This document shows, in pieces, positions 1 through 64,000 of a stretch of 64,000 nucleotides of DNA. The stretch is from positions 36,568 to 100,567 of the forward strand of contig SXHN01000079.1 of NCBI GenBank assembly GCA_005773635.1. The letters are read 5' to 3'. The stretch comes from Actinomycetota bacterium. GTDB lineage: Bacteria > Actinomycetota > Acidimicrobiia > IMCC26256 > PALSA-610. The translations under genes were made by a program, and so were the position numbers. A model generated the notes under the pieces. That model was given only the letters and a program-made list of their open reading frames with translations, ran no database searches and was not told the origin of the DNA. How positions within the stretch are numbered: the first letter of the stretch is position 1; the number at the start of each line of letters is the position of its first letter.

Positions 1-1277
1 GTCGCGAGTTCGCCGATGGCAAAGAGCATTCCGCCGTCGCCAACGAATGCCGCTGCCGGTCGACCGCTTGTTGCGGCTCCGATTGCCGCTGGGAACGCCC
101 AGCCGAGTGTGCCCCAACCCATCGGGTAGTGCAAACCTCGTGGTTCGGCAACGGCGTAGTGGCCAGCCATCCAATACCCGGCGATGCACATATCAGCGAA
201 TACAACTGACTTCGCTGGGAGTGCCGACTCCGTGTGTTCCAAAAACTCAATAGATTCAGCACTATTCGAATCTTGGCGGAGTTCTTCGCGAATTTCTCGT
301 CCGAGTAGCGCGAGGTGGCCAAACCATGGTTTGTTGCTTGGCAACTGGGCGACGATTTCATTTACTGCTTGGGTATCGGCCGCGATGACCTGATCGAACG
401 TGTAGTTCTTGGCAGCATCGGTCGCGTCGATGTTGATCGCCACCCGGCGAGCGGGCAGCGGCAGCCGCCAAGCCATTGTGTTCATTGCATCGAGGTCGGA
501 TCCGATAACGATTGCGCCCGTTGCGCGTGCGATGAGCGACGTCACTTGTGGTTCGTGTGCCGGTGCAGGTACTAGGTGGGGATGTCCGGCTGGGAGCACG
601 CCCCGCGCGGAAAAGGTCGTGACGACGGGTGCTCCGAGATGTCGTGCCGCGAACTCTATTTGTCGTCCTGCATCTTTTGCCCCACCACCGACAATCAATA
701 TTGGTCGGTCGCCGAGCGCAATGTCGATGCGCTCGGGGTTGTCGACCACGGGTTCCCTTCGCGGTGCGTCAGGAGTGGCCCAGGGTGCCCGCAACAAATC
801 GGTTGGAATTTCGAAGTATGTAGGTCCGTGAGGTGGTGTGAGTGCAGCGTGAATCGCTGCGTTGATCTCTCGCGTTTGTGCCTTGGTAACTGCCGTAAAC
901 ATTGATGCTTGGTCGGTGCACTCGTGCAGCACCCCTCGATATACATCGGGTGTGCGCTGAGTGCTTGGAATGTCGGTGGCGATGACGAGTATGGGGCTTT
1001 TGCTCGCCCACGCCTCGCCGACTGCTCCCAAAGTATTTGCTGCCCCCGGCCCCGTGGTCACGAGTGCTACTCCGAGTCGACCAGTACTGCGCGCGTACCC
1101 ATCTGCGGCGTATGCACATCCTTGTTCATGCCGAGATCCCACGATGCGAATACCAGCGGCTTTGAAGGCTGGCCACAGAGCCATGTTGTGCACGCCCGGC
1201 AGTCCGAACGCGACATCGACATCGACAGCGCGCAATGCGGCCGCGATCACTTGCGCGCCGGTTGCGCTCGTATCCAT
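1..1277 (-). CDS. Thiamine-pyrophosphate-dependent enzyme, acetolactate-synthase-like; C-terminus runs off the window
   Basis: Manual translation of the minus strand gives one continuous frame from ATG at 1275-1277 to the window edge: MDTSATGAQVIAAALRAVDVDVAFGLPGVHN...GDRPILIVGGGAKDAG...GDGGMLFAIGELA, with the TPP-binding GDG motif. It is missing from the ORF track because it is edge-truncated. Its ATG overlaps the TGA of the upstream ALDH gene (ATGA). Confidence 0.75.
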   Translation of the reverse strand, partial: MDTSATGAQVIAAALRAVDVDVAFGLPGVHNMALWPAFKAAGIRIVGSRHEQGCAYAADGYARSTGRLGVALVTTGPGAANTLGAVGEAWASKSPILVIATDIPSTQRTPDVYRGVLHECTDQASMFTAVTKAQTREINAAIHAALTPPHGPTYFEIPTDLLRAPWATPDAPRREPVVDNPERIDIALGDRPILIVGGGAKDAGRQIEFAARHLGAPVVTTFSARGVLPAGHPHLVPAPAHEPQVTSLIARATGAIVIGSDLDAMNTMAWRLPLPARRVAINIDATDAAKNYTFDQVIAADTQAVNEIVAQLPSNKPWFGHLALLGREIREELRQDSNSAESIEFLEHTESALPAKSVVFADMCIAGYWMAGHYAVAEPRGLHYPMGWGTLGWAFPAAIGAATSGRPAAAFVGDGGMLFAIGELA

Positions 1278-2725
1278 CACGCGATCGAATCGCGATTGTC
1301 GATTTGAGCTTTTTGTAGGCGACCGGAGTAGTCGATGTACACAGACTTCGTCTCGCTGAACTGTTCGAGCCCACGTGATCCTGCTTCGCGATATCCATTG
1401 CCAGTGAATTTGTTGCCGCCAAACGGGAGATGGATTTCGGCACCGATTGTTGGAGCATTGATGTATACGATGCCGGTGTCGAGATCGTGAAGGGCCCGCA
1501 TTGCATGGTTTACGTCGCGTGTGTAGATCGATGATGAAAGTCCGTATTCGCAGTCATTAGCAGTTTCAATCGCTTCGTCGAATGAGTCCACTTCAAGAAC
1601 TGCGAGCACCGGACCGAATACTTCGTTGCGAGTGATGAACGAGTTGCGGTGCGCGCCACTCAAGATCGTTGGCGCGTAAAACGATCCGCCGTCGCAGCCT
1701 GTTGCAGCAATTGGAGAGCCGCCAAGGAGGAGTTCGTTGCCTTCGCTCACCGCGGTTTGCACCATGTCGTGAATACGTGCAACTGAGGCTGATGTGATCA
1801 CGGGACCAACGTCGGTAGTCGCTACTAGTGGATCGCCGACCATCAACTGAGCGGCACGGCTGGTGACTCGCTGTATGAGCTCATCGATGATCGCTCGGTG
1901 TGCAACGAGACGCGATGTCGAAGTGCACCGTTGGCCCGATGTACCAAAGGCTCCGAAGATCACGCCATCGACCACGAGATCAAGATCCGCGTCGTCCATT
2001 ACGATCATCGCGTTTTTCCCACCGAGCTCCAACGACACGAGTTTCGGGCCGACTTCCATTGCGGCTGACGCAACTCGCCTGCCGGTTGCGACTGAGCCGG
2101 TAAAGGAGATCGCGCGCACACCAGGATGCACAGTGAGCGCGGCGCCTACGTCACCGAAGCCGTGCACCACGTTGATGAGCCCTTCAGGGGCGCCAGCTTC
2201 GATGCACGCGGCGACGAATTGTTCGCAGCACATGGGTGCGAACTCTGAAGGTTTGATGACGACGCCGTTTCCAGCGAGCAGCGCGGGGAAGATTTTCCAT
2301 GATGGAATCGCGACTGGGAAGTTCCAAGGCGTGATCATTCCCACGACGCCAACCGGGTGCCGCGTTGTGAACCCAAACTTCTCCGGCATCTCGCATGGGT
2401 GCACCGTGCCCCAGGCGTTGCGAGCTTGGCCTGCGACGAAATGCGCCATATCGATCGCTTCTTGCACGTCGCCGCCGGCCTCCACCAGGATTTTGCCAGC
2501 CTCTCGTGATACGAGGTTCGCCAATTCAGCCTTGCGGCGCGTGAGTACTTCGCCGATCGTGGCGATCACTTCGCCTCGCGCTGGCACGGGAAGCTTGGCC
2601 CATGACCGTTGGGCTGCCGTTGCGAACCGTACGGCTGTCTCCACATCAGTCGCGGTATGGATTGGCATTGATGCCACGATTTCAGCCGGTCGGGCCGGGT
2701 TGGTGCTGTCGAACGTCATTGCCAT
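1277..2725 (-). CDS. NAD(P)-dependent aldehyde dehydrogenase
   Basis: 482-aa ORF with ALDH hallmarks: the catalytic-Cys region GQRCTSTSRL, ELGGKNA, and the Rossmann motif FTGSVATG. Confidence 0.9.
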   Translation of the reverse strand: MAMTFDSTNPARPAEIVASMPIHTATDVETAVRFATAAQRSWAKLPVPARGEVIATIGEVLTRRKAELANLVSREAGKILVEAGGDVQEAIDMAHFVAGQARNAWGTVHPCEMPEKFGFTTRHPVGVVGMITPWNFPVAIPSWKIFPALLAGNGVVIKPSEFAPMCCEQFVAACIEAGAPEGLINVVHGFGDVGAALTVHPGVRAISFTGSVATGRRVASAAMEVGPKLVSLELGGKNAMIVMDDADLDLVVDGVIFGAFGTSGQRCTSTSRLVAHRAIIDELIQRVTSRAAQLMVGDPLVATTDVGPVITSASVARIHDMVQTAVSEGNELLLGGSPIAATGCDGGSFYAPTILSGAHRNSFITRNEVFGPVLAVLEVDSFDEAIETANDCEYGLSSSIYTRDVNHAMRALHDLDTGIVYINAPTIGAEIHLPFGGNKFTGNGYREAGSRGLEQFSETKSVYIDYSGRLQKAQIDNRDSIA

Positions 2726-2809
2726 TAGGGCCTTTGCAGTCGATTGTTTGCGGGATGTCAGGTGCGGGAATTGTTATTCCGAAGTCTGCAACAGTGTAAC
2801 GTATGTTCC

Positions 2810-3667
2810 ATGACATCGACACGATCCGTCATGGAATTGATTGCGGATGCGGCGTCGTTGCTGACCGTGTCCGAACGCAAAGTGGCCGAGGCGATCCTTG
2901 AAGACCCCAAGATTGTGGCATTCGGGACGGTGGCGCAGCTGGCGAGCCGGGCGGGGAGCAGCGGGCCGACGGTACTTCGCCTAGCAGCGAAGCTTGGTTT
3001 CGTAGGCTTCGTCGATCTTCAAGCTGCGGTGCAGGAAAATATCGCTGACCAGCTCCGACCCGCGACGCAACGAATTCGCGAGCGCCGCTCGGGGGATCTC
3101 ATTGCAAATGCTCTGCATGCCGATCTCGACAACGTGCGGCGCACCCTTGAGCAGATTGACCCGAACGACTTTGCTGAGACCGTCGAGCTAGTTGCTGATC
3201 GGCGTCACAAGGTATTCGTGATGGCGAGTGAATTGTCTGGTTCGGCCGGACGCTTGTTGGCGCAACAACTCGATTTGTTGCGAGATGGCATCGTGCTGAT
3301 TGATGGGCCAGGACCGAGCGTGAGTCGCAAACTCGTCGACGTCGAAGCTGGCGATGTTGTGCTGGTATTCGATCTGCGCCGCTACGAGCAGTGGGTGCTC
3401 GCCGCGACCGAGCGTGTTGACGAGCATGGAGCACTGGTTGTGGCGATTACCGATTCGCGTTTGTCGTCGCTCGCGCAGCACGCGCGATATGTCTTTACGA
3501 TTGCTGCGCGCGGAGCCGGGCCCTTTGATAGCGCGACCGGTGGCATGGCGTTTGTGCACGCTTTTGGTGCCGCAACCGCCGCACGTCTGCGGCGCAGCGC
3601 GACGGTGCGGCTTGATCAAATTGAAGCGAGCTGGGCGGCCGGCGGCGACCTCATCGGCGACCGGTAG
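2810..3667 (+). CDS. MurR/RpiR-family transcriptional regulator (HTH plus SIS domain)
   Basis: N-terminal HTH region (LTVSERKVAEAILEDP) followed by a SIS sugar-isomerase fold. The start was moved to the internal ATG MTSTRS; the upstream extension looks spurious. Confidence 0.75.
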   Translation: MTSTRSVMELIADAASLLTVSERKVAEAILEDPKIVAFGTVAQLASRAGSSGPTVLRLAAKLGFVGFVDLQAAVQENIADQLRPATQRIRERRSGDLIANALHADLDNVRRTLEQIDPNDFAETVELVADRRHKVFVMASELSGSAGRLLAQQLDLLRDGIVLIDGPGPSVSRKLVDVEAGDVVLVFDLRRYEQWVLAATERVDEHGALVVAITDSRLSSLAQHARYVFTIAARGAGPFDSATGGMAFVHAFGAATAARLRRSATVRLDQIEASWAAGGDLIGDR

Positions 3668-3694
3668 CGCACGTAACGACACTCCCAGCGCGAC

Positions 3695-5374
3695 TCAGCA
3701 ATTGGTGATCGCGCCGGTTTCCGCCCCTTGCGCGAGCTTCGCGTACTTCGCGAGGAAGCCTGAGGTATATAGCGGTTCGGGGATCTTCCAGTGCTTGCGG
3801 CGCTCAACGAGTGTGGCTTCATCCACCATGAGATCGATCGTGTAGTTCTCGGCGTCGATCAGGATGCGGTCGCCGTCTTCGACGAACGCGATCGGGCCAC
3901 CATCGACTGCTTCCGGGGCAACGTGACCCACGCAATACCCGTGCGTGCCTCCCGAGAAGCGACCGTCGGTAATGAGTGCTGCGTCTGCGCCGCGGCCAGC
4001 GCCTTTCATTGCGCCAGTTACCGCCAGCATCTCGCGCATGCCGGGCCCTCCCTTCGGGCCCTCGTAGCGAATCACCACGATGTCTCCGGCATTGATCTTG
4101 CCCGCGAGAATTGCTTCCATTGCGAGTGGTTCGCCGTTGAACACCCGTGCCGTGCCGTCGAAGTGCAGGTTGTCAATACCTGCCACCTTGACGACGGCGC
4201 CTTTGGGGGCCATCGTGCCGTGGAGAATCGCGATACCGCCCTGCGCGTGGATTGGCGCGTTCAGTGGATGCACCACATCGCCATCGGCGCCAGGAGGCGC
4301 GAGTGCTTCGAGGTTCTCCGCCATCGTTTTGCCGGTCACGGTCATGCAGTCGCCGTGCAGCAATCCCTCATCGAGCAGTATTTTCATGATGACGGGGATC
4401 CCGCCAATTCGGTCGACGTCGGTCATGTGATATTTGCCGTGCGGTTTGGTGTCGGCGATATGGGGGACACGCTTGCCAATCTTGTTGAAATCAGCAAGCT
4501 CGAGTTCGACGCGGGCTTCGTGCGCGATCGCCAACAGGTGCAGCACTGCGTTGGTGGAACCTCCGAGTGCCATCACCACTGCAATTGCGTTCTCGAACGC
4601 TTCCTTCGTCATGATCTGGCGAGCGCGTAAATCTCGTTCGATGAGGTTCATCACGGCACGACCCGATTCGTACGCGTAGTCGTCGCGACGACGGTCGACT
4701 GCGGGCGCGGATGCTGACCCTGGCAAACTCATACCGAGTGCTTCGCCTACCGCCGCCATCGTGTTGGCCGTGAACATTCCCGCACAGCTTCCCTCAGTGG
4801 GGCATGCACGTTTTTCGATCTCACCGAGTTCGTTGAGGCTGAGAGTTCCGGCGGCGCACGCGCCGACTGCTTCGAACACGCTCACGATATCGAGTGCTTG
4901 ATCTTTGTAGTGCCCTGGCAGAATCGAGCCGCCGTACATGAAGATGCTCGGTAGATTGAGGCGCGCCGCGGCCATCAACATTCCGGGCAGGCTTTTGTCG
5001 CATCCTGCGAACGTCACCAATGCATCGAGCCGTTCTGAATGCATGACGCATTCGACCGAGTCGGCAATGATCTCTCGACTTGCAAGGGAGCCCCGCATGC
5101 CCTCATGCCCCATCGAAATACCGTCGCTTACTGCGATTGTGACGAATTCGAGTGGGAAACCACCAGCGTCTTTGACGCCGCGTTTCGAAGCTTTCGCAAG
5201 TCGGTCGAGCGGAAGATTGCAGGGCGTCACCTCGTTCCAACTCGAAGCCACTCCAACCTGGGCCTTACCCCAGTCGTCGTCGCCCATTCCTACCGCTCGA
5301 AGCATGGCGCGGGCCGGGGCGCGTTCCATCCCGTCGGTGACTTCGTGGCTCATGGGTTTCATCGGGTTCGACAT
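3695..5374 (-). CDS. ilvD: Dihydroxy-acid dehydratase
   Basis: Near full-length similarity to IlvD, including the [27 protein letters not shown] and [10 protein letters not shown] motifs. The start is set at [15 protein letters not shown]; the longer ORF-track extension would overlap the upstream peptidase gene. Confidence 0.9.
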
Positions 5375-5408
5375 GGCCGTCAAGGGTAGTAGCGGCGCTC
5401 GCTGATCT

Positions 5409-7373
5409 CTACATGAGATTGCGTGCGAAGAAATCGAGGATGATTTCTGCACGCTGTACTCGGTGTTTTGGAGCGCCGCTGCGCGACAGTTCGTGACCCT
5501 CCCCAGGGAATCGCCAGAACTCGGGGGTCTTGCCGAGCAGACGCAGTGCGACAAACAGTTCTTCGGCTTGGTCGATGGGGCAGCGAAGATCGTTCTCACT
5601 GTGGAGTATTAACATCGGAGTGTTGATATTGCGTACGTAGGTCATCGGGGAGCAACGCACGTACGCCTCGCGGGCATCGAGATGCGAAGCTCCGACTTGT
5701 TCGATGAATGATGTTGCGACGTCGGAGTTGTGCTCTTCGGTTATGAGGTTGTTCACCGAGCGTTCGCTACAAGCGGCGCGGAATCGGTCGGTGTGGCCCA
5801 CGATCCACGTTGTGAGGTAGCCGCCGTAGCTTCCGCCTTGAATTCCGAGCCGGGTGCCATCGATCCAGTCGAACCGCGCGACCGCGGTGTCGACGCATGC
5901 CATCACATCATCGAAGTCGATGCCGCCCCAACCGGTGCCAGGATCCACTTCGCATTCGGGCCACCGAACCGCTCGACCCCACGCCTCTGAATATCCAGCA
6001 GATCCCCGAGGGTTGCAATACAGCACTGCGAATCCCGTGGCGACTTGTGTTTGAAATTCGTCGAAGAGTTTGTGGGTGTATTGCGTGAACGGCCCGCCGT
6101 GGATATTGAGAATGGTGGGAAACGGACCGGTGCCGTCGGGTCGGATCGCCCAACAATCGACGACCTCGCCGTCGGTGCTGGTTGCGGTGTATGCGATTGG
6201 TATTGCTGCTTCGCTTTGGGTAGCTGTTTGAAATTGTTGCGTGATCGTCGAGCACTGCGTGTGGTTGACGAAGAGTTCAGGCAATGACGATGCATCTCCG
6301 ACGATCGTGGCGAGCACGCCTGCGCGTGAGTCGAAATCGATGACGCAACGGTCGCCGCTCACGACGTCGACTATTTCAGTTGAGCGGATATTCGCCTGAG
6401 CAAGCGCATTCGAACCGCGATTCTCGTATGCAAATAGGAGATGGTCTGGGTCTTGCCACAACAACAACCGATTGTTGCCTGGGGGCGTGCAATTGCGGTC
6501 GAGTGCGGACGTGATGGTTCGTTGTGTTTGGTCACCCAGATCGATGACGACGACGTGGTTGTGGCACGGCCCCGCGAGTGGCGTCGCGTAACGAAAAGCC
6601 GCGATGCGTTCGCTGTCGGGCGACCAAATAGGTGATGCGTACATCGAGTCGGTTGGCGTGATGACTCCGACTGCTTCAGTCGCTAGGTCAAGGACCCATA
6701 GATCGCGCAGAAGGTCGAGATCCCAAGTTGTATGACGAGCCGAAGCAAACGCGATCTTGCAGCCGTCAGGAGACCACGAGATTTCGTTCACATCGAACGG
6801 ACCAAGGGTGCGCGCTATCAGAGTGGCTCCTGGTCGTGCCGCAACGGTGAACGCGCGGGATGGGCGATCGAAGAGCCATCCTTCGCCATCGAGGCGCGAG
6901 TAGAACCGTTCGATCTTGCGGGCGGGAGTGTCCTTGGGCTCGCGCGATTCACCGGGCGCGGCGTAGTAGGCGAGGTCTGGATCTCGGGCGACGAACGCGA
7001 GCGTTGACCCATCAGGAGACCAAGCGAGCTCGGTTGGACCTTCTGGCGGCGTGCAAATTTCGGTGACTTCAAGTGTTGCTATGTCGATGAGCGCCAGCTT
7101 GGTAACAGCATCATCGTCGCCGAGCGCTCGTAAGGTGCAAGCGACGACCGTGCCGTTGGGCGACCATCGTCCGAGGCTGCAGGCGAATCCGGACGGGGAG
7201 ATTGTGGTCAGTTCGCCGGTGGCTGTCGCGCACCGACGCAACGCAGATTCGTAACGATTTTCTGCGCTGTTCATTGTGGTTTCGGCGAAGATCACCGAAG
7301 TTCCGTCGGGGCTCACTTGTACATCGGTGAGCGAAATGAGATCGGTGATGTGCTGCGCTGTGAATCCCGCCAC
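5409..7373 (-). CDS. S9-family serine peptidase (prolyl oligopeptidase / acylaminoacyl-peptidase type)
   Basis: N-terminal beta-propeller repeats (WSPDG repeats) and a C-terminal alpha/beta-hydrolase domain with the GGSYGG nucleophile elbow and His/Asp triad context. Confidence 0.85.
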
Positions 7374-7431
7374 GGCGGCCGACCTTACCGGTCATTTGGG
7401 TCGGTGAGGAGGCTTTCGAGTCGAAGTGCTC

Positions 7432-9126
7432 TCAGCCGAGCGTGACGGGGATTCGCAGCAATCCAGCCTTCGGATGGCGGACGGTGACGAGAATTTCCGC
7501 GTCGGCGTCGCCCTCTACGACCCACTCTGCGACTCCGACGTCGGGTGTTTCGTCCGACGCTGCTCCTCCGAAGTCGGAAATCATGGTGGTAACCCGCGAA
7601 TGCCCTTGGAGTTGACCAAGATCGATGCGCGTAGTGCCTGATACAGCGCTGATGCCGGTGGGTGTCGAGATCGTCGCTTCCACGCCGATCGCGATTTTCT
7701 TGTCGATCGCTCGTTGCGTCACGTTGGTTGGGAGCCAGCCACAGTTTTCGATAGCGACGCGGACACGCCACGTCGTTTCGCTCAGTCGATCAACCTTCGT
7801 TTCGCGATGGCGCAACTGTGGCGCCGAGAGCGCGCAGTAGATCTGCCAGTCAGCGTGAGGTTTGACTACGGCTTCAAGAAGGTGGTCGGGTGGATTGCAC
7901 CAGAAGCGAAGCGTGTCCCAGCCGCCGATTTCGATGGCACCCAACTGAGGATGATCAAACGGGTACCAATCGACGAAACCAGTGCCGCCAAGTTCGTTGT
8001 CGCTGTACGCGAGAAGTTGGATGTCCTGTTCGATGGGGTGATCTGCGAACCAATCGACCAGGTGGTAGTCGGTGATGCCTGCGTGGGGTAGCGGGCTCCA
8101 AAATTCCGTCGTCCATCCAAACACGCCGAGGTGGTCGTAGACCCAAGTGTCGGCACCACCGGTGATGACGTCTTTGGGGTCGTAGCGAAAGTCGTTGTAC
8201 ACGCCGACGTGGCGATATCCCGTGATTTCTGCACCGCGGGCGCCGAGCGCGTTGTACATCTTGAGGTCGACCGTCGGGAATTCTGTATCTGGTCGGTCAT
8301 CGAACGGGCGCAGCAGCACTGCGCTGAAGGTGTGGTACGCGAAATAGCAACACACGTTGGTCCGGGCAATGAGGGCTTCGGCCAGCGTCCGAGTTTCGGG
8401 TTCGCTCAAGGGAAACGGTCCTGCACCAAACTGCTCGCCGTGCACGCGCCAGCCCGCCGGGAATTGACGGTTCAAATCAAGGCTTCGGCGCTCAGGAGCT
8501 GTCGCGAATTTCATGCCGTCGTAATCGCGAATGATGCCTTCGTACAAGAGGCGGTAAAACGGTCCATCGCCAATATCGTTAGGTGTTCTTGCGACCAGGA
8601 GCCTGGGATCGCGATCACTGACTTTCCATGGTCCGTTCGAATCGGGCACACGCATCGTGAGGAGGCGTCCATCGCCGTCAATATCGTGTTCGACCAACCC
8701 CGGTTGATCGTCGGTGCGTGGCCACTTGCGCACGGAACTGCGCAGGAACTGGGGTGAATCTGCAAGGACGAGTTCAGCACCATCTGGATTGACGCGGGGC
8801 ATGACGTAGAACGTGCGACTGTCGAGCGCTTTGGTGATGAGTGGATCGGTGCCGTAGCCATGCACGAGTTTGTCGATCAGGTAGAGCGCGGCGAGCGAGC
8901 CAGTGTGCTCGATCGAGTGGATATTTGCGTCAGCCCAAATCGCGGGCTTCTCACTGTGACATCCAGTATTGGTGTTCGTTACGGTTGCGAGCCAAATGTC
9001 GCGCCCTTCGTACGACTTCCCCACACTCTCTACGGTGAGCGGAGTTGGGAACTGCGCGGCGAGGGAATGCAACGCCGTTGTGAGTTCGTCGTAGCGGTAC
9101 AGATGATCAAACGAAATCACGGCCAT
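7432..9126 (-). CDS. M14-family zinc carboxypeptidase
   Basis: HSIEHTG zinc-binding HxxE motif and the RVNPDG motif typical of carboxypeptidase A/M14; 564 aa. Confidence 0.8.
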   Translation of the reverse strand: MAVISFDHLYRYDELTTALHSLAAQFPTPLTVESVGKSYEGRDIWLATVTNTNTGCHSEKPAIWADANIHSIEHTGSLAALYLIDKLVHGYGTDPLITKALDSRTFYVMPRVNPDGAELVLADSPQFLRSSVRKWPRTDDQPGLVEHDIDGDGRLLTMRVPDSNGPWKVSDRDPRLLVARTPNDIGDGPFYRLLYEGIIRDYDGMKFATAPERRSLDLNRQFPAGWRVHGEQFGAGPFPLSEPETRTLAEALIARTNVCCYFAYHTFSAVLLRPFDDRPDTEFPTVDLKMYNALGARGAEITGYRHVGVYNDFRYDPKDVITGGADTWVYDHLGVFGWTTEFWSPLPHAGITDYHLVDWFADHPIEQDIQLLAYSDNELGGTGFVDWYPFDHPQLGAIEIGGWDTLRFWCNPPDHLLEAVVKPHADWQIYCALSAPQLRHRETKVDRLSETTWRVRVAIENCGWLPTNVTQRAIDKKIAIGVEATISTPTGISAVSGTTRIDLGQLQGHSRVTTMISDFGGAASDETPDVGVAEWVVEGDADAEILVTVRHPKAGLLRIPVTLG

Positions 9127-9430
9127 GGTTGGAACCTACTTTCCGAACCTGGTGAGCGGAGGGTGGCCTGGGTGTTTTTGGATCTGCGCTCATCGACATT
9201 CCGTCTGAATGCGAGACGATGAGATGGACTGTGCGGATATACGCGTATTGTTCGGATGTGTTGCTGCCAATATCGATGACTATCGCCTGGAATCAGCGAT
9301 GCGCCGCAATGGCGTGCACGCTGAGACACAAGCCGTGAGCGTCGGTTGTCGCGCTGGAGCACAGTTGGGCGAGTTTGATATTGAGTTCGAACGGATTGCA
9401 TCGGTGGTTCCATCGTGAGTTGCCTTCGTT

Positions 9431-10213
9431 ATGCCTGAGTGCTTGGAAGCCGAAGCGACGCGCGTCGTGATCTCCGAGCACGCAGTGGGTCGCACAGTCA
9501 AGAAGGTGGAAGCACCCGACGAGTGGTTCTTGAAACGTGGTCTCACGCCCGCGCTTGTTCGTGCGGCTTTGAAGGGTGAGACATTTGTCGGGGCACGACG
9601 CGTCGGTAAACAACTCCTTGTTGATACGGAGCAACACGTACTCGGGTTGCATCTTGGAATGAGTGGGCGCGTGATCGTCGACGACGTTGCCGCCGGCGAC
9701 CCCTTGCTCTACGCCAGCAATCGCAACGCGCCCGAGTGGCGTCGTTTCGGTGTGCGCTTCGACGACGGAGGCTCGCTGTGGCTGCGCGACCCTCGCCGTC
9801 TCGGTGGAGTGGAACTCGACCCCGACGAATCGCGATGGGGCCCGGATGTGTTCACTATTACTCATAAACAGGTGCTCGCCGCGCTCGGCCGATCAACTGC
9901 ACCGCTCAAAGCCGTGTTGATGGATCAAGCGCGTATCGCGGGGCTCGGCAATCTGCTGACTGACGAAGCCCTGTGGAGAGCGAAGCTCGACCCCGCACGC
10001 CGCACGAACTCCTTGACCGCAGACGACACAGTCGTGTTGCACAAAGCGATTCGCTCGACGATTCGGATCTGCCTTAAACGCGGTGGCTCACACACCGGCG
10101 ATCTGCACGCACATCGCGAACGGGGTGGTCGATGTCCGCTTGACGGTGTTGAACTAGAACGCCGCACCGTTGGGGGACGCACCACCTATTCGTGCCCGCT
10201 ACACCAGAGGTAG
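9431..10213 (+). CDS. Fpg/Nei-family DNA glycosylase/AP lyase with a variant C-terminal metal finger
   Basis: N-terminal MPE (catalytic Pro2/Glu3), a H2TH region, and a C-terminal C-P-L-D...(17)...C-P-L-H motif in place of the canonical CxxC-x16-CxxC finger. Confidence 0.75.
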   Translation: MPECLEAEATRVVISEHAVGRTVKKVEAPDEWFLKRGLTPALVRAALKGETFVGARRVGKQLLVDTEQHVLGLHLGMSGRVIVDDVAAGDPLLYASNRNAPEWRRFGVRFDDGGSLWLRDPRRLGGVELDPDESRWGPDVFTITHKQVLAALGRSTAPLKAVLMDQARIAGLGNLLTDEALWRAKLDPARRTNSLTADDTVVLHKAIRSTIRICLKRGGSHTGDLHAHRERGGRCPLDGVELERRTVGGRTTYSCPLHQR

Positions 10214-10225
10214 TCGGATCGATCG

Positions 10226-11530
10226 CTAGTGCTCGGTTGCGTCGATTGCTGCTAGCTCGCCGGTGACGAGATCGATGACTGAGGTTGCAATGTGCACTCG
10301 GTTGCGTCCTTGACGTTTTGCTGTGAGTAACGCCGAGTCGGCTGCGGCTAGCACAGTTGCAAGGGAACACCCACTAGCGCAGTCAGCGATGCCGAATGAC
10401 GCTCCGATTTCCGGTAGCCGCGCAGCAGCCAATGTGCGGGTGAAATGTTTGCGGACGCGCTCAACTGCTCGCTCGGCTTGTGCAGCGGTGCAATCGCTGA
10501 TCACCATCACGAATTCATCACCGCCGAAACGAGCGACGAGATCTTCGGGATGCAACGCGCTGCGCATGGCCTCTGCGAACGCGCGCAACGTTTGATCGCC
10601 TACCTCATGCCCGTGGGTGTCGTTGATGGCTTTGAAGTCGTCGAGATCGGTGATCGCTACCGCAAATGGAGTGTTGGCATCGACAAGGTCGCGAACATGG
10701 GTATCGAGGCTGCGGCGGTTGTAGGCGCCGGTGAGTGGGTCGGTTGCGGCACGTTCGTTGGCGTGTTCGACGGCGCGTAGCAGCGATATCCGGCCCGCGG
10801 CTTGTGACGCGAGTTCCTCGAATCGAACAATGTCTTCGGACGTTGCGGCATCGTCGGGAGTCGACGTGATGTGCAGCACTCCGACGTTGCGGCCCGCGAC
10901 AGTGAGCGGAACGCAGACCGATGAAATTTCTCCGCAGCTTCGCCCGCGAAGATACGCGCAGGCGTCGATGGCCTCGCTGGAGTCGAACGTCTCGGTGTGC
11001 CCATGCTGTACGGCTCGACAGCCGCGAAGTGTCGTGACGTTGCATCCTGCGCCGTCTGCAACAGTGGGTGTGCTCGCAGCACACGCGAGCTGATCGGTTC
11101 CCGTTTCGTCGACGAGTAGCAACTGGCCAGGTTTTGTCGGAACGATTTCCTGTATTGCTCTGGCGACGACATCTACAACTCCAGACTCTGACGTCGTTGC
11201 TTCGATTGCCCGCCAAAGCCGAGCATCGAACGTACGCCGCGCGAGGCTGTGTTCGAGGCGGGCGATCCGAGCGTCGCGTTGGGCGACCTTGCTGGTGTAT
11301 TGCGCGTGGACCGGCCGTTGAATCAGCCAGGTGTTGAGCGCGATGATGGTCGCGATTCCAGCCACAATCGTGAGCGCCAGGGGAATGGCTCCACTCGATG
11401 GTGCCACGCCACCGATGAGCATGCCGACGGCGAACGACGCGATGGAACCCGTCGTGATGCCGAGGAACAAGTTGGTGTTGGTGTTGGTGCTCTGAGGTTG
11501 CATCGTGAGCGATCCTGATGAAGCGTCCAA
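10226..11530 (-). CDS. Membrane-anchored diguanylate cyclase (TM, coiled-coil, Cys-rich GAF-like sensor, GGDEF)
   Basis: The GGDEF motif is present exactly (RFGGDEFVMV), with the upstream RxxD I-site region. The N-terminus has hydrophobic helices. Confidence 0.85.
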   Translation of the reverse strand: MDASSGSLTMQPQSTNTNTNLFLGITTGSIASFAVGMLIGGVAPSSGAIPLALTIVAGIATIIALNTWLIQRPVHAQYTSKVAQRDARIARLEHSLARRTFDARLWRAIEATTSESGVVDVVARAIQEIVPTKPGQLLLVDETGTDQLACAASTPTVADGAGCNVTTLRGCRAVQHGHTETFDSSEAIDACAYLRGRSCGEISSVCVPLTVAGRNVGVLHITSTPDDAATSEDIVRFEELASQAAGRISLLRAVEHANERAATDPLTGAYNRRSLDTHVRDLVDANTPFAVAITDLDDFKAINDTHGHEVGDQTLRAFAEAMRSALHPEDLVARFGGDEFVMVISDCTAAQAERAVERVRKHFTRTLAAARLPEIGASFGIADCASGCSLATVLAAADSALLTAKRQGRNRVHIATSVIDLVTGELAAIDATEH

Positions 11531-11678
11531 AGTGGGCGGCGGATGAAATTGCGCTTCTACTGATCGGTCACGTGACCGTGGTTCTGACCTATGGTGTCAC
11601 GTAGTGCACTATTCGAGGTATTTGTGCCATTGCGTATTGGAGTAGACGAATCTCGAGCTGTGGTCTATACTCCGGCCG

Positions 11679-11717
11679 ATGTTGTTTTCCACGACCCTCG
11701 TAGTAGTAGTTACTTAG
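11679..11717 (+). CDS. ilvB leader peptide MLFSTTLVVVVT (branched-chain amino-acid attenuation)
   Basis: A 12-codon ORF with four consecutive Val codons plus Leu/Thr codons lies about 95 nt upstream of ilvB and is followed by alternative hairpins and a terminator. Confidence 0.6.
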   Translation: MLFSTTLVVVVT

Positions 11718-11750
11718 CGCACGGGCCGTCTCGCGTCCGTGCGCTGCCAA

Positions 11751-11776
11751 CCCCTCCAGTCGGAGGGGTTTTTGTT
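11751..11776 (+). terminator. Intrinsic terminator of the ilvB attenuator
   Basis: cccctcc-agtc-ggagggg followed by ttttt. It is preceded by a competing hairpin, gcacgg...ccgtgc (11719-11740), directly after the leader stop codon. Confidence 0.55.
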
Positions 11777-11810
11777 TGCCAAAAATGTTCACCCCAACCG
11801 GGAGCATCAC

Positions 11811-13544
11811 ATGAAACCAACTGGAAAAATCACAGGCGCCCAAGCCCTCATCCGGAGCTTGGAAATGGAAGGCGTCGAAGTCATGTTCGGCCTTCCGGGC
11901 GGGGCGATTCTCCCTGTATACGACCCGCTGATCGACTCATCGATTCGCCACATTCTCGTGCGTCATGAACAAGGCGCGGGGCACATGGCAAGCGGATACG
12001 CGCATGCGACCGGCCGCCCAGGCGTGGCGATGGTCACGAGTGGCCCGGCGGCGACCAACATTGTGACGCCGTTGGCGGATGCCTACCTCGACTCAGTGCC
12101 GATGGTGGTTATTACGGGACAGGTGCCATACGCCGCGATCGGGACCGACGCGTTTCAAGAGTGCGACACGGTCGGCATCACGATGCCCGTCACGAAGCAC
12201 AACTGGTTGGTCACCGATGCCCGCGACATTCCCACCATCATCCGCGAAGCCTTTCACGTCGCTACGACGGGTCGCCCGGGCCCTGTGTTGGTCGACTTCC
12301 CGAAGGATGTCGCGACGCAAATGATGGATTGGTATTGGCCAGATGGCGTGGATATGCCTGGTTACAAGCCAACTACCAAGGGACATCCGAAGCAGGTGAA
12401 AGATGCGGCGCGACTGATTGTTGCCGCGCAACGTCCTGTTATCTACGCCGGTGGCGGAATCTTGAAGGCGCGCGCTGCCGATGCGTTGAAGACATTTGCT
12501 GAGCTCACCGGGATTCCGGTCGTGACCACGCTGATGGCGCGCGGCGCGTTCCCAGACAAGCATGAACTGTGTCTCGGTATGCCCGGGATGCACGGCAATT
12601 ACACGGCGATCACTGCGCTGCAGCAAAGCGATTTGCTCATCACCTTGGGCGCTCGCTTTGACGACCGGGTTACCGGCAAGGTTGGCGCGTTTGCGCCCGA
12701 CGCGAAAATCATTCACGTCGATATTGATCCTGCGGAGCAAGGCAAGGTGCGTCGCCCTGATGTGCCGATCGTCGGAGACTGTAAGCAGGTCATCGAAGAA
12801 CTCATCAAAGCGACGAAGGCCGAGATCAGCAAACACGCCGCAGCCAATATCAGTGAGTGGAAAGCGACGATTCAGCAATGGCAGCTGGACTTTCCGCTGT
12901 ATTACGAACAAGAAGAAGGTGGCACGCTGAAGCCGCAGTTTGTGATCGAAAAACTCCGTGAAAACACGCCTGATGATTGCATCCTCGCCTCTGGCGTGGG
13001 GCAGCATCAGATGTGGGCGAGCCAGCACTGGCAGTTCAATTACCCCTACACCTGGATCAACTCGGGTGGCCTCGGCACGATGGGATACTCAGTGCCAGCA
13101 GCGATTGGTGCGAAGGTTGGTCGTCCCGACCGCATGGTGTGGGCCGTCGATGGTGATGGTTGCTTCCAGATGACCGCGCAGGAACTGGTCACCGCGGCTG
13201 CGGAACGCATTCCGGTGAAGATCGCGATTCTCAACAACGCGTATCTCGGCATGGTGCGCCAATGGCAGGAACTCTTCTACGAGGAGCGATACAGCGAGGT
13301 GTACCTGTCGCCTGACCTCCCCGACTACGTGAAATGGGCTGAGGCCATGGGCTGCGTCGGTATGCGCTGTGACAACGCCGACGACGTGGTTGCCACTATT
13401 GAAAAGGCCAACGCCATCAACGATCGTCCAGTCGTGATCGACTTCCGCACGGACTATCGCGAAAAGGTCTACCCGATGGTCGCCGCGGGGACATCTAACG
13501 ACGACGTCATCCTCCATCCTGCCCTCAACGAGAAATCTCGATAG
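11811..13544 (+). CDS. ilvB: Acetolactate synthase large subunit
   Basis: TPP enzyme with an AHAS-like N-terminus ([32 protein letters not shown]) and the C-terminal [10 protein letters not shown] motif. The start is at the internal ATG with an upstream GGAG. Confidence 0.9.
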
Positions 13545-13546
13545 CC

Positions 13547-14080
13547 ATGGCCTATAACGCTCGTCATCACATTTTGTCAGTCCTCGTCGAGAATAAAGCA
13601 GGCGTACTCACTCGCGTCGCGGCGTTGTTTTCTCGACGAGCGTTCAACATTGTGTCGCTCGCAGTCAGTCCAACTGAAGACGAACGGTTTTCGCGCATGA
13701 CCATCGTGGTCGACGCAGATGCATCGCCGTTGGAACAAATCGTGAAACAACTCAACAAACTGATCCCCGTGATCAAGATCAGTGAGATCGCGCACAGTGA
13801 GGGGGTCGAGCGTGAGATGATGTTGCTTACGTTGAAAGCCGGTTCGGAAACTCGTTCGCAGGTGACGGAGCTTTCATCAATCTTTGATGCCAAGATCATC
13901 GACGTTGGCTACGAAGCGATGACGATGATGGTGGTTGGAGAGCCTGACAAACTCGACGCGTTTAGTGACTTGGTGCGGCCGTTTGGCATTCTCGAAATGC
14001 AACGAACTGGCCGCATCGCGATGCCAAAACTGGCCCGTCAACCGGTGAAACTTCGCGCCGTCAGGGCGGCCCGAGGCTGA
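13547..14080 (+). CDS. ilvN: Acetolactate synthase small (regulatory) subunit
   Basis: ACT domain ([28 protein letters not shown]) immediately downstream of ilvB. Confidence 0.9.
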
Positions 14081-14139
14081 CATCGTGGGCTGGCGCCCGT
14101 AGCCTTGCATCTGTTCATTTTCCTCAAGGAGACCATTCA

Positions 14140-15168
14140 ATGGCCGCAACTGTGTACTACGACAAAGACGCCGATTCGGCGCTGCTCGCCACCAAGAAGG
14201 TAGCGATTCTGGGATACGGCTCTCAAGGCCACGCCCACGCGTTGAATTTGAAAGAATCTGGTGTCGACGTCATCGTCGGGTTGCGGGAAGGGTCGCCTTC
14301 CAAGGCCAAGGCCGAAGCTGCAGGGCTCAAGGTGCTACCAACCGGCGAAGCGGTGGCGGCCTCGGACATTGTGATGGTGTTGCTCCCCGACACTGAGCAG
14401 CGCCATGTGTTCACCTCCGACATTGCTCCCAACTTGAAGTCGGGCGCATCATTGGCGTTCGCTCACGGTCTCAACATCCACTTCGACCTCATCAAGCCTG
14501 CCGCCGACGTCGACGTTTGGATGATCGCGCCGAAAGGGCCTGGCCATCTCGTACGCCGCACCTATGAAGAAGGCGGCGGCGTGCCGTGTTTGGTTGCGGT
14601 CGCCCAAGACTCAACGGGCAAAGCCAAAGAAATTGCGTTGGCCTACGCGCAAGCGATCGGTGGCGGTCGCGCTGGAATTCTGAACACCACGTTCCAAGAA
14701 GAAACCGAAACCGATCTTTTCGGTGAACAGGTCGTGTTGTGTGGCGGTTTGGTCGAACTCATCAAGAATGGTTTTGAGACTTTGGTGGAAGCGGGCTATC
14801 AGCCAGAGTCGGCCTACTTCGAAACGTTGCACGAAGTGAAGCTCATCGTTGATCTCATCTATGAAGGTGGTATTGGTGCGATGCATTACAGCATCAGTGA
14901 CACCGCGGAGTACGGCGACTCCACCCGCGGTCCGCGTATCGTCACCAAAGCCACCAAAGCGGAGATGAAGAAGATCCTGAGCGAGATCCAAACTGGCGAG
15001 TTCGCTCGTGAGTGGATTAGCGAAAACGACAACGGTCGCCCAAATTTCAATCGGTATCGCACCGAGACCGACGCGCACCCGATCGAGAAGGTCGGTGCGG
15101 AACTTCGTGCAATGATGCCGTGGATTTCTGCGGGTAAGACCCGTCCTCAGGACGCGTCTGGCGGTTGA
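14140..15168 (+). CDS. ilvC: Ketol-acid reductoisomerase
   Basis: Class I KARI: [17 protein letters not shown] Rossmann region and conserved C-terminal knotted domain. An AGGAG RBS lies upstream. Confidence 0.9.
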
Positions 15169-15196
15169 TTCGCCGGGCAGCCGCCATGTAGTTTCT

Positions 15197-15234
15197 GTGC
15201 ATCGCCCGGCGCCTGTTGGTTCCGGGCGATGCAC
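15197..15234 (+). terminator. Perfect 13-bp inverted repeat downstream of ilvC (putative operon terminator with no U-tract)
   Basis: gtgcatcgcccgg / ccgggcgatgcac with a 12-nt loop, 29 nt after the ilvC stop. Confidence 0.45.
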
Positions 15235-15264
15235 GTAATAGCCCTGCAGCAATAGGAGACGCGT

Positions 15265-16002
15265 ATGCAACTCGGGACCGTGACTGAGCTTTGGCAGTAT
15301 CCGATGAAGTCGTTGCAAGGTATTGTGCGCGATTCAGTCGAAGTTGTGGCGTCGGGGATTGTCGACGACCGTCGGTGGGCGTTGATCGACGGAAAAGGTC
15401 GGCTCTGCTCGGCGAAACGTCATTCAAAGTTGTTTGAAGCGACCGGCCGTCCAGATGGCGCGGTGCAACTTCCGGACGGCTCGATCACTCGCGACGACAA
15501 TGTCATCAGCGCGTGGCTAGGCAGCGATGTTCGGTTGATGGAACGCAATGACGATACGCAAGTCGAATTCGAAATGACGTTCGAACCGCCCAACGATGAC
15601 GCCGAATTCATTCAGTGGCCTGCGCCAGCTGGGACGTTCTTTGACCTCGCGGCCTTGCACATCATTACGACGGCCACGTTGGAACACTGCCGGTCGCTTC
15701 GGCCCGAACTCGACTGGAACATTCGTCGGTATCGGCCCAACATTGTCATTGACGTCGACGTGGAACCGTTTGGCGAAGATGCGTGGGCTGGCACCGATAT
15801 CCAGATCGGCAATGCGGTGATTCGTGTGGATTCGCCAACGATCCGTTGTGCAATGCCACTGCGCGCGCAACCCGGAGGCATCGAACGCCAACCCGAGCTG
15901 TTTCACGCCCTCGATGCAATCCACAGCAATTTTCTAGGCGTGTACTGCAGCGTAACCACACCGGGCTCCATCACCCTCGGCGACGCAATCACCCGCAGCT
16001 GA
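15265..16002 (+). CDS. MOSC-domain protein (MOSC N-terminal beta-barrel plus MOSC)
   Basis: Conserved Cys in the PTIRCAMP context, typical of MOSC sulfur-carrier domains. Confidence 0.75.
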   Translation: MQLGTVTELWQYPMKSLQGIVRDSVEVVASGIVDDRRWALIDGKGRLCSAKRHSKLFEATGRPDGAVQLPDGSITRDDNVISAWLGSDVRLMERNDDTQVEFEMTFEPPNDDAEFIQWPAPAGTFFDLAALHIITTATLEHCRSLRPELDWNIRRYRPNIVIDVDVEPFGEDAWAGTDIQIGNAVIRVDSPTIRCAMPLRAQPGGIERQPELFHALDAIHSNFLGVYCSVTTPGSITLGDAITRS

Positions 16003-16137
16003 CTTCGCGACGTGCGGTTGGCGCGTTTGTATACCGCGGGCGGTGCACTTTCGCGCCGTCGCGCCGTCGCGCCGTCGCTCCGTCGCGGCGTCGCTCCGTC
16101 GCGGCATGGGGCCGGGCGAGTTGGCGTGTTTGAAGCG

Positions 16138-17370
16138 TTATGCCTCGCTTGCTGCGGTCTTTGCGACGATGCTGCGCGCCGCCATGACCGCGGTGCTGAG
16201 GGTTGCCTGCAGGAGATATCCGCCAGTCGGTGCTTCCCAGTCGAGCATCTCACCGACGGCATAGACGCTTGGCCGTTTGCTCAGCATGAAGTCGGCATCT
16301 ACTTCCTGTTGGGCGATGCCGCCGGCGGTCGATATGGCGCGGTCGATCGGCTGAACACCATCGACTTCGATGGAGAGGTTCTTGATGAGATGCGTGAGCT
16401 GTGCAACGTCATGAGGTACGGAATTCCCCGTCTGTTCTCGCAGGAGTGCCACTGCGGCTCGCGACAACCTCAACGTTCGCCGAAGCCAGTTGGATGTTGA
16501 TTCCTTCGGGCGTCGAGATGAGAGTTTTTGGCTCACTGCCTCGGCGGTGCGATCGGGTTGGAGGTCTAACAGGATTGTGGACTCGTGACCGCCTTCGATT
16601 CCGGTGCGTAACGGACGGGCCAAGGCGTAGATCGCGCCGCCCTCGATTCCATTGGCGGTGATCATTGCCTCCCCGCGAACGGTTGCGTTTTGGTATCGCA
16701 ATGCGATGTTCTTGAGAGGTATACCCGCGAAACGCGACGCGAAGTGGTCTGACCACGTAGTCAAAAAGCCACAGTTAGCAGGGCGTAACGGCACAATCTC
16801 GATCCCCGCTGTATTCAGCACCTCGGTCCACGCACCCGTTGCGCCCGTGCCTGGCCATGATGCACCCCCTAGAGAAAGAAGTGTCGCGTGCGGCGAGAAT
16901 TCGGTTTCTCCGAGTGATGGGTGCACGAAGCGCAACGCGTGGTTGTGATTCCAGCCCGTCCATCGGTGTTGGGTGCGGAATTCCACCCCTTGAGTCCGCA
17001 ACCTTTGCAGCAGTTTTCTGAGCAATGGGGTAGCGCGAAACGATGCAGGGAACACCCGGCCGCTCGTGCCTATGAATGTCGTTTCGCCGAGTTCGTTGCA
17101 CCAATTGCGCAGAGCTTCGGGGTCGAATGCCCGAATCGCTGGTTCCAGAAATGACCGATCCGGACCGTATCTATTGAGGAATTCTTCGATTGGCTCACTG
17201 TGGGTGATGTTGAGACCGCCGCGACCGGCGAGGAGAAACTTTCGGCCGGGAGATCGCATCTGATCGAACACCGTGACCGCTAGGCCTGCGCCAGAGAGCA
17301 AGTCTGCAGCAATAAGTCCGGCCGGGCCCCCACCGATGATGGCGACGTGTTGGGTGGGAATTGAGGTCAA
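16138..17370 (-). CDS. FAD-dependent oxidoreductase, HI0933/BaiN (aminoacetone-oxidase-like) family
   Basis: N-terminal GGGPAG dinucleotide motif, NITHS, and C-terminal STAGGIA motifs of the HI0933 family. Confidence 0.75.
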   Translation of the reverse strand: MTSIPTQHVAIIGGGPAGLIAADLLSGAGLAVTVFDQMRSPGRKFLLAGRGGLNITHSEPIEEFLNRYGPDRSFLEPAIRAFDPEALRNWCNELGETTFIGTSGRVFPASFRATPLLRKLLQRLRTQGVEFRTQHRWTGWNHNHALRFVHPSLGETEFSPHATLLSLGGASWPGTGATGAWTEVLNTAGIEIVPLRPANCGFLTTWSDHFASRFAGIPLKNIALRYQNATVRGEAMITANGIEGGAIYALARPLRTGIEGGHESTILLDLQPDRTAEAVSQKLSSRRPKESTSNWLRRTLRLSRAAVALLREQTGNSVPHDVAQLTHLIKNLSIEVDGVQPIDRAISTAGGIAQQEVDADFMLSKRPSVYAVGEMLDWEAPTGGYLLQATLSTAVMAARSIVAKTAASEA

Positions 17371-17918
17371 TCGATCAGCCCGAGGTAAGCACGTACGGCT
17401 TCGAGATTCTCTGCGATTGGCTTGGCCGCGTCGATGAGGAGCTTCGGCTCTGGAAGTGGTTCATACGCACTTCGCGACGCCGCGACGAAGCGCCAGTCGA
17501 GCTCGTCCCATCCGGGGATATTGCGCTGTCTACCGGTGATGCGGGTTTTGTGCACCGCTGCGTCTTCGAGGAAACATTCAATGACAAAGACGGGCGCCGC
17601 GTGTGCAGCGGCCAGATCTGACCACTGCGCGAGTGCTCGTGTTCGAGCGACACAGTCGGTGACTGACGACTGGCCTAGTCGCAGGCGAGACTCAATCATC
17701 CGTGACATCAACTCGTATCCGATGTCGCGTCTCGTGTCGACGTCGGGCGCGGCCGCCCAAACCTCTGGGAACACTCGCAACGCTGACATGATCCAGTCCC
17801 AGTTCAGTAGTGCGGCGTTGGTTTCTTTGGTGATTGCTTCGGCGAGCGTGGACTTGCCGGTGCCAGGTACTCCCGAAAAGACACAGACGAATGGGTTGTT
17901 CACGCCGTGAAGAGCCAT
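17367..17918 (-). CDS. P-loop NTPase / AAA-type kinase-like protein
   Basis: Walker A motif GVPGTGKST; about 180 aa; 4-nt overlap with the downstream flavoprotein gene. Confidence 0.6.
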   Translation of the reverse strand: MALHGVNNPFVCVFSGVPGTGKSTLAEAITKETNAALLNWDWIMSALRVFPEVWAAAPDVDTRRDIGYELMSRMIESRLRLGQSSVTDCVARTRALAQWSDLAAAHAAPVFVIECFLEDAAVHKTRITGRQRNIPGWDELDWRFVAASRSAYEPLPEPKLLIDAAKPIAENLEAVRAYLGLID

Positions 17919-18406
17919 CGAGTGGCAGTGAGAGGGAAATCTGGGTCTCGATCAATGAAGCCAAACGCTTTGTTCGGTACGACGCGAAAGTGCGGTCCGG
18001 GGTGCATTTCGGCAGCGTCCATGTCGTACTTTGCCGCGTACTGCTCCCAGTACGGCACAATGAGATCGGTGGGAATTGCTTCGATGACACCTTCGAGGAT
18101 GACAGGTTCCACCGTGTCGTCAACCGCGATTGAAACGTGACGATTCGTCTCGAAATTTCGGGCCTTTTTCGATAGAACGTCGGTTCCGAAGCAGAACCAA
18201 CGCTCGTCGACAAGGACGCCCCAAATTGGCATCAACTGCGGTCGTTGGTCGGTAGCGACCGAACAGATCCAATATCCACGGGATGCATTGATGCGGTCGA
18301 CGGCCCACGACCACGGCAAGAGTTCGCCTTCAGTTTCGGGTTTGATGCCATATGTAGATGCGGTCACTGGACGAGACGCGGCTACGAAATCGTGTTGCCG
18401 ATTCAT
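17900..18406 (-). CDS. Pyridoxamine-5'-phosphate-oxidase-like (split-barrel, possibly F420/FMN-binding) protein
   Basis: PNPOx-like split-barrel signature region (SVATDQRPQLMPIWGVLVDERWFCFGT). The start is set at the internal MNRQ so it abuts the upstream gene's stop. Confidence 0.65.
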   Translation of the reverse strand: MNRQHDFVAASRPVTASTYGIKPETEGELLPWSWAVDRINASRGYWICSVATDQRPQLMPIWGVLVDERWFCFGTDVLSKKARNFETNRHVSIAVDDTVEPVILEGVIEAIPTDLIVPYWEQYAAKYDMDAAEMHPGPHFRVVPNKAFGFIDRDPDFPLTATRWLFTA

Positions 18407-19779
18407 ATCGAGCCGGCATTCGTCAGACCGACTTGCGATTGTCGACGCCTCATGACGAAGGCGTCGATAGCGAAGGCAGTAGCTGTCCATACGAAGATGC
18501 GCGCTTGCACCGCGGCGCCCAATGAATGGCGCGCAAGCTCGAGGGCATCACCGTGAAACGCGGCCAGGGCGTGAGGAATCACGATACAGCCAATGGCAAG
18601 AATTGTGCATCCAAGACCGCGACGCGCTCGGTCTCCAAACCACAATGCCATTGCCAATCCAACCGATGCCAACGCCGCCCAGGCTGCCGTTATACGAAAT
18701 GGTGGTAGTCCGAGACCGCCGATGGCACGGGTGATCGGACCAGGTCGCATGCCTTGGGCAATTGCAATCGGTTCAAGGTTGGGGGTGAATTGATCGGACA
18801 TCATTGCCAGTGGTTTGGTTGCGACGAACCAAGGATGGGTCAACAGATACTTCATATAGACCGCTTGCCCGTGATCGTCGAGCCACCGTCGAAGCGGTTG
18901 GTAGTACGGGTCGTCACTTTGGAACGCCGGATATGTCAGGAAGTAATTGGCTTGCAACGTTTGTATCGCGCCGTCGTTCGGCAGCCCTTCATCGAGCAGC
19001 CATTCGTACGCGACTGGGTCATCTGCGATTCGCAGAACGATTGTTTCAGCAATTGGCCAGTACGAGCGATTCGCCGTTGACGACCATGTCATCGCAGTTG
19101 CGCCAACGATCACAAGCACCGTCGCGCTCGCGAAGAGGCGGGCACCGTGGGTTGCGCGACAACGTGGCACCATCCACGCCGAGAACGCGACCAGACCTAA
19201 ACAACCAGCAATAATGGCGTTGATGTCGCGAACAAACGAAGCGAAGATCAGTGCTGCAACGAATGCGATGGTCGTGCGGGTGTCAGCCCGCATCGCTAGT
19301 TGAATCGCAAGTGCGATTACCACGCAAGTGCTGCTGATAGCCAAGCTTTCTGTGGCAATTGCGACGTCGTACATCACAAACGCGGGCGTAAGTCCGGTTG
19401 CCAATATCCCGATGAATGCGAGCCATTGCGCGGTAGCGGAACGCATTGCGTGACGAACGCTGAGCGCGACACCCAACCAAGAGGCGATGGAAATAGCGGT
19501 TTGCGCGATCACGATGAGGCGGAGGTTGCGGCCGAGCACTTTGAGCATCAATGGGAAAATAAAAGGTCCCGGCGCTGTATAGAAATCCAACGAAAACAAC
19601 GAGGTCTGTGATGCCGTCGTATACGTGGGAGTGTCGGACCCAACGATGACGTGAATCCCACCTGTGTCGGTCGGTAACATCGCTCGAATCGCGTACCCAA
19701 TTTTGAGCGCAACAAAGATCGCTCCGATTGCAATGATTGCGGGATGGGGCTTCAGCGTTCGGGAGTTCGTCATGATCAT
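18403..19779 (-). CDS. Polytopic membrane protein, candidate GT-C-type glycosyltransferase
   Basis: The ~459-aa product starting MIMTNSRTLKPHPAIIAIGAIF has more than 10 predicted TM helices and periplasmic loops. Its ATG overlaps the TGA of the upstream membrane-protein gene (ATGA). The ORF-track N-terminal extension to 20565 is an Arg-rich artefact that overlaps the neighbouring gene. Confidence 0.6.
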   Translation of the reverse strand: MIMTNSRTLKPHPAIIAIGAIFVALKIGYAIRAMLPTDTGGIHVIVGSDTPTYTTASQTSLFSLDFYTAPGPFIFPLMLKVLGRNLRLIVIAQTAISIASWLGVALSVRHAMRSATAQWLAFIGILATGLTPAFVMYDVAIATESLAISSTCVVIALAIQLAMRADTRTTIAFVAALIFASFVRDINAIIAGCLGLVAFSAWMVPRCRATHGARLFASATVLVIVGATAMTWSSTANRSYWPIAETIVLRIADDPVAYEWLLDEGLPNDGAIQTLQANYFLTYPAFQSDDPYYQPLRRWLDDHGQAVYMKYLLTHPWFVATKPLAMMSDQFTPNLEPIAIAQGMRPGPITRAIGGLGLPPFRITAAWAALASVGLAMALWFGDRARRGLGCTILAIGCIVIPHALAAFHGDALELARHSLGAAVQARIFVWTATAFAIDAFVMRRRQSQVGLTNAGSI

Positions 19780-21245
19780 TGGGGGATTGTTTGAAGGATT
19801 TTGACAAAGTAGGAGGGGTATACGCCGAACGTAACAGCGTAGACAAGCACGGCCATGAGCCCCGTGTGCGCCACCACGATGAAGGCTCTCGGAATGCGAA
19901 GCCGTGGCACTGTAGGAATTGCGATCATCAGTAGCGGCAGCAGCGGAGCGAGGTAGCGGCCTTGCATGCCTGTGATTTCGAGTGAATCTTGAACTGTCAC
20001 CGTGTCGTACACGAACAAACTGAGCAACATGAACCCGGCGAGCAGCGCGAGCATCGCGGACATGAGGAATCGCTCGGTGCGGCTGAAATGAGCACGGTCT
20101 TGTTCCGGGGTTGAGAACCGGACGGCGAGTAACAGCAAGAAGCCTGCGAGCGAGAGCCACCACGGAGGCACCCACAGGCCGTAGTCGAATAGCGCGGTGG
20201 CTCCGATACGTTCGCCTTGGCGTGTGGCTGTATGCCAAGTCGCGGCAACGAAACGGCTCGGGTCGTCGCGTAATCGTTCCCACTGCAGTGTCGGGTCGAG
20301 CGTGCCAGGGTGTGGCAAGCCTCCGAGCATCTTCTCGATTGGTGATGCGTTTTCCGACCCGACGTAGGCGCCCAACACGAATCGATCGCTGAAGGCTGTA
20401 ATCCAAATACCACCGATGACCATGGTTGTCGCGACGACCGCAGCTACGAGCATCCGATGCGCACCTCGCGCTCGGAGCCAGGGAAGCGCGAAGACGCCAA
20501 TAACAAAGAAATACGGTGCTTTGGCATTGCCGAGTGCGAAGGCCGTCGCAAAAACTGCAAACCACTCGGTTCTGCTGATGGGCGCATCTCGCAGCTTGCG
20601 ATCACGAATGAGTAACGCCAAGCCAATGGCCGCGATTACCATCGCTACCGCGAAGGCATCAGGCGAGGCGTTCGCCGCAACGAACAGCGCGCTCGGGAAT
20701 ACGCCGATCCAGGCCAGTGGCCACTTCAGCACGGGCACGACTCTCAAGATTGCCGCGACAATCGCGACATAGAACAGTAGGTTGGCGATCCGCGCGAGTA
20801 TCAACAGGACGAGTGGCGACGCACCGAAAATACGACCAACGCCGATACCCACGGCACTCGGGATATGACCAGCGGGCGACAACGTGGCCATCGGGTACGA
20901 CACGAATTCATCCGGGCCGTCGGCGACAGCGTCATTCCATCGTTCCCAAGTGGCTGAGCGACGCTCGGTCCCACCAACCACTCGTAGTTTGGTCATCTCT
21001 TGTGTCAATCCGCTTGGAAGATCTGAGCCCACTCCGAATCCGCGCACTTCCAATATGAGGTCGCCTCGCGTGATGGCATAGGAACGTGCGAAGTGAGTTT
21101 GCTCGTCGTCTCCTGCGAAAGGGCGGGTTAAGACTGCGACCGCGAACCCAATAACGAGCGCGGTCACACAAAAGAAGCGGACGGGTGTGGCGAGTGATCT
21201 AACGCCCCGCGCGAGCTGGTGCGTCAAGGGCGTCACGGGGCGCAT
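19776..21245 (-). CDS. Polytopic membrane protein (DUF2142-like / putative GT-C glycosyltransferase)
   Basis: The product starting MRPVTPLTHQLARGVRSL has multiple TM helices. The ORF-track 5' extension (21246-21563) is Arg-rich junk. The gene is divergent from the epimerase gene, leaving only 45 nt between their start codons. Confidence 0.6.
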   Translation of the reverse strand: MRPVTPLTHQLARGVRSLATPVRFFCVTALVIGFAVAVLTRPFAGDDEQTHFARSYAITRGDLILEVRGFGVGSDLPSGLTQEMTKLRVVGGTERRSATWERWNDAVADGPDEFVSYPMATLSPAGHIPSAVGIGVGRIFGASPLVLLILARIANLLFYVAIVAAILRVVPVLKWPLAWIGVFPSALFVAANASPDAFAVAMVIAAIGLALLIRDRKLRDAPISRTEWFAVFATAFALGNAKAPYFFVIGVFALPWLRARGAHRMLVAAVVATTMVIGGIWITAFSDRFVLGAYVGSENASPIEKMLGGLPHPGTLDPTLQWERLRDDPSRFVAATWHTATRQGERIGATALFDYGLWVPPWWLSLAGFLLLLAVRFSTPEQDRAHFSRTERFLMSAMLALLAGFMLLSLFVYDTVTVQDSLEITGMQGRYLAPLLPLLMIAIPTVPRLRIPRAFIVVAHTGLMAVLVYAVTFGVYPSYFVKILQTIPQ

Positions 21246-21290
21246 CGTACTGTTATTCCCGGTCCTAAGCCTCGTATAGGGTTGGCGCTT

Positions 21291-22280
21291 ATGGCATCTC
21301 TCGACTCGGTGTTCGGCGGGCGCCGTGTGGTCGTGACGGGTGGCCTTGGGTTTATTGGCTCCAATCTTGCGATTCGCCTCAGTGCAGCCGACGCGAAGGT
21401 GACAATCGTCGACGCGTTGATTCCGCGCCACGGTGGTAATAAACGCAATGTCGATGGGTTCCCCGTCGACGTTGTCATTTCGGATATTGCCGATGCCACC
21501 ATGCTTGCGCCGATTCTTGCCAATGCGGAATTCGTGTTCAATCTCGCAGGGCAGGTGAGCCACATCGACTCGATGGAAGATCCACTCACGGATTTTGACC
21601 TCAACGCGCGGAGCCAGCTCGCGTTCCTCGAACTTCTGCGCCGCGTTACTCCCGAAGCTCGCGTCGTGTACGCATCAACCCGACAGATCTATGGGCGGCC
21701 CCGGTACCTCCCCGTTGATGAGCAACATCCGGTTGCGCCCGGCGATGTCAACGGCGTGTCGAAGTATGCAGCAGAACAGCTCCACATGTTGTATTCGTCG
21801 ATTCATTCGATGCGCACAACTGCGCTTCGCCTGACCAACACCTTTGGACCTCGCCAGCGTCTGCGAGGTGAACATATGGGCTTTATGCCGGTGTTCGTGG
21901 CTCGGGCACTTGAAAACCGCTCGATCACCGTGTTTGGCGACGGCTCCCAAGAACGGGACTGTCTGCACGTTGACGATGTCGTCGACTCGTTTCTGCTCGC
22001 GGCCCAGTCGGATGCCGCGATTGGGCAGGCGCTCAATATTGGTGGTGACGAACGATTTACGCTCGCTGATATCGCTAACTTGATCGTCGAAATCGCCGAC
22101 GCGGGAACGGTTGAATTTCGATCGTGGCCTCGCGAGCACGAACGTATCGATATTGGCTCTTACCAAGCCGACTCAGGTTTAGCGAAACAAATGCTTGGTT
22201 GGAACCCCAAGCTGCAACTCCGCGACGGGCTGCGATCCACGATCGACTATTACCGTGAACATCTGGGTTGGTATTTGTGA
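21291..22280 (+). CDS. NAD-dependent epimerase/dehydratase (extended SDR; nucleotide-sugar-modifying)
   Basis: GGLGFIGSNL Rossmann motif; the YxxxK catalytic pair in the VSKYAAE context. Confidence 0.85.
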   Translation: MASLDSVFGGRRVVVTGGLGFIGSNLAIRLSAADAKVTIVDALIPRHGGNKRNVDGFPVDVVISDIADATMLAPILANAEFVFNLAGQVSHIDSMEDPLTDFDLNARSQLAFLELLRRVTPEARVVYASTRQIYGRPRYLPVDEQHPVAPGDVNGVSKYAAEQLHMLYSSIHSMRTTALRLTNTFGPRQRLRGEHMGFMPVFVARALENRSITVFGDGSQERDCLHVDDVVDSFLLAAQSDAAIGQALNIGGDERFTLADIANLIVEIADAGTVEFRSWPREHERIDIGSYQADSGLAKQMLGWNPKLQLRDGLRSTIDYYREHLGWYL

Positions 22281-23338
22281 GCGAGGCGCTCATACCGGTC
22301 ACGAGTATTGCGCGACGGCTGGCACGACTCGAGCCGTCGATCGTTGCGGCCGCTACGCGTGTGGCTCGTTCGGGAACTGTTTTGTTAGGCCCCGAAACCG
22401 AAGCGTTTGAAGCCGAGTTCGCGCAGTACGTAGGTAAACAGCGATGCGTCGCAGTTGCATCAGGGACAGAAGCGCTCCGCCTTTCGCTGGTAGCCCTCGG
22501 TATAGGTCACGGCGACGAAGTGATCGTTCCTGCTTTCACCGCGGTGCCGACCGCAGCCTCGGTGTGTGCGACGGGCGCGACTCCGGTGTTTGTGGACGTT
22601 GACGAGTTCACGGGTGCGATCGATCATGAATCTTGCGCCGCCGCGATGAACAGCAAGACTCGAGCGGTCATAGTCGTGCATTTGTATGGGCGGCCTGCCC
22701 CGTTTCCTGAACTTGGCATTCCGATAATTAGTGATGCCGCGCATGCCCATGGTGCGCTGACGGGAGCGAACGGGCTCGATGCGGGGGCAACGCTGACTGC
22801 ATATTCCTTTTACCCAACCAAGAATCTGGGCGGCATGGGCGACGGTGGGGCCGTCGTGACCGACGACGAGGAACTCGCAGCCAAGGTCAGACTCCTGCGT
22901 ACTCACGGCATGACGGAGGGCTACGTCCATCGCGAAGTATCAACGAACGCTCGGATGTCGGAATTCGAAGCGGCGGTGTTGCGGTCGGCGCTCAGGGTGC
23001 TTGACGACGACAATCGCGCGCGCCGTCGGGTAGCCGAGCGCCTTCGCTTGGCGGCTCCTATGTTGCGGTGGCAAGAATCACACCCCGATCACGTATTTCA
23101 TTTGCTGGTGGCGCGCGTAGCGGATCGTGAGCGCTGGCGTGCTTCGCTAGGTTTCGCGACCGGTACGCATTACCCAGTTGCGCTCACTCGCCAGCCCGCG
23201 TACCAACGGTTTGTGCGTGCTGAGTGCCCTCGTGCTGAGGCCTGGGCTGAAGAATGCGTTTCGTTTCCGTGTTTTGCTGAACTGACATCGAGCGAGATCG
23301 CGGTCGTGGCCGAGTCGTTGGAGCGATGCCAATCATGA
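22268..23338 (+). CDS. DegT/DnrJ/EryC1/StrS-family PLP-dependent sugar aminotransferase
   Basis: Characteristic DegT fold with the lysine region SFYPTKNLGGMGDGGAV. The start overlaps the epimerase stop (GTGA at 22277-22280 or TTG at 22268). Confidence 0.85.
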   Translation: MVFVSEALIPVTSIARRLARLEPSIVAAATRVARSGTVLLGPETEAFEAEFAQYVGKQRCVAVASGTEALRLSLVALGIGHGDEVIVPAFTAVPTAASVCATGATPVFVDVDEFTGAIDHESCAAAMNSKTRAVIVVHLYGRPAPFPELGIPIISDAAHAHGALTGANGLDAGATLTAYSFYPTKNLGGMGDGGAVVTDDEELAAKVRLLRTHGMTEGYVHREVSTNARMSEFEAAVLRSALRVLDDDNRARRRVAERLRLAAPMLRWQESHPDHVFHLLVARVADRERWRASLGFATGTHYPVALTRQPAYQRFVRAECPRAEAWAEECVSFPCFAELTSSEIAVVAESLERCQS

Positions 23339-24078
23339 ACATGCCATCCAATCCAGCGGTGCAAAGTGTTTCAGCGTTCTTTCCTTGCTATAACGACGAA
23401 CTTTCAATCACGCAGATGGTCACGGGCGTTCACGAGACTCTCGAAAGGCTCGGCATTGATCACGATGTAACGGTGGTTGATGACGCTTCGGTCGATGGAT
23501 CACTCGGAGTATTGCGCGCCCTTGCAAGTGAAGTTGGCGAACTGCGGATCGTTGAACATTCGGCAAATCGTGGCTACGGTGGCGCGTTGCTTTCCGGATT
23601 CGCGGCAGCGCAGAAGCAGTGGGTTTTTTATACCGACGGCGATGCTCAGTACGATCCTCGTGAAATTGCACAGCTCATAGCGTTGGCAACCGACGATATT
23701 GATGTAGTGCAGGGCTACAAGATCCGGCGGTCTGATTCGCTAAAGCGGATTGTGATCGGCCGGGTGTATCACCACACGGTCGCAGTGATGTTCGGATTGC
23801 GTTTACGTGACGTTGATTGTGATTTCCGCCTTATGCGGCGCGAGGTTCTGGACACCATTCAGCTCAAAAATGCCAGCGGCGTGATTTGTGTTGAACTAAT
23901 GCGCAAACTGCAAGACGTCGACGCACGGATCGTGCAAACGCCCGTGTCGCACCTTGCACGCCCTCATGGTAGGTCGCAGTTTTTCCAACCCCGGCGAGTA
24001 GCCCGAAGTCTCTACGACCTCGTTCGGCTTTGGTTGTTGTTGGTTGTTGTCCCGAAGATGCGTTGGATCCGCACGTAG
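23326..24078 (+). CDS. Family-2 glycosyltransferase (DPM1/ArnC-like polyprenyl-phosphate sugar transferase)
   Basis: GT-A fold motifs: FFPCYNDE, VVDDASVDGS, and the D-x-D region in YTDGDAQ. Short, about 250 aa, typical of polyprenol-phosphate glycosyltransferases. Confidence 0.8.
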   Translation: MPIMNMPSNPAVQSVSAFFPCYNDELSITQMVTGVHETLERLGIDHDVTVVDDASVDGSLGVLRALASEVGELRIVEHSANRGYGGALLSGFAAAQKQWVFYTDGDAQYDPREIAQLIALATDDIDVVQGYKIRRSDSLKRIVIGRVYHHTVAVMFGLRLRDVDCDFRLMRREVLDTIQLKNASGVICVELMRKLQDVDARIVQTPVSHLARPHGRSQFFQPRRVARSLYDLVRLWLLLVVVPKMRWIRT

Positions 24079-24084
24079 CCGAAG

Positions 24085-24852
24085 CTAGGGCTGCAGCAGA
24101 CCGGTAGAGGCTCGTTGTGCAACAACAACCGCTGAGGTGCCAAACGGCAAATTGATTCGTCGCAGTATGTGGTGCTCCAATTCGGCGAGCTTTCGCATGA
24201 TTGGTGTCGCGATGCGGTCGGCTCTGCGGGCTTCTAGGTCGGAGCGTGGCGGTTGAGACGCACGTTTGCGTTTCACGATGCGCTGCGAACCGGCGATAAC
24301 GGCAGCCGGTGGGAAGAGAAAGGACTTCGCGTACGTAGAACGTGTGACCTGTAAGCCTGCGTTGACTGCGAGTCGTTCTAAGTCACCGGTTCGATAACGC
24401 CGGATTCCGTGCGTTAATACGTCGTGTTCGCGATGCAGTACGTTGAACGCGGGTTCAATGAACAACACTCGACCACCTGGACGCAATACGCGCGCGAATT
24501 CATTCACCGCAGTGCAGTCGTCATCGACGTGGTACAACACTGTTAGGGCCAGGACGAGGTCGACCGAGTGGTCAGCAATCGGTAGCGCAACGGCCGACGC
24601 CTGCAACGGAACCAACTCGGGGCGTCGAGTACGCACATATTCGAGCGCGATCGGTTCGTAGTCGAGCGCGATAACCGGCCCGTATTGTGCGAGCCACGCA
24701 CCGTTGCCTCCGGGACCGGCTCCCACGTCGAGGCTGACGATGCCGGGCTGCAGCGTCTCGACGAGAAGTTCGCGCAAGAGGCGACGCGTCGAGACGTACC
24801 ACCAATGGTGGTCTTCAGCCTGGGCAATGCGGTGGTATTCAGAGGAATCCAA
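24085..24852 (-). CDS. Class I SAM-dependent methyltransferase
   Basis: Motif I LDVGAGPGGNG and the post-I acidic residue region; Methyltransf_11-like. Confidence 0.8.
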   Translation of the reverse strand: MDSSEYHRIAQAEDHHWWYVSTRRLLRELLVETLQPGIVSLDVGAGPGGNGAWLAQYGPVIALDYEPIALEYVRTRRPELVPLQASAVALPIADHSVDLVLALTVLYHVDDDCTAVNEFARVLRPGGRVLFIEPAFNVLHREHDVLTHGIRRYRTGDLERLAVNAGLQVTRSTYAKSFLFPPAAVIAGSQRIVKRKRASQPPRSDLEARRADRIATPIMRKLAELEHHILRRINLPFGTSAVVVAQRASTGLLQP

Positions 24853-25026
24853 GGGTTTCTTACTAGTCGAAAATTAATGCAACGGGTTGATTGGCGCTCA
24901 CCTTTGAGAGACAGAACCGTTCGCCCGTTATGACTCCGGCTCCGGTTGAAAAGTCGTAGCGCGGCAAATCGAAATCATAACGATGCCCGCCTTGTGTCAC
25001 CGGGTTGGAACAGTTGGTGGAGTTGG

Positions 25027-25812
25027 TCATTTCAGTTCGGTGCGCAGGACACGGTACGTGCCCGCGGCAAGCGGGATCCAGACCCACCAGAAACTGGTCA
25101 CGAGGATTTGACCCCATGCTTCCCACGTCACTTCAGAACCGTCGAAGTCGAACAACGGCCCTTGGGCGGTTCCCGCGTCGATCCAAGGTGCCGCACCGCT
25201 GAGCCCTGGAACGATGTTCACGACGACGCCCATCAGAGTCGGAGCGATGAACGACAGGACAATTGCTGGTGCGCTATTGAGCAGGATTGTCCCGAATGCG
25301 AGGCCGCCGAGCAATCCGAGGATTTGTAACACGAAAACGTTGCGAATGACCGCTGCGTTTCCTGCCCAACTCCCGGCTTCATCAGTCAGCGTGCCACCAA
25401 TCACGTTGGCCAACGCTGCCAGCGTCAGCATGAACAAGATGGCACCGAATCCGAGCAAGAGAACCGCCACGATCTTCGAGGTCAGCACTCGCTGACGACT
25501 CGGCTCGAGCGTGAAGGTCGTGAGACCGGTGCGCTGGGACCACTCACTTGTAATGGCCAAAATGCCAAGCACCGGAAGGAGAAATCCTTGCGGTGTCCCT
25601 GCGACGAGTACGAGAGTCCTGAACTTGAGGTCTTCGGCTTTTGCAAACGCGACGAACAATGCGATTGCAATAAACGTGATTGCACCAATCGCGATCAGCA
25701 GCCATCGACCAGCACGAGTGTCGGTCGTTTTCCGAAGCTCTACTTTGACGAGCCGCGAGAACGGGATGGGCGTTCCTACGCGTGCGTTCGTCGATATCGT
25801 CGTCGCACTCAT
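25027..25812 (-). CDS. ABC-2-type transporter permease
   Basis: Six predicted TM helices; ABC-2 family architecture; 4-nt overlap with the upstream ATPase gene. Confidence 0.75.
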   Translation of the reverse strand: MSATTISTNARVGTPIPFSRLVKVELRKTTDTRAGRWLLIAIGAITFIAIALFVAFAKAEDLKFRTLVLVAGTPQGFLLPVLGILAITSEWSQRTGLTTFTLEPSRQRVLTSKIVAVLLLGFGAILFMLTLAALANVIGGTLTDEAGSWAGNAAVIRNVFVLQILGLLGGLAFGTILLNSAPAIVLSFIAPTLMGVVVNIVPGLSGAAPWIDAGTAQGPLFDFDGSEVTWEAWGQILVTSFWWVWIPLAAGTYRVLRTELK

Positions 25813-26708
25813 GGTGTCACCGCCTCCCGGCTGTCTTCGGCGGTCAATTGCATAAATACTTCTTCGAGCCCCTCGCTGTCGGCAGGTCGGAGTTCAACAA
25901 GTACAACGCCAGCCATCGCAGCGGCACGACCAACTTGTTCCGCAGTCCCGTCGACGATGAACGTGTTTTCGTCTCGCCGCGTGGCCGCCAGACTCGCGGC
26001 CATGATTGCAGTACCCAAAGCCTCGGGATCGAGACCTCGCACCAATGTTCCTGCGTTTGCAAGCATGTCGGTCTTCGAACCCTGCGCCACGATTTTGCCG
26101 CGGCCGATGACTACTAGCTCGTCGGCGATGACCTCGATCTCGTGCAACAGGTGCGACGACAACAACACCGTCCCGCCTTGTTCCGCGAAGCCACGCAGTA
26201 GGCCGCGCATCCAGCGAATGCCCATAGGGTCGAGACCGTTCGCAGGTTCGTCGAGCACCAACACTTCAGGCGCCCCCAAGAGTGCGTGTGCGATGCCTAA
26301 CCGTTGACGCATCCCGAGGGAATAGTTCGCGACGCGACGTTTCGCTTCGGTCGGCGTCAAGGCCACAACCTCAAGCATCTCGTCGACTCGCTCCGTGGGT
26401 AACCCCATCACCAACGCACCAAGCGTCAGGATTTCTCGACCGGTGCGCCCTGCGTGTTGGGCCGACGCGTCGAGCAAAATTCCGACTCGAGTGCCAGGGT
26501 TGCCGATGCTCGCATACGGGACGCCGAAGATGGTGGAAGTGCCGCTCGTAGGTGGGGTAAGCCCACACATCATGCGCATCGTCGTAGATTTTCCGGCGCC
26601 GTTTGGACCAAGAAATCCAGTCACGGTCCCCGGACGCGCCGAAAACGACACGCGGTCTACTGCGATGAAATCGCCGTAGCGCTTCGTGAGTTCGCGGACT
26701 TCGATCAT
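25809..26708 (-). CDS. ABC transporter ATP-binding protein
   Basis: Walker A GPNGAGKST, the LSGGQ-like YSLGMRQRL signature, Walker B LVLDEP, and the H-loop. Confidence 0.85.
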   Translation of the reverse strand: MIEVRELTKRYGDFIAVDRVSFSARPGTVTGFLGPNGAGKSTTMRMMCGLTPPTSGTSTIFGVPYASIGNPGTRVGILLDASAQHAGRTGREILTLGALVMGLPTERVDEMLEVVALTPTEAKRRVANYSLGMRQRLGIAHALLGAPEVLVLDEPANGLDPMGIRWMRGLLRGFAEQGGTVLLSSHLLHEIEVIADELVVIGRGKIVAQGSKTDMLANAGTLVRGLDPEALGTAIMAASLAATRRDENTFIVDGTAEQVGRAAAMAGVVLVELRPADSEGLEEVFMQLTAEDSREAVTP

Positions 26709-26734
26709 GGCTGTCCTTTGTGCACGTGTAGTTG

Positions 26735-27958
26735 TTAGCGCGGTACTTGGCTCCACGGCAACGTCTTGTCGACGCGTGGTTCTCCAGGAAGACCGAGGAT
26801 TCGTTCGCCCAAGATGTTGCGCATGATTTCGCTTGTACCGCCCTCGATTGAGTTCGCGCGGGCTCGCAAGAACATGTGGCGGCTTGCTCCGGGCACGCCT
26901 TCAAGGCCGACGTCGGTAGGGCGACGGAACGTGAAGTCGAATCCGTCGAGTGCGCGCGCTCCGAGCAGATTCATGCAGAGTTCGTAGATTTTTTGATGGT
27001 TGATCGCAAGTGCGAGCTTGGCGATCGAACCTTCGGGGCCGGGGTTTCCCGATCGTGCTGCAGCTACTGCTCGCAAGTTGGTGAGCCGCAATACTTCGGC
27101 GTCTACCCAACCTTTCATCAGCTGGTCTTTACGCGCCGGCGACTGTGTGGTTGCCTCGTCGTTCCAGATGCGCACGGCTTCCGCGATGGCCCCAGCACCG
27201 CGCTTCGGGCCTCCGCCACCGCCGCCTCCACCACCGATGGAGGTACGTTCATTCGCAAGGGTGGTAAGTGAAACTCCCCACCCTTCGCCTACAGCACCGA
27301 TGCGATAGCTGTCGGGGATGCGAGCGTCGGTGAGGTACACCTCGTTGAATTCCGCTTCGCCGGTGATTTGCCGTAGCGGTCGTACCTCTACTCCTGGTTG
27401 GTGCATGTCGACCGCGAAGTAGGTCATGCCTTTGTGCTTTGGCGTTTCGGGGTCGGTACGCGTGACGAGCATTCCAAAATCGGCGAGGTGTGCGAGCGTG
27501 TTCCAAACTTTCTGACCGTTCACCACCCATTCCTCACCGTCTCGTTCGGCACGAGTGGCGAGCGACGCGAGGTCCGACCCCGCGCCCGGTTCGCTGAAGA
27601 GCTGGCACCACACTTCTTCGCCAGTAAACATTGGGCGTAGAAATCGTTGTTTCGCCCATTCGCTGCCGTGGGTCACGATCGTTGGTGCCACTAAGAACAA
27701 ACCGAAAAAGAGTTTGCTTTCGCCGCCCGGCGCGCCAGCGGCGCGTACTCGCCGGTCTACCTCGCGTTGCAAGCCCGGGCGGACGCCGAGCCCGCCGTAG
27801 CCGGCTGGGAAGCTGATCCAGGCAAGACCCTTGTCGAACTGTGCGCCTCGAAATGTGAAACTGTCGACCTTCGCGGGATCACATTCGGCGAGGAGTTCTT
27901 CGGTCAGAGCAATCACTCGTTGAGTATCGGCGTCGACTTCGCTGGCAGTTGTATGCAT
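26735..27958 (-). CDS. Acyl-CoA dehydrogenase
   Basis: ACAD N-terminal, middle and C-terminal domains (GAQFDKGLAW..., FSEPGAGSDL, ...IEGGTSEIMRN). The start is set at MHTTASE to avoid overlapping the divergent plsY. Confidence 0.8.
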   Translation of the reverse strand: MHTTASEVDADTQRVIALTEELLAECDPAKVDSFTFRGAQFDKGLAWISFPAGYGGLGVRPGLQREVDRRVRAAGAPGGESKLFFGLFLVAPTIVTHGSEWAKQRFLRPMFTGEEVWCQLFSEPGAGSDLASLATRAERDGEEWVVNGQKVWNTLAHLADFGMLVTRTDPETPKHKGMTYFAVDMHQPGVEVRPLRQITGEAEFNEVYLTDARIPDSYRIGAVGEGWGVSLTTLANERTSIGGGGGGGGGPKRGAGAIAEAVRIWNDEATTQSPARKDQLMKGWVDAEVLRLTNLRAVAAARSGNPGPEGSIAKLALAINHQKIYELCMNLLGARALDGFDFTFRRPTDVGLEGVPGASRHMFLRARANSIEGGTSEIMRNILGERILGLPGEPRVDKTLPWSQVPR

Positions 27959-27983
27959 GGCGTTGAGCGTAGGCTCCGAGCGC

Positions 27984-28583
27984 ATGACTGCGCTCAGCGT
28001 GGCCGCGGCTGGTGCGGTCGGATATTTCTGCGGAACGTTCCCGACGGCCGACCTCGTCACGCGGATCGCCACCAAGGGTGCGATGAACTTGCGGTCACAA
28101 GGCAGCGGGAATCCGGGCGCGACCAACGCCGCCAAAGTGCTCGGCACCAAGTGGGGTCTTGTTGTGTTGACCGTCGACATCGCGAAGGGCGTCGCCGCGG
28201 GATTTGCAGGAATGGCGATTGGCGGCGACTCGGGCGGCTACCTGGCAGCCACATTGTCGATTGCGGGGCATATTTTTCCAGTCTGGAGCCGTTTCCAGGG
28301 GGGCAAAGGGGTTGCAACGTCTGCCGGTGCGTGTTTGGCAGTGTTTCCTTTGTATTTCCCGATTGATTTGGCTGTCGCTGCGATTGGCGCGGTGGCGGCA
28401 AAGAAGGCCGAACGAGCGACCCAGATCAGCGGCGTGGTGTGGACCGGCGCTGCGCTGTTGTGGTGGCGCGCGGACCTTCCGAACGCTTGGGGACCCGACC
28501 CGAGTTGGGGGCTGTTGGCATTCGCGGCAATCAGCACAACAATGATTCTCGGAAAATTCTTGCACGCCCGACAGACGGCTTGA
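27984..28583 (+). CDS. plsY: Glycerol-3-phosphate acyltransferase PlsY
   Basis: The diagnostic GSGNPGATN motif and five TM helices. Confidence 0.85.
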   Translation: MTALSVAAAGAVGYFCGTFPTADLVTRIATKGAMNLRSQGSGNPGATNAAKVLGTKWGLVVLTVDIAKGVAAGFAGMAIGGDSGGYLAATLSIAGHIFPVWSRFQGGKGVATSAGACLAVFPLYFPIDLAVAAIGAVAAKKAERATQISGVVWTGAALLWWRADLPNAWGPDPSWGLLAFAAISTTMILGKFLHARQTA

Positions 28584-28585
28584 AC

Positions 28586-29410
28586 ATGAAGATCGCGCTC
28601 GTTACAGACTCCAACGCTCAACTCCCTGCTCAGCTACGCGAGCGCTACAACATTCAAGTAGTGCCGCTTGGCATTACCCTCGACGGTTTGCCCTACAAAG
28701 AAGGCGTCGATGTCACGTCTGAAGAGTTCTATGCGCGACTCGCGCAAGGCGCCAATGTATCGACGAGCGCGCCGTCGCCGGGCGACGTTCTGGAACTGTA
28801 CGAAGCGGCCGCTGCAGATGGTGCGGACGCCGTACTGTCAATTCACGTCGGATCAAATACCTCGGCGACCTTGAATTCGGTCAAGATCGCGCAAGGCCTA
28901 TCGCCCATTCCCGTTTCTATCGTTGACACTGGAACTGCCTCATTCGCAATCGGCTGCTGCGTGTGGGCGGCTGCCGACTCGTTGGCTGCAGGGCACTCGT
29001 TGGCCGACGCAGTGCAGCGAGCCCAAGACGTGGCTGCCACGGTCGGCAATGTGTTCATCGTCGGCGCACTCGATCTTGCCGAGCGCGGTGGCCGGCTCGC
29101 CGCGGTCGAGCGTGATTCGACGTTGCCCGTGCTGGCATTGGAATCGGGCCAGATGCGTCCCGTTGGGAGCGTTGTAGATCAAGACGCAGCTGTGGATGCG
29201 ATGTGTGAATACGTTGTTGATCGGTCGGAGCACAGATTGCAGTGTGTGGGTGTCGGCAATGCTGGGAGCGAGCCGCTCACACTGCAGCTCATCGAACGGT
29301 TAGTTGCCTCGGGGATTGCTTCGGAGATCGTGCGCTACGAAATCGGTCCCTCGGTTGGCGCGCATACTGGTCTCGGAACGGTTGGCTGCGTGTTTTTTCC
29401 GAAGGATTGA
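28586..29410 (+). CDS. DegV-family fatty-acid-binding protein
   Basis: DegV fold (MKIALVTDSNAQLP...); follows plsY by 3 nt. Confidence 0.85.
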   Translation: MKIALVTDSNAQLPAQLRERYNIQVVPLGITLDGLPYKEGVDVTSEEFYARLAQGANVSTSAPSPGDVLELYEAAAADGADAVLSIHVGSNTSATLNSVKIAQGLSPIPVSIVDTGTASFAIGCCVWAAADSLAAGHSLADAVQRAQDVAATVGNVFIVGALDLAERGGRLAAVERDSTLPVLALESGQMRPVGSVVDQDAAVDAMCEYVVDRSEHRLQCVGVGNAGSEPLTLQLIERLVASGIASEIVRYEIGPSVGAHTGLGTVGCVFFPKD

Positions 29411-29543
29411 AATGCCAACGAATACCGCAGCCTTGGCAGTTCGACGTGGCGAAATATCCCTTTCGTTCTTCAGGTTTGCGCAGGTAATGCCAGATCACTG
29501 GCCTCTTCACAGAATCTTCGGATTTCGTTGCCGATGAATCACT

Positions 29544-30770
29544 ATGCCTCGCGTGAACCGTCCTAGCGTTGCAGCAGTGACCAGCACTTGGGAACGGCCC
29601 GGCTACCGCTTCGACGCGGAGGGCGTGGCGTCCATCCCCGCATCCGATTTCGGTGACCCAGCCGTATATGAGCGCGAACGGGCGGCGATGTTTCGTCCGG
29701 GTACTGGAATGATGTACCTCGGCCACGACCTGCTGCTGCCAGGGAAAGGTCATCGCCTTGCCGATGGCGACGGTCGTGTGCTGCTGACCCGCGATGAAGA
29801 CGGCCAAGTTCGTGCCGTCGCCAACATGTGTACGCATACGTTGCGACCGCTCACCGACACGTCAGAGTTTGTTGACAAGTCGTGTATCACCTGCCCATTT
29901 CATCAGTGGTCGTTTCGGCGTGATGGCTCACTGATCGGTGGGCGAGAGATCACCTTCGGATCCGGCGACGAGGGGGCGGCTGTGAGAGCAAGCCTTGCCT
30001 TACCGAGTTTCGAAGTGCTCTCGTGGCAAGGTTTTCATTTCGGCATCGATCCGCAACGGCGAGCCGAGTATGAACTTGATTTTCAACGCATCTCTAACGA
30101 TTTCGCGGAACGCGGCTTGAGTGATCATCTCAACTTTGACGGTTGGACCATTTACGCCAGTGAAGACACGCACTACGCAGCAGATTGGAAGGCCTTCCTT
30201 GAGGTTTTCGGCGACTGCTATCACGTGCCGCCGTATCACCCTGGTCTGGCTTCGTTTTCTGATTGCGACACATTGCAGTGGACGTTCGGCCCCAACTATC
30301 ACGTGCAGTTTCTCGATCTTCACGAGACGCGTGGCGGTGGATCCGAGATGTACACGCAATGGGTGCAAGGTCTCGAACGATACGCCGAGGTGCGCGGCGA
30401 ACCAATGAGTGATTTCGCCGTTGCGTGGCTTGGTATCTACCCCAACATCATGATTGAGCTCTACGCGGGATTACGTGTCTTATCGATTGTGATTCCAACG
30501 GGCCCAGACACTCATATCAATCGCTCTCACTATCTGGTGCCCACGGATATGGAGTCGGTAGTTCCCGGACTTCCCAACGTCATGAAGACGGCGTTCGATG
30601 AAACCGGCGTAGAGGATTACGTGCTCATTGAGAGTCGCCATGCGGGCGCGATGACTGCGAAGTCGCTCGGTATCGACATCGAGTCCTACCACGTCAACCT
30701 CTCGGGCCCTGCACCTGAAGCGGGTACCGCGCATTTCTACGAGTGGTACCGCGCCCAACTTGCTCGTTAA
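29544..30770 (+). CDS. Rieske [2Fe-2S] non-heme-iron oxygenase alpha-subunit-like protein
   Basis: Rieske CxH...CxxH motif (CTHTL ... CPFHQW) and a C-terminal catalytic domain with His ligands (DCYHVPPYH). Confidence 0.8.
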   Translation: MPRVNRPSVAAVTSTWERPGYRFDAEGVASIPASDFGDPAVYERERAAMFRPGTGMMYLGHDLLLPGKGHRLADGDGRVLLTRDEDGQVRAVANMCTHTLRPLTDTSEFVDKSCITCPFHQWSFRRDGSLIGGREITFGSGDEGAAVRASLALPSFEVLSWQGFHFGIDPQRRAEYELDFQRISNDFAERGLSDHLNFDGWTIYASEDTHYAADWKAFLEVFGDCYHVPPYHPGLASFSDCDTLQWTFGPNYHVQFLDLHETRGGGSEMYTQWVQGLERYAEVRGEPMSDFAVAWLGIYPNIMIELYAGLRVLSIVIPTGPDTHINRSHYLVPTDMESVVPGLPNVMKTAFDETGVEDYVLIESRHAGAMTAKSLGIDIESYHVNLSGPAPEAGTAHFYEWYRAQLAR

Positions 30771-30913
30771 CAGCCACCGATTTATGTGATTCATCGAAAT
30801 CGGAGCCTTTCGGGCATAACTGAATGCCCTGTTGCGGTTGCCTTGAACTGATTGACTGAAGACATCAGTACTGCGTCGTCTCATGGGAGTCGACGTTCAA
30901 GGGAAAGGGAATC

Positions 30914-33088
30914 ATGGGGCCTGCAGTAATTGCGGCAATAGTTGTTGGGGTCATTGCGTTGTTTGTGGTTGCGCAGTCGTTTACCTCGATAGGGGCGAGC
31001 GAGATCGGTTTGGTTACCAAACGGTTTTCGTTCAAGAAGCTTCAAGACGACAACCCGATTGCGTTCAATGGTGAGGCCGGTTATCAAGCCGACCTCTTGA
31101 TGGCGGGGCTCCGATTCAAGCTCTGGCCGATTTATGGGGTGAAAAAGCATTCGTGGGTCCAGGTGCCTGCCGGGGAGATCGCTGTTGTGGTTGCCCAAGT
31201 TGGAATGCCGTTGCCGATTGGTAACAAGAGTGCGGTGTACGACTTGAAATTCGGCAATTTTTCGAATGTGCGAGCCTTCGTCGAAGGTGGCGGACAAAAG
31301 GGTGTGCAGCGCCCGGTGTTGCCTCCGGGCACCTTGGTGCCTATTCACCCGGTCGCGTTTCTCGTGTTGACTGCTCGCCAAGCGTTCGGCGTGCCGGTTG
31401 CTCCCGAAATGCAACAGCGTGCCAAAGCCACCGGCGGGGTTTTACGCAGTGAATCTTTTGGTTTGAGTGCCGATCAACTCCGCGTCGTAGTGATTTCGCC
31501 CAATGGGCCACAAGACACCGTCGGCATCGTGACCGCACTTGAAGGCGAGCCGTTGCCTTCTGGCGATATCGCGAGCCGCCTTGGAGCGTTTGAAGACGTG
31601 CTGGCCGCCGAGGCAGCCGACGCGACCGACGCCGACATCATCGAACTGTTGTTGGGCAATAAGAACAACCTGCACAACAACTATCAAGACTTTCAACGAT
31701 TCATCGATAACGGCGGAAAAATCGGTTTGCAACACGATCCGTTGTTGTATGGCGCGTATTTGCTCAACCCATTTCTAGTGCAGGTTGAGACTGTGCCGAT
31801 GCTCGTGGTGAATCAAGGTGAAGTAGCCGTAGTTAAAGGTTATGTTGGTCTGCCCACTTCCGACACTTCGGGTGTTGAGTTCAAGTTTGGTTCGATTGTG
31901 CAACCCGGCCATCGTGGCATCTGGCAAGAACCTTTGCGTACGGGCAAGTACGCAATCAATCCGCGGGTGTATGCGGCAGAGATCGTGCCGACCTCGATCT
32001 TGACGCTCAACTGGAGTGATTCAGTGTCAGCCGCGCACAGCCTTGACGTGAACCTCCAGCCAATCTCCGGCAAGAGCCGAGAAGGTTTCGTATTCGGCAT
32101 CGAACTACAAGTACAGATACATGTGCCCGATACGAAAGCGCCGAAAGTCATTTCTATGGTTGGCACGATGCTCAACCTCGTCAACGAAGTGCTGTCGTCT
32201 GCGGTCGGCAATCATTTCCGTAACACGCTGCAAAGTCTGGAAGCAGTGAAGTTCATCGAGACGCGTATGGACGTGCAACAAGCCGCACTTCTGGCGGTCT
32301 CGCAGTATTTGTCTCTCTACGACGTTGAAACCAAGGGTGTGTACCTTCAAGACGTTGTGTTCCCACCGGAACTGGTGGAAGTGCTCACCAAACGAGAGAT
32401 CGCTAACCAGGAAAAGGCAACCTTCGCCGAAGAAGAACGCGCCCAGGTCGTGCGGGTCGAAATGGAAAAGGCCAAGGGCACTGCAGACATGCAAGCTTCG
32501 TTGGCCCAAGCACAAGTGTCGGTAACGATTAAACAAGCACAGGCCGAAGCACGTAAAGCTGAAGCCGACGGTGAAGCCACCTATGTGGAGCGCACCGGTA
32601 TTGCTGAGGCCACTCGCCGCAAGGCAGTTGGTGTCGCAGATGCTGAGGTGCTCGAACGCACGGGTTCTGCCGAAGCCGAAAAGCAGCGCAGCATTGGTCT
32701 TGCTCAAGCAGAAATTACCGAAAAGATAGGTGCCGCCGAGGCAACCAAGACTCGCGCAATTGGTCTGGCCGCCGCGGAAGCTACTCAGGCGCTCGGTGAA
32801 GGCCGGGCTCGTGGATATGCAGCACAGGTTGTGTCGCTTGGTGCTGGCGCGACGGCGGCCGTGGCCGTGGCTGATGCTGTCGCCACGGGCGGCATTGACA
32901 TCATGCCCGAGGTGCTCGTGACCGGCGGAGGTGGTGCTATGGATGGCCTCGCCGCAGTGTTGATGCGAGCCTTCGGATCAGGCGGCGCCGCGAAATCGTC
33001 ATTGGCCAACCTCATTGGTGCACCAGCGGCCACGGCTGCTGTCGACGCTGGACTGCCCGAGGTCAGCGAAATGGTGGACGCCGAATAG
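30914..33088 (+). CDS. Flotillin-family protein (SPFH/Band-7 domain plus EA-repeat flotillin domain), long 724-aa form
   Basis: N-terminal TM helix, an SPFH region, and a C-terminal run of AEA/EAxxxA heptad repeats (ERTGIAEATRRKAVGVADAEVLERTGSAEAEKQRSIGLAQAEITEKIGAAEATKTRAIGLAAAEA). Confidence 0.8.
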   Translation: MGPAVIAAIVVGVIALFVVAQSFTSIGASEIGLVTKRFSFKKLQDDNPIAFNGEAGYQADLLMAGLRFKLWPIYGVKKHSWVQVPAGEIAVVVAQVGMPLPIGNKSAVYDLKFGNFSNVRAFVEGGGQKGVQRPVLPPGTLVPIHPVAFLVLTARQAFGVPVAPEMQQRAKATGGVLRSESFGLSADQLRVVVISPNGPQDTVGIVTALEGEPLPSGDIASRLGAFEDVLAAEAADATDADIIELLLGNKNNLHNNYQDFQRFIDNGGKIGLQHDPLLYGAYLLNPFLVQVETVPMLVVNQGEVAVVKGYVGLPTSDTSGVEFKFGSIVQPGHRGIWQEPLRTGKYAINPRVYAAEIVPTSILTLNWSDSVSAAHSLDVNLQPISGKSREGFVFGIELQVQIHVPDTKAPKVISMVGTMLNLVNEVLSSAVGNHFRNTLQSLEAVKFIETRMDVQQAALLAVSQYLSLYDVETKGVYLQDVVFPPELVEVLTKREIANQEKATFAEEERAQVVRVEMEKAKGTADMQASLAQAQVSVTIKQAQAEARKAEADGEATYVERTGIAEATRRKAVGVADAEVLERTGSAEAEKQRSIGLAQAEITEKIGAAEATKTRAIGLAAAEATQALGEGRARGYAAQVVSLGAGATAAVAVADAVATGGIDIMPEVLVTGGGGAMDGLAAVLMRAFGSGGAAKSSLANLIGAPAATAAVDAGLPEVSEMVDAE

Positions 33089-33178
33089 CCCTCGCCCGGG
33101 TGGTCACACGATGTAGTGGTTTGCGCTGCTTCTGTGTGACCGCGGCCGGGCGTCGGGCGCGGCGTGTAGACATTGGTG

Positions 33179-34315
33179 ATGACTGACGTTTACGAACCAG
33201 AAGCCGCGGGCCTTGCCCGTGACAAGACCGATACCCTGCTGGAGCGGGTGCAGCGCGAGGTGATGGTTGGGCACCTACCGTCGTGCCAAATCGCGCTTGT
33301 GCGCGACGGTGTGGTGGGTATCGCGAAAACCTTCGGTGCCCCAGCCGAGTCGCGGTACACGATCTTTTCGGCAACCAAACCAATTGTCGCGATGGCGTTT
33401 TGGACATTGCTCGATGAGGGCCTATTTCGTCTGGATGATCCGGTGAGCGATCACATCCCCGAGTTCGCGCTCAACGGGAAACGCGATATCACGATCGAAC
33501 AAGTGATGTTGCACACGTCGGGGTTTCCGCACGCGCCGCTTGGTTCACCCTTGTGGGACACGCGCGAGTCGCGGCTCGACGCGTTTGCCCGGTGGCGCAC
33601 GAATTGGGAGCCAGGGACGCGTTTTGAATATCACCCCACATCTGCACATTGGGTACTCGCTGAACTGATTGAACGAGGTTCAGGCCGGGATTATCGCGAG
33701 TACATCGCGGCGGCCATATGCGAACCACTTGGCTTAACTCGTTTCCAGCTTGGTGTGCCGCTGCACGATCAAGGTGACATTCGCCAACTCGTCGTAACCG
33801 GTGAGGTGATGACGCCCGACGAGATCGAAGCCGTGTTCGGGTTTCGTGAATTGCCTGTGAGCGAAGTGACGACGGAGGCATTGCTACAATACAACCGAGC
33901 GGATGTGCGCGAAGTAGGCGTCCCGGGCGGTGGCGGCGTGTCGACTGCTGTTGATCTCGCGATGTTCTATCAATCGTTGCTCGAAGGTGGGCGAGGTTTG
34001 ATATCGCCCGAAGCGATGAAGGATTTTTCAGCCAACGTTCGCAACACGTTCAGCGACTTCCTTGGCACGCCAGCTAACCGGGCGCTTGGCTTGGTGGTCG
34101 CAGGCGACGACGGCAAGAGTGGCATGCGGGGGATGGGCAAGACTGTTTCTTCGCGTGCGTTTGGGCACAACGGTGCGGGTGGGCAGATCGCTTTCGGCGA
34201 CCCGGCGACGGGGGTGTCGTTTGTGTACCTCACCGACGGACTTGATGAACACGTCGTGCGATCTGCTCGCCGCACTACTGCTATTGCTTCCTATGCCGGA
34301 GCGTGCGCGAATTAG
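33179..34315 (+). CDS. Beta-lactamase-family serine hydrolase (class-C-like / esterase)
   Basis: S-x-x-K active-site motif FSATKPI, a YxN-like region, and the GHNGAGGQ KTG-box equivalent. Confidence 0.8.
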   Translation: MTDVYEPEAAGLARDKTDTLLERVQREVMVGHLPSCQIALVRDGVVGIAKTFGAPAESRYTIFSATKPIVAMAFWTLLDEGLFRLDDPVSDHIPEFALNGKRDITIEQVMLHTSGFPHAPLGSPLWDTRESRLDAFARWRTNWEPGTRFEYHPTSAHWVLAELIERGSGRDYREYIAAAICEPLGLTRFQLGVPLHDQGDIRQLVVTGEVMTPDEIEAVFGFRELPVSEVTTEALLQYNRADVREVGVPGGGGVSTAVDLAMFYQSLLEGGRGLISPEAMKDFSANVRNTFSDFLGTPANRALGLVVAGDDGKSGMRGMGKTVSSRAFGHNGAGGQIAFGDPATGVSFVYLTDGLDEHVVRSARRTTAIASYAGACAN

Positions 34316-34328
34316 CTAAGTTCGCATC

Positions 34329-35867
34329 ATGAAGGTTGACTTGACGGTTAGTGACTTTTTGCAACGGGCTGAGACGGTGTACGGCGACCGCGTCGCGTTG
34401 ATTGATGAACCCGATCAGCCAGCAACCTCATGGGGAGCGCTGCCATGGCAAGAGATCGCACGGCGCGCCCGAGCCCAAGCTGCAGCGCTCGATCGCCTCG
34501 GCGTTGCAGTTGGCGAGCGGGTTGCGATGGTTTCGCACAATTCGGCGCGTTTGATGACTTCATTCTTCGGTGTGAGTGGTTTCGGGCGAGTGCTCGTGCC
34601 GATCAATTTCCGCCTGCACTCTGACGAAGTGAAGTACATCATCGAACACTCGGGCGCGACGGTGCTCTTGATCGACCCTGAACTTGAGGAATCATTGAGC
34701 GGGGTCACCGCAAAACACCGCTTTATCATCGGTGAGGCTTCGGATGATGACCTCTACGACTACGACCGAGAGCCAGTGGCATGGGCGGTGCCCGATGAAA
34801 ACGCAACGGCCACGATTAATTACACGAGCGGCACGACGGCGCGTCCCAAGGGTGTACAGCTGACCCATCGCAATATTTGGCTCAACGCGACAACGTTCGG
34901 TTGGCAAGCCGGCGTCAACGACCGAGATGTGCTGTTGCATACGTTGCCGATGTTCCACTGCAACGGCTGGGGTATGCCCTACGCGGTGACTGGCATGGGA
35001 GGTCAACATGTGGTTCTGCGCAAGGTGGACGGCGGCGAAATCTTGCGCCGCGTCGATGCGCATGGTGTGACCATGATGTGTGGCGCGCCTGCGGTGGTTG
35101 CCGCGATTCTCGACGCGGCGACGACGTGGGATGGTGCAATCCCTGGGCACGGCCGTACTCGAGTGATTGTGGCGGGCGCGCCGCCGCCGACGCGAACGAT
35201 AGAACGTGTCGAGACGGAGCTGGGCTGGGAATTCATTCAGATCTATGGCCTTACCGAAACGACGCCATTGCTCACGATGAATCGGGGCCGTGCTGAATAC
35301 GACTCGCTCAGCCCGACTGAACGCGCGGCCAAACTTGGTCGAGCCGGCGCGCCGGCATTGGGTGTCACAATGCGAGTCGATGCCCAGGGCGAACTGCTGG
35401 CCCGAGGCAATCACGTGATGGAGGGTTACTGGGATCAACCCGACGCCACGGATGCCGCGATCGTCGATGGGTTCTTTCATACCGGCGACGGTGGAGTGAT
35501 CGACGATGACAATTACGTCGCGATTCTTGATCGCAAAAAAGATGTGATCATTTCCGGTGGCGAAAACGTGAGTTCGATTGAGGTGGAAGACGCCGTGTTT
35601 TCGCACCCTGTAGTTGCTGAAGCCGCGGTGATTGGAGTTCCCCACGAAAAATGGGGTGAGACCGTGATCGCCTTGGTTGTGCTCGTCGCGGGCGCGCAAG
35701 CATCAGAGCAAGAGATCATCGATCATTGTCGCTCCAAGCTTGCGCATTACAAGTGCCCGACCAAGATCGAATTCCGCGACGAACTTGCACGCACAGCAAC
35801 GGGAAAACTCCAAAAGTTCAAGCTGCGGGCGCCGTATTGGGAAGATCGAGACCGACTCGTGAACTGA
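34329..35867 (+). CDS. AMP-dependent acyl-CoA synthetase/ligase
   Basis: AMP-binding signature YTSGTTARPKGV and the C-terminal TATGK motif. Confidence 0.9.
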   Translation: MKVDLTVSDFLQRAETVYGDRVALIDEPDQPATSWGALPWQEIARRARAQAAALDRLGVAVGERVAMVSHNSARLMTSFFGVSGFGRVLVPINFRLHSDEVKYIIEHSGATVLLIDPELEESLSGVTAKHRFIIGEASDDDLYDYDREPVAWAVPDENATATINYTSGTTARPKGVQLTHRNIWLNATTFGWQAGVNDRDVLLHTLPMFHCNGWGMPYAVTGMGGQHVVLRKVDGGEILRRVDAHGVTMMCGAPAVVAAILDAATTWDGAIPGHGRTRVIVAGAPPPTRTIERVETELGWEFIQIYGLTETTPLLTMNRGRAEYDSLSPTERAAKLGRAGAPALGVTMRVDAQGELLARGNHVMEGYWDQPDATDAAIVDGFFHTGDGGVIDDDNYVAILDRKKDVIISGGENVSSIEVEDAVFSHPVVAEAAVIGVPHEKWGETVIALVVLVAGAQASEQEIIDHCRSKLAHYKCPTKIEFRDELARTATGKLQKFKLRAPYWEDRDRLVN

Positions 35868-35951
35868 AGTCGTGAAAGATGCGACTACCACAGGGGCGTC
35901 CATCCAAACTATTATTTGCATGCGTTGTGCAATCGAGACCTGGGAGCGGAA

Positions 35952-36866
35952 ATGAACGTTGTTGCATCGAAAATTCGAGTGGCGGCTGGAGTTGGCGCGT
36001 TAGCGCTGCTGCTCGCGGCGTGCGGTTCGTCAAAAGACGAAGCCTCTCCTCGTGCTGAGGCCGAGGCTGGTAAGGCCTCGACTACAACGACGAAGCCTGC
36101 TGAGCACGACATGGACCACGGTCACGAAGGTGGCTCCCATGACGCCGAGGGCGACGATCATGGCGGCCACGGCACCGTCATCAAGGGCACTGCAAATGGT
36201 GACTCGCCGTGCGAGATTGCACTGGCCAAGCCATCGTCACCGGGTCAGGCCAATGAAAGCGGCGCTGAAGGTACCGACGCCGAAGGCGGTCACGGTGGGC
36301 GCGGCATGGTGAAACAACTGCCCACCACCAACGAAGAGCGCGAGTTGCTAGCGAAGCAAATGATTCAGGCGCGGTCAGTGATCGACAAGTATCCGACAGT
36401 CGCGGTCGCCGAGGCCGCGGGCTATAAGAAAACCACAACATTCTTGCCGTGTATCGGTGCGCACTATTCGAATTTCGCCTACCTACAGTTTGATCCCGCG
36501 AATCCGTCGGAGTTGTTGTTCGACGGTACGAAGCCGGATTCGAAGATTATTGGCCTGAGTTACCTTGTCTACAGCGTTGGTGCGCCGGAGGGATTTGCGG
36601 GACCCAACGACCATTTTCACCAGCACAACGCGAACGGTGGTCTGTGCCTGAATTCGAAAACCGAGGTGATCGGTGGCGAGAGCCAAACTCAAGAGGAATG
36701 CGAAGCGCTCGGCGGCAAAAAGAGTGCGAAATTGACCGAAAACATTTGGATGGCCCACGCGTGGGTGGCACCAGGTTGGGAGTGTACCTGGGGTGTTTTC
36801 GCCGGTGAGTGCCCCGAACTCGGCGGTCGCGTTGGCGGTACCGCTCAGGACCCAATCAAGAAGTAG
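35952..36866 (+). CDS. Secreted lipoprotein with a His/Asp-rich low-complexity segment and a Cys-rich C-terminal domain; function unknown
   Basis: Signal peptide with lipobox LLAAC. The low-complexity segment reads HDMDHGHEGGSHDAEGDDHGGHG. Six Cys lie in the C-terminal domain. Confidence 0.55.
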   Translation: MNVVASKIRVAAGVGALALLLAACGSSKDEASPRAEAEAGKASTTTTKPAEHDMDHGHEGGSHDAEGDDHGGHGTVIKGTANGDSPCEIALAKPSSPGQANESGAEGTDAEGGHGGRGMVKQLPTTNEERELLAKQMIQARSVIDKYPTVAVAEAAGYKKTTTFLPCIGAHYSNFAYLQFDPANPSELLFDGTKPDSKIIGLSYLVYSVGAPEGFAGPNDHFHQHNANGGLCLNSKTEVIGGESQTQEECEALGGKKSAKLTENIWMAHAWVAPGWECTWGVFAGECPELGGRVGGTAQDPIKK

Positions 36867-36967
36867 CGCAACCCGAAGTCGCAAACTCCGATGTGCAAAA
36901 CATCAATGAAATGGGCGCCCTTTGGGTGCCCATTTCTATTCAGTGACCACTAGCCAGTGACCAGATT

Positions 36968-37669
36968 TCAATGCAATGGTGATCGCTTCGTTGTGCGCAG
37001 CAGCTGGCTTTCCCAATCGTCGCGTACTTCGAGCGCGTCGTGCATCCATGTGCCCGGTGCTTTGACGAAGTCTGGAAGATCGCGCGTGAACAACCCAGTG
37101 AGGCGCTCGGGATACACGACCCGTTGCCACAAAAGGACCTCGCGTCGGCGCGGGGCTCCGAGCGCGGCTTGGAATATTGCAACCATGTCGAGCAACGAGC
37201 GGCTTGTGTGTTCTTCGAGGCTTGGTGCGTAATGGGTGCGGGCAGCTTCGATGTACTCGTCGAGTTTGGCCGCATACGGCCATGCGCGATCTTGCATAAA
37301 GAGTGCCTGGCTTCGAGCCCCGGCATCGATGGGGATGGCATCGAACTCGGTGACTTGTGGCCCCCATGCCATGGGCAATAGCAGCGTCCCTTCAACGTCG
37401 TGGCGCAAGGTATCGGCGTGGGCAGCCCAAGCCCGAAGATCACCGGTTTGCACGCGTCGCGCGAGGTTTTCGTAGGCATTGCCATCGCGCAACGCGGTCA
37501 CGGTTACGTGGCAATACGCGCGGCCAGTACCGTGCGCGAGTTTGAGATGCCAGGCCAGGCGGGCATCGCCGGTGGCCGCGAGTGAAGCCATCCAGTCTTC
37601 ATCGACGTGAGTTTCGAAGGCGTCTTCATCTCTGCCAGCAACCCTGTGCACTTCATGGAGATACAGCAT
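36968..37669 (-). CDS. Hypothetical protein (possibly last gene of the serC/Trx-fusion/UGSC operon)
   Basis: 233-aa ORF with coding-like composition, 15 nt downstream of the UGSC-type gene on the same strand. No recognisable motifs. Confidence 0.45.
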   Translation of the reverse strand: MLYLHEVHRVAGRDEDAFETHVDEDWMASLAATGDARLAWHLKLAHGTGRAYCHVTVTALRDGNAYENLARRVQTGDLRAWAAHADTLRHDVEGTLLLPMAWGPQVTEFDAIPIDAGARSQALFMQDRAWPYAAKLDEYIEAARTHYAPSLEEHTSRSLLDMVAIFQAALGAPRRREVLLWQRVVYPERLTGLFTRDLPDFVKAPGTWMHDALEVRDDWESQLLRTTKRSPLH

Positions 37670-37684
37670 GACTGCAGTTTCGTT

Positions 37685-38200
37685 CTAGGCAGTGATCGAA
37701 CGCAACAGTTCGTCGAAACAACCGTCGGCGAGGGCTCGCATTTCGTCGTCAGTTCGATCTTGGATCGGATGCGCGACGAAAACCACAGCTGGATCCGCGC
37801 CGAGCGCACTCGACTGGGCCGTTGCCGCGGTGATGAACTCCGTCGATGCGACGAACACCATTGGGATACCCACTGATTCGAGATTCACGGTGTCGTGCAC
37901 ACTGCACGACGTACACGAACCTCAGTCGGCGAGCGCTTCAATCACGACGTCGCACTTTGCGGCGATCTCATGGCGCAGATCGATTGGCGCCGGCTTGGTA
38001 AAGGTTGGTTTGCTGAATCGTTCGATAGTGCAACCTTGATCGCCAAGCAGAGTTTCGATGCGATCAAGAAAAACGTTTCCGCGTGCCTTGGTGATATCGA
38101 GTAAGCCGACGCGCAAACCTTTGAGTGACGCGGGACGCAATGCCCTGGCGCGCGTTGTGGCAGACCGTTCGCCGGTTGGGTCGAGCAGAACCTCACTCAC
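37685..38200 (-). CDS. Candidate selenoprotein of the UGSC type, read through an in-frame TGA at 37922-37924 (about 171 aa)
   Basis: Two same-frame ORFs (37922-38200 and 37685-37900) are separated only by TGA plus 7 sense codons. The joined product reads ...VVIEALAD-U-GSCTSCSVHDTVNLESVGIPMVFV..., so the TGA is immediately followed by Gly-Ser-Cys. A stable hairpin starts 1 nt after the TGA. There is no SD-supported independent start for the distal ORF. Confidence 0.55.
37882..37921 (-). promoter_or_regulatory. Candidate bacterial SECIS hairpin immediately 3' of the in-frame UGA
   Basis: mRNA UGA-GGUUCGUG-UAC-GUCGUGCA-GUG-UGCACGAC-AC-CGUGAAUC: a perfect 8-bp apical stem (palindrome 37892-37910) nested in an 8-bp outer stem with G-U wobbles. 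Confidence 0.3.
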
Positions 38201-39702
38201 GTTCCTACCTCCTGGGTAACGATTTCACTGCCGACTGCGCCGCTGGCCCAACCAGATATCAACGCAGAGAACATACCGGCTTCGCCACCGGCATGGACGA
38301 TCAACAATCCGCCGTTGCGAAACTTGGGCAGCGTGGCCGTTGCGAAACTCTCGGGTAAGCCTTCCGCCATTCCGTTGGCACCACGAACGAGTTCGGCCCC
38401 CGGAATTTGCAGTAGTGCCATGAGTTCGTCATGTAGCCGTTGTTTCGACCAACCCGCGTCGTGAAATACACGTGCGTGCTCAGGCGTGATGACGAGCGCA
38501 CAGTCCCATGCGAAGACTTGCTTCGGGTGCCCAACAGTGCGCATGCCAGCGGCGAACGAGCGTGCCAAAGACTCAGGCTCACGGCTCAATTGATCAACGA
38601 TGGGTTGTACGCCTGCGGCCGCAAACAACGTAACTGCATTTTGATTTGCTCGCATGCCCGCTCGCGACACGTGCAGCGGTTCCCAAGGCGAGTCGTGTTC
38701 TCGTTCGGCGAAACAGAACGTGTATTTGCCAGGGTTGCCGAGCGCGGCGCGATCAATTTCGCCAGGACGTCCGCCGCCGACGTTGCGAATAACCAGTTGC
38801 AAAGCCCTCCCGATGGATGCGTTTGCTCGGTTTCCTTGGCCGAGTGCGTTGACGCCGCTATTCATTCCGATCGATCTTGTGATCGGCCCATTGACGATGA
38901 CGAGCGGTCCCGAAAAATATGTTGTGCATAAGAGGCCGTGCGCGTTGAAGTCTTCGGTGCAGGCCGCCTCGACGGCTGCAAGCACAATCGGCAAGTACTC
39001 AGGTTTGCAGCCAGCCATAACGGCGTTGACTGCGACTTTCTCGACCGTGCAGTCGACGAGGTCGGGTGGGACGATTGCAACAATTTCTTGCGGGTCGCGG
39101 GTTGTGCCACCGAGCATGCGTGCGACGCGGGCTGGTGTTGGCGGTACGACTGGGAGGCCGTCGGTGAATCCCCGGTCAAACAGCGCTTCCATTTCGTCTT
39201 CTTCGTCGCCGATCGCGAGAGCGCGGCTTCGCAGCAAAGGAATTCGTTCTGCGATGGCTCGTTGTTCGACAAACGCGGGATCGTTGGTGAGCGACCCGCA
39301 GCCTGGACGGAAATCTGGCAGCGCGACTCCCAGGTTGGCGGCCCCGGTGAATCTTTGCCAGTTGTCACGTGACCACCCAACCGTCGTGTCGACGATGGCG
39401 CCCGCCTCGATTTTGAGCAGCGTCGGTACAGTGTCGATGTCGAGTTCTAAGGAGATTTCTAAGTCGCTGTCGAGGACTACTGCAAAGCCATCGACGGAAC
39501 TCTCGGGAAACGCAGGATCATCTTGGGTTACAACAGTCGCGAGGCCGTGAGCGTGCAGTTCTTGCAGCACAGGTGCGATGAGTATGCAGGTTGGGCAATC
39601 CGCCTTCACTACGGCCACGAGCCCATCGGCTTGCTTCGCAAGCCATGATTCGTTTCGTGGTTGCCAATCTGCAGCGGTCATCGGCGTGCAGCTTGGCGGC
39701 AT
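38197..39702 (-). CDS. Thioredoxin-fold (CPTC) N-terminal domain fused to a ~370-aa domain of unknown function
   Basis: LVAVVKADCPTCILIAPVLQEL is a thioredoxin-like CxxC motif. The C-terminal domain is not recognised. Its stop overlaps the start of the UGSC-type gene (ATGA at 38197-38200). Confidence 0.6.
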   Translation of the reverse strand: MPPSCTPMTAADWQPRNESWLAKQADGLVAVVKADCPTCILIAPVLQELHAHGLATVVTQDDPAFPESSVDGFAVVLDSDLEISLELDIDTVPTLLKIEAGAIVDTTVGWSRDNWQRFTGAANLGVALPDFRPGCGSLTNDPAFVEQRAIAERIPLLRSRALAIGDEEDEMEALFDRGFTDGLPVVPPTPARVARMLGGTTRDPQEIVAIVPPDLVDCTVEKVAVNAVMAGCKPEYLPIVLAAVEAACTEDFNAHGLLCTTYFSGPLVIVNGPITRSIGMNSGVNALGQGNRANASIGRALQLVIRNVGGGRPGEIDRAALGNPGKYTFCFAEREHDSPWEPLHVSRAGMRANQNAVTLFAAAGVQPIVDQLSREPESLARSFAAGMRTVGHPKQVFAWDCALVITPEHARVFHDAGWSKQRLHDELMALLQIPGAELVRGANGMAEGLPESFATATLPKFRNGGLLIVHAGGEAGMFSALISGWASGAVGSEIVTQEVGT

Positions 39703-39719
39703 GTGTGCCGGTTCGTCAA

Positions 39720-40847
39720 CTACAGCAATTCTTCGAGTATGAAGTCGATTGCTTCCGTAAGGATTTTGATGTCGTTCGGCTCGATCGCGGGAAACATTGC
39801 CACCCGGAGTTGGTTGCGCCCGAGTTTGCGGTAGGAATCCACATCAAGGATCCCATTGCGACGCAAGACTCTCGCAACCGCAAGCGCGTCGACGCTGTCG
39901 TCGAAATCGATTGTGGCTGTCACGTGACTACGCGCGGATTGCGCGACGAACGGATGCGCAAGCTTGTGCTCGTCAGCCCAGCGGTAGATTATTGCCGCCG
40001 ACTCATCGCATCGCCGAGCGCACCATTCCAAGCCACCATTGGCGTTCATCCATTCCGCTTGGTGCGCGAGCATAAACACAGTTGCGAGGGCAGGCGTGTT
40101 GTAGGTCTGGTTGAGTCGGGATTGCTCAAGTGCGGTCGCGAGGTCGAGCGACGCCGGAATCCAGCGCTTGGTTGCGTGGATTCGTTCGATGCGCTCGACT
40201 GCGGCGGGCGAAACCAGTGCAAGCCACAGTCCGCCATCGCCAGCGAAGCACTTTTGTGGAGCGAAGTAATAGACATCGAATTGCGATGGATCCACGCGTA
40301 GCCCGCCCGCGCCCGAGGTGGCGTCCACCATGACTAATCCGTTCGCGCCGCTCGGACGAACGACGTTGCACATCACGCCGGTTGAGGTCTCGTTGTGTGG
40401 GAAGCAGTAGGAGTCGATCGAAGGGTCCGCCGAATTGGGTCGCGGTACTTCGCCCGGCGCAGTTTCGATCACATCGGGATCTTCGAGGTGCGGCGCCGAC
40501 TTCATCACGCCAGCGCACTTCGATGAGAACTCGCCGATCACGACATGCTGCGATTTCCGTTCGACGAGCCCGAAGCTTGCAGCGTCCCAAAAGGCCGTTG
40601 AACCGCCATTGCCAAGGAGCACCTCGTAGCCATCGGGGAGTGAGAACATTTCGGCGAGACCATCCCGGGCGCGCCGGACGACGTCGCGCACTGTGGCTTG
40701 GCGATGGCTGGTGCCGAGGTAGTCGGTGGCGCGAACTGCGAGCGCACTGACGGCTTCTGGCCGCACCTTTGAAGGCCCGGAGCCAAATCGGCCGTCGCTA
40801 GGGTGCAGATGGGCTGGAAGCACGATGGAATCGGCGTTGGTGGTCAC
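39720..40847 (-). CDS. serC: Phosphoserine aminotransferase (actinobacterial type)
   Basis: SerC family: FGSGPSKV, the PLP-lysine region FAPQKCFAGDGGLW; about 375 aa. Confidence 0.9.
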   Translation of the reverse strand: MTTNADSIVLPAHLHPSDGRFGSGPSKVRPEAVSALAVRATDYLGTSHRQATVRDVVRRARDGLAEMFSLPDGYEVLLGNGGSTAFWDAASFGLVERKSQHVVIGEFSSKCAGVMKSAPHLEDPDVIETAPGEVPRPNSADPSIDSYCFPHNETSTGVMCNVVRPSGANGLVMVDATSGAGGLRVDPSQFDVYYFAPQKCFAGDGGLWLALVSPAAVERIERIHATKRWIPASLDLATALEQSRLNQTYNTPALATVFMLAHQAEWMNANGGLEWCARRCDESAAIIYRWADEHKLAHPFVAQSARSHVTATIDFDDSVDALAVARVLRRNGILDVDSYRKLGRNQLRVAMFPAIEPNDIKILTEAIDFILEELL

Positions 40848-40856
40848 ACAACAACG

Positions 40857-41570
40857 CTATGAGCTATGAGCAATTTCTCCCGAACCGATTTTCTCCGGAT
40901 CCGTCGGAGCGGATTGTGGCGGGTCGGAATCTCTACGGTGGGACGCGGTGGTCATCTCAGCATGCCAGCGAGGGTGTTCGTGCTGAGCCCATTTCGCATC
41001 CACGGTGCCGCGCAGGATCGCCCGCATCGGTTCAGGTCTTGTGATTGCCATGAGGATGTGACCGAGGATGACCGCCAGCAGAAAAATCGCGAACCAACTA
41101 TGGGTGAAGTCGGCGCCTCGGCGCATCCACAATGGAAACACATTGGCCCATCGCATCGCCGTGCCGGTTACTGGAAACACAATGATGCACGCACCGATAT
41201 AGATCGCATTGAGCTTTTGACCAGGATTGAATTTGCCGAGTTTCGCCGACGGTCGTGTCCGTTTCCGCCACCAGCGCGAGTCATCGACGGTCCAACGCGC
41301 GAAACGTTTGCAATCTTTTCGGAACTGCGCCCCGGCCCGGGTGAGTATTGCGAACAGCACTGGAAAGGGGAGCGCGTAACCGACCCACAAGTGCAGATCT
41401 TTGACGGTGCCGCGATATCCGATCCAACGAAATCCGGGTGCGCCGTAGAGGCTGAATCCCGTGATCGTGAGAAAGATGAACAACACGGCATTGCTCCAGT
41501 GCACTGCCCGCTCTACACCTCCGAAACGCAGGACTCTTTGCGAAGTTTCTTGCGAACTAGATCGGGTCAT
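40857..41570 (-). CDS. Cytochrome b / b561-type heme membrane subunit (MsrQ/YedZ-like)
   Basis: Four TM helices with conserved His pairs (VHWSNAVLF..., HSWFAIFLLAVILGHILM). The start is set at MTRSSS, 14 nt into the upstream gene's end. Confidence 0.6.
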   Translation of the reverse strand: MTRSSSQETSQRVLRFGGVERAVHWSNAVLFIFLTITGFSLYGAPGFRWIGYRGTVKDLHLWVGYALPFPVLFAILTRAGAQFRKDCKRFARWTVDDSRWWRKRTRPSAKLGKFNPGQKLNAIYIGACIIVFPVTGTAMRWANVFPLWMRRGADFTHSWFAIFLLAVILGHILMAITRPEPMRAILRGTVDAKWAQHEHPRWHAEMTTASHRRDSDPPQSAPTDPEKIGSGEIAHSS

Positions 41571-42345
41571 CACTGAGGCCGTTGCTCCCGCCAACCCAAG
41601 CGTCGATGTCGTACCCGCGTTCTTCCCAATACCCAGGAATGACTTTGTCGACCACCTCGATGGTTTCGAGCCACTTAATTGACTTGTACCCATACATCGG
41701 CGCGGCGTAGAGCCGCACGGGGCCTCCGTGAGCGGTTGTGATGTCGCGCCCTAGGAGTTGGTAGGCCACCAGCATGTCTGGGCGATACGCCTGTTCGAGC
41801 GTGAGGCTTTCTGTGTATTCGCCATCGAAACTTGTGAAACGCAACGCGGTTGCTGAACTTTGAACGCCTACTTCATCCAACAGGTCGCGTAATAGCACGC
41901 CTACCCACGGCACGTCGTCCACTCGCCACCCTGTAACGCATTGGAAGTCTTTCGTCATGCTCGTCGCTTTGCGCTGCAGAAGATCGTTGTAGCTCAACGT
42001 GAGCGGGCGATCGACGAGCCCACTGATCTTGAGCTGATAGTCGGCCTTGCTGCGTTTGGGATATCCACCAGTGACCGTGAATATTGTCCACCGGTCGTCG
42101 TTGATTGGCAAGAGTTTGGCGATTCCCGTTGGGTCCTTAATTGCAACTTTGCCGATGGTTGCTTTGACTGCGGTTGCTTGCCGGTTGCCGAGGACCACGC
42201 CGAGAGAACCCAGCGCCGCGATTCCCAAAAACGCGCGGCGACCATAGGGTTTTGCGTTTTGATTGAATTCGGGTTCGAGGGCCTCGATTGCGTCTTGGTT
42301 CATCGTTGCACCTTCTACGAAACCGCTAGTGCTTGCGGATGCCAA
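41557..42345 (-). CDS. Molybdopterin-dependent oxidoreductase, sulfite-oxidase family (MsrP/YedY-like), Tat-exported
   Basis: Twin-arginine signal RRAFLGIAALGSL; the Mo-cofactor Cys region DFQCVTGWRV; SO-family fold. Confidence 0.8.
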   Translation of the reverse strand: MASASTSGFVEGATMNQDAIEALEPEFNQNAKPYGRRAFLGIAALGSLGVVLGNRQATAVKATIGKVAIKDPTGIAKLLPINDDRWTIFTVTGGYPKRSKADYQLKISGLVDRPLTLSYNDLLQRKATSMTKDFQCVTGWRVDDVPWVGVLLRDLLDEVGVQSSATALRFTSFDGEYTESLTLEQAYRPDMLVAYQLLGRDITTAHGGPVRLYAAPMYGYKSIKWLETIEVVDKVIPGYWEERGYDIDAWVGGSNGLSDDPI

Positions 42346-42388
42346 ATTCGTTACGAAACACTGAAGTCCAGCGGGCGGATATCAGCAG

Positions 42389-43786
42389 TTACACCGCTCC
42401 GATTGCCACAATCTCGGCGAACCCGGCCGCTATATCCGCAACAAGCTGGCTGACATCGGGGACTGCTGCGGTGTCGGTCACGATACCGATACAGCATGTG
42501 TCGATATGCGACATGAGCGTGACGTTGACTGCTGCGCCAGAAGGGGGGCCGAACGCGAAAAAGCGTTCAACCCGGGCTCCGCCGAGAAATACCGGCACCG
42601 GTGCGCCTGGCACATTTGACGTGACGAAGTCCACGCACTTCAGCATGCCGCCGAATAGCGCAGTGGTGGTGGAAGTGGGGAGTCGGTTTAAGACGCCAGC
42701 GAGCGTGCCGGTGAGCCCGAGGGCGGGTTCTTGGCGCCATTCCTTCACTAGGGCTCCGACGGCCTTCATTCGGTCGACTGGGTCTGCGATATTGGTGGGG
42801 ACTCCAAAGCGTGCCGGAGCGAAATGGTTGCCCGCGGCTTCTGCGCCCTCGGTTCGGATATTGATGGGCATCGTCATGCGCAACTGATCGACCGGGCTGT
42901 CGTGGCGGTCGTGATAGCGCATCAACCCGCCGATGACCGCGGCAACGAATGCATCGTTGAGGCTGCCTTGGCCAGCTTTGGCAGCTCGTTTTAACTCGTC
43001 GAGGGTCAATTCGAGCGTATCGAGACGACGCCCCATGCCCCGTGCAACCATGACGGGCGACATCGGTGCACTTGCGGGCGCTACGGCACGCCCGATTGAA
43101 CGCGCCGCATCTACGGCGCGAACGGTCGAGCCGAACGGATCGCGGACTGCGCTGGTTGCAGTTTCGATAGCGACCGACGGCACCCGGCTGCTAATCCCCA
43201 TGACTCTGCGGGCCGTGTGGGCCATCGATTCGCGTACAAGATCGGTGCCGCCGAGCGGTTCGGGTGCTGGGGCGGCCGGAGCATTCGCAGGCAACGCAGC
43301 GTCTGCGGTGAGGTCGACGAGCTGCGCGAGCAACTCCACTCCACCGACGCCGTCGGTGACCGAGTGATGCACTTTCATTACCAGCGCGGCCGTACCGTCT
43401 TGGAGGCCTTCGATGACCGTTGCTTCCCACGGTGGTCGGGCTCGGTCGAAGCTTGCTTGAGCAATTGGGGCAATAAAATCAAGGAGTTCTCGGTGGGTGG
43501 CACCGGGCGGTAGATGAACGCGGCGCAGGTGATAGTTCAAGTCGAAGTCCGATTCGACGGCCCACCGCGGTGGGCCGAGCCGCAATGGTGGCGACAACAC
43601 CCGCTGACGCAAGCGAGGAATTGTGCGGGTCGCGATTTCGAAGCGTTTCTGAAGGCGCTTCCAGTCAGGCGCCGCATCAAGGATCCCGACCGCCACAATC
43701 GTGGAACGCAGAATTGGATCCTTTTCGATGTTCCACATGAGCGCGTCCGCGTCGCTCATGTGATCGGAGAAATCTTTCGCGCTCAT
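42389..43786 (-). CDS. Wax-ester synthase / diacylglycerol O-acyltransferase (WS/DGAT)
   Basis: Catalytic HHxxxDG motif (HHSVTDGVGG) and two-domain WS/DGAT architecture. Confidence 0.85.
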   Translation of the reverse strand: MSAKDFSDHMSDADALMWNIEKDPILRSTIVAVGILDAAPDWKRLQKRFEIATRTIPRLRQRVLSPPLRLGPPRWAVESDFDLNYHLRRVHLPPGATHRELLDFIAPIAQASFDRARPPWEATVIEGLQDGTAALVMKVHHSVTDGVGGVELLAQLVDLTADAALPANAPAAPAPEPLGGTDLVRESMAHTARRVMGISSRVPSVAIETATSAVRDPFGSTVRAVDAARSIGRAVAPASAPMSPVMVARGMGRRLDTLELTLDELKRAAKAGQGSLNDAFVAAVIGGLMRYHDRHDSPVDQLRMTMPINIRTEGAEAAGNHFAPARFGVPTNIADPVDRMKAVGALVKEWRQEPALGLTGTLAGVLNRLPTSTTTALFGGMLKCVDFVTSNVPGAPVPVFLGGARVERFFAFGPPSGAAVNVTLMSHIDTCCIGIVTDTAAVPDVSQLVADIAAGFAEIVAIGAV

Positions 43787-43876
43787 CCGTGGACGTTACC
43801 CGTGAGCCGTCTAGCTCACAACCGTGGACACGGTTGCCACGGGCCTTCGTGCTCTGGCTGCCTCTAGGCTCGGACC

Positions 43877-44761
43877 ATGCGCGAGAGGTATGTAGCTGCC
43901 AACGGGATTCGATTGTTTTGCTACGAAGCCGGCGATCCCAATGACCCATTGGTCCTACTGCTCCACGGATTTCCCGAAATCGCCTACGCATGGCGGTTTC
44001 AAGTAGATGCGATCGCGGCCGAGGGCTATCACGTTGTAGCGCCGGACATGCCTGGGTACGGTCGCAGTGACAAGCCCGATGTTGTGTATGACATTGAATT
44101 TCTGAATGGAACCATGGCGTCGCTGGTGGGATCGCTCGGTCATGCGCAATGCGTGATCGCGGGCCACGATTGGGGCGGGATTCTCGTCTGGCAGTTCGCG
44201 CGGCAGTTCCCAGAATTGACCGCTGGTGTCATCGGTTTGAACACTCCCGACCTTGTGCGTACTCCGATTGCCCCGGTTGCAATGCTACGGGCGATCTTCG
44301 TTGACACCCCGATCTACATCATTCAGTTCCAAGAACGAGGCCTCGCCGAGTGGGTGCTGAGTTGGGGTCGAGGCGCTGACGATTTCATTGAAATGATCTA
44401 TCTCAACCAAACCACCAAGAACCTCGCGGTGTTTCCGCCGGAAGTGCTCGAGGTCTACAAGCAAGCATTCCGTCCGATTGGCGCACTGACCCCACCGATT
44501 GAGTACTACCGCAATATGGACCGTAACTGGGAGCTTTCAGCCGCGTGGTGCGACCGTACGATTGCAGTGCCGTGCCTGATGATTTCGGCCGCTGACGATC
44601 CGGTGCTGCCGCCCTCGCTGGCCATTGGAATGGAGGACCGGATAGCCCAGCTCACGAAGGTGGTAATCGAAAACTGTGGCCATTGGACTCAGCAGGAACA
44701 ACCTGAGGCTACGAATGCAGCAATAATGCCATACCTCGCATCGCTGCCGCGATGGCCCTAA
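43877..44761 (+). CDS. Alpha/beta-fold hydrolase (epoxide-hydrolase-like)
   Basis: HGFPE oxyanion motif, the GHDWGG nucleophile elbow, and the C-terminal His (NCGHW). Confidence 0.85.
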   Translation: MRERYVAANGIRLFCYEAGDPNDPLVLLLHGFPEIAYAWRFQVDAIAAEGYHVVAPDMPGYGRSDKPDVVYDIEFLNGTMASLVGSLGHAQCVIAGHDWGGILVWQFARQFPELTAGVIGLNTPDLVRTPIAPVAMLRAIFVDTPIYIIQFQERGLAEWVLSWGRGADDFIEMIYLNQTTKNLAVFPPEVLEVYKQAFRPIGALTPPIEYYRNMDRNWELSAAWCDRTIAVPCLMISAADDPVLPPSLAIGMEDRIAQLTKVVIENCGHWTQQEQPEATNAAIMPYLASLPRWP

Positions 44762-44794
44762 GCGATGGGCGCGACGCCGCCGCGCGGAATTCGG

Positions 44795-45289
44795 CTACGG
44801 AAGTGAAGGAAGCAATGCGCTGACTTCGTCGAGGATCCGAAACGTCGTTGTGTGCAGACAGTGCACGCGCACTCCGGCAGTTGTGTGGTCGGCCGCGAGT
44901 CGCAGGACTGCGTCAGAGTCGTTGACCAACACGATTGCACCGCCGCCGGTGTTGTTGATTTCGCTTGTGCCGTACTTCAAAAGGGATGCGAGTTGTGTCG
45001 CCGCGTTGTTGGTGCAGTCGACGATTGCGTGCAAGCCGCCTTCGAATTCGGCGGTGGCTTCGATGAGCGCCGCGACTTCGCCTTCGTCGCTGATGTCGAC
45101 GGTTTCCGCGCTGACTTCGCGGCCCGATGCGCGGAGGTTGTCCGCGACTTGTTGCGCTAAGCGTTCGTTGCTGTCGGAGTCGGCAACGATCACCTTCCAG
45201 CGGTCTCGCGCCATGCGTTCCACTAGGGCCTCACCGACCCCGGAGGCTCCTCCGACAACAATGGCAACGCGTTCCGATGTGTAAGCCAC
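44795..45289 (-). pseudogene. Short-chain dehydrogenase/reductase N-terminal fragment (probably truncated)
   Basis: Rossmann motif VGGASGVGEA but only 164 aa, and it lacks the YxxxK catalytic segment expected in the C-terminal half. Confidence 0.4.
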
Positions 45290-45384
45290 GAAAAGCTCCG
45301 TTCCGAGTGACGTGTCGACCGTACGAAATTACCCCTGACGGTGTCAAGCGCCTGTGACTGAATCTGCGCTCGGTTCCTGTGAAC

Positions 45385-45909
45385 TCAGCGCCGCCAGGCG
45401 TCGGGATCGAAATTGTCGTCGTCTACGGGCGCCGGTGTTCGTTCCAGATCGGCGGCTGACAAGAAAAACTCCTTGTTGCGCAACACCAGCATCGCCGGGC
45501 GACCCTCGAGTGGTGGTCGCAAACCGCCGCGCGCGTTATCGACGCGGACTCGAATGGTGCGTTTGCCCTTTGCGGTCGGCATCGCGACTTTGCCGTCGCT
45601 GCTCCACTTGAATGCACCTGCAGGCAGTGTGAGCGACTGAAAACTGGAAAATTTTGGCTGTTTGCCCGCTCGTCGCGTGAGCGACGCCGCGACCCGTTCC
45701 ACGATTGGTGTGATGAACGGATCTGGAAGTTTCTGTGTGTCGACTACTTCTTTGACGACCTCGCGGAGTTCTTTTCCCGCAAATGCGCTGCGCTGTAACG
45801 CCGTAGCTCGGGCCGCGTTGCTCGCCCGATTCACTCGTTCCAGCGTGGCAGTGAGGAGTTGTTCTGTTTCTGGATCCGCAAGGATCTGCACTTCATCGAT
45901 TTCGGCCAT
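45385..45909 (-). CDS. Hypothetical protein, possibly a truncated remnant; weak resemblance to the N-terminal region of TnpB/OrfB-type proteins
   Basis: 174-aa ORF with basic stretches (PTAKGKRTIRVRVDNARGG). No full-length domain. It is adjacent to another truncated gene. Confidence 0.3.
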   Translation of the reverse strand: MAEIDEVQILADPETEQLLTATLERVNRASNAARATALQRSAFAGKELREVVKEVVDTQKLPDPFITPIVERVAASLTRRAGKQPKFSSFQSLTLPAGAFKWSSDGKVAMPTAKGKRTIRVRVDNARGGLRPPLEGRPAMLVLRNKEFFLSAADLERTPAPVDDDNFDPDAWRR

Positions 45910-45991
45910 AGTGATCGCTGATCGTAGGAGGCCAGAGATGTCGGCCCAAGGCGATATCGGCTAGCTCAAATTCGAGTTTGATGGGTACGGT

Positions 45992-46081
45992 CTAGGACCG
46001 CTTGCCTGCATTCGGCTTCTTGCCGTGGTTGGCCTTCTTACGCTTGGCGTTGAGTTTTCGCATTTTCGTCTTTTGGCTCAC
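45992..46081 (-). CDS. Ribosomal protein bL37 (tiny, 23-29 aa; the actinobacterial ribosomal protein family)
   Basis: Minus-strand translation (V)SQKTKMRKLNAKRKKANHGKKPNAGKRS*. The KANHGK(R/K)PN core matches my recollection of mycobacterial bL37. A GAGAGG SD lies 7 nt upstream of the GTG at 46081; the alternative ATG is at 46063. The gene is below the ORF-track length cut-off. Confidence 0.55.
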   Translation of the reverse strand: MSQKTKMRKLNAKRKKANHGKKPNAGKRS

Positions 46082-46181
46082 GGCATTACCTCTCTGTGGA
46101 ACTGATCTCCCTGAGCGTACTGGCTGGGCTCGGTGTTGCTCCTAACCGCACTGGGTGGGGAGGGTCAGTACCCTGGCGGAT

Positions 46182-46541
46182 ATGAGTGCCGTGGCGACGT
46201 CGCCAGGATGGCTAGTACGAGGCAGTGACGTGGTGATGGCGGCTGAGATCGCCGATACCCGCCGTGCTCGGCGGCGAGGTTTGATCGGCAGGGACCGACT
46301 CGTTGGTGCCTTTGTACTCCTCAAATGTCGCCACGTACATACCTTCGCCCTCAGGATCCCGATCGATGTAGCCATGTGCGACCGCGATGGCGTCGTGCTT
46401 GGGACGGCATCGATCGAGCCGCGGAAGTTCGGGCCGATTATTCGCCATTGTGCGTTGGTGGTGGAAATGCCCCTCGGTTCCATCGACCGACACCGAATCG
46501 CACGCGGCGATCGCCTCGAGATTCGACGCTGCGCGAAATGA
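46182..46541 (+). CDS. DUF192-family protein
   Basis: DUF192 signature region (AAEIADTRRARRRGLIGRDRL...LLKCRHVHTFALRIPIDVAMCDRDGVV). Confidence 0.6.
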   Translation: MSAVATSPGWLVRGSDVVMAAEIADTRRARRRGLIGRDRLVGAFVLLKCRHVHTFALRIPIDVAMCDRDGVVLGTASIEPRKFGPIIRHCALVVEMPLGSIDRHRIARGDRLEIRRCAK

Positions 46542-47404
46542 CCGGTCGCGTTGTGTTGGTTGCAACCCCGATCGGCAATCTCACGGATATCACGCTGCGG
46601 GCGTTGGAGGCCTTGCGTCTTGCTGATCGGATTTACGCCGAGGACACTCGTCATTCCCAGGGACTATTTAACGCTCACGGCATTGCCACCGCGGGCCGAC
46701 TTCGTTCCTTGCATGCACACAACGAACGCGAACGCTGCGCGGAAATTGTGCGCCTTGCCGCGGGTGGGGCCCTAATCGCGTACGTGAGTGATGCGGGCAC
46801 GCCAGGGATCAGTGACCCTGGTGCGGAGTTGGTGAGGGCATGTATCTCCGCGGACGTTCCCGTCGAAATGTTGCCTGGCGCGAATGCAGTGCTACCGGCT
46901 TTGGTGCTGTCGGGCTTGCCAACTGATGCGTTCACGTTTCATGGGTTCTTGGAACGAAAAGGTCCCGCGCGCTCGGGGCAACTCGAAATGATTCGAGTGT
47001 CGCTCGTCACTTCGGTGTTGTATGAGTCTCCTCGCCGCATCGCCGCCACACTCCAAGAACTTGGCGAGGCATGTGGCCTACATCGGCCGGCCGCAGTGGT
47101 TCGGGAACTCACCAAGATGTTCGAACAAGTGCGGCGCGCAACGATTGGCGAATTGCTTGCGTCGATCGGCGACCAAGAGATCCCTCAGCGCGGTGAATGC
47201 GTCCTAGTGGTGGGGCCGACGACAGCTTCCGCACAATCCTCGCCCGACGCGGGACGTATCGCCTTGGACATTGATGATCTACTGGCCAGCGGCATGCGGA
47301 CCCGCGACATCGCGGACTCGCTCAGCGCGCAATATGCGATACCCAAAAGGGACGTATACGAAATGGCAGTACTTCGCAGCAAACTCAGGCCGAAGCGACG
47401 CTGA
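46538..47404 (+). CDS. rsmI: 16S rRNA (cytidine1402-2'-O)-methyltransferase
   Basis: Tetrapyrrole-methylase fold with the RsmI N-terminus LVATPIGNLTDITLRALEAL. The start is at the internal MTGR (ATGA overlap with the DUF192 stop); the ORF-track upstream extension is spurious. Confidence 0.85.
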   Translation: MTGRVVLVATPIGNLTDITLRALEALRLADRIYAEDTRHSQGLFNAHGIATAGRLRSLHAHNERERCAEIVRLAAGGALIAYVSDAGTPGISDPGAELVRACISADVPVEMLPGANAVLPALVLSGLPTDAFTFHGFLERKGPARSGQLEMIRVSLVTSVLYESPRRIAATLQELGEACGLHRPAAVVRELTKMFEQVRRATIGELLASIGDQEIPQRGECVLVVGPTTASAQSSPDAGRIALDIDDLLASGMRTRDIADSLSAQYAIPKRDVYEMAVLRSKLRPKRR

Positions 47405-47633
47405 GCGTGTCGACGCACATCTTGCAGACCTGCTTTTCGCGGTATTCGATGAGCGCGTCGGTTGCGTCGCACAAGACGCAATGGTCCCAAGCCTTGCGCA
47501 GCACGATCTGATCGCCTTGTGCTTCTACCGCCAACAGATCGCCGCTATTGAGCCCGAGTACCTTGCGAAGATCGGCAGGCAATACGACTCGACCTAGTGC
47601 GTCAAGTCGACGGGTGGTTGCAAATGTCGTCAT
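47385..47633 (-). CDS. AbrB/MazE/SpoVT-family DNA-binding protein with C-terminal CxxC...CxxC
   Basis: RRLDALGRVVLPADLRKVLGLNSGDLLAV swapped-hairpin motif. The 3' end is convergent with, and overlaps, the rsmI end by 20 nt. Confidence 0.6.
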   Translation of the reverse strand: MTTFATTRRLDALGRVVLPADLRKVLGLNSGDLLAVEAQGDQIVLRKAWDHCVLCDATDALIEYREKQVCKMCVDTLSVASA

Positions 47634-47844
47634 CTCATCTCCCACTGATTGATTACGAAGCCAATACAAAAGCCAATTGAATGTACTGCATTCGCGCTAA
47701 TTCGATATAACTGACCTTGGTCAGACGCTCGGTTGTCAGTTTGCTGTGCTTGACACGTCATCAGAATTTTCGGTGTGCCCGTCCTTGGTCGTGAGATTTT
47801 GGAAATGGGTCAGGGGCCAAGGCGACTTGGCGACATAATGGGGT

Positions 47845-49368
47845 ATGGCGAAGCCGTTTTTTGTAACCACACCCATCTATTACGTGACCGATGCACCACA
47901 CATCGGGCACGCCTACACCACCGTGGCAGCCGATGTGCTGGCGCGGTGGCGCAGGCTCCACGGCGATGATGTGAAGTTTCTGACGGGTACAGACGAGCAT
48001 GGCCTCAAGATTCAGCGAGCCGCCGAACAGCATGGAGTGACCCCGAACGAATGGGCTGATACGACCTCGCAGCGATACCGAGATACCTGGGCACTGCTAG
48101 GAATTTCCTACGACGATTTCATCCGCACGACTGAACCTCGACACCGAATTGCAGTTCAAGAGTTTCTGCAACGGATATACAACGCCGGCGACATTGAACT
48201 CGGCACGTATGAGGGCGAATACTGCGTCCCGTGTGAGGCGTATTACAACGCAGACGAACTCGAAGCAGGCAATTGTCCAATCCACCTGCGTGCTGTCGAT
48301 CACGTCGTTGAAGAGAACTACTTCTTTCGGCTGTCGCGTTACCAGCAACGATTGCTCGACTATTACGCGGCGCACCCGCATGCCATCGAACCAGAGAGCA
48401 AACGCAACGAAGTCCTTGGCTTTATTCGCGGCGGACTCCGCGATTTTTCAATGAGCCGGACTTCCATCACGTGGGGTGTGCCGTTGCCCTGGGATGAAGG
48501 CCATGTGACCTACGTGTGGTTCGACGCTCTGATCAACTATTGCACCGCCGCAGGGTTGGGTGCTGATGATGAATCGTTCGCTAGGTTTTGGCCCGCTGAT
48601 GTGCAGTTGATCGGCAAAGACATTCTGAGATTCCACGCGGTCTTTTGGCCTGCGATGTTGATGGCTGCGGGGTTGGAGTTGCCGCGCAAGATCTTTGCGC
48701 ACGGCTGGCTGTTGGTCGGAGGCGAGAAGATGAGTAAGACCTCCTTGAATCAGATTGCACCAGAAGCGTTAGTTGAAGAATTCGGAGTTGATGGGTTTCG
48801 CTACCATTTCATGGCCGATCAACGCTTCGGTCCCGACGGCGATTTCAGCTACGAATCGATGGTGACTCGCTACAACTCCGACCTTGCGAACAATTTCGGG
48901 AATCTCGCGAACCGTGTGCTGAACATGGCAACGAACTACTGCGATGCGTTGGTGCCGTTAGGTCGCGCCAACGGTCCGTTGGTCGCGGCATCGGAAGCCG
49001 CAGTGCGAAATGCGAACTCGTGCATGGAATCCCTTGACTTTTCAGGGGCTCTCAGCGCGACCTGGGATTTGATGAGCGCTACCAACGCGTACGTTGAAGC
49101 CAGTGAGCCGTGGAAATTGCACAAGCGAAGTGAGACCGAAGCGTGTGCTGCGGTGCTTGGCGATTGTCTTGAAACTTTGAGGATCGCGACATTGCTCGCT
49201 CAAGCTGTGATTCCTGACGCGACTTCAGAACTCTGGCGCCGACTGGGATTTGGCGATCACATCAGCGCTCAGCGGTTCCCCGACGCGCTGGTATGGGGTC
49301 AACTCCCTGCTGGGAATGTACTGACCAAAGGTGATCCGTTGTTTCCTCGCAAAGACGTTGTTGCGTAG
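47845..49368 (+). CDS. metG: Methionine--tRNA ligase (short form)
   Basis: Class I HIGH motif (APHIGHAYT), KMSKS (KMSKT) and the zinc knuckle CVPCEAYY...CPIH. Confidence 0.9.
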   Translation: MAKPFFVTTPIYYVTDAPHIGHAYTTVAADVLARWRRLHGDDVKFLTGTDEHGLKIQRAAEQHGVTPNEWADTTSQRYRDTWALLGISYDDFIRTTEPRHRIAVQEFLQRIYNAGDIELGTYEGEYCVPCEAYYNADELEAGNCPIHLRAVDHVVEENYFFRLSRYQQRLLDYYAAHPHAIEPESKRNEVLGFIRGGLRDFSMSRTSITWGVPLPWDEGHVTYVWFDALINYCTAAGLGADDESFARFWPADVQLIGKDILRFHAVFWPAMLMAAGLELPRKIFAHGWLLVGGEKMSKTSLNQIAPEALVEEFGVDGFRYHFMADQRFGPDGDFSYESMVTRYNSDLANNFGNLANRVLNMATNYCDALVPLGRANGPLVAASEAAVRNANSCMESLDFSGALSATWDLMSATNAYVEASEPWKLHKRSETEACAAVLGDCLETLRIATLLAQAVIPDATSELWRRLGFGDHISAQRFPDALVWGQLPAGNVLTKGDPLFPRKDVVA

Positions 49369-49389
49369 CTGATGTGGAGGGAATAGCCG

Positions 49390-50199
49390 ATGTGGGTTGA
49401 CGCGCATTGTCACGTGCAATCGGATTACGCGAAAGATCACGACGGCGACACCTTGATTGCCCGTGCAAGAGCTGCGGGCGTCGACTGGATGGTTTGCGTT
49501 GGTACCGATCTCACGTCGTCGCGGCAAGCCATTGAACTCGCACATCGACATCACGACGTGTACGCGACCGTCGGTTTGCATCCCCATGATGCGCAACACT
49601 TCGGGTCGCAATGGAAAGAACTCATCGCATGTGCAAGCCAAGACAGAGTTGTTGGTATTGGTGAGGCCGGATTCGATCTGTATTACGAGCATTCACCGCG
49701 CGACGAACAGCGCACCGCGTTCGTGGCCCAGATTGAATTGGCGAACGAACTCGATCGCGCGTTGGTGATACACACGCGAGAAGCATGGGACGACACGTTT
49801 GCGGTGCTGCAGACCGTGGGAGTTCCTCGTCGTACGGTTGTGCACTGTTTTTCTGGCGGTCCACGCGAAGCCCAGCGGGCACTTGATCTTGGCTGCTGGC
49901 TCTCATATTCGGGAATCGTGTCCTTCAAAGCGGCCGTTGAGCTACGGGCCGCTGCCGCAATCACTCCGCTCGATCGCATTCTGGTTGAAACTGATTCGCC
50001 GTATTTGGCTCCGGTGCCGCATCGGGGCAGGGCCAACGAACCCGGGTTTGTTGGTGCCGTCGGCGTAGCCCTGGCCGCTGCCTGCGGACAGGAGGTCGAT
50101 GTGATCGCTACGGTGACCGCCGCCAATGCCGCCACCGTGTTTGGCGTCTCATCGCAGACCGAAGCGGCGGGGCTCCAGGTTGACATGGGGCCTAGATAG
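49390..50199 (+). CDS. tatD: TatD-family metal-dependent hydrolase/DNase
   Basis: TIM-barrel TatD motifs (VDAHCH, GEAGFD, HTRE, VHCFSG). Confidence 0.85.
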   Translation: MWVDAHCHVQSDYAKDHDGDTLIARARAAGVDWMVCVGTDLTSSRQAIELAHRHHDVYATVGLHPHDAQHFGSQWKELIACASQDRVVGIGEAGFDLYYEHSPRDEQRTAFVAQIELANELDRALVIHTREAWDDTFAVLQTVGVPRRTVVHCFSGGPREAQRALDLGCWLSYSGIVSFKAAVELRAAAAITPLDRILVETDSPYLAPVPHRGRANEPGFVGAVGVALAAACGQEVDVIATVTAANAATVFGVSSQTEAAGLQVDMGPR

Positions 50200-50546
50200 G
50201 CATTCTTTGCGACCGTTGAAGGCGGCCAAACTTGTCGGTCCGACGAGTTGGAGATTACGGTGCTCGCTGCTGCGGGTGGAAGGCCAGTCTGTCTTGTGCG
50301 CGCTCGAATCGCTATCACGGGCAGGAGATCGAAATCCTCGAGCAAGATCTGGATCGTTGTGCACGACTGTCGGTTGATGCATCGAACTCGCAGAGAGTCG
50401 TGTGCCGAGTCGCGCTCGATGCAGTGGAGGCACCAGCAGCCGTTGGCTTGAATCGGCGTACGGCGATTCTGATTACGAGTACACCCACCCCTCGCGCAGC
50501 AGTGCACCCGGCGTTGCGCCCGCTGGGCCGTACCGCCCCCAGATAC

Positions 50547-51167
50547 ATGCGGCGAGTGCGTCAGCGCGATCGCCGCGCACTGACTCGGCGTGGCGCGACG
50601 GGGTTGTTAGCGTTTGGTGTATTGATCTCGGGACCGACGTTGGCGCTATCTAGTGGACCGGATGCTTCCGCGAGTCGGAGTCCGCGCGGATCGTCAGCGA
50701 TGCAACAACAAGTTCCTTCGCGTCCAGCGAGTCTCCCCGAGATAATTGAATCAGCAGCGTTCGTCGCTCCGGTTTCGAGGCCGTTGCCCCCGACAACGGC
50801 GATTCAGGCCCCGCCATTAGACTCCGCGGGCGAGTCGAAATTTGTTGGTGCGTACGCGCGCCGCAATGGCACGAAGTCTTGGGTTGCGTATCCGACTGGG
50901 CGATTCCATCCCTTTTTGGTGTGCACTCGTAGTTTCGAATCCGATACTGCCGGGGGATATGTAGCTGTGAGTCCTGACGGTCGGCATCGGGGGGCATATC
51001 AGTTCAAACGATCAACATGGAATACGGTTGCTCGCAATGTTGGTCGCGACGATCTCATCGGCGTTGATCCTGCGTCGGCCTCGGCTGGCGACCAGGACTG
51101 GATGGCGTTGTACCTGTACAAATGGCTGGGCGCAAGCCATTGGGAGGGGCGCTGCGCGGGAAAGTGA
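50547..51167 (+). CDS. Secreted transglycosylase-like protein (divergent Rpf-type domain; positional equivalent of mycobacterial rpfB)
   Basis: N-terminal basic region and TM/signal segment. C-terminal GAYQFKRSTWNTVA...ASAGDQDWMALYLYKWLGASHWEGRCAG resembles the Rpf/transglycosylase-like fold pattern. The start is set at MRRVRQ; the ORF-track 5' part (50232-50546) is treated as leader. Confidence 0.55.
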   Translation: MRRVRQRDRRALTRRGATGLLAFGVLISGPTLALSSGPDASASRSPRGSSAMQQQVPSRPASLPEIIESAAFVAPVSRPLPPTTAIQAPPLDSAGESKFVGAYARRNGTKSWVAYPTGRFHPFLVCTRSFESDTAGGYVAVSPDGRHRGAYQFKRSTWNTVARNVGRDDLIGVDPASASAGDQDWMALYLYKWLGASHWEGRCAGK

Positions 51168-52003
51168 GTGAATTACTCACACCCGCGTCGATTCAGTCGC
51201 TGTTGGCCCAACATGGCTTGCGACCAAGTCGAGCGCTCGGACAGAACTTCTTGTGTGATCCCAACACTGCTCGGCGCATCGTGCGACTTGCTGGCGTGAC
51301 CGCAGATGAACGGGTAGTCGAGGTTGGCCCCGGTTTGGGCTCGCTCACGCTCGCGCTTTGCGAAGCCGGAGCCAACGTGACGGCTGTAGAACTCGATCAG
51401 TACTTGCGGCCAGTGCTTTCGACGGTGACGCGTGGCCTGAATGTTGATGTCGTTGCCGGGGACGCGCTAGACATCGATTGGAGCGCGTTGCTGACAGAGC
51501 CTCCGTACTCGATGGTGGCAAACCTGCCGTACAACATCGCGACGCCCATGTTGATGCGAGCGGTTGAGATTGCCCCCATGATCGATCGCTACCTTGTGAT
51601 GGTGCAACGCGAGGTTGGTGAACGGCTCGCGGCCCCGCCGGGAAGTCGCGTCTACGGAGCGGTATCGGTGCGCCTCGCGTATTGGTGTGAGGCAAAAGTG
51701 GTTGGAATCGTGCCGCCGACGGTATTCATTCCTCGCCCCAATGTCGAAAGTGCGTTGGTTCAGGTGATCCGAAGGCCATCGCCGGCTGTGGATGTGCCCG
51801 ATCGTCAGCGTCTATTCGCGTTGATTCACGCCGGATTCGCGACGCGACGTAAATCGTTGCGGCAGTCGTTGCGGTCCGTGTTGGGTGCTCGAACTGATGC
51901 GGTATTGAGCGAAGCCAGTATTGCGCCGATGAGTCGCGCCGAGGCTCTTGGTATTGATGAGTTCGCGGCGCTCGCCCTCGCGGATGCAGTGGTCCCGCAG
52001 TGA
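51164..52003 (+). CDS. rsmA: 16S rRNA (adenine1518/1519-N6)-dimethyltransferase
   Basis: KsgA motifs LGQNFL and VVEVGPGLGSLT; GTG start overlapping the upstream TGA (GTGA). Confidence 0.9.
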   Translation: MSELLTPASIQSLLAQHGLRPSRALGQNFLCDPNTARRIVRLAGVTADERVVEVGPGLGSLTLALCEAGANVTAVELDQYLRPVLSTVTRGLNVDVVAGDALDIDWSALLTEPPYSMVANLPYNIATPMLMRAVEIAPMIDRYLVMVQREVGERLAAPPGSRVYGAVSVRLAYWCEAKVVGIVPPTVFIPRPNVESALVQVIRRPSPAVDVPDRQRLFALIHAGFATRRKSLRQSLRSVLGARTDAVLSEASIAPMSRAEALGIDEFAALALADAVVPQ

Positions 52004-52803
52004 GAGTGCGCGCTCCCGCCAAAATAACTGTGTCATTGCACGTGACTGGCGTCCGATCAGATGGCATGCACGAGATCGACGCCGTAACGGTGTTTGCCGA
52101 CGATCTCTACGACACGTTGCTCATAGACACAGGCGCAGTTGGCCTAGTCGTTGAACCGCGAGGTGCAGCGCCCGTGGGCCCTGACAACCTCGTCGCTCGG
52201 GCGCTTGCCAGCTTGAACGTTGCTGCTCGAGTCGAGTTGCACAAAGCGATTCCTAGCGAAGCAGGGCTCGGCGGCGGTTCTGCGGATGCAGCTGCGGTTC
52301 TGCGATCGTTGGGTGGCGAAGTCGGTCCTGATGCACTGCGCCGAATCGCGACATCGCTCGGCGCAGACGTTGCAGTATGTCTGCAAACTCACCCGACTCG
52401 AATGACTGGAGTGGGTGACGTACTCGAAGCGTTGTCACCAACTCAGCCGCTGCACTTGGTAATAGCGACGCCGACCTTCGGCTGCTCGACCCCAGCGGTG
52501 TATAAGGCCTGGGACAGGCTTCATGGCCCCACGAGTGACCGCGCCATCGCCGCGCCGACCGGCTGGGCCGGATGTGCGACTGAGTTTCGAAACGATCTTG
52601 AACCGGCTGCCATCTTGGTAGAGCCACGGCTCGTCGCTTTTCGTGAAGCGTTGGCACTCATAACCGAGGGTGAACCAATGCTGTGCGGCAGCGGTTCTTC
52701 GTATTGCGTTTGGTTCGAAACCCGCGCCGCCGCGGACGCCGCAGCGAGTGAAGCAGCTCGGGTGCTTGACGTGCGCGTTGCGTGTGCGGTGACGTCGCGG
52801 TGA
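52000..52803 (+). CDS. ispE: 4-diphosphocytidyl-2-C-methyl-D-erythritol kinase
   Basis: GHMP-kinase motif PSEAGLGGGSADAAAVL and the APAKITVSLHV N-terminus. GTG start with GTGA overlap with ksgA. Confidence 0.85.
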   Translation: MRVRAPAKITVSLHVTGVRSDGMHEIDAVTVFADDLYDTLLIDTGAVGLVVEPRGAAPVGPDNLVARALASLNVAARVELHKAIPSEAGLGGGSADAAAVLRSLGGEVGPDALRRIATSLGADVAVCLQTHPTRMTGVGDVLEALSPTQPLHLVIATPTFGCSTPAVYKAWDRLHGPTSDRAIAAPTGWAGCATEFRNDLEPAAILVEPRLVAFREALALITEGEPMLCGSGSSYCVWFETRAAADAAASEAARVLDVRVACAVTSR

Positions 52804-53705
52804 CGGCGAGCAGTCAGAGCAGCCCGGCGCCTTTGGCCGCAGCATCAGTCGCGGTGGTGGCCTGGGGTGTTGGGCCATTGTTCGTGACCGCGATCGGCCT
52901 GAGTGGGGTCACGGTCGCGATTTACCGCCTGTGGTTTGCGGTGCCGATTATGTACGCGATCCTGCGCATTATGGGCGGTCAACTCACTTGGCGAATATTC
53001 AAACTGGCGGCACCAGCCGGAGCGCTCTTTGCCGCCGATATCGGATTCGGCTTTTCTTCTTTTCGTCACACCAGCATCGCAAACGCAACGATCATCGGGG
53101 CTTTGTCGCCGTTGCTCGTGCTTGCGATCAGCGGCCCGTTGTTCGGCGAGCGAATTCGCAAGGTCGATCTTGTGTGGTTTGGCGCAGCCTTGGCGGGAAC
53201 GTTGTTGGTTGTGCTTTCGGGTGGATCTAGCGGCGAGCAAGGCCTACTAGGCGATGGTCTGGCGACAGTCAGCCTCTTTACGTGGACCGCCTACTTCGTG
53301 TATCTGAAAAAGAAGCGGGTCGACGGCGTTCCGGCGTTTGCGTTCATGACCGCGGTGATAGCAACCGGTGCCGTCGCGCTCACTCCATACGCCCTCGTAG
53401 CGGCTGACCCAGTAACTGCGTTGCGCGGTTCTGACTGGATTTGGCTCTTTTGCCTCATCCTCGGCCCGGGCGCGCTCGGGCACGGCGCGATGACGTGGGC
53501 GACGCGATTTCTTGATGTGAATCTGACCTCACTCATGACCTTGGCCGGGCCGGTCGTCTCGACGGTTGGCGCCGCGATCTTTTTTCACCAAGGCCTTGCA
53601 CTAGGGCAGATGCTCGGCGCGGCGTTGGTCTTGGTTTCGATTGGGTTCGTGCTGGTCGGGCACCGAGGCTCGAACGTGACACCGCAGCCGCTTGAAGGGG
53701 GATAG
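52800..53705 (+). CDS. DMT-superfamily (EamA-like) transporter
   Basis: Ten TM helices with two EamA repeats; GTG start overlapping the ispE stop (GTGA). Confidence 0.75.
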   Translation: MTASSQSSPAPLAAASVAVVAWGVGPLFVTAIGLSGVTVAIYRLWFAVPIMYAILRIMGGQLTWRIFKLAAPAGALFAADIGFGFSSFRHTSIANATIIGALSPLLVLAISGPLFGERIRKVDLVWFGAALAGTLLVVLSGGSSGEQGLLGDGLATVSLFTWTAYFVYLKKKRVDGVPAFAFMTAVIATGAVALTPYALVAADPVTALRGSDWIWLFCLILGPGALGHGAMTWATRFLDVNLTSLMTLAGPVVSTVGAAIFFHQGLALGQMLGAALVLVSIGFVLVGHRGSNVTPQPLEGG

Positions 53706-53758
53706 CCCGTTTTGTACGCGAGCTATGCACTGAGGTGCGAACGGCGTGAAACGAAACT

Positions 53759-53778
53759 GGCCACCCGTGAGGGTGGCC
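53759..53778. terminator. Bidirectional hairpin between the convergent DMT transporter and bS22 genes
   Basis: ggccaccc-gtga-gggtggcc perfect 8-bp stem; a second GC palindrome ggggcccc lies at about 53797-53806. Confidence 0.4.
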
Positions 53779-53807
53779 AGTGAGCGGCTTCAAGTTGGGG
53801 CCCCGGA

Positions 53808-53909
53808 CTACTTACCTTGAGTCCTGCGCTGCCAACGCGTCTTTTTGAGAAGCTTCTTGTGCTTCTTCTTTCGCATGCGCTTGCGGCGCTTCTTGATCAG
53901 GCTTCCCAT
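53808..53909 (-). CDS. Ribosomal protein bS22 (33 aa)
   Basis: [33 protein letters not shown] is highly similar to mycobacterial bS22 as recalled ([21 protein letters not shown]...). The ORF-track 65-aa call has a spurious 5' extension. Confidence 0.7.
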   Translation of the reverse strand: [33 protein letters not shown]

Positions 53910-54048
53910 AGCGGGGCGCAACGTAGTTGAGGTGCGCGGGTCGAAGCGAATCGGCGACCGTTTATCGTCGCTAGTCGTTGTGGCTGCGCAAAGATCATGG
54001 AACAACGCAGTGAATCCGTAGTGACTCCGCTACCGTATGGAGATCCTT

Positions 54049-54120
54049 TCGGGGGTGGTGTAATGGCAGCACACGGGTTTTTGGTGCCCGTAGGTCAAGG
54101 TTCGAGTCCTTGCCCCCGAG
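54049..54120 (+). tRNA. tRNA-Gln (anticodon UUG)
   Basis: Manual cloverleaf: acceptor tcggggg/cccccga, D-arm gtgt-aatggca-gcac, anticodon arm cgggt-ttTTGgt-gcccg, variable loop taggt, T-arm caagg-TTCGAGT-ccttg, discriminator G. No CCA is encoded. Confidence 0.75.
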
Positions 54121-54236
54121 CTCAACAACGCCATACATGGCATCGGATTGATGGCGTTGAGTGAGCGCCCGAAATTCGACATCCCGAATGTTTCCAATGT
54201 CTCGAAAATCTGTGGCGTCAACACACCAGCTGAGGA

Positions 54237-55691
54237 GTGCGACGGGCCGTGAGTAACTACCGACCGATCAACGCAATAGTGCTGGCGGCAGGTGAGGGCA
54301 CCCGGATGCGGTCTGTCGATCCGAAGGTGCTGCATCCGTTGTGCGGACAACCAATGGTGATGCATGTGCTTGACTCGTTGGCAGAGTTGCCGTTGGAACG
54401 TATTGTTGTGGTGGTTGGACACGGTGCACCCCTGGTTATTAAGGCGCTGCGCGATCAGCCAGCTTCAACCAAACCGGTTGAATTTGTTGAACAATCGGTG
54501 CGCCGAGGCACGGGAGACGCCGTAGGAATCGCGTTGTCGAACGCGGCGTTCGACGACGATGGTGAAGACGACGTGATTGTCGTCGCCGGTGACCAGCCAC
54601 TGTTGCGACCGGAGACTTTGGCGGCGCTCGCAACCGCGCATCGAGAACAAGACGCGGCAGCGACGATATTGACGGCTGTGCTGACCGACCCCAGTGGTCT
54701 TGGGCGCGTTGAGCGAGACCGAGATGGCAAGATCGCCAGAATTATTGAAGACCGCGACGCAACCGAAGCGCAACGCGCCATCAATGAGATCAATACCTCG
54801 ATCTATTGCTTCCGTCGCAACTTGTTGGCGCCAGCGTTGCGCCGGATAACCCCCGCCAACACCCAAGGCGAGTACTACCTCACCGATGTAATCGAGGTAC
54901 TGCGTTCCGCCGGGCACAAAGTCATTGCCGTAGTAGCCGAAGATGCAGGCGAGGCGCTCGGAATCAACGACCGCGCCCAGTTGGCCGCTGCGGATGCTGT
55001 CCTGCGCGAGCGGATCAACGAGCGTTGGATGCGCGCCGGCGTGTCGATGGTCGACCCGGCGCGCACGTATATCGATGCGCGGGTCGAAATTGGCGTCGAG
55101 ACGCGGCTGCTTCCAGGGACAATCTTGCAGGGATCGACGGTTGTCGGCGAAGCCTGCGTCATCGGACCTGATACCCGCATTGCGGATTCGAGCCTCGGAC
55201 ACCGAGTGACAGTCGAGAATTCGGTGGTGCAGTCGTGCGTCTTGGGTGATGACTGCCTAGTCGGCCCATTCGCGCACATGCGGGCCGACACGGTGCTTGC
55301 GGTTTCGGCCAGGGTTGGTGCGTTCGTTGAGACGAAGAACTCCAATGTTGGTGCGGGGTCGAAGATTCCGCACCTTGCCTACGTAGGTGATGCCGATATT
55401 GGCGAAGGTGCAAATATCGCGTGCGGAACTATTACCGCAAATTACGACGGAGCGAATAAGCACCGGACGTCGATTGGCAGCGCTGTGCACACAGGGTCGA
55501 ACTCAGTGTTGATTGCGCCGGTATCCATTGGCGATGGCGCAACGATTGCATCGGGTGCTGTGGTGACCAACGATGTGCCCGCAGGAGCTTTGGCTAAGGG
55601 TGTGCCCGCTCGGATCACCGAGAATTTCAAACGTCCCACGAAAAAAGATGCGCCGAAGGCCCCCGACGCGCCACAATCAAGTGCGCCGTAG
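54237..55691 (+). CDS. glmU: Bifunctional UDP-N-acetylglucosamine pyrophosphorylase / glucosamine-1-phosphate N-acetyltransferase
   Basis: N-terminal LAAGEGTRM nucleotidyltransferase motif and a C-terminal left-handed beta-helix of hexapeptide repeats. Confidence 0.9.
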   Translation: MRRAVSNYRPINAIVLAAGEGTRMRSVDPKVLHPLCGQPMVMHVLDSLAELPLERIVVVVGHGAPLVIKALRDQPASTKPVEFVEQSVRRGTGDAVGIALSNAAFDDDGEDDVIVVAGDQPLLRPETLAALATAHREQDAAATILTAVLTDPSGLGRVERDRDGKIARIIEDRDATEAQRAINEINTSIYCFRRNLLAPALRRITPANTQGEYYLTDVIEVLRSAGHKVIAVVAEDAGEALGINDRAQLAAADAVLRERINERWMRAGVSMVDPARTYIDARVEIGVETRLLPGTILQGSTVVGEACVIGPDTRIADSSLGHRVTVENSVVQSCVLGDDCLVGPFAHMRADTVLAVSARVGAFVETKNSNVGAGSKIPHLAYVGDADIGEGANIACGTITANYDGANKHRTSIGSAVHTGSNSVLIAPVSIGDGATIASGAVVTNDVPAGALAKGVPARITENFKRPTKKDAPKAPDAPQSSAP

Positions 55692-55741
55692 CGCGACGCA
55701 CCGAATTCCCTTCCGCAGCAGTCCCCAAGGAGCGCATCACC

Positions 55742-56734
55742 ATGGTTCGTGAACTCGTCACCCACAAGCAACTCGTGCTCGTGGCAGGCCGAGGCCACAG
55801 CAGCCTGGCGTCGTCGGTTGCCGAAAATCTCGATGTGCCGCTCACCGAAATATCGTTGTCGACGTTCGCGAATGGCGAGATTTATTGTCGTTTTGGCGAG
55901 AGCATCCGTGGTTGCGATGTATTCGTATTCCAAAGTCACTGCGATCCGATCAACGATCGTTTGATGGAGCAGATGCTGATGATTGACGCGGCAAAGCGCG
56001 CGTCTGCGAAACGCATTACGGCGGTATGTCCCTATTACGGGTACGCGCGTCAAGACCGCAAAGCCGAAGGTCGCGAACCCATTTCTGCCCGTCTTGTCGC
56101 CGACATGCTCACAACTGCAGGCGCGGATCGCGTTGTGAGCGTGGATCTGCACACTGGCCAAATTCAGGGTTTCTTCGATGTTCCCGTCGATCACCTCACA
56201 GCCGTTCCGGTAATTGCGGATTACTTGGCTGAGGTACTCACCGGAGAGATCACAGTTGTCGCTCCCGACGCGGGCGGCGGCAAGCTTGCGCGGCGATACG
56301 CGAGCAAACTTGAAGAACAACACGGCCTGGACATCGATTTGGCCTTTATCGACAAGCGCCGTCCGAAGGGCACGCACAATGTTGCGGTTGCTACGGAAGT
56401 AGTGGGCAACGTCGAAGGGCGCATTTGCGTGCTGGTTGACGACATGATCGACACGGCTGGCACGGTGGTGTCCGCAGCTGAATTGCTCATGGCTCGTGGA
56501 GCAAGCGAAGTGCTGATTGCTGCGACGCACGGTCTGTTATCAGGCCCGGCCGTCGATCGACTCAAGAACGGACCGATTCGCGAAGTGATCGTGACCGACA
56601 CACTCCCGATTTCGCCGGAAAAACAATTCGACTCACTTCGAGTTTTATCGATTGCCCCGCTACTGGGAGCGGCGATCGACGCTGTGTTCGGCGATGGCTC
56701 GGTGAGTGGTCTCTTCGGGGGCGACAACTTTTAA
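55742..56734 (+). CDS. prs: Ribose-phosphate pyrophosphokinase
   Basis: PRPP synthetase motifs (DLHTGQIQGFF; the PRPP-binding loop VLVDDMIDTAGT). Confidence 0.9.
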   Translation: MVRELVTHKQLVLVAGRGHSSLASSVAENLDVPLTEISLSTFANGEIYCRFGESIRGCDVFVFQSHCDPINDRLMEQMLMIDAAKRASAKRITAVCPYYGYARQDRKAEGREPISARLVADMLTTAGADRVVSVDLHTGQIQGFFDVPVDHLTAVPVIADYLAEVLTGEITVVAPDAGGGKLARRYASKLEEQHGLDIDLAFIDKRRPKGTHNVAVATEVVGNVEGRICVLVDDMIDTAGTVVSAAELLMARGASEVLIAATHGLLSGPAVDRLKNGPIREVIVTDTLPISPEKQFDSLRVLSIAPLLGAAIDAVFGDGSVSGLFGGDNF

Positions 56735-56809
56735 CCCAGTTGGGCGCCACCGTGGCCGGTGCGCGAGAATCTGGGGTCCATTTTTCGAACATGAGGTCTT
56801 TCGCGCGCC

Positions 56810-57415
56810 ATGGCTGACACGACGCTTACTGCAACAATCCGAGAAGGTCGCGGCAATGGTCCGGCTCGACGCGTGCGCCAAGCTGGCGACGTGCCCGCGG
56901 TTGTATATGGCCTCGGCCGCGACAACGAGGCAGTAGCGGTGAATGCCCACGACCTCGACAAGATTCTGCATTCCAGCTCTGGCGTCAACAGCGTGATCAC
57001 GCTCAAGGTAGACGGCGGTGCCGATCAGCTCGTGCTGACTCGCCAAATCGACCGTCACCCCGTGCGCAGCACGCTGACTCACGTGGACTTCATTCGCGTC
57101 AGCGCCGATGCCGACGTCACCGCTGATGTGCACCTTGAGCTCACCGGTGAACCGGAGGGTGTGCGCCTCGGCGGGTTGCTTGAACAGCTGTTGTTCTCAG
57201 TTGGCGTTTCGTGTCGCCCAGCGGATGTGCCCCAGGTGATCGTTCACGACATTTCTGGCTTAGGTCTCGGTGCCCAACTCCACGTCAGCGATCTCCCCAC
57301 GCCCGCCGGAGTCGTGTTCACAAACGAACCCAACGACCTGATCGTGCAGGTCGCGATTCCCCGTGGTCTGGCCCAAGCTAGCGGCGACGACGGCGCACCC
57401 GCCGAAGGCGAGTAA
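56810..57415 (+). CDS. rplY: 50S ribosomal protein L25 / general stress protein Ctc
   Basis: L25/Ctc N-terminal barrel (REGRGNGPARRVRQAGDVPAVVYG) with an acidic C-terminal tail. Confidence 0.9.
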   Translation: MADTTLTATIREGRGNGPARRVRQAGDVPAVVYGLGRDNEAVAVNAHDLDKILHSSSGVNSVITLKVDGGADQLVLTRQIDRHPVRSTLTHVDFIRVSADADVTADVHLELTGEPEGVRLGGLLEQLLFSVGVSCRPADVPQVIVHDISGLGLGAQLHVSDLPTPAGVVFTNEPNDLIVQVAIPRGLAQASGDDGAPAEGE

Positions 57416-57417
57416 CC

Positions 57418-57993
57418 CTGCGCGTCGACCTGCTTGCCGTAGGGCTCGGAAACCCCGGCAAGCAATATCGACACACGCGCCACAACGTCGGTGCCGAAGC
57501 AATTGAGCTGCTCGTCGCTCGACATCGCGCAGAGCTGCGAATTGAAAAGGGCCTGTATTCGCAAAGTGCAGTCTTCACGATTGGGGGCCGCAAGCTTGCG
57601 GTCGCGATACCCACCACCTACATGAATGAATCAGGGCAGGCGGTAGCGCCGCTCATGCGTCGCTACGAAGTCGAACCGGGCGAGCTCGTCGTCATCCACG
57701 ACGAGCTTGATTTCGACCTGGCCAAGGTCAAGCTCAAAGTCGGCGGTGGATTAGCCGGAAACAATGGTCTGCGATCGATCAAGGCTCACTGCAAAACTGA
57801 TGCGTTTCTGCGTGTTCGCATTGGTATCGGCAAACCTCCTTCGAAAGAACAAGGTTCCAATCACGTGCTGAATCCGTTCTCGAAATCCGACCGCCCCATC
57901 GTTGACAGTGCAATCGAAACTGCGGCTGATGCCGTCGAAGCAATCCTTGTGGACGGCATCGACGCAGCAATGCTGCGCTTCCACAGCGTATGA
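57418..57993 (+). CDS. pth: Peptidyl-tRNA hydrolase; no canonical start codon upstream of the conserved N-terminus
   Basis: The frame is open from the TAG at 57379-57381. Full-length Pth similarity begins LRVDLLAVGLGNPGKQYRHTRHNVG...YMNESGQAV. The only in-frame ATG (57622) would delete the catalytic N-terminal third. The first plausible codon is CTG at 57418. Confidence 0.7.
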   Translation: MRVDLLAVGLGNPGKQYRHTRHNVGAEAIELLVARHRAELRIEKGLYSQSAVFTIGGRKLAVAIPTTYMNESGQAVAPLMRRYEVEPGELVVIHDELDFDLAKVKLKVGGGLAGNNGLRSIKAHCKTDAFLRVRIGIGKPPSKEQGSNHVLNPFSKSDRPIVDSAIETAADAVEAILVDGIDAAMLRFHSV

Positions 57994-58101
57994 ATTGCGC
58001 CTGCTTCGCCCGGCGCGGCGAGGGGCTTCACACCCATTTTGTTCGTCCCTCACTCCTGGGCTGCTGTCGCCCCCGCGTGAATTGCGCCTGCTTCGCCCGG
58101 C
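57991..58101. repeat. Two perfect 24-bp direct repeats (tgaattgcgcctgcttcgcccggc) 63 bp apart in the pth-MFS intergenic region
   Basis: The copies lie at 57991-58014 and 58078-58101. The first overlaps the pth stop codon. Confidence 0.6.
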
Positions 58102-58137
58102 AGGGACGCCGTGGGTAACGGCACGACGTTTCGGTCG

Positions 58138-59319
58138 ATGCGGCATCGCAACTTTCGGTTGTTCTTCTTTGGGCAATTCACGTCGCAAGTGGGCAACTGG
58201 CAGACGCTGGTCGCGCAGTCGTTGCTTGCGCTGAATGTTGGTGGCAACGCCTTTTCTGTCGGCGTACTCGGTGCTTGTCAGTTCCTGCCTGTTCTCGTTT
58301 TTGGAGCGTACGGAGGGCTTCTCGCCGACCGCACCGATAAGCGAAACTTGCTCATCGTTGTGCAATCAATCGCGATGCTGCAGTCGTTTGCGCTCGCTTA
58401 TGTGGCCGCACAGAATCAACCCAATTTCGTGTGGTTGTGCGTCGTTGCATCAGTAGGTGGTGTCGCCATGGCGATTGACAATCCCACTCGTCGTGCCTTT
58501 TTTGTTGAGCTTGTTGAGGAGAACGACGTCAACAACGCGGTCGGGCTCAATTCATCATTGATGACAAGCTCGCGTATCGTTGGCTCGGCGCTCGCGGGGG
58601 TATTGATCAGTACCGTCGGGTTTGCATGGTGTTTTGTTGCCGATGGTTTCACCTACGGCGCTGTGCTGATTGCCCTCATAGCGATGCGCACCGAAGAAAT
58701 CCGATCGGCGCCGATCGTATTGAGAGCGCGGCGCCAAGTGCGCGACGGATTCATATATGTGTTTCGTACGCACGACCTATGGATTTCGATGCTCATTATG
58801 GGCGTCGTCGGAACGCTCGCATTTAATTTTCAGGTCGTGCTTCCATTGTTCGTCACCGAGACGTTCGATGCAAGCGTCAGTGTCTTCACTGCGTTGTTTT
58901 CGGTACTTAGCGTCGGGGCGCTGGCGGGCGCGCTTCACTCGGCGCGGCGCGAGAGTGCGGACCTTCGTTCGGTTGCGACGGCCAGCGTTTGGTTTGGTTG
59001 TTCGCTGTGTGCATTGGCTGCGACGCCGTGGCTTTGGCTTGCGTTTCCGATGTCGTTGCTTGTCGGGTGGTCCAGCATCATGTTCTTGACGGCGTCGACT
59101 TCGATCGTGCAACTGCGCGTCGATCCTGAAATGCGGGGCCGGGTGTTGGCCCTCCAAGCGATGGTGTTCTTAGGTACCACTCCGATAGGAGGGCCGATCG
59201 TCGGGGCCATCTGCGATGCTTACGGCGCTCGCGTCGGCATCATCGTGGGCGGCACAGCAGCGATTCTCGCAGGCATCCTGCCCTTCCACACGCCCAGAAG
59301 ACGTTCTTGGCACGGGTGA
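58138..59319 (+). CDS. MFS transporter (EntS/enterobactin-exporter-like 12-TM)
   Basis: 12 predicted TM helices and MFS motif A-like GGLLADRTDKR. Confidence 0.8.
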   Translation: MRHRNFRLFFFGQFTSQVGNWQTLVAQSLLALNVGGNAFSVGVLGACQFLPVLVFGAYGGLLADRTDKRNLLIVVQSIAMLQSFALAYVAAQNQPNFVWLCVVASVGGVAMAIDNPTRRAFFVELVEENDVNNAVGLNSSLMTSSRIVGSALAGVLISTVGFAWCFVADGFTYGAVLIALIAMRTEEIRSAPIVLRARRQVRDGFIYVFRTHDLWISMLIMGVVGTLAFNFQVVLPLFVTETFDASVSVFTALFSVLSVGALAGALHSARRESADLRSVATASVWFGCSLCALAATPWLWLAFPMSLLVGWSSIMFLTASTSIVQLRVDPEMRGRVLALQAMVFLGTTPIGGPIVGAICDAYGARVGIIVGGTAAILAGILPFHTPRRRSWHG

Positions 59320-59340
59320 GCGTTTGGCAAGGCGGATTGC

Positions 59341-59376
59341 GAGGAAAGTAGTTGACAACGTCCACCATTTGGTGGA
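59341..59376. promoter_or_regulatory. Imperfect 16-4-16 palindrome (candidate TetR operator) ending at the TetR start codon
   Basis: GTTGACAACGTCCACC-attt-GGTGGACACTGTCAAC: 14 of 16 positions are symmetric. It lies between the MFS stop and the GTG start of the TetR gene. Confidence 0.5.
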
Positions 59377-59992
59377 CACTGTCAACGTGCCGCAGACTGA
59401 GACCGACCTAACAACTCGCGAGCGAATTTTGGCGTGTGCAGTCGAAATAGTTGGGAACTCGGGTGTGGGTGCACTCGGAGTGCGAGAGGTAGCGAGGCAG
59501 GCGGGCGTGTCGCACAACGCTCCGTCGCGCCATTTCGCGACGCATCTTGCATTGACTACCGCGGTGGCGACTGTCGGCTTTGCTGAATTTTGTCGCGCGC
59601 TCGAAGACTCGATGGCGTTGCTATCTGAGCCGTTCGACCGCCTCTGCGCCACAGCGCACGCCTACGTGAAGTTCTCCTTCGACCGGCCAGGAATGTTCGA
59701 ACTGATGTGGCGTTGCGATCTGGTGGATCACACCGACTTGGAGTTCGCGACAACCGCGTTGAAGTCGTTTGAAATTCTCCGTGATGCGGTTATTGCCTGC
59801 CAAGCCACTGGTTGGAATGCGATCGTTGAACCCGACGCAATCGCGGGTGTGCTGTGGTCGTGGGTGCACGGTCTTTCACAACTTTGGCGCACCGGCGGTA
59901 TGCCGATCTTCGCAATGCCTCTCGACCTCGACGCGCACTTGCGCGCCGGATTTATTGCCCTTGGGCTACCTCATAAGGAGTATCAACCATGA
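59377..59992 (+). CDS. TetR/AcrR-family transcriptional regulator
   Basis: HTH region RERILACAVEIVGNSGVGALGVREVARQAGVSHNAPSRHF. GTG start; the ORF-track 5' extension covers the operator palindrome and is rejected. Confidence 0.8.
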
Positions 59993-61353
59993 CGATGACC
60001 GAATCACGCCTTACCACTAGTCGTTACCTTTCTGGCAACTTTGCGCCAATAGAAACTGAAGTTGAAGCATTCGATTTACGAGTGCGAGGAGAGATCCCGT
60101 TGGAGCTGACCGGTCGACTGCTGCGCATTGGTCCGAACCCGGTGACCGCGCCCGACCCCGCCACCTATCACTGGTTCACAGGTTCCGGAATGGTGCACGG
60201 GCTACGTCTACGTGACGGAAAAGCCCAATGGTATAAGAACAAATTTGTGCGCAGCGACGGTGTGAGTGAAGCCAAGGGCTGGCCAATAACTGAGGGACCG
60301 CGCCACGGTATGAGCGATGGAACCGCCAATACCAACGTGATCGGTTACGCGGGTAAGACCTACGCAATTGTTGAGGCAGGAGGGCTCCCGGTTGAGCTTT
60401 CGTACGACCTTGACACGTTGCGCATGTCGAATTTCGACGCGACGCTCCCTGGCTCGTTCACAGCGCATCCGAAACGCGATCCGTTCACCGGTGAACTGCA
60501 TGCAATGGTGTACTACTTCGAATGGGATTACCTGCAATACGTAGTGGTCGGTGTCGACGGGAGAGTGCGCAAGACCTTGAATGTCCCGGTACCTGGAAAA
60601 CCGATGCTGCACGATTGTTCAATCACCGAGTCTCAAGTAGTGGTGATGGATCTGCCCGTTACGTTTGATCTCGAAGCCGCGATGAGCGGGCGCTCGCTTC
60701 CATATTCATGGGATCCCGAGTACGGCGCGCGCGTCGGGCTGTTGCCACGCTCGGCAGCTGATGGCAACGAAACCGTCTGGTGCGAGCTCCCAGAGCTTTG
60801 CTACGTGTACCACCCACTGAATTCATACGACCTTCCCGACGGGCGCGTGGTCTGTGACGTTGTCAAGCATCCGAAGATGTTCGATACCGATAAATATGGC
60901 CCTTTTGAAGGGATTCCGGTGCTCGCCCGTTGGACGATCGATCCTGCAACCGCGCGAGTGCACGAAGAAGTGCTCGATGACCGTGGTCAGGAATTTCCCC
61001 GGATGGATGAGCGGCTCATCGGACAAAAGAATCGATTCGGTTATGGGGCTTCGTTCGGCGAAGGAATTGAGCATGGGCCAGCGTTGAAACACGACTTGGA
61101 ACGAGGCACTACCGAGGTGCACGAATACGGCAGCGGTCGCGTGACGCTGGAGCCAGTGTTCGTGCCCCGTCACGATGATGCGGCCGAAGATGATGGTTGG
61201 ATCATGTCCTACGTCTACGACGCCACGACCGACTCAAGCGATGTTGTCATCCTGAACGCCCAAGATTTCACCGGCGAGCCTCTGGCCGTGATCTCGTTGC
61301 CACAACGGGTTCCCTTTGGGTTCCATGGCAATTGGGTCCCCGACGAGGAGTAG
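59989..61353 (+). CDS. Carotenoid-cleavage-type dioxygenase (RPE65/CCD/lignostilbene-dioxygenase family), cytoplasmic
   Basis: CCO-family N-terminus (GNFAPIETEV..., LRIGPNP), four-His iron-ligand pattern across the beta-propeller, and the C-terminal FHGNWVP. ATGA overlap with the TetR stop. Confidence 0.85.
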   Translation: MTMTESRLTTSRYLSGNFAPIETEVEAFDLRVRGEIPLELTGRLLRIGPNPVTAPDPATYHWFTGSGMVHGLRLRDGKAQWYKNKFVRSDGVSEAKGWPITEGPRHGMSDGTANTNVIGYAGKTYAIVEAGGLPVELSYDLDTLRMSNFDATLPGSFTAHPKRDPFTGELHAMVYYFEWDYLQYVVVGVDGRVRKTLNVPVPGKPMLHDCSITESQVVVMDLPVTFDLEAAMSGRSLPYSWDPEYGARVGLLPRSAADGNETVWCELPELCYVYHPLNSYDLPDGRVVCDVVKHPKMFDTDKYGPFEGIPVLARWTIDPATARVHEEVLDDRGQEFPRMDERLIGQKNRFGYGASFGEGIEHGPALKHDLERGTTEVHEYGSGRVTLEPVFVPRHDDAAEDDGWIMSYVYDATTDSSDVVILNAQDFTGEPLAVISLPQRVPFGFHGNWVPDEE

Positions 61354-61809
61354 ATGACCATGCGTCGGGACGTTCTTTTGGTTGCCCATATTGCTGCAAT
61401 ATCAGCTTGGCTTGGCGCAAATGTCGTGCAGTTTGTTTTGACACCTTGGTTCGCACGGCGCTCGATACCCGAGAACTTGGGGTGGATTTCAGCAACGCTG
61501 TTCCTCGGTCGCCGGTACTACAACGTTGTTGGTGCCCTCGTTGCGTTCACCGGCGTGTTGCTGGTGCTCGAATCCGATTACAACTTCAGCGCAGGTTTCG
61601 TCATTGTTGGTGTCGCGATGATCGTGGTCGGAGCTGTCACGGGAGTCGCCGTGTTCGATCGACTTATTAACCAACACATTGTGGCGCTGCAATCGTCTGA
61701 TCTCGTCCTTGCTGCGCAGTTGCGCGCTCGTACGTTATGGGTTGCAGTGGTTGACACGTCGTTGTTGTTGTTGACTGCGTACGCAATGGTGAAGCGGTGG
61801 CACGCGTAA
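61354..61809 (+). CDS. Small 4-TM membrane protein of unknown function
   Basis: 151-aa ORF starting 1 nt after the CCD stop; four hydrophobic helices. Confidence 0.55.
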   Translation: MTMRRDVLLVAHIAAISAWLGANVVQFVLTPWFARRSIPENLGWISATLFLGRRYYNVVGALVAFTGVLLVLESDYNFSAGFVIVGVAMIVVGAVTGVAVFDRLINQHIVALQSSDLVLAAQLRARTLWVAVVDTSLLLLTAYAMVKRWHA

Positions 61810-61834
61810 CCCATGACACTCCAAGGCAGCGTCT

Positions 61835-63358
61835 TCAGTCGCTGGGAACCCATGTGCCATGGAATCCGTACGGGACCCGTTGCGGGAGATGCACGCGCGC
61901 GATCGGGCCACGAGCCACGTCTGATGCATCAATAATTGCGAGTTCGCTGGTATCTGCCGCTGCGTCGTGTACGTACGACAGCAACCAGCCGGCGTCTTGT
62001 TCGTTGGATTCGCCGTCGGGCACGAACAACCATTCGCCGCTATGGATCGATGGTCCGGGTTCCCATGTCGTGCGCGCGTTGGTTTGGTAGTCATGCTTAA
62101 TCACTCCACCGAAATCGACGGTTGTGTCGCTGTCGCGCGTTTGTACGAAGTATCCGTAGCGATGCTTGCGGCCCACCACACGCGGATCGCGAGTCGGTAG
62201 CTCGCCGGGTTGGTGCTCGACAATGATGTCGTCGCTGACCTTCGAACTCATGGTGTCGATGGTCCATCGTCGCAACGAGAGCTCGCCGGCGAAGTTCTCT
62301 CCCGGCTTGAACATTGAGTCGAGCCGGCAAACATCAATGATGACGTTCTCGTTATCGCGATACGCGTTCACGCCGTGAAATACGTAGCACGGATCGATTT
62401 CGTACCAGACGATCTTGGACGTTGGTCCTGCGAGGGGCATGATTCCAATTCGTGCTCCGTAGGCCGGCTTCCATTGAAACGGCATTGTTCCCGACTGAGG
62501 ATCGTCGAGCCATTTGATCGCGGATTGCAGATCAAATACGACGGGCAACTCCCAGAAAATTACGTCCCTGTCGGTAATTGCGAAGTCGTGGATCATCGTT
62601 GGGCCCGCGACCTTGACGCCTTCGCTGCTGATGAGTTTTCCGCTTGCATCGGTGACGTTGTAGGTGAGGAATGGATCAGTGAATCCGTAGCCGAAGGAGT
62701 GCAAGTACCCCGTGGCTGGGTCGATTTTGGGGTGAGCAGTGAACGACGACTTCAATCGGCCGCCGAAGTCGTGCACCCCGACTGTGCTGAGATCCTCGGG
62801 GTTGATTGCGAAAGGAAAGCCCACCTCTCCCGAACTCAGCAGCGTGTTCGCATGCCACAGCACCGAAACGTTGCTTTGGGTCGACTGGCCCCCCGGCGCA
62901 CCGCTTCCACCGAAACCGATGCCTTGTTTGTACAGCGGAGTCTGGACGTATCGGTTGCGATACCACTCGGCCTTCCCCGCATTCAAGCGCACTCCGTGCA
63001 ACATCCCATCTCCGAAAAACCAGTGCGATGAGTCGGCCTTCGATGGATTCGAGCCGTTGCGCACGTACAGGCCGCTGAGTGCTGGAGGGATCGCTCCGGT
63101 GACGGCGAGTTTGGTCGTCGTGAGTTCCTTGGTGACGGGTGCAAAGCCTTGCTGCAACCACCACGGGCGGTCTGGGTCGAAGGCTGAGGTGGTAGGCGAC
63201 AGGCGCGAGGCTGGACCACTCGTCGTGGTGGATTTGGCGGTCACCCCGCCGTCGCTCGAACAGGCGCTGAGGAGTGCTCCGGCGGAAGGCAGGGCGATCG
63301 CGCCGAGTGCCATGGCTCGCAATATGTCGCGGCGGCTGGGTGCTTCATCGAAATGCAT
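61835..63358 (-). CDS. Carotenoid-cleavage-type dioxygenase paralogue, Tat-exported lipoprotein
   Basis: Twin-arginine motif SRRDILRAMALGAIALP plus lipobox LLSAC. CCO-family body ending FHGTWVP, parallel to the cytoplasmic paralogue. Confidence 0.85.
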   Translation of the reverse strand: MHFDEAPSRRDILRAMALGAIALPSAGALLSACSSDGGVTAKSTTTSGPASRLSPTTSAFDPDRPWWLQQGFAPVTKELTTTKLAVTGAIPPALSGLYVRNGSNPSKADSSHWFFGDGMLHGVRLNAGKAEWYRNRYVQTPLYKQGIGFGGSGAPGGQSTQSNVSVLWHANTLLSSGEVGFPFAINPEDLSTVGVHDFGGRLKSSFTAHPKIDPATGYLHSFGYGFTDPFLTYNVTDASGKLISSEGVKVAGPTMIHDFAITDRDVIFWELPVVFDLQSAIKWLDDPQSGTMPFQWKPAYGARIGIMPLAGPTSKIVWYEIDPCYVFHGVNAYRDNENVIIDVCRLDSMFKPGENFAGELSLRRWTIDTMSSKVSDDIIVEHQPGELPTRDPRVVGRKHRYGYFVQTRDSDTTVDFGGVIKHDYQTNARTTWEPGPSIHSGEWLFVPDGESNEQDAGWLLSYVHDAAADTSELAIIDASDVARGPIARVHLPQRVPYGFHGTWVPSD

Positions 63359-63398
63359 GGCCCGTATCCTTGCAGTTCCCTTGCACTAAAGGAAACCT

Positions 63399-64000
63399 GT
63401 GTCGCAACACGCTCCGCTGTACGGCGTACCTCTCATCCTCGATGGCGATACCGCGCTCATGGGCGCGTCGGCTGGGCACGGCAACAGCGTGGCTGTGCCC
63501 GAAGCCGCCCGAGCGATCTTTACAGCCGCACTCGCTCGCACCACGGCCCGTCGTCCGATACTGGTCGCGGTACCTACCGGCATCGAATCTGAACGGCTGG
63601 CGCACGATCTTGGGCTTTTTCTCGGGCCTGAGAGCATTGAGTTGTTTCCGGCGTGGGAAACCTTGCCGTTTGAGCGGGTCTCACCCGCGAGCGACACGAT
63701 GGGCAAGCGGCTCAGGGTGATGTGGCGGCTGCGTGCCGGAGGCGAACATTTACCAGCGGTCATTGTCGCTCCAGTGCGCGCCTTAGTGCAGCGTCTCGGC
63801 CCCCACGTTGAAGACATACGCCCCCTCTTCGTGCGCAAAGGACACCACATCGATCGTGACGAGATGGTTGCCCAACTGGTGACGTCGGGGTACCGCAGGG
63901 AATATCAAGTGGAAGCCCGTGGCGAGGTTGCGGTGCGCGGTTCCATCGTGGACGTGTATCCAGTCACTGCTGATCATCCGGTACGGATCGATCTTTGGGG
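63399..64000 (+). CDS. mfd: Transcription-repair coupling factor, N-terminal part (runs off the window)
   Basis: Manual translation from GTG 63399: ...LFPAWETLPFERVSP...RGEVAVRGSIVDVYP...RIDLWG, the conserved Mfd/UvrB-homology N-terminus. It is not in the ORF track because it is edge-truncated. The synteny with pth-rplY-prs-glmU is as in mycobacteria. Confidence 0.85.
   Translation, partial: MSQHAPLYGVPLILDGDTALMGASAGHGNSVAVPEAARAIFTAALARTTARRPILVAVPTGIESERLAHDLGLFLGPESIELFPAWETLPFERVSPASDTMGKRLRVMWRLRAGGEHLPAVIVAPVRALVQRLGPHVEDIRPLFVRKGHHIDRDEMVAQLVTSGYRREYQVEARGEVAVRGSIVDVYPVTADHPVRIDLW

Follow-up and report, generated by a model that had tools for sequence, protein, structure and literature searches.

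A compact putative leader-peptide attenuator upstream of ilvBNC in the Acidimicrobiia

Described ilv leaders and the layout of the Acidimicrobiia locus

The leaders of Escherichia coli ilvBN (ivbL) and trp combine a run of regulatory codons with a stop codon that lets a terminating ribosome disrupt the upstream hairpin and with a U-tract terminator, and rare codons can be used for sensitivity, as is the case for CUA in the E. coli leu leader. Leader attenuation of ilvBNC in Corynebacterium glutamicum is said to have been described by Morbach in 2000. Attenuation at ilvB leaders was predicted across Actinobacteria in 2005 (PMC1262725), and the ilvB-II motif is a re-description of the Corynebacterium ilvBNC leader (Narunsky 2023, PMC10272879). 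In Mycobacterium tuberculosis, the ilvB1 leader contains an upstream ORF (uORF) rich in branched-chain amino acids, uses a GUA regulatory codon and gives rise to a short terminated transcript, and replacing LVVI with AAAA in this uORF abolishes induction (PMC13236596, Nat Microbiol 2026).

Here, we analyzed the region upstream of ilvB in the window, that is, the whole 64,000-nucleotide stretch of Acidimicrobiia DNA presented above. Positions 11531-11810 make up the entire intergenic space between ilvB and a GGDEF diguanylate-cyclase gene that is divergent from it (10226-11530, minus strand). Profile matches identified the downstream genes, all on the plus strand, as ilvB, encoding the large subunit of acetolactate synthase (11811-13544; NF005860, 942.7 bits, with a cut-off of 881), ilvN, encoding its small subunit (13547-14080; NF008864, 205 bits), and ilvC, encoding ketol-acid reductoisomerase (14140-15168; NF004017, 560 bits). 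These matches confirm the ilvBNC operon named in an earlier description of this DNA made from the letters alone (hereafter, the sequence-only reading). By direct reading, the ilvB ribosome-binding site is GGGAG (11800-11804, plus strand), 6 nt 5' of the ATG.

The 5' leader contains a short ORF on the plus strand (11679-11717), which starts with an ATG at 11679, encodes MLFSTTLVVVVT and stops at a TAG at 11715-11717. The codons read off the sequence are ATG TTG TTT TCC ACG ACC CTC GTA GTA GTA GTT ACT TAG, and the tiny ORF with four Val codons plus Leu and Thr codons is thus present as the sequence-only reading had claimed. The putative sensor codons, CTC GTA GTA GTA GTT (11697-11711, plus strand), comprise one Leu and four Val codons, three of the latter being the rare GTA. 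Attenuators of the trp/ilv/leu type likewise have a short leader ORF in which codons for the end product of the pathway form a run. Dinucleotide shuffles of region 11531-11810 gave an ATG-initiated ORF (8-25 codons) containing five or more Ile/Leu/Val residues in a row in 0.6% of cases.

The only promoter-like site in 11000-12500 consists of TAGACG and TATACT separated by a 17-nt spacer (11643-11671, plus strand), and its -10 hexamer ends 7 nt 5' of the leader ATG. Since this distance leaves no room for a Shine-Dalgarno site, the mini-gene is leaderless or near-leaderless. We infer translation of the leader ORF and a transcription start that coincides with its ATG or lies no more than 1-2 nt away.

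The stop codon of the leader ORF opens hairpin A (11715-11746, plus strand), a 14-bp stem of -22.3 kcal/mol as calculated by RNAfold, with perfect 9-nt arms AGCGCACGG (11716-11724) and CCGTGCGCT (11737-11745), in which all of TAG is paired. A 2-nt spacer, CC (11747-11748, plus strand), separates hairpin A from the intrinsic terminator T (11749-11777, plus strand), which reads AACCCCTCC-AGTC-GGAGGGGTT followed by the U-tract TTTTTGTTT. The arms of T (11749-11757 and 11762-11770) form a 9-bp GC-rich stem around the AGTC loop with TTTGTTT after it, and the first two T of the U-tract double as the last two stem pairs. Terminator T has an energy of -16.2 kcal/mol, was also picked up by a terminator scan and separates the leader ORF from the first structural gene. 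The fold of the 131-nt leader beats 200 of 200 shuffles (z = -4.15). The 3' arm of T was also considered as a Shine-Dalgarno site (GGAGG) and its 5' arm as an anti-Shine-Dalgarno mimic (CCUCC), and neither idea yielded a testable regulated step.

Together, these parts very probably constitute a transcription attenuator of the ribosome-mediated kind, which adjusts ilvBNC expression to the supply of charged Val-tRNA and, secondarily, of charged Leu- and Ile-tRNA, a level of confidence that applies to the overall attenuator function. We file the element under a known kind, ilvB(N)C leader-peptide attenuation, of which it would be a compact member, with a leader of about 98 nt, from a new lineage.

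The M. tuberculosis ilvB1NC leader belongs to the same phylum and precedes the same operon, and it shares with the window an L-V-V-I-like core with a GUA codon and a Rho-independent U-tract terminator. Moreover, its published model has a ribosome at the stop codon masking the hairpin after the uORF, as we likewise propose here. The M. tuberculosis leader is longer, with the U-tract ending at +126 and ilvB starting at +168 compared with about +99 and +133 in the window, and its uORF is classed as 'isolated' and not leaderless, whereas the Acidimicrobiia mini-gene is leaderless or near-leaderless.

The comparison with Corynebacterium made in the sequence-only reading proved apt, as C. glutamicum-type leaders have MTIIRLVVVTARRLP encoded by the same GUA GUA GUA codons. 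Their L-V-V-V-T core is CUU GUA GUA GUA ACC, which corresponds to CTC GTA GTA GTA GTT ACT in the window. An L-V-V-(V/I)-T uORF core with GUA codons is therefore found in both the window and Corynebacterium, and in M. tuberculosis the GUA lies within LVVI. In Corynebacterium, as in the Acidimicrobiia, the leader peptide is without a ribosome-binding site and there are two separate hairpins, P1 and P2, of which P2 is the terminator with CCCUCG/CGAGGG-like arms similar to those seen here. However, the Corynebacterium uORF continues for about 5 codons past the Thr codon into P1, which encloses the Val codons, whereas in the Acidimicrobiia the stop comes directly after Thr, in the base of hairpin A, and the Val codons lie outside the hairpin. 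The locus thus departs from the ilvB-II consensus, in which the uORF is enclosed by P1 and terminates within it. An nhmmer search with an Acidimicrobiia profile against 9 ilvB-II sequences, a weak test since some of these are visibly corrupted, scored at most 3.4 bits and matched the CCTCGTAGTAGT codons only.

The E. coli ivbL and trp leaders have the regulatory-codon run, the stop placement and the U-tract terminator in common with the Acidimicrobiia. Enteric leaders differ in their four pairing regions, which provide a 1:2 hairpin as well as an overlapping 2:3 antiterminator, while only two non-overlapping hairpins are seen here, and in having a Shine-Dalgarno site, while the Acidimicrobiia ORF is leaderless and far shorter (12 codons).

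A cmscan of 11000-12300 with E-values up to 10 found no T-box, no riboswitch (e.g., ppGpp) and no ilvB motif, and returned only Rfam RF02502 (Atu_C8) and two chance-level matches. The Atu_C8 match covers 11684-11783 with 35.1 bits (E = 5e-5), below the gathering threshold of 50 bits. The likeness consists of a GCGCA..UGCGC hairpin, a short spacer and a terminator, along with the consensus AUG AUU AUU CUU GUG GUG, which reads MIILVV. Atu_C8 is annotated as a Rhizobiales sRNA and differs in belonging to another phylum and in that its frame continues into the hairpin.

Conservation of the leader ORF, its GTA codons and the hairpins

Scanning one genome per species for the IlvB protein gave 80 related loci, all from Acidimicrobiia or unclassified Actinomycetota metagenome-assembled genomes, with IlvB identities of 70-88%. 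A scan for ORFs found a leader ORF of 9-18 codons about 100-190 nt 5' of ilvB in 76 of these loci. The other four matched a covariance model trained without them at 55-83 bits and contained the same codons, which brings the total to 80 of 80. In all of them, the pattern M-x(4-10)-[ILV]3-5-T-stop is kept. The relatives' leader ORFs end in three to five Ile/Leu/Val codons, mostly followed by Thr and the stop, and directly 3' of them lie a CGCACG...CGTGCG hairpin and a CCTCC...GGAGG terminator. The sequence-only reading had singled out the case of hairpins being kept in related genomes and the ORF not; we found the ORF kept in 80/80 loci. The N-terminal half and the length of the leader peptide vary freely among related loci and the Ile/Leu/Val run is kept, as would be expected if only translation itself and the sensor codons count.

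The leader ORF shares its frame with ilvB in the window, and the TAG is the sole stop codon separating the two. Stop-codon read-through from the leader ORF into ilvB was considered and rejected. The offsets in relatives are not multiples of 3, and the in-frame relation is therefore treated as a coincidence.

The rare Val codon GTA accounts for 108 of the 181 Val codons in the leaders (60%), compared with 0.9% of the 3646 Val codons in the relatives' ilvB genes and 4 of 92 (4%) in the window's ilvBNC. This corresponds to a 66-fold enrichment in the leaders, in frame and at codon -4 or -3 relative to the stop. At least one GTA codon is present in 76 of 77 leaders, at codon -4 in 55 loci and at codon -3 in 40. 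The two positions are exactly one codon apart, which points to a signal at the level of codons and not to a fixed-distance RNA motif.

Both hairpins are also supported by covariation, which we computed on a structure mapped from per-sequence helices. Compensatory changes were found in 7 of the 8 modelled pairs of hairpin A and 9 of the 12 modelled pairs of terminator T (16 of 20 together). None of 500 shuffles reached the observed values, and controls with slid pairing partners scored far lower. RNAalifold on a raw MAFFT alignment recovered part of T only, because the variable A loop was misaligned, and it was replaced by the per-sequence helices. The hairpin that the sequence-only reading had placed after the leader ORF is thus real, and covariation together with the terminator scan establishes the second hairpin as the canonical U-tract terminator it had described. 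The sequence of the A stem is conserved as well, with the predominant pairing, GCGCACG/CGTGCGC, present at each position in 56-74 of 77 loci. TAG serves as the leader stop in 64 of 77 loci. In 69 of 77, at least one nucleotide of the stop codon (at least its last base) is paired within the A stem. Where the stop differs, it covaries with the 3' arm of A, TAA occurring with ..GTT and TGA with ..GTT or ..GTC. The spacer between A and T measures -1 to 8 nt, mostly 1-4 nt, across the 77 loci. The A loop, at 6-32 nt, varies more widely, as does the stretch separating T from ilvB (8-191 nt). The promoter geometry is likewise kept, as 69 of 73 relatives have a TTGnnn-17/18-nAnnnT pair that ends 6-10 nt 5' of the start codon. 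While the Val-rich ORF of the sequence-only reading stands, that reading had missed the rare-codon GTA signature, the leaderless promoter geometry and the position of the stop inside the hairpin.

The signature of the family was detected in 76 of 81 real upstream regions and in 0.4 of 81 shuffled ones. At the level of sequence comparison, this evidence is decisive: the element is more than chance. We also searched metagenomes with a DNA-only pattern restricted to the last part of the ORF plus the 5' arm of hairpin A, which gave at least 120 matches. An IlvB homologue lies downstream on the same strand in 100 of the 104 matches listed with enough 3' sequence, and among the matches listed these homologues are 58-95% identical and 59-188 nt away. 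As the matches lie mostly before an IlvB homologue, the element is widespread and its occurrence specific to ilvB. In the window (64 kb), the covariance model gave one significant full-length match and found no second copy, for instance, before ilvD (3695-5599). The next match (minus strand, 53748-53814), with 18.6 bits, covers the terminator half only and was discarded. The element therefore occurs once in the window, directly 5' of ilvB(N)C, as an actinobacterial ilvB leader does.

These data bear on an explanation in which the leader does not sense tRNA charging at all. In such a scheme, T would be a constitutive partial terminator, hairpin A a factor-binding site or an RNA-stability element, and the ORF of minor importance. 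Conservation of the A stem in sequence as well as in pairing would fit this scheme, as would the failure of the masking and duplex tests described below to find an RNA antiterminator. Moreover, in the Streptomyces coelicolor ilvB leader, candidate regulatory codons were mutated and regulation was unaffected, at least in the account of this experiment relayed by PMC1262725, and this result counts against a tRNA-charging sensor model. However, the scheme would leave aside the 66-fold in-frame GTA enrichment at codon -4 or -3, the retention of the Ile/Leu/Val run while N-terminal residues and ORF length vary, and a promoter positioned exactly at the start codon, and codon-dependent induction was shown directly in M. 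tuberculosis (PMC13236596). We consider it very unlikely that the element is not a sensor.

Ribosome position and transcription termination

We propose the following sequence of events for the attenuator. With transcription starting at or near the ATG, a 70S ribosome would translate the leaderless 12-codon ORF, and hairpin A would fold once transcribed, possibly causing RNA polymerase to pause. Under Val sufficiency, the ribosome would reach the TAG inside the base of A and, with TAG in the ribosomal A site, cover the whole 5' arm of the hairpin (+4 to +17 from the P site). Hairpin A would then be melted while the polymerase makes the next ~30 nt, T would close, and the RNA would end at about 11776, giving a terminated leader RNA about 98 nt long. 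With Val-tRNA in short supply, the ribosome would wait at the rare GTA codons, 3-5 codons 5' of the stop, which would leave the base of A at about +13 to +20 from the P site and outside the ribosome. For a GTA at codon -4 or -5 in the ribosomal A site, this distance is 16-20 nt, counted from the first base in the P site. Hairpin A would stay folded and the polymerase would read through into ilvBNC. The predicted direction of regulation, with read-through upon Val shortage and termination upon Val sufficiency, is taken by analogy with trp and with the published model of M. tuberculosis ilvB1 (PMC13236596).

The effect of ribosome position on both hairpins was simulated in 77 loci by masking a ribosome at each codon from -6 to the stop, followed by constrained partition-function folding. 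Hairpin A was intact with the ribosomal A site at codons -6 to -4, progressively melted from codon -3 and gone at the stop. In the simulation, a ribosome at the regulatory codons thus spares the next hairpin and a ribosome at the stop codon disrupts it. By comparison, the T stem kept a mean pairing probability of 0.97-0.98 with the ribosome at any of these codons.

The opposite logic would have hairpin A aid termination as part of a tandem-hairpin terminator, so that termination drops when stalling late in the Val run causes the ribosome to melt A. Hairpins A and T are always adjacent and part of A does melt once codon -2 or -1 occupies the ribosomal A site, both of which would suit this logic. 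However, the GC-rich stem and U-tract of T already make up a canonical terminator without A, and stalling at the conserved GTA codons (-4/-3) spares hairpin A. A ribosome at the stop melts A more fully, which would lead to read-through when Val is plentiful. A role for A in aiding termination is therefore extremely improbable.

The sequence-only reading had described a classic layout with alternative hairpins, in which antiterminator and terminator have nucleotides in common and exclude each other. The order of the parts (leader ORF, hairpin, terminator) resembles that of trp/ilv attenuators, and the M. tuberculosis ilvB1 leader has been described with mutually exclusive antiterminator and terminator folds (PMC13236596), which were not found here, the comparison being with the published description of that leader and not with its sequence. 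Hairpin A (11715-11746) and the T stem (11749-11770) have no nucleotides in common and coexist in the minimum free energy fold. Folding for an exclusive antiterminator/terminator pair, as the sequence-only reading had suggested, found none, and T folded in every simulated ribosome state (mean pairing probability 0.96-0.98 across the 77 loci).

We also compared duplex energies with those of composition-matched shuffles for pairings of the leader, the A arms and the A loop with the T arms, and of the leader with A (loop:T3, leader:T3, A3:T5, A5:T5, leader:A3 and loop:T5). None of these alternative pairings was clearly above the shuffles. Pairing with the 5' arm of T was in fact depleted, that of the A arms being significantly weaker than in shuffles (p about 1e-10), and the only G-rich stretches 5' of the 3' arm of T are the A arms themselves, which pair poorly with the 5' arm. 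We thus found no antiterminator sharing nucleotides with the terminator, and a classical attenuator with mutually exclusive hairpins is quite unlikely at this locus. The attenuator part of the sequence-only reading is supported, and folding, masking and duplex energies together speak against its classic, alternative-hairpin layout.

Another way to prevent T from forming would be an antiterminator like that of ilvB-II, in which the C/U-rich loop of hairpin A or a CCUC in the leader pairs with the 3' arm of T (GGAGGGG). For Corynebacterium, Narunsky et al. propose pairing between the P1 loop and the right shoulder of P2a (PMC10272879). At our loci, the C/U-rich A loops and leaders form duplexes of -8.7 and -11.4 kcal/mol, respectively, with the 3' arm of T, and the leader pairing shows a small excess over shuffles (-11.4 vs -10.4 kcal/mol, p = 0.0025). 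However, the loop pairing (-8.7 kcal/mol) is no better than that of shuffled loops (p = 0.47), and in the window the A 'loop' is almost fully paired, leaving a UCU triloop, with -5.5 compared with -6.7 for shuffles. Moreover, pairing between the two T arms averages -17.9 kcal/mol, with the 5' arm being nearer and always free, and a ribosome stalled at GTA covers the C/U stretch of the leader, which is the wrong way round for induction. We therefore regard an ilvB-II-like antiterminator as unlikely.

Since no competing pairing was found, the step from a folded hairpin A to a T that does not terminate cannot be base-pair competition. How folded A would stop T is the least certain step of the model. 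Our preferred reading of this step, which we put forward tentatively, is antitermination by adjacency, i.e., steric or topological exclusion in which folded A blocks T without shared bases. Hairpin A sits 0-5 nt 5' of T, whose basal pairs would need to form far inside the RNA exit channel, beside the RNA-DNA hybrid, which would require A to be unzipped. Opening of A by a ribosome on the embedded stop codon would then permit termination. Such a mechanism would explain the tightly conserved short spacer between A and T. It comes from reasoning about the RNA exit channel of the polymerase, and the literature searched for a steric or adjacent-hairpin antiterminator yielded no published precedent. 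In addition, hairpin A can refold after the ribosome leaves the stop codon and there is no equivalent of the trp 1:2 hairpin, so the model needs tight timing, which might come from polymerase pausing at A or from slow release at the rare TAG.

Implications for ilvBNC regulation in the Acidimicrobiia

An ilvB attenuator in an actinobacterium would hardly surprise a specialist, and the residual interest of this locus lies in its design rules and in the antitermination step. The rules derived from 80 genomes and about 100 metagenome contigs are a leaderless ORF of 9-18 codons, GTA 3-4 codons 5' of the stop, a stop codon paired in a hairpin and a terminator abutting that hairpin. This rule set can be used for annotating the element, which is missed by ORF callers and has no Rfam family above threshold. 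Attenuation of ilvBNC is thereby extended, with the confidence given above for attenuator function, to the largely uncultured class Acidimicrobiia. The compact two-hairpin layout without base-pair competition would represent a minimal system for signalling from ribosome position to a terminator and, if antitermination by adjacency is true, it might explain other two-hairpin ilv leaders for which an antiterminator has proved difficult to draw, such as the ilvB-II leader of Corynebacterium and Rfam Atu_C8.

Reading frame of the leader ORF and the layout at its stop codon

We found that the Val-rich leader ORF (11679-11717, forward strand) and ilvB, whose ATG lies at 11811, share a single reading frame across 11679-11813, in which the TAG at 11715 that ends the leader ORF is the sole intervening stop. 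Because of this arrangement, a 601-aa ORF with a GTG start at 11739 appears in the ORF list. The in-frame relation to ilvB is not conserved in the related loci, and the shared frame in the window is therefore probably a coincidence. In three representatives of ilvB-II, the Corynebacterium ilvBNC leader motif (NZ_JVY01000009, NZ_JIAH01000006, and NZ_LZMN01000041), the upstream ORF apparently ends in UAG directly after GUA GUA GUG CCC, and a GGGGC..GCCCC hairpin apparently follows directly 3' of this UAG (alignment in the supplement of PMC10272879, the text of which is partly corrupted). Judged from this partly corrupted alignment text, a layout with the stop at the hairpin base would thus appear to be common to these Corynebacterium entries and the Acidimicrobiia.

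Terminator arms and U-tracts

Terminator stems were strongly strand-asymmetric in every locus, both in the window (11749-11770) and at the equivalent positions of the 80 related ilvB loci (L001-L080). Throughout this set, the CCUCC-like 5' arm corresponds to the anti-Shine-Dalgarno core of 16S rRNA, and the GGAGG-like 3' arm is a perfect Shine-Dalgarno sequence. One large subfamily (L030, L033, L037-L041, L048, and similar loci) carries a conserved interruption of the U-tract 3' of the terminator, GGGAGGTCG-TTyCnG-TTTTC, in which a short initial U run is followed by a second TTTT 6 nt beyond. Canonical intrinsic terminators do not usually have such a layout. Elsewhere in the window, the terminator half of the covariance model of the leader element matched a terminator at 53748-53814 on the reverse strand (18.6 bits), with the stem-loop CTGGCCACCC-TCAC-GGGTGGCCAG and then TTTCGTTTC. 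This match suggests that a stem with an interrupted U-tract is the usual terminator form of this genome.

Neighboring ilvD and a palindrome upstream of the leader

The dihydroxy-acid dehydratase gene ilvD (3695-5599, reverse strand; profile match, 847 bits) is located about 6 kb upstream of the ilvB leader on the opposite strand. In the ORF as listed, the profile match starts only at residue 81, and the real start is therefore probably later. No leader-like element was detected around ilvD with the covariance model.

The intergenic region between ilvB and the divergent GGDEF gene contains a perfect 12-bp palindrome, GGTCACGTGACC (11566-11577), and, 30 nt downstream, a second half-site, GTCACGT (11596-11602). 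The two sites are some 40 nt away from the start of the GGDEF gene and precede the promoter of the ilvB leader by about 100 nt; they may form a transcription-factor operator for either gene.

Resemblance to the Rfam family Atu_C8

The Atu_C8 family (RF02502), annotated in Rfam as a Rhizobiales sRNA, gave a sub-threshold match at 11684-11783. Its consensus reads AUG AUU AUU CUU GUG GUG (MIILVV), followed by a hairpin and a terminator. By this consensus, Atu_C8 would appear to be a leader-peptide attenuator of the ilv type and not a free-standing sRNA.

What the first reader, a model, noticed from the sequence alone, without database searches (positions are those of the whole stretch)
18403..24852. 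Arn-like aminosugar / polyprenyl-phosphate glycosylation cluster with two GT-C-type membrane proteins
A divergent pair of operons. On the plus strand, an NAD-epimerase/dehydratase, a DegT-type sugar aminotransferase and a short GT2 of the DPM1/ArnC type overlap by 4-13 nt. On the minus strand, two large polytopic membrane proteins (~459 and ~490 aa) are coupled through ATGA. A SAM-methyltransferase is convergent at the end. The logic is make a nucleotide amino-deoxy-sugar, load it on polyprenyl-phosphate, then transfer it outside by GT-C enzymes. This parallels ArnABCT lipid-A aminoarabinosylation, but here in an actinobacterial-type genome where the acceptor (lipoglycan, arabinogalactan-like polymer, or protein) is unknown. 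The start codons of the divergent operons are only 45 bp apart, leaving almost no room for separate promoters.
Basis: inference. Interest (0 to 1): 0.7.

Follow-up and report, generated by a model that had tools for sequence, protein, structure and literature searches.

The report
Lipid-carrier amino-sugar envelope glycosylation cluster
An uncultured actinobacterium carries a compact gene set that most likely builds an amino sugar, loads it on a membrane lipid carrier and attaches it to the cell envelope using two membrane glycosyltransferases of uncharacterised families; this is a new variant of a known strategy, and its first enzyme lacks the usual catalytic tyrosine.

Summary
In detail: six real genes lie at the stated coordinates with the stated overlaps and a 45-bp divergent gap.

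Family assignments hold:
- An extended SDR.
- A DegT aminotransferase with its PLP lysine.
- A 247-aa GT2 whose seven best solved relatives are all polyprenyl-phosphate glycosyltransferases (ArnC, DPMS, GtrB).
- B is DUF2142.
- A class-I SAM methyltransferase.

In 80 metagenomic loci anchored on the SDR:
- The aminotransferase follows directly in 56 of 65 testable loci.
- The orthologous GT2 is present in 25.
- The methyltransferase is present in 11.
- Other large polytopic proteins often sit alongside (PMT_2; weak GT87, YfhO and PgfM2 hits).

So the amino sugar to polyprenyl-phosphate to GT-C logic is supported, by analogy only. No gene is an Arn orthologue, and ArnD, ArnE/F and the formyltransferase are absent.

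New points:
- The SDR belongs to a large subfamily with Asn in place of the catalytic Tyr in 201 of 201 sequences.
- The aminotransferase is closer to C-3 aminotransferases than to ArnB.
- A is dispensable in a close relative.
- Conserved -10-like elements suggest that leaderless transcription explains the short gap.

The sugar and the acceptor remain unknown.

The parts
18403..19779 (-). Protein A, 458 aa: a polytopic GT-C-fold membrane protein of a family that has no Pfam model. It is the predicted extracytoplasmic glycosyltransferase and is accessory.
19776..21245 (-). Protein B, 489 aa: a DUF2142 polytopic membrane protein, predicted to be the core GT-C glycosyltransferase. It is translationally coupled to A by an ATGA overlap.
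21246..21290 (.). The 45-bp divergent intergenic region, which carries back-to-back -10-like elements.
   Evidence: TAGGGT (21277-21282, plus strand) lies 8 nt before the SDR ATG. A TANNNT at the equivalent position is kept in L006, L011 and L013. TACGAT (21248-21243, minus strand) overlaps B's annotated ATG and lies 6 nt before an in-frame GTG. The sigma-70 consensus scan finds nothing. Leaderless transcription is an inference.
21291..22280 (+). A non-canonical extended SDR (329 aa) of the NDP-sugar epimerase/dehydratase family. It has T-R-Q in place of T-S-E and Asn154 in place of the catalytic Tyr.
   Evidence: It matches Pfam Epimerase at 6e-45. Its best solved relative is human UXS1 (128 bits), and that alignment shows Tyr replaced by Asn and STSE replaced by STRQ. 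The signature is invariant across 201 sequences. It is 76% identical to the L006/L008 orthologues. A DegT gene follows directly in 56 of 65 testable loci.
22277..23338 (+). A DegT/DnrJ/EryC1-family PLP-dependent sugar aminotransferase (353 aa).
   Evidence: It matches Pfam at 3e-86. The PLP lysine in SFYPTKNLG aligns with that of DesV. PDB ranking: 7b0d 228 bits, DesV 225, WbpE 206, QdtB 200, ArnB 157, PseC and PglE below 65. All NCBIfam equivalog scores are below their cut-offs.
23335..24078 (+). A short GT2 (247 aa) of the polyprenyl-phosphate glycosyltransferase type. It has no transmembrane helices and a hydrophobic C-terminal helix.
   Evidence: NCBIfam best hits: ArnC 4e-24, PgfS 4e-20, AglJ, Dol-P hexose transferase, PpgS. 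PDB hits: ArnC three times, DPMS, and GtrB sll0501 three times. It carries a DGD motif. There is only one weak hydrophobic stretch, at 222-240. Orthologues of 220-296 bits adjoin the SDR-aminotransferase pair in 25 of 80 loci.
24085..24852 (-). A class-I SAM-dependent methyltransferase (255 aa), convergent on the GT2 gene and conserved with the module.
   Evidence: It matches Methyltransf_11 at 2e-19. It stays next to the module in L006 although the flanks differ. It is also kept in L014, L075, L059 and L069, 11 loci in all. Its best solved relatives are weak: phosphoethanolamine and PE N-methyltransferases at 30-38 bits.
17900..18406 (-). A PNPOx / F420-type PPOX-like protein (168 aa), coupled to A by an ATGA overlap. 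Whether it belongs to the system is uncertain.
   Evidence: It matches Pfam PNPOx_N at 1e-8 and has weak hits to the TIGR03667 and TIGR03618 F420 PPOX classes. The overlap is shown. It is absent together with A in L011 and lies close to the cluster in L007.

Best explanation
This is a self-contained envelope-decoration system of the polyprenyl-phosphate-sugar type.

**Proposed mechanism**
1. In the cytoplasm, the SDR and the DegT aminotransferase convert a nucleotide sugar, through a keto intermediate, into a nucleotide-linked amino-deoxy sugar.
2. The co-conserved SAM methyltransferase may methylate that sugar.
3. The short ArnC/DPM1-type GT2 transfers the sugar to polyprenyl phosphate at the inner face of the membrane.
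4. The lipid-linked sugar is flipped. No flippase has been identified.
5. The DUF2142 protein B transfers the sugar to an unknown envelope acceptor. In this lineage the second GT-C-fold protein A does so as well. A and B probably differ in acceptor or in linkage.

Both divergent operons are probably transcribed from -10 elements packed into the 45-bp gap, as leaderless or near-leaderless mRNAs.

**Shown**
- Gene structure and family or fold assignments.
- Conservation of the SDR-aminotransferase(-GT2)(-methyltransferase) module.
- Its repeated association with large polytopic proteins.

**Inferred**
- Every chemical step.
- The identity and amino position of the sugar.
- The lipid carrier.
- The direction of transfer.
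- The acceptor.
For: **GT2.** All seven significant solved relatives are polyprenyl-phosphate glycosyltransferases (ArnC, DPMS, GtrB). The best curated families are ArnC, PgfS, AglJ, Dol-P hexose transferase and PpgS.

**Aminotransferase.** It is a DegT-family member at 3e-86 with the PLP lysine present.

**Comparative evidence.**
- The whole arrangement (methyltransferase | GT2-aminotransferase-SDR | B-A) is kept in a relative with 53-76% protein identity and different flanking genes.
- In 80 SDR-anchored metagenomic loci the aminotransferase follows in 56 of 65 testable loci. The orthologous GT2 is present in 25 and the methyltransferase in 11.
- Polytopic neighbours of the module include PMT_2 (L066, L076), weak GT87 and YfhO hits (L080, L069), a below-cut-off PgfM2 hit (L078) and a polytopic-TPR protein (L060).

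**What is absent.** No priming phosphoglycosyltransferase, Wzx or Wzy is seen in the roughly 40 kb annotated around the cluster.

**Precedents.** Arn is one (own knowledge). PpgS/Rv3632/Rv3779/Rv3634c, which puts GalN on arabinogalactan in Corynebacteriales, is another (PMC9671496).
Against: - The SDR lacks the catalytic Tyr (Asn154) and the Ser/Glu of UXS and ArnA (Arg-Gln), so its ability to make a keto sugar is unproven.
- The aminotransferase ranks closest to C-3 aminotransferases. These normally need a 3-keto sugar made by a GFO-type dehydrogenase or a ketoisomerase. Such a GFO gene follows A in the relative L007/L008 but is missing from this window.
- The GT2 scores far below every curated equivalog cut-off and has no transmembrane helices.
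- No flippase or small helper protein (GtrA, ArnE/F, Rv3632 type) was found.
- B's structural model is of low confidence.
- The same SDR-aminotransferase pair occurs in Azospirillum in a conventional glycosyltransferase cluster with no ArnC-like GT2 annotated beside it. The pair itself is therefore not specific to lipid-carrier pathways.
- None of the 80 SDR-anchored loci carries an A-family or B-family protein.
Confidence: 0.6

Rival explanations
1. The carrier logic is the same but the sugar chemistry differs. The Tyr-less SDR is not the oxidase; it would be an epimerase-like, binding or otherwise non-redox partner. The keto sugar is instead made at C-3 by a GFO/IDH/MocA dehydrogenase encoded elsewhere in this genome. 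The product would then be a 3-amino-3-deoxy sugar (kanosamine or GlcNAc3N type), not a 4-amino sugar as in Arn.
For: The aminotransferase's best solved relatives are the C-3 aminotransferases DesV, WbpE and QdtB (200-226 bits), against 157 bits for ArnB. A GFO_IDH_MocA gene is ATGA-coupled to A in L007/L008, and that lineage keeps a 76%-identical SDR. The GFO protein has weak hits to UDP-GlcNAc 3-dehydrogenase and inositol dehydrogenase models. The SDR lacks Tyr and Glu.
Against: There is no GFO homologue anywhere in the 64-kb window, and clear ones are rare in the 80 loci. The SDR-aminotransferase adjacency (56 of 65) argues that the SDR supplies the aminotransferase's substrate. Bit-score ranking does not reliably give the regiochemistry of DegT enzymes. 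PglF is a precedent for an active sugar SDR without the Tyr (own knowledge).
Confidence: 0.25
2. A and B are not monosaccharide transferases. They are polymerase or ligase-type enzymes acting on undecaprenyl-diphosphate-linked oligosaccharides, as proposed for the lactococcal DUF2142 proteins WpsI and WpsJ. The GT2 only supplies a side-branch sugar, or is unrelated to them.
For: In Lactococcus and Streptococcus thermophilus cell-wall polysaccharide loci, DUF2142 proteins are assigned polymerase or polysaccharide-transfer roles (PMC12599335, PMC9746298). A-family proteins also occur alone, without the sugar module.
Against: No priming phosphoglycosyltransferase, Wzx flippase, chain-length regulator or further glycosyltransferase is found within about 10 kb either side. 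The only glycosyltransferase in the cluster is of the ArnC/DPM1 type. The lactococcal roles are themselves predictions.
Confidence: 0.12
3. The GT2 is an ordinary cytoplasmic glycosyltransferase that adds the amino sugar to a soluble or lipid-linked acceptor, and the two membrane proteins are merely neighbours.
For: The GT2 has no transmembrane helix and is below every curated cut-off. In Azospirillum the SDR-aminotransferase pair sits among conventional glycosyltransferases.
Against: All significant solved relatives of the GT2 are polyprenyl-phosphate glycosyltransferases. Short enzymes of this class without transmembrane helices exist (PpgS, human DPM1; own knowledge). The divergent B-A | SDR arrangement is conserved in L006, L008 and L013 with 45-70-bp spacers. 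The module is repeatedly adjacent to large polytopic, GT-C-like proteins in other lineages.
Confidence: 0.08

Closest known systems
ArnABCDTEF pathway (L-Ara4N modification of lipid A, Proteobacteria)
   Same: The order of operations matches. An SDR-family enzyme and a DegT aminotransferase make a UDP-amino sugar. An ArnC-type GT2 loads it on polyprenyl phosphate. A GT-C enzyme transfers it outside the membrane. ArnC is the best curated and best solved match of the GT2, and ArnT is among the top structural matches of A.
   Different: - No gene is an orthologue. Scores against cut-offs are ArnA 30 vs 777, ArnB 165 vs 631 and ArnC 85 vs 529 bits.
- There is no formyltransferase domain, no ArnD deformylase and no ArnE/F.
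- The SDR lacks the Tyr, Ser and Glu of ArnA.
- The GT2 lacks ArnC's two C-terminal transmembrane helices.
- The GT-C proteins are not of the PMT_2/ArnT family.
- A methyltransferase is added.
- The host is an actinobacterium, so the acceptor cannot be lipid A.
PpgS / Rv3632 / Rv3779 / Rv3634c system (GalN on arabinogalactan, Mycobacterium and Corynebacterium)
   Same: It is an actinobacterial system. An SDR (an epimerase), a short DPM1-like GT2 without transmembrane helices, and a GT-C transferase decorate an envelope polysaccharide with a cationic amino sugar via polyprenyl phosphate (PMC9671496).
   Different: In that system the amine comes from deacetylation of GalNAc, not from transamination. 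A small helper membrane protein (Rv3632) is needed, and no counterpart is seen here. The PpgS equivalog scores 45.5 bits against a cut-off of 370. There are two GT-C proteins here, of other families.
Three-component Gtr-type glycosylation (GtrA/GtrB/GtrX; CsbB-YfhO; GacI/GacL; WsfH/WsfD; PgfS/PgfM1/PgfM2)
   Same: A polyprenyl-phosphate GT2 is combined with a polytopic GT-C-fold transferase. PgfS is the second-best curated match of the GT2, and WsfD is the only (weak) curated match of A. In other loci the same sugar module sits beside proteins with PMT_2 hits or weak YfhO and PgfM2 hits.
   Different: Those systems use ready-made UDP-Glc or UDP-GlcNAc, whereas this one has dedicated amino-sugar synthesis and a methyltransferase. 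No GtrA-like flippase is present. The GT2 has no transmembrane segments.
Lactococcal and streptococcal DUF2142 proteins (WpsI, WpsJ, rgp-locus proteins)
   Same: B belongs to the same Pfam family, and these are polytopic envelope-glycan enzymes (PMC12599335, PMC9746298).
   Different: Those proteins are predicted to handle Und-PP-linked oligosaccharides within large polysaccharide loci. Here the locus contains only a monosaccharide-carrier GT2.

Membership tests
Arn pathway | ArnA: an N-terminal formyltransferase fused to a UDP-GlcA oxidative decarboxylase with catalytic Thr-Ser-Glu and Tyr-x3-Lys | tested here: not met
   The SDR has 329 aa and no formyltransferase domain. The ArnA equivalog scores 29.8 bits against a cut-off of 777. 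It has TRQ instead of TSE and Asn instead of Tyr.
Arn pathway | ArnB equivalog (UDP-4-keto-pentose 4-aminotransferase) | tested here: not met
   The score is 164.6 bits against a cut-off of 631. DesV, WbpE and QdtB score higher than ArnB in the PDB search. The general DegT fold and the PLP lysine are present.
Arn pathway | ArnC equivalog with two C-terminal transmembrane helices | tested here: not met
   The score is 85.1 bits against a cut-off of 529, aligned to ArnC positions 4-224 only. No transmembrane helix is predicted. ArnC is nevertheless the best match.
Arn pathway | ArnT (PMT_2 / GT83 family) transferase; ArnD deformylase; ArnE/F flippase | tested here: not met
   A and B have no PMT_2 or ArnT hit. 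No deacetylase or small SMR/EamA genes appear in the gene lists covering about 10 kb either side.
GT-C fold glycosyltransferases | A polytopic N-terminal module with the GT-C helix arrangement and an acidic catalytic residue in the first extracytoplasmic loop | tested here: met
Pfam DUF2142 (PF09913) | A score above the gathering threshold of 30.1 bits | tested here: met
   B scores 123.8 bits over the full-length model. A has no hit. A-family relatives reach only 27.1 and 20.4 bits, and hhalign of A against B is not significant. A is therefore not a member.
Polyprenyl-phosphate glycosyltransferases (GT2: DPM1/GtrB/ArnC/PpgS type) | A GT-A domain with DXD, most similar to known polyprenyl-phosphate glycosyltransferases, plus transfer to polyprenyl phosphate | tested here: inconclusive
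   Similarity and the DGD motif are met. The activity cannot be tested here. All curated equivalog cut-offs are missed.
Canonical extended SDR sugar-nucleotide enzymes (GalE/RmlB/UXS) | GxxGxxG NAD-binding site plus a catalytic Ser/Thr-Tyr-Lys triad | tested here: not met
   The NAD motif TGGLGFIGS, the Thr130 and the Lys158 are present. The Tyr is Asn in 201 of 201 subfamily members.
DegT/DnrJ/EryC1 sugar aminotransferases | Family HMM match and a Schiff-base lysine (not the His of the dehydratases) | tested here: met
   The score is 290.5 bits. The Lys in SFYPTKNLG aligns with that of DesV and 7b0d.
PpgS/Rv3779 GalN system | PpgS equivalog, an Rv3632-like helper and an Rv3779-type GT-C | tested here: not met
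   PpgS scores 45.5 bits against a cut-off of 370. No small membrane helper gene is present: the 55-aa ORF is not hydrophobic.

The most novel reading that the evidence does not exclude
The SDR-aminotransferase(-GT2)(-methyltransferase) module is an uncharacterised, widely distributed pathway to a lipid-carrier-linked amino sugar that may be N-methylated and therefore cationic. Its first enzyme represents a new mechanistic class of sugar-nucleotide SDR: the catalytic Tyr is invariantly Asn, and the signature Thr-Arg-Gln / Gln88 / His91 / His165 is new. In this Acidimicrobiia-like lineage the sugar is delivered to the envelope by two GT-C families that have never been studied. One of them has no Pfam model although it has about 2,700 cluster representatives. 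This would be the actinobacterial counterpart of Ara4N-type charge modification.
Probability: 0.3. Interest if true: 0.7.

Novelty: new variant of a known kind. Interest (0 to 1): 0.5.

Why it matters
Decorating the cell envelope with amino sugars through polyprenyl-phosphate carriers controls charge, antimicrobial-peptide resistance and phage recognition in Proteobacteria and Corynebacteriales. This cluster extends that strategy to poorly known, uncultured Actinomycetota.

It also gives a functional context to three uncharacterised protein groups:
- DUF2142.
- A large GT-C-fold family that has no Pfam model.
- A very large SDR subfamily that lacks the catalytic tyrosine but is almost always paired with a DegT aminotransferase.

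The SDR-aminotransferase pair also occurs in cultured Azospirillum lipoferum, so the chemistry can be tested directly.

Tried and rejected
- **Are A and B paralogues?** BLASTP and two hhalign profile comparisons were not significant. They are treated as separate families. A-family members do show sub-threshold DUF2142 hits.
- **Sequence search of B against the PDB** gave nothing meaningful.
- **Genome-collection scan with the 8-sequence A alignment** failed because no stretch was conserved enough. The 5-sequence version found only one genome, an uncultured Actinomycetes MAG in which the A homologue stands alone.
- **Is the methyltransferase a TylM1/DesVI-type sugar N,N-dimethyltransferase?** Those do not appear among its PDB hits. 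Only weak generic N- and O-methyltransferase hits were found. The idea is kept only as a possibility.
- **Search for a GFO 3-dehydrogenase in the window** found none.
- **A-family and B-family proteins next to the module in the 80 other loci:** none were found.
- **N-terminal extensions and tandem forms of the A family** have no Pfam domains.
- **Literature searches** for an Arn-like actinobacterial system and for PDB entry 7b0d gave nothing useful.
- **The afdb50 fold library** was unavailable.
- **Sigma-70 consensus scan of the intergenic region** found no promoter.
- **An aminocyclitol (inosamine) reading** was prompted by the depositor's name for 7b0d and by the GFO protein's weak inositol-dehydrogenase hit. 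It was rejected as the main reading because the aminotransferase is tightly linked to an NDP-sugar-type SDR and to a GT2.

Full report
**Observation**

- On the minus strand, B (19776-21245, 489 aa) and A (18403-19779, 458 aa) share an ATGA overlap.
- On the plus strand, the SDR (21291-22280), the DegT aminotransferase (22277-23338) and the GT2 (23335-24078) overlap by 4 nt each. The overlaps are 13 nt if the more upstream starts are used.
- A SAM methyltransferase (24085-24852, minus strand) converges on the GT2. The two stop codons are 6 nt apart.
- The annotated B and SDR start codons are 45 bp apart.

The window is identical to public metagenome contigs. The longest is ENA ERZ27257035 k141_456608, 464 kb, and independent gene calls on it agree. 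The flanks are housekeeping genes: ilvBNC, MOSC, an acyl-CoA dehydrogenase, PlsY and DegV. The nearest named relatives of the SDR come from Acidimicrobiia and Acidimicrobiales MAGs. The only species-representative genome with an A homologue is an uncultured Actinomycetes MAG. The 'actinobacterial' attribution is therefore reasonable.

**The membrane proteins**

B is a full-length DUF2142 protein (PF09913, E 1e-35). A has no Pfam family and only a weak NCBIfam hit to the glycan hexose transferase WsfD (25.7 bits against a cut-off of 80).

Both proteins carry a conserved acidic motif immediately after the first transmembrane helix, where GT-C enzymes have their catalytic acid. In B it is GDDE, present in all five full-length homologues. 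In A it is Asp49, invariant in eight homologues.

A and B are not detectably related to each other. Some A-family members give sub-threshold DUF2142 hits (27.1 and 20.4 bits).

A profile of the A family finds 2,692 cluster representatives at E ≤ 0.001, of which 1,133 are at ≤ 1e-30. These include tandem A-A fusions and forms with N-terminal extensions, none of which has a Pfam domain. A therefore belongs to a large, unnamed GT-C-fold family.

**The GT2**

Its best curated families are ArnC (4e-24), PgfS (4e-20), AglJ, dolichyl-phosphate hexose transferase and PpgS. All are far below their equivalog cut-offs. Every significant solved relative is a polyprenyl-phosphate glycosyltransferase: three ArnC sequences, P. 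furiosus DPMS and three GtrB sll0501 sequences. The protein has a DGD motif, no transmembrane helix and a hydrophobic C-terminal helix. This resembles the short DPM1/PpgS type rather than ArnC itself.

**The sugar enzymes**

The aminotransferase is a clear DegT-family member with the Schiff-base lysine. Its solved relatives rank as follows:
- 7b0d: 228 bits.
- DesV: 225 bits.
- WbpE: 206 bits.
- QdtB: 200 bits.
- ArnB: 157 bits.
- PseC and PglE: about 63 bits each.

It is therefore nearer to C-3 aminotransferases than to ArnB. Ranking alone does not settle the regiochemistry.

The SDR is the surprise. Its best solved relative is human UDP-xylose synthase (128 bits). The alignment shows the catalytic Tyr of YxxxK replaced by Asn154, and the Thr-Ser-Glu motif replaced by Thr-Arg-Gln.

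This is not a local degeneration:
- The orthologues in L006 and L008 are 76% identical and keep both features.
- Across 201 subfamily sequences, Arg131 and Asn154 are invariant. Gln132, Gln88, His91 and His165 are nearly so. Lys158 is present in 191.
- A second SDR that follows the aminotransferase in 14 of the other loci is canonical (STSE...Y...K) and resembles UXS and ArnA.

The subfamily is very large: 7,997 of the 8,000 candidates scored reach E ≤ 1e-20. It also occurs in cultured Azospirillum lipoferum 4B, again directly followed by a DegT gene. Whether this SDR oxidises the sugar by a non-canonical mechanism or does something else cannot be decided here. PglF is a precedent for an active sugar SDR without the Tyr (own knowledge).

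**Comparative genomics**

A relative with 53-76% protein identity (L006-L008, GCA_037025085/105) keeps the same arrangement: methyltransferase | GT2-aminotransferase-SDR | B-A. Its flanking genes are different. In L007 and L008 a GFO/IDH/MocA oxidoreductase is ATGA-coupled after A. L013 also keeps SDR | B-A. A closer relative, L011 (B 71% identical, same ilv synteny), lacks both A and the PNPOx gene. B is therefore the core transferase and A is accessory. There is no GFO homologue anywhere in the window.

Eighty metagenomic loci were anchored on the SDR, and their ORFs were searched with the cluster proteins:
- The aminotransferase lies directly downstream in 56 of 65 testable loci.
- An orthologous GT2 (>130 bits) is present in 25 loci, and directly upstream in 21 of 65.
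- The methyltransferase (>60 bits) is present in 11.
- L014 and L075 share the window's SDR-aminotransferase-GT2 order. In L014 the methyltransferase is convergent downstream, as in the window. In L075 it lies upstream on the opposite strand.
- In L059 and L069 the order is GT2-SDR-aminotransferase-methyltransferase.

None of these loci has an A-family or B-family protein. Many have other large polytopic proteins beside the module:
- PMT_2, the Pfam family of ArnT, in L066 and L076.
- A weak GT87 hit in L080.
- A weak YfhO hit in L069.
- A below-cut-off PgfM2/PgfM1 hit in L078.
- A polytopic-TPR protein in L060.
- An AZOBR_p60025 glycopolymer-family protein in L075.
- Several proteins of 735-860 aa with 10-11 transmembrane segments and no family.

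This is the pattern expected of a portable 'make an amino sugar and put it on the lipid carrier' module that plugs into lineage-specific outer-face transferases.

There, conventional glycosyltransferases flank the pair and no ArnC-like GT2 is annotated beside it. The SDR-aminotransferase pair alone is therefore not tied to carrier lipids, so that condition is only partly avoided.

**Mechanism proposed** (inference; confidence about 0.6)

1. The SDR and the aminotransferase convert a nucleotide sugar, via a keto intermediate, into a nucleotide amino-deoxy sugar.
2. The methyltransferase possibly methylates it. Its best solved relatives are amine N-methyltransferases, but weakly.
3. The GT2 makes polyprenyl-P-amino-sugar.
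4. The lipid-linked sugar is flipped by an unidentified factor.
5. B, and in this lineage also A, transfers the sugar to an unknown envelope acceptor.

No priming phosphoglycosyltransferase, Wzx or Wzy is nearby. This argues against the rival reading, taken from lactococcal DUF2142 proteins, in which A and B polymerise or ligate Und-PP-linked oligosaccharides (PMC12599335, PMC9746298).

The main open sub-question is the amino position. A C-3 route through a GFO dehydrogenase encoded elsewhere is a serious alternative (confidence about 0.25). The evidence for it is the aminotransferase's similarity profile, the GFO gene in the sister lineage and the Tyr-less SDR.

**The 45-bp gap**

A TANNNT -10-like hexamer (TAGGGT, 21277-21282) lies 8 nt upstream of the SDR ATG. 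An equivalent hexamer 7-8 nt before the ATG is kept in L006, L011 and L013, although the spacers otherwise differ. On the other strand, TACGAT (21248-21243) overlaps B's annotated ATG and lies 6 nt before an in-frame GTG. Similar TANNNT-spacer-GTG arrangements appear in L006 and L013.

Leaderless mRNAs are common in Actinomycetota (own knowledge). The short gap is therefore not anomalous, and B may start three codons later than annotated. The E. coli-type consensus scan finds nothing. All of this is inference.

**Comparison with known systems**

The cluster works like Arn but is not a member of that pathway:
- Every Arn equivalog cut-off is missed by a wide margin.
- The formyltransferase, ArnD and ArnE/F are absent.
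- The GT2 lacks ArnC's transmembrane helices.
- Neither GT-C protein is of the ArnT/PMT_2 family.

The closest actinobacterial precedent is the PpgS/Rv3632/Rv3779/Rv3634c system that puts GalN on arabinogalactan (PMC9671496). That system obtains its amine by deacetylation and needs a small helper protein, which is not seen here.

More generally this is a Gtr-type system (polyprenyl-phosphate GT2 plus GT-C) with a dedicated amino-sugar branch. I therefore rate it a new variant of a known kind.

The parts that would interest a specialist are:
- The invariant Tyr-to-Asn SDR subfamily, tightly coupled to DegT.
- The unnamed GT-C family of A.
- The pairing of two unrelated GT-C proteins.

Nothing here is experimentally established, and the sugar, the carrier and the acceptor are unknown.

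Noticed in passing
window 16138-18406 (-): The minus-strand chain of overlapping genes continues beyond A. It runs through a PNPOx/F420-PPOX-like gene (17900-18406, ATGA overlap with A), an AAA_33 P-loop protein (17367-17918, 19-nt overlap) and a TIGR03862/HI0933-like flavoprotein (16138-17370, TTGA overlap). The operon may therefore hold five genes, not two.
   Followed up: partly
L011 1-2177 (ENA ERZ28573541 scaffold_29228): A close relative (B 71% identical, same ilvBNC/MOSC synteny) has B followed directly by the AAA_33 gene. A and the PNPOx gene are both missing, so this is a presence/absence polymorphism of the second GT-C gene.
   Followed up: partly
L007 2975-4084; L008 4278-5387: In the 53-76% related lineage, a GFO/IDH/MocA oxidoreductase (369 aa) is ATGA-coupled after A. 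Its weak hits are to inositol 2-dehydrogenase and UDP-GlcNAc 3-dehydrogenase models. A spermine-synthase/AdoMet-decarboxylase fusion follows it. No GFO homologue occurs in the 64-kb window.
   Followed up: partly
window 21291-22280 and 201 homologues (P0165-P0284, L014-L093): A very large extended-SDR subfamily has an invariant Asn at the catalytic Tyr position, an invariant Arg-Gln after the Thr, and subfamily-specific Gln88, His91 and His165. A DegT aminotransferase almost always follows it. Public sources annotate it only as 'UDP-glucose 4-epimerase' or 'NAD-dependent epimerase/dehydratase'.
   Followed up: yes
L096 8992-11092 (Azospirillum lipoferum 4B plasmid AZO_p6, NC_016588.1 269325-271425): The same Asn-variant SDR (47% identical, motifs ASTRQIYG and DVNGINK) and a DegT gene sit in a cultured organism, among glycosyltransferases and methyltransferases. 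This is a tractable system for finding out which sugar the pair makes.
   Followed up: partly
window 24863-26756 (-): The methyltransferase lies 10 nt downstream of a 55-codon non-hydrophobic ORF. That ORF is ATGA-coupled to an ABC-2 permease and an ABC ATPase on the same strand. The transporter is not kept next to the module in L006, so the linkage may be incidental.
   Followed up: partly
window 24076-24087: The convergent GT2 and methyltransferase genes end 6 nt apart. There is no room for a terminator, so the transcripts must overlap or read into each other.
   Followed up: no
P0020, P0024, P0029, P0035, P0059 (A-family representatives): The A family includes tandem A-A fusions of about 970-1,000 aa, forms of about 720-740 aa with an N-terminal extension of about 270 aa and no known domain, and one fusion to a sulfatase-type domain (P0059).
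   Followed up: partly
L019, L022, L031, L042, L044, L066, L070, L072, L087, L089: A recurrent larger operon is seen in other lineages: GT2, GT2, the orthologous GT2, the Asn-variant SDR, the aminotransferase and then usually a canonical UXS/ArnA-like SDR. In L072 and L022 MurJ lies a few kb downstream. Where present, the second SDR makes this version look closer to Arn chemistry than the window's cluster does.
   Followed up: partly
window 42389-43786 (-); 54049-54121 (+): A WS/DGAT wax-ester synthase/acyltransferase gene is present, a family I know mainly from Actinomycetota. The only RNA gene detected in the window is tRNA-Gln(TTG).
   Followed up: no

What the first reader, a model, noticed from the sequence alone, without database searches (positions are those of the whole stretch)
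45992..46081. Unlisted tiny gene for ribosomal protein bL37
The minus strand between two hypothetical genes encodes (V)SQKTKMRKLNAKRKKANHGKKPNAGKRS. The KANHGK(R/K)PNA core matches what I recall of bL37 found in mycobacterial ribosome structures. A GAGAGG Shine-Dalgarno lies 7 nt upstream of the GTG at 46081. At 23-29 codons it is invisible to the ORF track and is often missed by annotation pipelines.
Basis: partly seen in the sequence, partly recalled or inferred. Interest (0 to 1): 0.6.

Follow-up and report, generated by a model that had tools for sequence, protein, structure and literature searches.

The report
Unannotated divergent ribosomal protein bL37 gene
A 29-codon gene in an uncultured Acidimicrobiia genome is a real, selected, divergent copy of the tiny ribosomal protein bL37; annotation misses it because it is short and scores below NCBI's cutoff, but the protein family itself is already known.

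Summary
The ORF exists exactly as described: window 45992..46081, minus strand, GTG start, GAGAGG 7 nt upstream, 29 aa. It is a real gene. Relatives chosen only by MetG similarity carry it at the same position in 6 of 8 loci. Against its three nearest relatives it shows 8-13 synonymous and 3-4 non-synonymous codon changes. A 10%-diverged copy differs at 9 sites, all third codon positions.

It is bL37. bL37 is the only family or solved structure it matches. Those scores are weak (NF047428 17.9 bits against a cutoff of 30; PDB E about 0.02). A profile of its own branch reaches C. acnes bL37 at E 1.6e-4. Its N-terminal half, which was not used in any search, matches the family (11/16; 0 of 5000 shuffles).

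It also occupies the same locus, divergent from DUF192-rsmI-metG, as the 27-aa Acidimicrobiales peptides that NCBI already names bL37.

The family is known, so novelty is small. The new points are a branch missed by annotation, a 4-residue basic C-terminal tail, and loss of the 'invariant' Asn in close relatives. Binding to the ribosome is inferred, not shown.

The parts
45992..46081 (-). Coding sequence of a 29-aa bL37 homologue (GTG start, TAG stop): MSQKTKMRKLNAKRKKANHGKKPNAGKRS. It has 12 Lys/Arg, no acidic residue and a calculated pI of about 12.
   Evidence: sequence; bL37 is the only match; purifying selection; found at the syntenic place in relatives chosen by MetG alone.
46007..46033 (-). 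Conserved core ANHGKKPNA (residues 17-25). It corresponds to the C-terminal loop motif ANHGKRPNA of M. smegmatis and C. acnes bL37.
   Evidence: Alignments. A17 N18 H19 G20 K21 P23 are invariant in the 15-sequence branch alignment.
45995..46006 (-). Four-residue basic C-terminal tail (GKRS) that the 24-aa Actinomycetes bL37 lacks. G26 is invariant in the branch.
   Evidence: Every Acidimicrobiia-type copy has a 2-5 residue tail (CGRG, AGRR, AGKRS).
46089..46094 (-). Shine-Dalgarno-like GAGAGG, 7 nt before the GTG.
   Evidence: An SD-like GGAG/GAGG is evident 5-8 nt upstream in L090 and L124-L130; the three nearest relatives, L131-L133, have only a purine-rich GAAAGAG there.
46114..46119 (-). 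Candidate -10 promoter hexamer TACGCT (TANNNT), 32 nt before the start. This is inferred only.
   Evidence: Most relatives of this branch (6 of 7 metagenome loci, not L127) have TAGCCT or TATCCT 25-33 nt upstream. The sigma-70 consensus scan found nothing here.

Best explanation
This is the bL37 gene of an uncultured Acidimicrobiia bacterium (phylum Actinomycetota). It encodes a 29-residue, very basic peptide. By homology with the bL37 seen in cryo-EM structures of M. smegmatis, M. tuberculosis and C. acnes ribosomes, the peptide is expected to be a structural part of the 50S subunit. Its N-terminal basic stretch would form a short helix. Its ANHGKKPNA segment would form a loop inside the rRNA pocket made by 23S helices H39, H40, H41/42, H72 and H89 and the tip of 5S rRNA, near the peptidyl-transferase centre, where it would stabilise that region. 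What is shown: the ORF exists, it is under purifying selection, it is homologous to bL37, and it is the positional orthologue of Acidimicrobiales genes that NCBI names bL37. What is inferred: it is translated from the GTG using the GAGAGG Shine-Dalgarno; it is probably transcribed on its own from a promoter about 30 nt upstream; it binds the ribosome; and its extra GKRS tail makes further rRNA backbone contacts.
For: Identity: NF047428 (bL37) is the only NCBIfam hit (E 0.0026). The five best PDB sequence hits are bL37 chains from three species. A profile of 15 peptides from the window's branch, all below cutoff, hits 8crx_V bL37 at E 1.6e-4, and all 15 members match NF047428. Independent half: the 16 N-terminal residues, absent from every search pattern, are 11/16 identical to family members (0 of 5000 composition-preserving shuffles reach this) and score 13.7 bits on the family's N-terminal HMM (6 of 5000 shuffles). 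Bridge sequences: MSKRTVKRKLRAKKKANHGKKPNCGRG scores 39 bits, above the cutoff of 30, and NCBI names it '50S ribosomal protein bL37 [Acidimicrobiales bacterium]'; AG-tail forms score 22-28 bits. Position: in tail-bearing loci DUF192, RsmI and MetG are always upstream and divergent, as in the window (41, 64 and 51 loci; RsmI in 53 of the 60 loci with at least 1.5 kb upstream). Unbiased test: 6 of 8 loci chosen only by MetG identity (69-80%) have the ORF next to that cluster. The three nearest have it between the hyp174 homologue and DUF192. Selection: window against L090 shows 9 differences, all third position, with no amino-acid change. Window against L131-133 shows 8-13 synonymous and 3-4 non-synonymous codons, with ORF identity 77-80% against 56-68% in the flanks. 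Across 72 loci, entropy is 0.36/0.28/0.84 bits at codon positions 1/2/3 against about 1.8 bits in the flanks. Copy number: the 120 hits lie in 120 different assemblies. Function of the family.
Against: The peptide alone fails NCBI's curated cutoff (17.9 against 30 bits) and aligns to only the C-terminal half of that model; single-sequence PDB E-values are marginal (0.016-0.05). No ribosome structure, proteomics or expression data exist for any Acidimicrobiia member, so incorporation into the 50S subunit is untested. The peptide has one extra residue before the core and four after it, and the bL37 pocket is described as enclosed, so the fit of the tail is unknown. The Asn after Pro, conserved in all solved bL37, is Leu or Arg in the nearest relatives, which shows relaxed constraints in this branch. 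Only 64 kb of the genome was seen, so a second, more canonical copy elsewhere cannot be excluded. Two of the eight MetG-selected relatives lack the ORF within 6 kb.
Confidence: 0.86

Rival explanations
1. It is a chance ORF. An intergenic stretch happens to translate into a lysine-rich peptide resembling bL37, and no gene exists.
For: The ORF is very short. Database scores are marginal. No gene caller reports it on this contig. No consensus promoter or terminator was found.
Against: The reading frame is conserved with mostly synonymous change in relatives chosen independently of the peptide. Window against L090 shows 9 of 9 differences at third positions. The DNA pattern is found at least 120 times against about 9 expected, always at the end of a tiny ORF with a start codon. 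The N-terminal half matches the family independently.
Confidence: 0.01
2. It is a true bL37 homologue, but in this lineage it works mainly off the ribosome, for example as a secreted or released antimicrobial peptide or a general nucleic-acid binder.
For: Synthetic C. acnes bL37 inhibited growth of Gram-positive bacteria in disk assays. This branch has lost the conserved Asn in close relatives and gained a basic tail, which could signal altered constraints.
Against: There is no signal peptide, export gene or immunity gene nearby. The gene is one per assembly and occupies the same locus as bL37 genes across the class, next to translation genes rsmI, metG and ksgA. The core that sits in the rRNA pocket (ANHGK.P) is the invariant part.
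Confidence: 0.05
3. It is an upstream leader or regulatory ORF whose translation controls the downstream 174-aa gene on the same strand, and the peptide product itself is unimportant.
For: The 174-aa gene starts 82 nt downstream on the same strand. Its homologues follow the tiny ORF throughout the window's branch. No terminator was detected between the two genes.
Against: Outside this branch the 174-aa gene is absent from all 120 loci, yet the peptide is conserved. Selection acts on the amino-acid sequence, not merely on the presence of an ORF. In four relatives the 174-aa gene lies about 1 kb away. The 174-aa gene has its own conserved CTAC(G/C)ATC element 10-12 nt before its ATG.
Confidence: 0.03
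4. It is a second, divergent paralogue of bL37, an alternative ribosomal protein, and the genome encodes a canonical copy outside the window.
For: Only 64 kb of the genome could be inspected. Actinobacteria are known to carry alternative paralogues of some ribosomal proteins. The peptide is unusually divergent (17.9 bits).
Against: It occupies the locus where the only detected bL37 gene lies in other Acidimicrobiia. Divergence is graded with phylogenetic distance rather than bimodal.
Confidence: 0.05

Closest known systems
bL37 of Mycobacterium smegmatis, M. tuberculosis and Cutibacterium acnes (24 aa; PDB 5O60 chain 3, 7KGB chain v, 8CRX chain V; NCBIfam NF047428 ribo_Myco_bL37)
   Same: It is a tiny, extremely basic peptide (pI about 12 in both). 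It has a basic N-terminal stretch followed by the core ANHGK(K/R)PNA, which matches M. smegmatis and C. acnes bL37 at 8 of 9 positions plus one Lys/Arg exchange. Nothing else in PDB or NCBIfam resembles it.
   Different: It has 29 residues rather than 24: one more before the core and a GKRS tail after it. The N-terminal half differs (SQKTKMRKLNAKRK against AKRGRKKRDRKHS). It scores 17.9 bits against a family cutoff of 30. Its genomic locus differs: the 38 Actinomycetes-type loci show no DUF192, RsmI or MetG neighbour. No structure exists for it.
Acidimicrobiales peptides that NCBI annotates as '50S ribosomal protein bL37' (27 aa, e.g. MSKRTVKRKLRAKKKANHGKKPNCGRG; MGC8498228.1)
   Same: They belong to the same class of bacteria. 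They sit at the same locus, divergent from DUF192-rsmI-metG. They have the same layout, including a short basic C-terminal tail beginning x-Gly. Residues M1, S2, K4, T5, R8, K9, L10, A12, K13 and the core are shared.
   Different: The window's branch is 29 aa, usually has an AG rather than a CG tail, and falls below the NCBI cutoff, so it is unnamed or 'hypothetical' everywhere. The common form appears leaderless (TANNNT 4-10 nt before the start, no SD), whereas the window's copy has an SD and a short leader.
Other occupants of the same 23S/5S pocket: the N-terminal extension of Borrelia uL30 and Coxiella CLaSP
   Same: According to the published structures these fill the same cleft near H39-H42, H89 and the 5S tip, presumably for the same stabilising role.
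   Different: No sequence relationship was detected, and none of them appears among the hits. They are analogues rather than relatives, and one of them is part of a larger protein.
Planctomycetota bL37 (NCBIfam NF047429 ribo_Plancto_bL37, 32-position model)
   Same: It carries the same protein name, and some Acidimicrobiia forms match it weakly (13.5 bits).
   Different: The window's peptide gives no reportable match to this model. Only 1 of the 15 branch members matches it, at E 0.021.

Membership tests
bL37 (NF047428, ribo_Myco_bL37) | Scores at or above the curated NCBIfam cutoff (30 bits) | tested here: not met
   17.9 bits, E 0.0026, aligned to model positions 12-24 only. All 15 peptides of its branch are also below cutoff, the best at 27.7 bits.
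bL37 (NF047428, ribo_Myco_bL37) | Conserved C-terminal core (K/G)ANHGK(R/K)PN(A/S/T) | tested here: met
   KANHGKKPNA at residues 16-25. It aligns without gaps to KANHGKRPNA of M. smegmatis bL37 and GANHGKRPNA of C. acnes bL37.
bL37 (NF047428, ribo_Myco_bL37) | Tiny size (about 24 aa), strongly basic, N-terminal Lys/Arg-rich segment | tested here: met
   29 aa, 12 Lys+Arg, no Asp or Glu, pI about 12, against 24 aa, 11 Lys+Arg and pI about 12 for M. smegmatis. The N-terminal half matches family members at 11/16, with 0 of 5000 shuffles reaching that.
bL37 (NF047428, ribo_Myco_bL37) | Linked to accepted members through intermediate sequences or a profile | tested here: met
   The branch profile hits 8crx_V at E 1.6e-4, and the top five PDB hits are all bL37. 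Scores are graded at 17.9, 22.5, 26.4, 27.7 and 39 bits across Acidimicrobiia forms.
bL37 (NF047428, ribo_Myco_bL37) | Positional orthology with genes already named bL37 in the same class | tested here: met
   It lies divergent from DUF192-rsmI-metG, as RsmI does in 53 of the 60 tail-bearing loci with enough flank. Those loci include the sequences NCBI names bL37.
bL37 (NF047428, ribo_Myco_bL37) | Protein-coding constraint (purifying selection on the peptide) | tested here: met
   Window against L090: 9 of 9 differences at third positions. Branch pairs: 220 synonymous against 74 non-synonymous codons. Window against L131-133: 8-13 synonymous against 3-4 non-synonymous.
bL37 (NF047428, ribo_Myco_bL37) | Physically bound in the 50S pocket formed by H39/H40/H72/H89 and the 5S tip; helix plus loop fold | not testable with these tools
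   This is known only from cryo-EM of Mycobacterium and Cutibacterium. The peptide is below the 30-aa minimum of the structure predictor, and an isolated model would not test rRNA binding.
bL37 (NF047428, ribo_Myco_bL37) | Single copy per genome | tested here: inconclusive
   There is one copy in the 64-kb window, and 120 pattern hits fall in 120 different assemblies. The rest of this genome was not available, and the scan was truncated.
Planctomycetota bL37 (NF047429) | Match to the 32-position model at 40 bits or more | tested here: not met
   No reportable match for the window's peptide at E up to 10.

The most novel reading that the evidence does not exclude
The tail-bearing 27-29-aa form is a distinct structural variant of bL37. 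Its extra basic C-terminal residues and tolerance of Leu or Arg in place of the 'invariant' Asn would reflect a remodelled 23S/5S pocket in Acidimicrobiia. Together with the Omnitrophota hit (L074) and the Planctomycetota model NF047429, this would make bL37 an older and more widespread ribosomal protein than the 'Actinobacteria-specific' label in the literature implies.
Probability: 0.3. Interest if true: 0.4.

Novelty: new member of a known kind. Interest (0 to 1): 0.22.

Why it matters
Mainly as an annotation correction. An entire branch of Acidimicrobiia, including the cultured freshwater isolate IMCC26256, has a ribosomal protein gene that pipelines either skip or label 'hypothetical'. 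The cause is its length of 27-29 codons and a score of 18-28 bits against a cutoff of 30. Lowering that cutoff, or adding an Acidimicrobiia seed, would recover it. It also shows which bL37 positions are truly invariant across two actinobacterial classes (A-N-H-G-K-x-P) and which are not (the following Asn, and the C-terminus). That is useful to anyone modelling this pocket near the peptidyl-transferase centre as a drug target. It does not open a new biological question.

Tried and rejected
1. The peptide was too short for the search for homologous proteins and the search for related loci, so I replaced them with degenerate DNA pattern scans.

2. Pfam has no family for the peptide. Rfam finds no RNA family over the region. 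The promoter and terminator consensus scans found nothing.

3. The three public copies of the same contig are identical over the ORF and so say nothing about selection.

4. L090, which has an identical peptide, looked like a close relative. It is a chimeric contig end attached to betaproteobacterial genes, so I used it only for the ORF comparison and not for synteny.

5. My first motif scan of the MetG-selected loci found nothing. The regex demanded Asn, Ser or Asp after the proline, which was an error. A looser pattern found the ORF in 6 of 8 loci.

6. My automatic start picker chose the internal Met in L124-L130. I corrected it by inspection to the ATG or GTG 18 nt upstream.

7. Structure prediction was not attempted.

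8. The organism could not be named from its own records, because the GenBank MAG carries no names in this collection. I inferred the class from MetG relatives instead.

Full report
**Observation**

The minus strand of the window carries an ORF at 45992..46081. It has a GTG start and a TAG stop and translates to (V/M)SQKTKMRKLNAKRKKANHGKKPNAGKRS, 29 aa. GAGAGG lies at 46094..46089, 7 nt before the GTG. A stop codon precedes the GTG in frame, so the ORF cannot be longer.

It sits in a 320-nt gap between two genes. One is a 174-aa ORF with no recognisable family (45385..45909, same strand, downstream). The other is a DUF192 gene (46230..46541, opposite strand, divergent). DUF192 is followed by rsmI, an AbrB/MazE-like gene, metG, tatD, ksgA and ispE.

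The window is nearly identical to contig SYFP01000180.1 of MAG GCA_005800425.1. On that contig and on two further public copies, gene callers left the gap empty. No Rfam family overlaps the region. The motif NHG[KR][KR]PN occurs only once in the six frames of the window.

**Is it bL37 by direct comparison?**

bL37 is the only answer from either library, but the match is weak.
- NCBIfam NF047428 (ribo_Myco_bL37) is the sole hit: 17.9 bits, E 0.0026, against a curated cutoff of 30. Only model positions 12-24 align.
- Pfam has no match.
- Against all PDB chain sequences, the five hits are the bL37 chains of C. acnes (8CRX), M. smegmatis (5O60, 6DZI) and M. tuberculosis (7KGB, 7SFR), at E 0.016-0.18. 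KANHGKKPNA aligns to (K/G)ANHGKRPN(A/S).

Direct comparison is therefore suggestive but not sufficient on its own.

**Relatives found through the peptide**

The protein-search tools refuse queries this short. I instead scanned 185,579 species-representative genomes with GCNAAYCAYGGNAARAARCCNAAY, a back-translation of ANHGKKPN. By my own calculation from the pattern's degeneracy, about 9 matches are expected by chance.

Nearly all are Actinomycetota and most are Acidimicrobiales or Acidimicrobiaceae MAGs. Every match lies at the 3' end of a tiny ORF; two are cut off by the edge of the stored stretch.
- 38 loci have the 24-aa form MSKRARKRRDRKKNGANHGKKPN(A/T/S). These come from Amycolatopsis, Pseudonocardia, Janibacter and similar genera.
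- 80 loci have a 26-29-aa form with a short basic tail, typically MSKRT(V/N)KRKLRAKKKANHGKKPNCGRG. Rarer variants end in AGRR, AGRRS or AGR and resemble the window's peptide more closely.

**Link to accepted bL37**

The common tail-bearing form scores 39 bits on NF047428, above the cutoff. NCBI records name it 'MAG: 50S ribosomal protein bL37 [Acidimicrobiales bacterium]'. The Pseudonocardiaceae 24-aa form scores 52 bits and is also named bL37. The AG-tail forms score 22.5-27.7 bits, and the window's peptide 17.9. Divergence is therefore graded across one family, and the curated cutoff passes through the middle of it.

The below-cutoff peptides are absent from the 15-billion-protein collection, unnamed in it, or called 'hypothetical protein' (JGI, ENA).

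I built a profile from 15 below-cutoff peptides only: the window's own, its branch, and the AG-tail forms (alignment A1). It hits C. acnes bL37 at E 1.6e-4, with the other bL37 chains following. All 15 members match NF047428.

**Independent test on the unselected half**

The 16 residues before ANHG were not part of any search pattern. The window's N-terminus, MSQKTKMRKLNAKRKK, is 11/16 identical to MSKKTSKRRTNAKRKK and to MSKKTKKRKLKARRNK. None of 5000 shuffles that preserve its composition reaches 11/16 against any family member. On an HMM built from the family's N-termini it scores 13.7 bits, against a shuffle mean of 1.4, and 6 of 5000 shuffles reach that score.

**Position in the genome**

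In the tail-bearing loci the window's DUF192, RsmI and MetG have homologues in 41, 64 and 51 loci. They are always upstream of the tiny ORF and on the opposite strand, which is the window's arrangement. RsmI is present in 53 of the 60 loci with at least 1.5 kb of upstream sequence. None of the 38 Actinomycetes-type loci shows this neighbourhood. The window's ORF is thus the positional orthologue of the Acidimicrobiales genes that NCBI names bL37.

**Unbiased test**

All the loci above were selected through the peptide. I therefore searched with MetG. Its nearest named relatives, at about 70% identity, are 'Acidimicrobiia bacterium' MAGs and isolate IMCC26256, which places the organism in Acidimicrobiia. 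I then fetched eight loci chosen by MetG identity alone, 80% down to 69%.

My first scan of these found nothing, because my regex required Asn, Ser or Asp after the proline. A looser pattern found the ORF in six of the eight.
- **L131 and L132** (MetG 80% and 78%): VSKKSKMRKLNAKRKKANHGKKPLAGKRS.
- **L133** (73%): the same peptide with MRRL.
- **L135 and L136** (L136 is IMCC26256): MSKK(S/T)KKR(R/K)LRARR(S/N)KANHGKRPLVGRR.
- **L138**: MSKKTKKRRLKARRNKANHGKRPRAGR.

In the three closest relatives the ORF lies exactly between the hyp174 homologue and DUF192. In L135, L136 and L138 a ychF gene sits between the ORF and DUF192. L134 and L137 have a different gene order upstream of DUF192 and no such ORF within 6 kb.

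A metagenome scan for NAKRKKANHGKKPN added seven more loci with MPKKTKMR(K/R)LNAKRKKANHGKKPNAGK(R/H/K)S. These are also 29 aa. All seven have hyp174 downstream; the three with enough flanking sequence also show the DUF192-rsmI-metG cluster upstream.

**Selection**

| Comparison | Result |
|---|---|
| Window vs L090 (90% identical DNA) | 9 differences, all third position: 8 synonymous, 1 TAG to TAA. (1/3)^9 is about 5e-5 |
| Nine 29-codon versions, all pairs | 220 synonymous vs 74 non-synonymous codons; nucleotide differences 98/72/280 at positions 1/2/3 |
| Window vs L131, L132, L133 | 11/3, 13/3 and 8/4 synonymous/non-synonymous codons; ORF identity 77-80% vs 56-68% in 50-nt flanks |
| 72 distinct 27-codon loci | Column entropy 0.36/0.28/0.84 bits at positions 1/2/3 vs 1.74 and 1.80 bits in 60-nt flanks |

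This is the signature of a translated gene in this frame.

**Start codon and expression signals**

The GTG at 46081 is the start, for three reasons. Residues 2-6 are conserved. Met7 is Lys in L135, L136, L138 and the AG-tail forms. The SD precedes the GTG, not the internal ATG.

In the window's branch, L090 and the seven metagenome loci have an SD-like GGAG/GAGG 5-8 nt upstream, and six of those seven also have a TANNNT hexamer 25-33 nt upstream. The three nearest relatives have only a purine-rich GAAAGAG before the GTG. In the window the hexamer is TACGCT at 46119..46114.

By contrast, 75 of 81 tail-bearing loci have TANNNT 4-10 nt before the start codon, against a background of 0.010. They have SD-like sequences only at the background rate. 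That is the expected look of leaderless mRNAs. All 38 Actinomycetes loci have an SD. These promoter readings are inference from sequence only; the generic sigma-70 and terminator scans found nothing.

**How it most likely works**

In cryo-EM structures, bL37 is an N-terminal helix of about 13 residues followed by a C-terminal loop. It is buried in a pocket formed by 23S helices H39, H40, H41/42, H72 and H89 under the tip of 5S rRNA, next to the peptidyl-transferase centre. It is thought to stabilise H89 and to link 5S rRNA to the functional centres (PMC5876184, PMC10085706, PMC6101614).

By homology, the window's peptide should do the same. The positions invariant in its branch (A17 N18 H19 G20 K21 P23) are those of the loop motif. 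The extra residues are all basic or small and lie at the C-terminal end; I infer that they add contacts with the rRNA backbone.

The same pocket is filled by a uL30 extension in Borrelia and by an unrelated peptide, CLaSP, in Coxiella. Filling it therefore seems to be a recurrent solution. Ribosome binding of any Acidimicrobiia bL37 has not been observed.

**Rivals**

- **Chance ORF:** excluded by the conservation pattern.
- **Leader ORF for the 174-aa gene:** unlikely. That gene is absent from all 120 loci of the genome scan, which span the wider family, while the peptide sequence is conserved there. It also carries its own conserved CTAC(G/C)ATC element 10-12 nt before its ATG.
- **Extraribosomal role:** cannot be excluded, given the antimicrobial activity reported for C. 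acnes bL37. Nothing in the locus supports it.
- **Divergent second paralogue:** cannot be excluded from 64 kb. The locus is the one where other Acidimicrobiia keep their only detected copy, and the 120 hits fall in 120 different assemblies.

**Verdict**

The family is already known, and NCBI already annotates it in many Acidimicrobiales. The new points are modest:
- this branch falls below the curated cutoff and is unannotated;
- it carries a longer basic tail;
- its close relatives replace the supposedly invariant Asn.

I classify it as a new member of a known kind, of low to moderate interest.

Noticed in passing
L004-L123 (upstream 25 nt of each tiny ORF); window 46082..46126: The translation signal differs by clade. 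75 of 81 tail-bearing Acidimicrobiia bL37 loci have TANNNT 4-10 nt before the start codon (background 0.010) and no SD, which suggests leaderless mRNAs. All 38 Actinomycetes 24-aa loci have an SD. The window's branch has an SD-like or purine-rich stretch before the start, and most copies also have a TANNNT about 25-33 nt upstream.
   Followed up: partly
L131 860-949, L132 4196-4285, L133 4159-4248, L135 3189-3275, L136 3187-3273, L138 4476-4559 (all minus strand): The Asn of the bL37 core ...GK(K/R)PN..., present in every solved bL37, is Leu or Arg in the window's nearest relatives and in the cultured isolate IMCC26256 (CP011489.1). None of these ORFs was called as a gene in those records.
   Followed up: partly
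L074 (JACKFK010000005.1, Candidatus Omnitrophota MAG), around 6950-7060, plus strand: A bL37-like ORF, MGKRKRRGKLNWRSKKANHGKKPNRG, with an AAGGAG SD lies outside Actinomycetota (15.7 bits on NF047428). NCBIfam also holds a separate Planctomycetota bL37 model (NF047429). The family may therefore extend into the PVC group, contrary to the 'Actinobacteria-specific' label in the papers.
   Followed up: no
L090 (JANMIH010000543.1, 'Polaromonas sp.' MAG), 2880-2998: This 3-kb contig carries GroES, an enoyl-ACP reductase and a truncated PHA synthase of betaproteobacterial type. Its last ~120 nt are 90% identical to the window's bL37 gene plus SD, so it is most likely a chimeric assembly join. L011 ('Acidobacteria' MAG) and L086 ('Bifidobacterium breve' MAG) also carry Acidimicrobiia-type peptides and look mis-binned.
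   Followed up: partly
window 45385..45909 (minus strand): This 174-aa ORF has no Pfam or NCBIfam family. Homologues at 61-67% identity lie downstream of bL37 on the same strand throughout the window's branch, but the gene is absent from all 120 loci of the genome scan, which cover the wider family. A conserved CTAC(G/C)ATC lies 10-12 nt before its ATG, which may be a leaderless promoter.
   Followed up: partly
window 47385..47633 (minus strand): An 82-aa AbrB/MazE-family gene is convergent with rsmI and overlaps its 3' end by 20 nt. It is conserved between rsmI and metG in most relatives. No toxin partner is adjacent, so it is more likely an AbrB-type regulator than an antitoxin.
   Followed up: no
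window 44795..45289 (minus strand): This short-chain dehydrogenase ORF has only 164 aa and matches just the first ~87 of 195 positions of the adh_short model. It appears truncated, yet similar short versions (168-183 aa) occur in relatives.
   Followed up: no
L134 and L137 (MetG 72% and 71% identical to the window's): No bL37-like ORF lies within 6 kb of metG. Upstream of DUF192 these loci have CoA-transferase, surE and kdpDE instead. Either the gene has moved elsewhere or it is lost in that sub-lineage.
   Followed up: no
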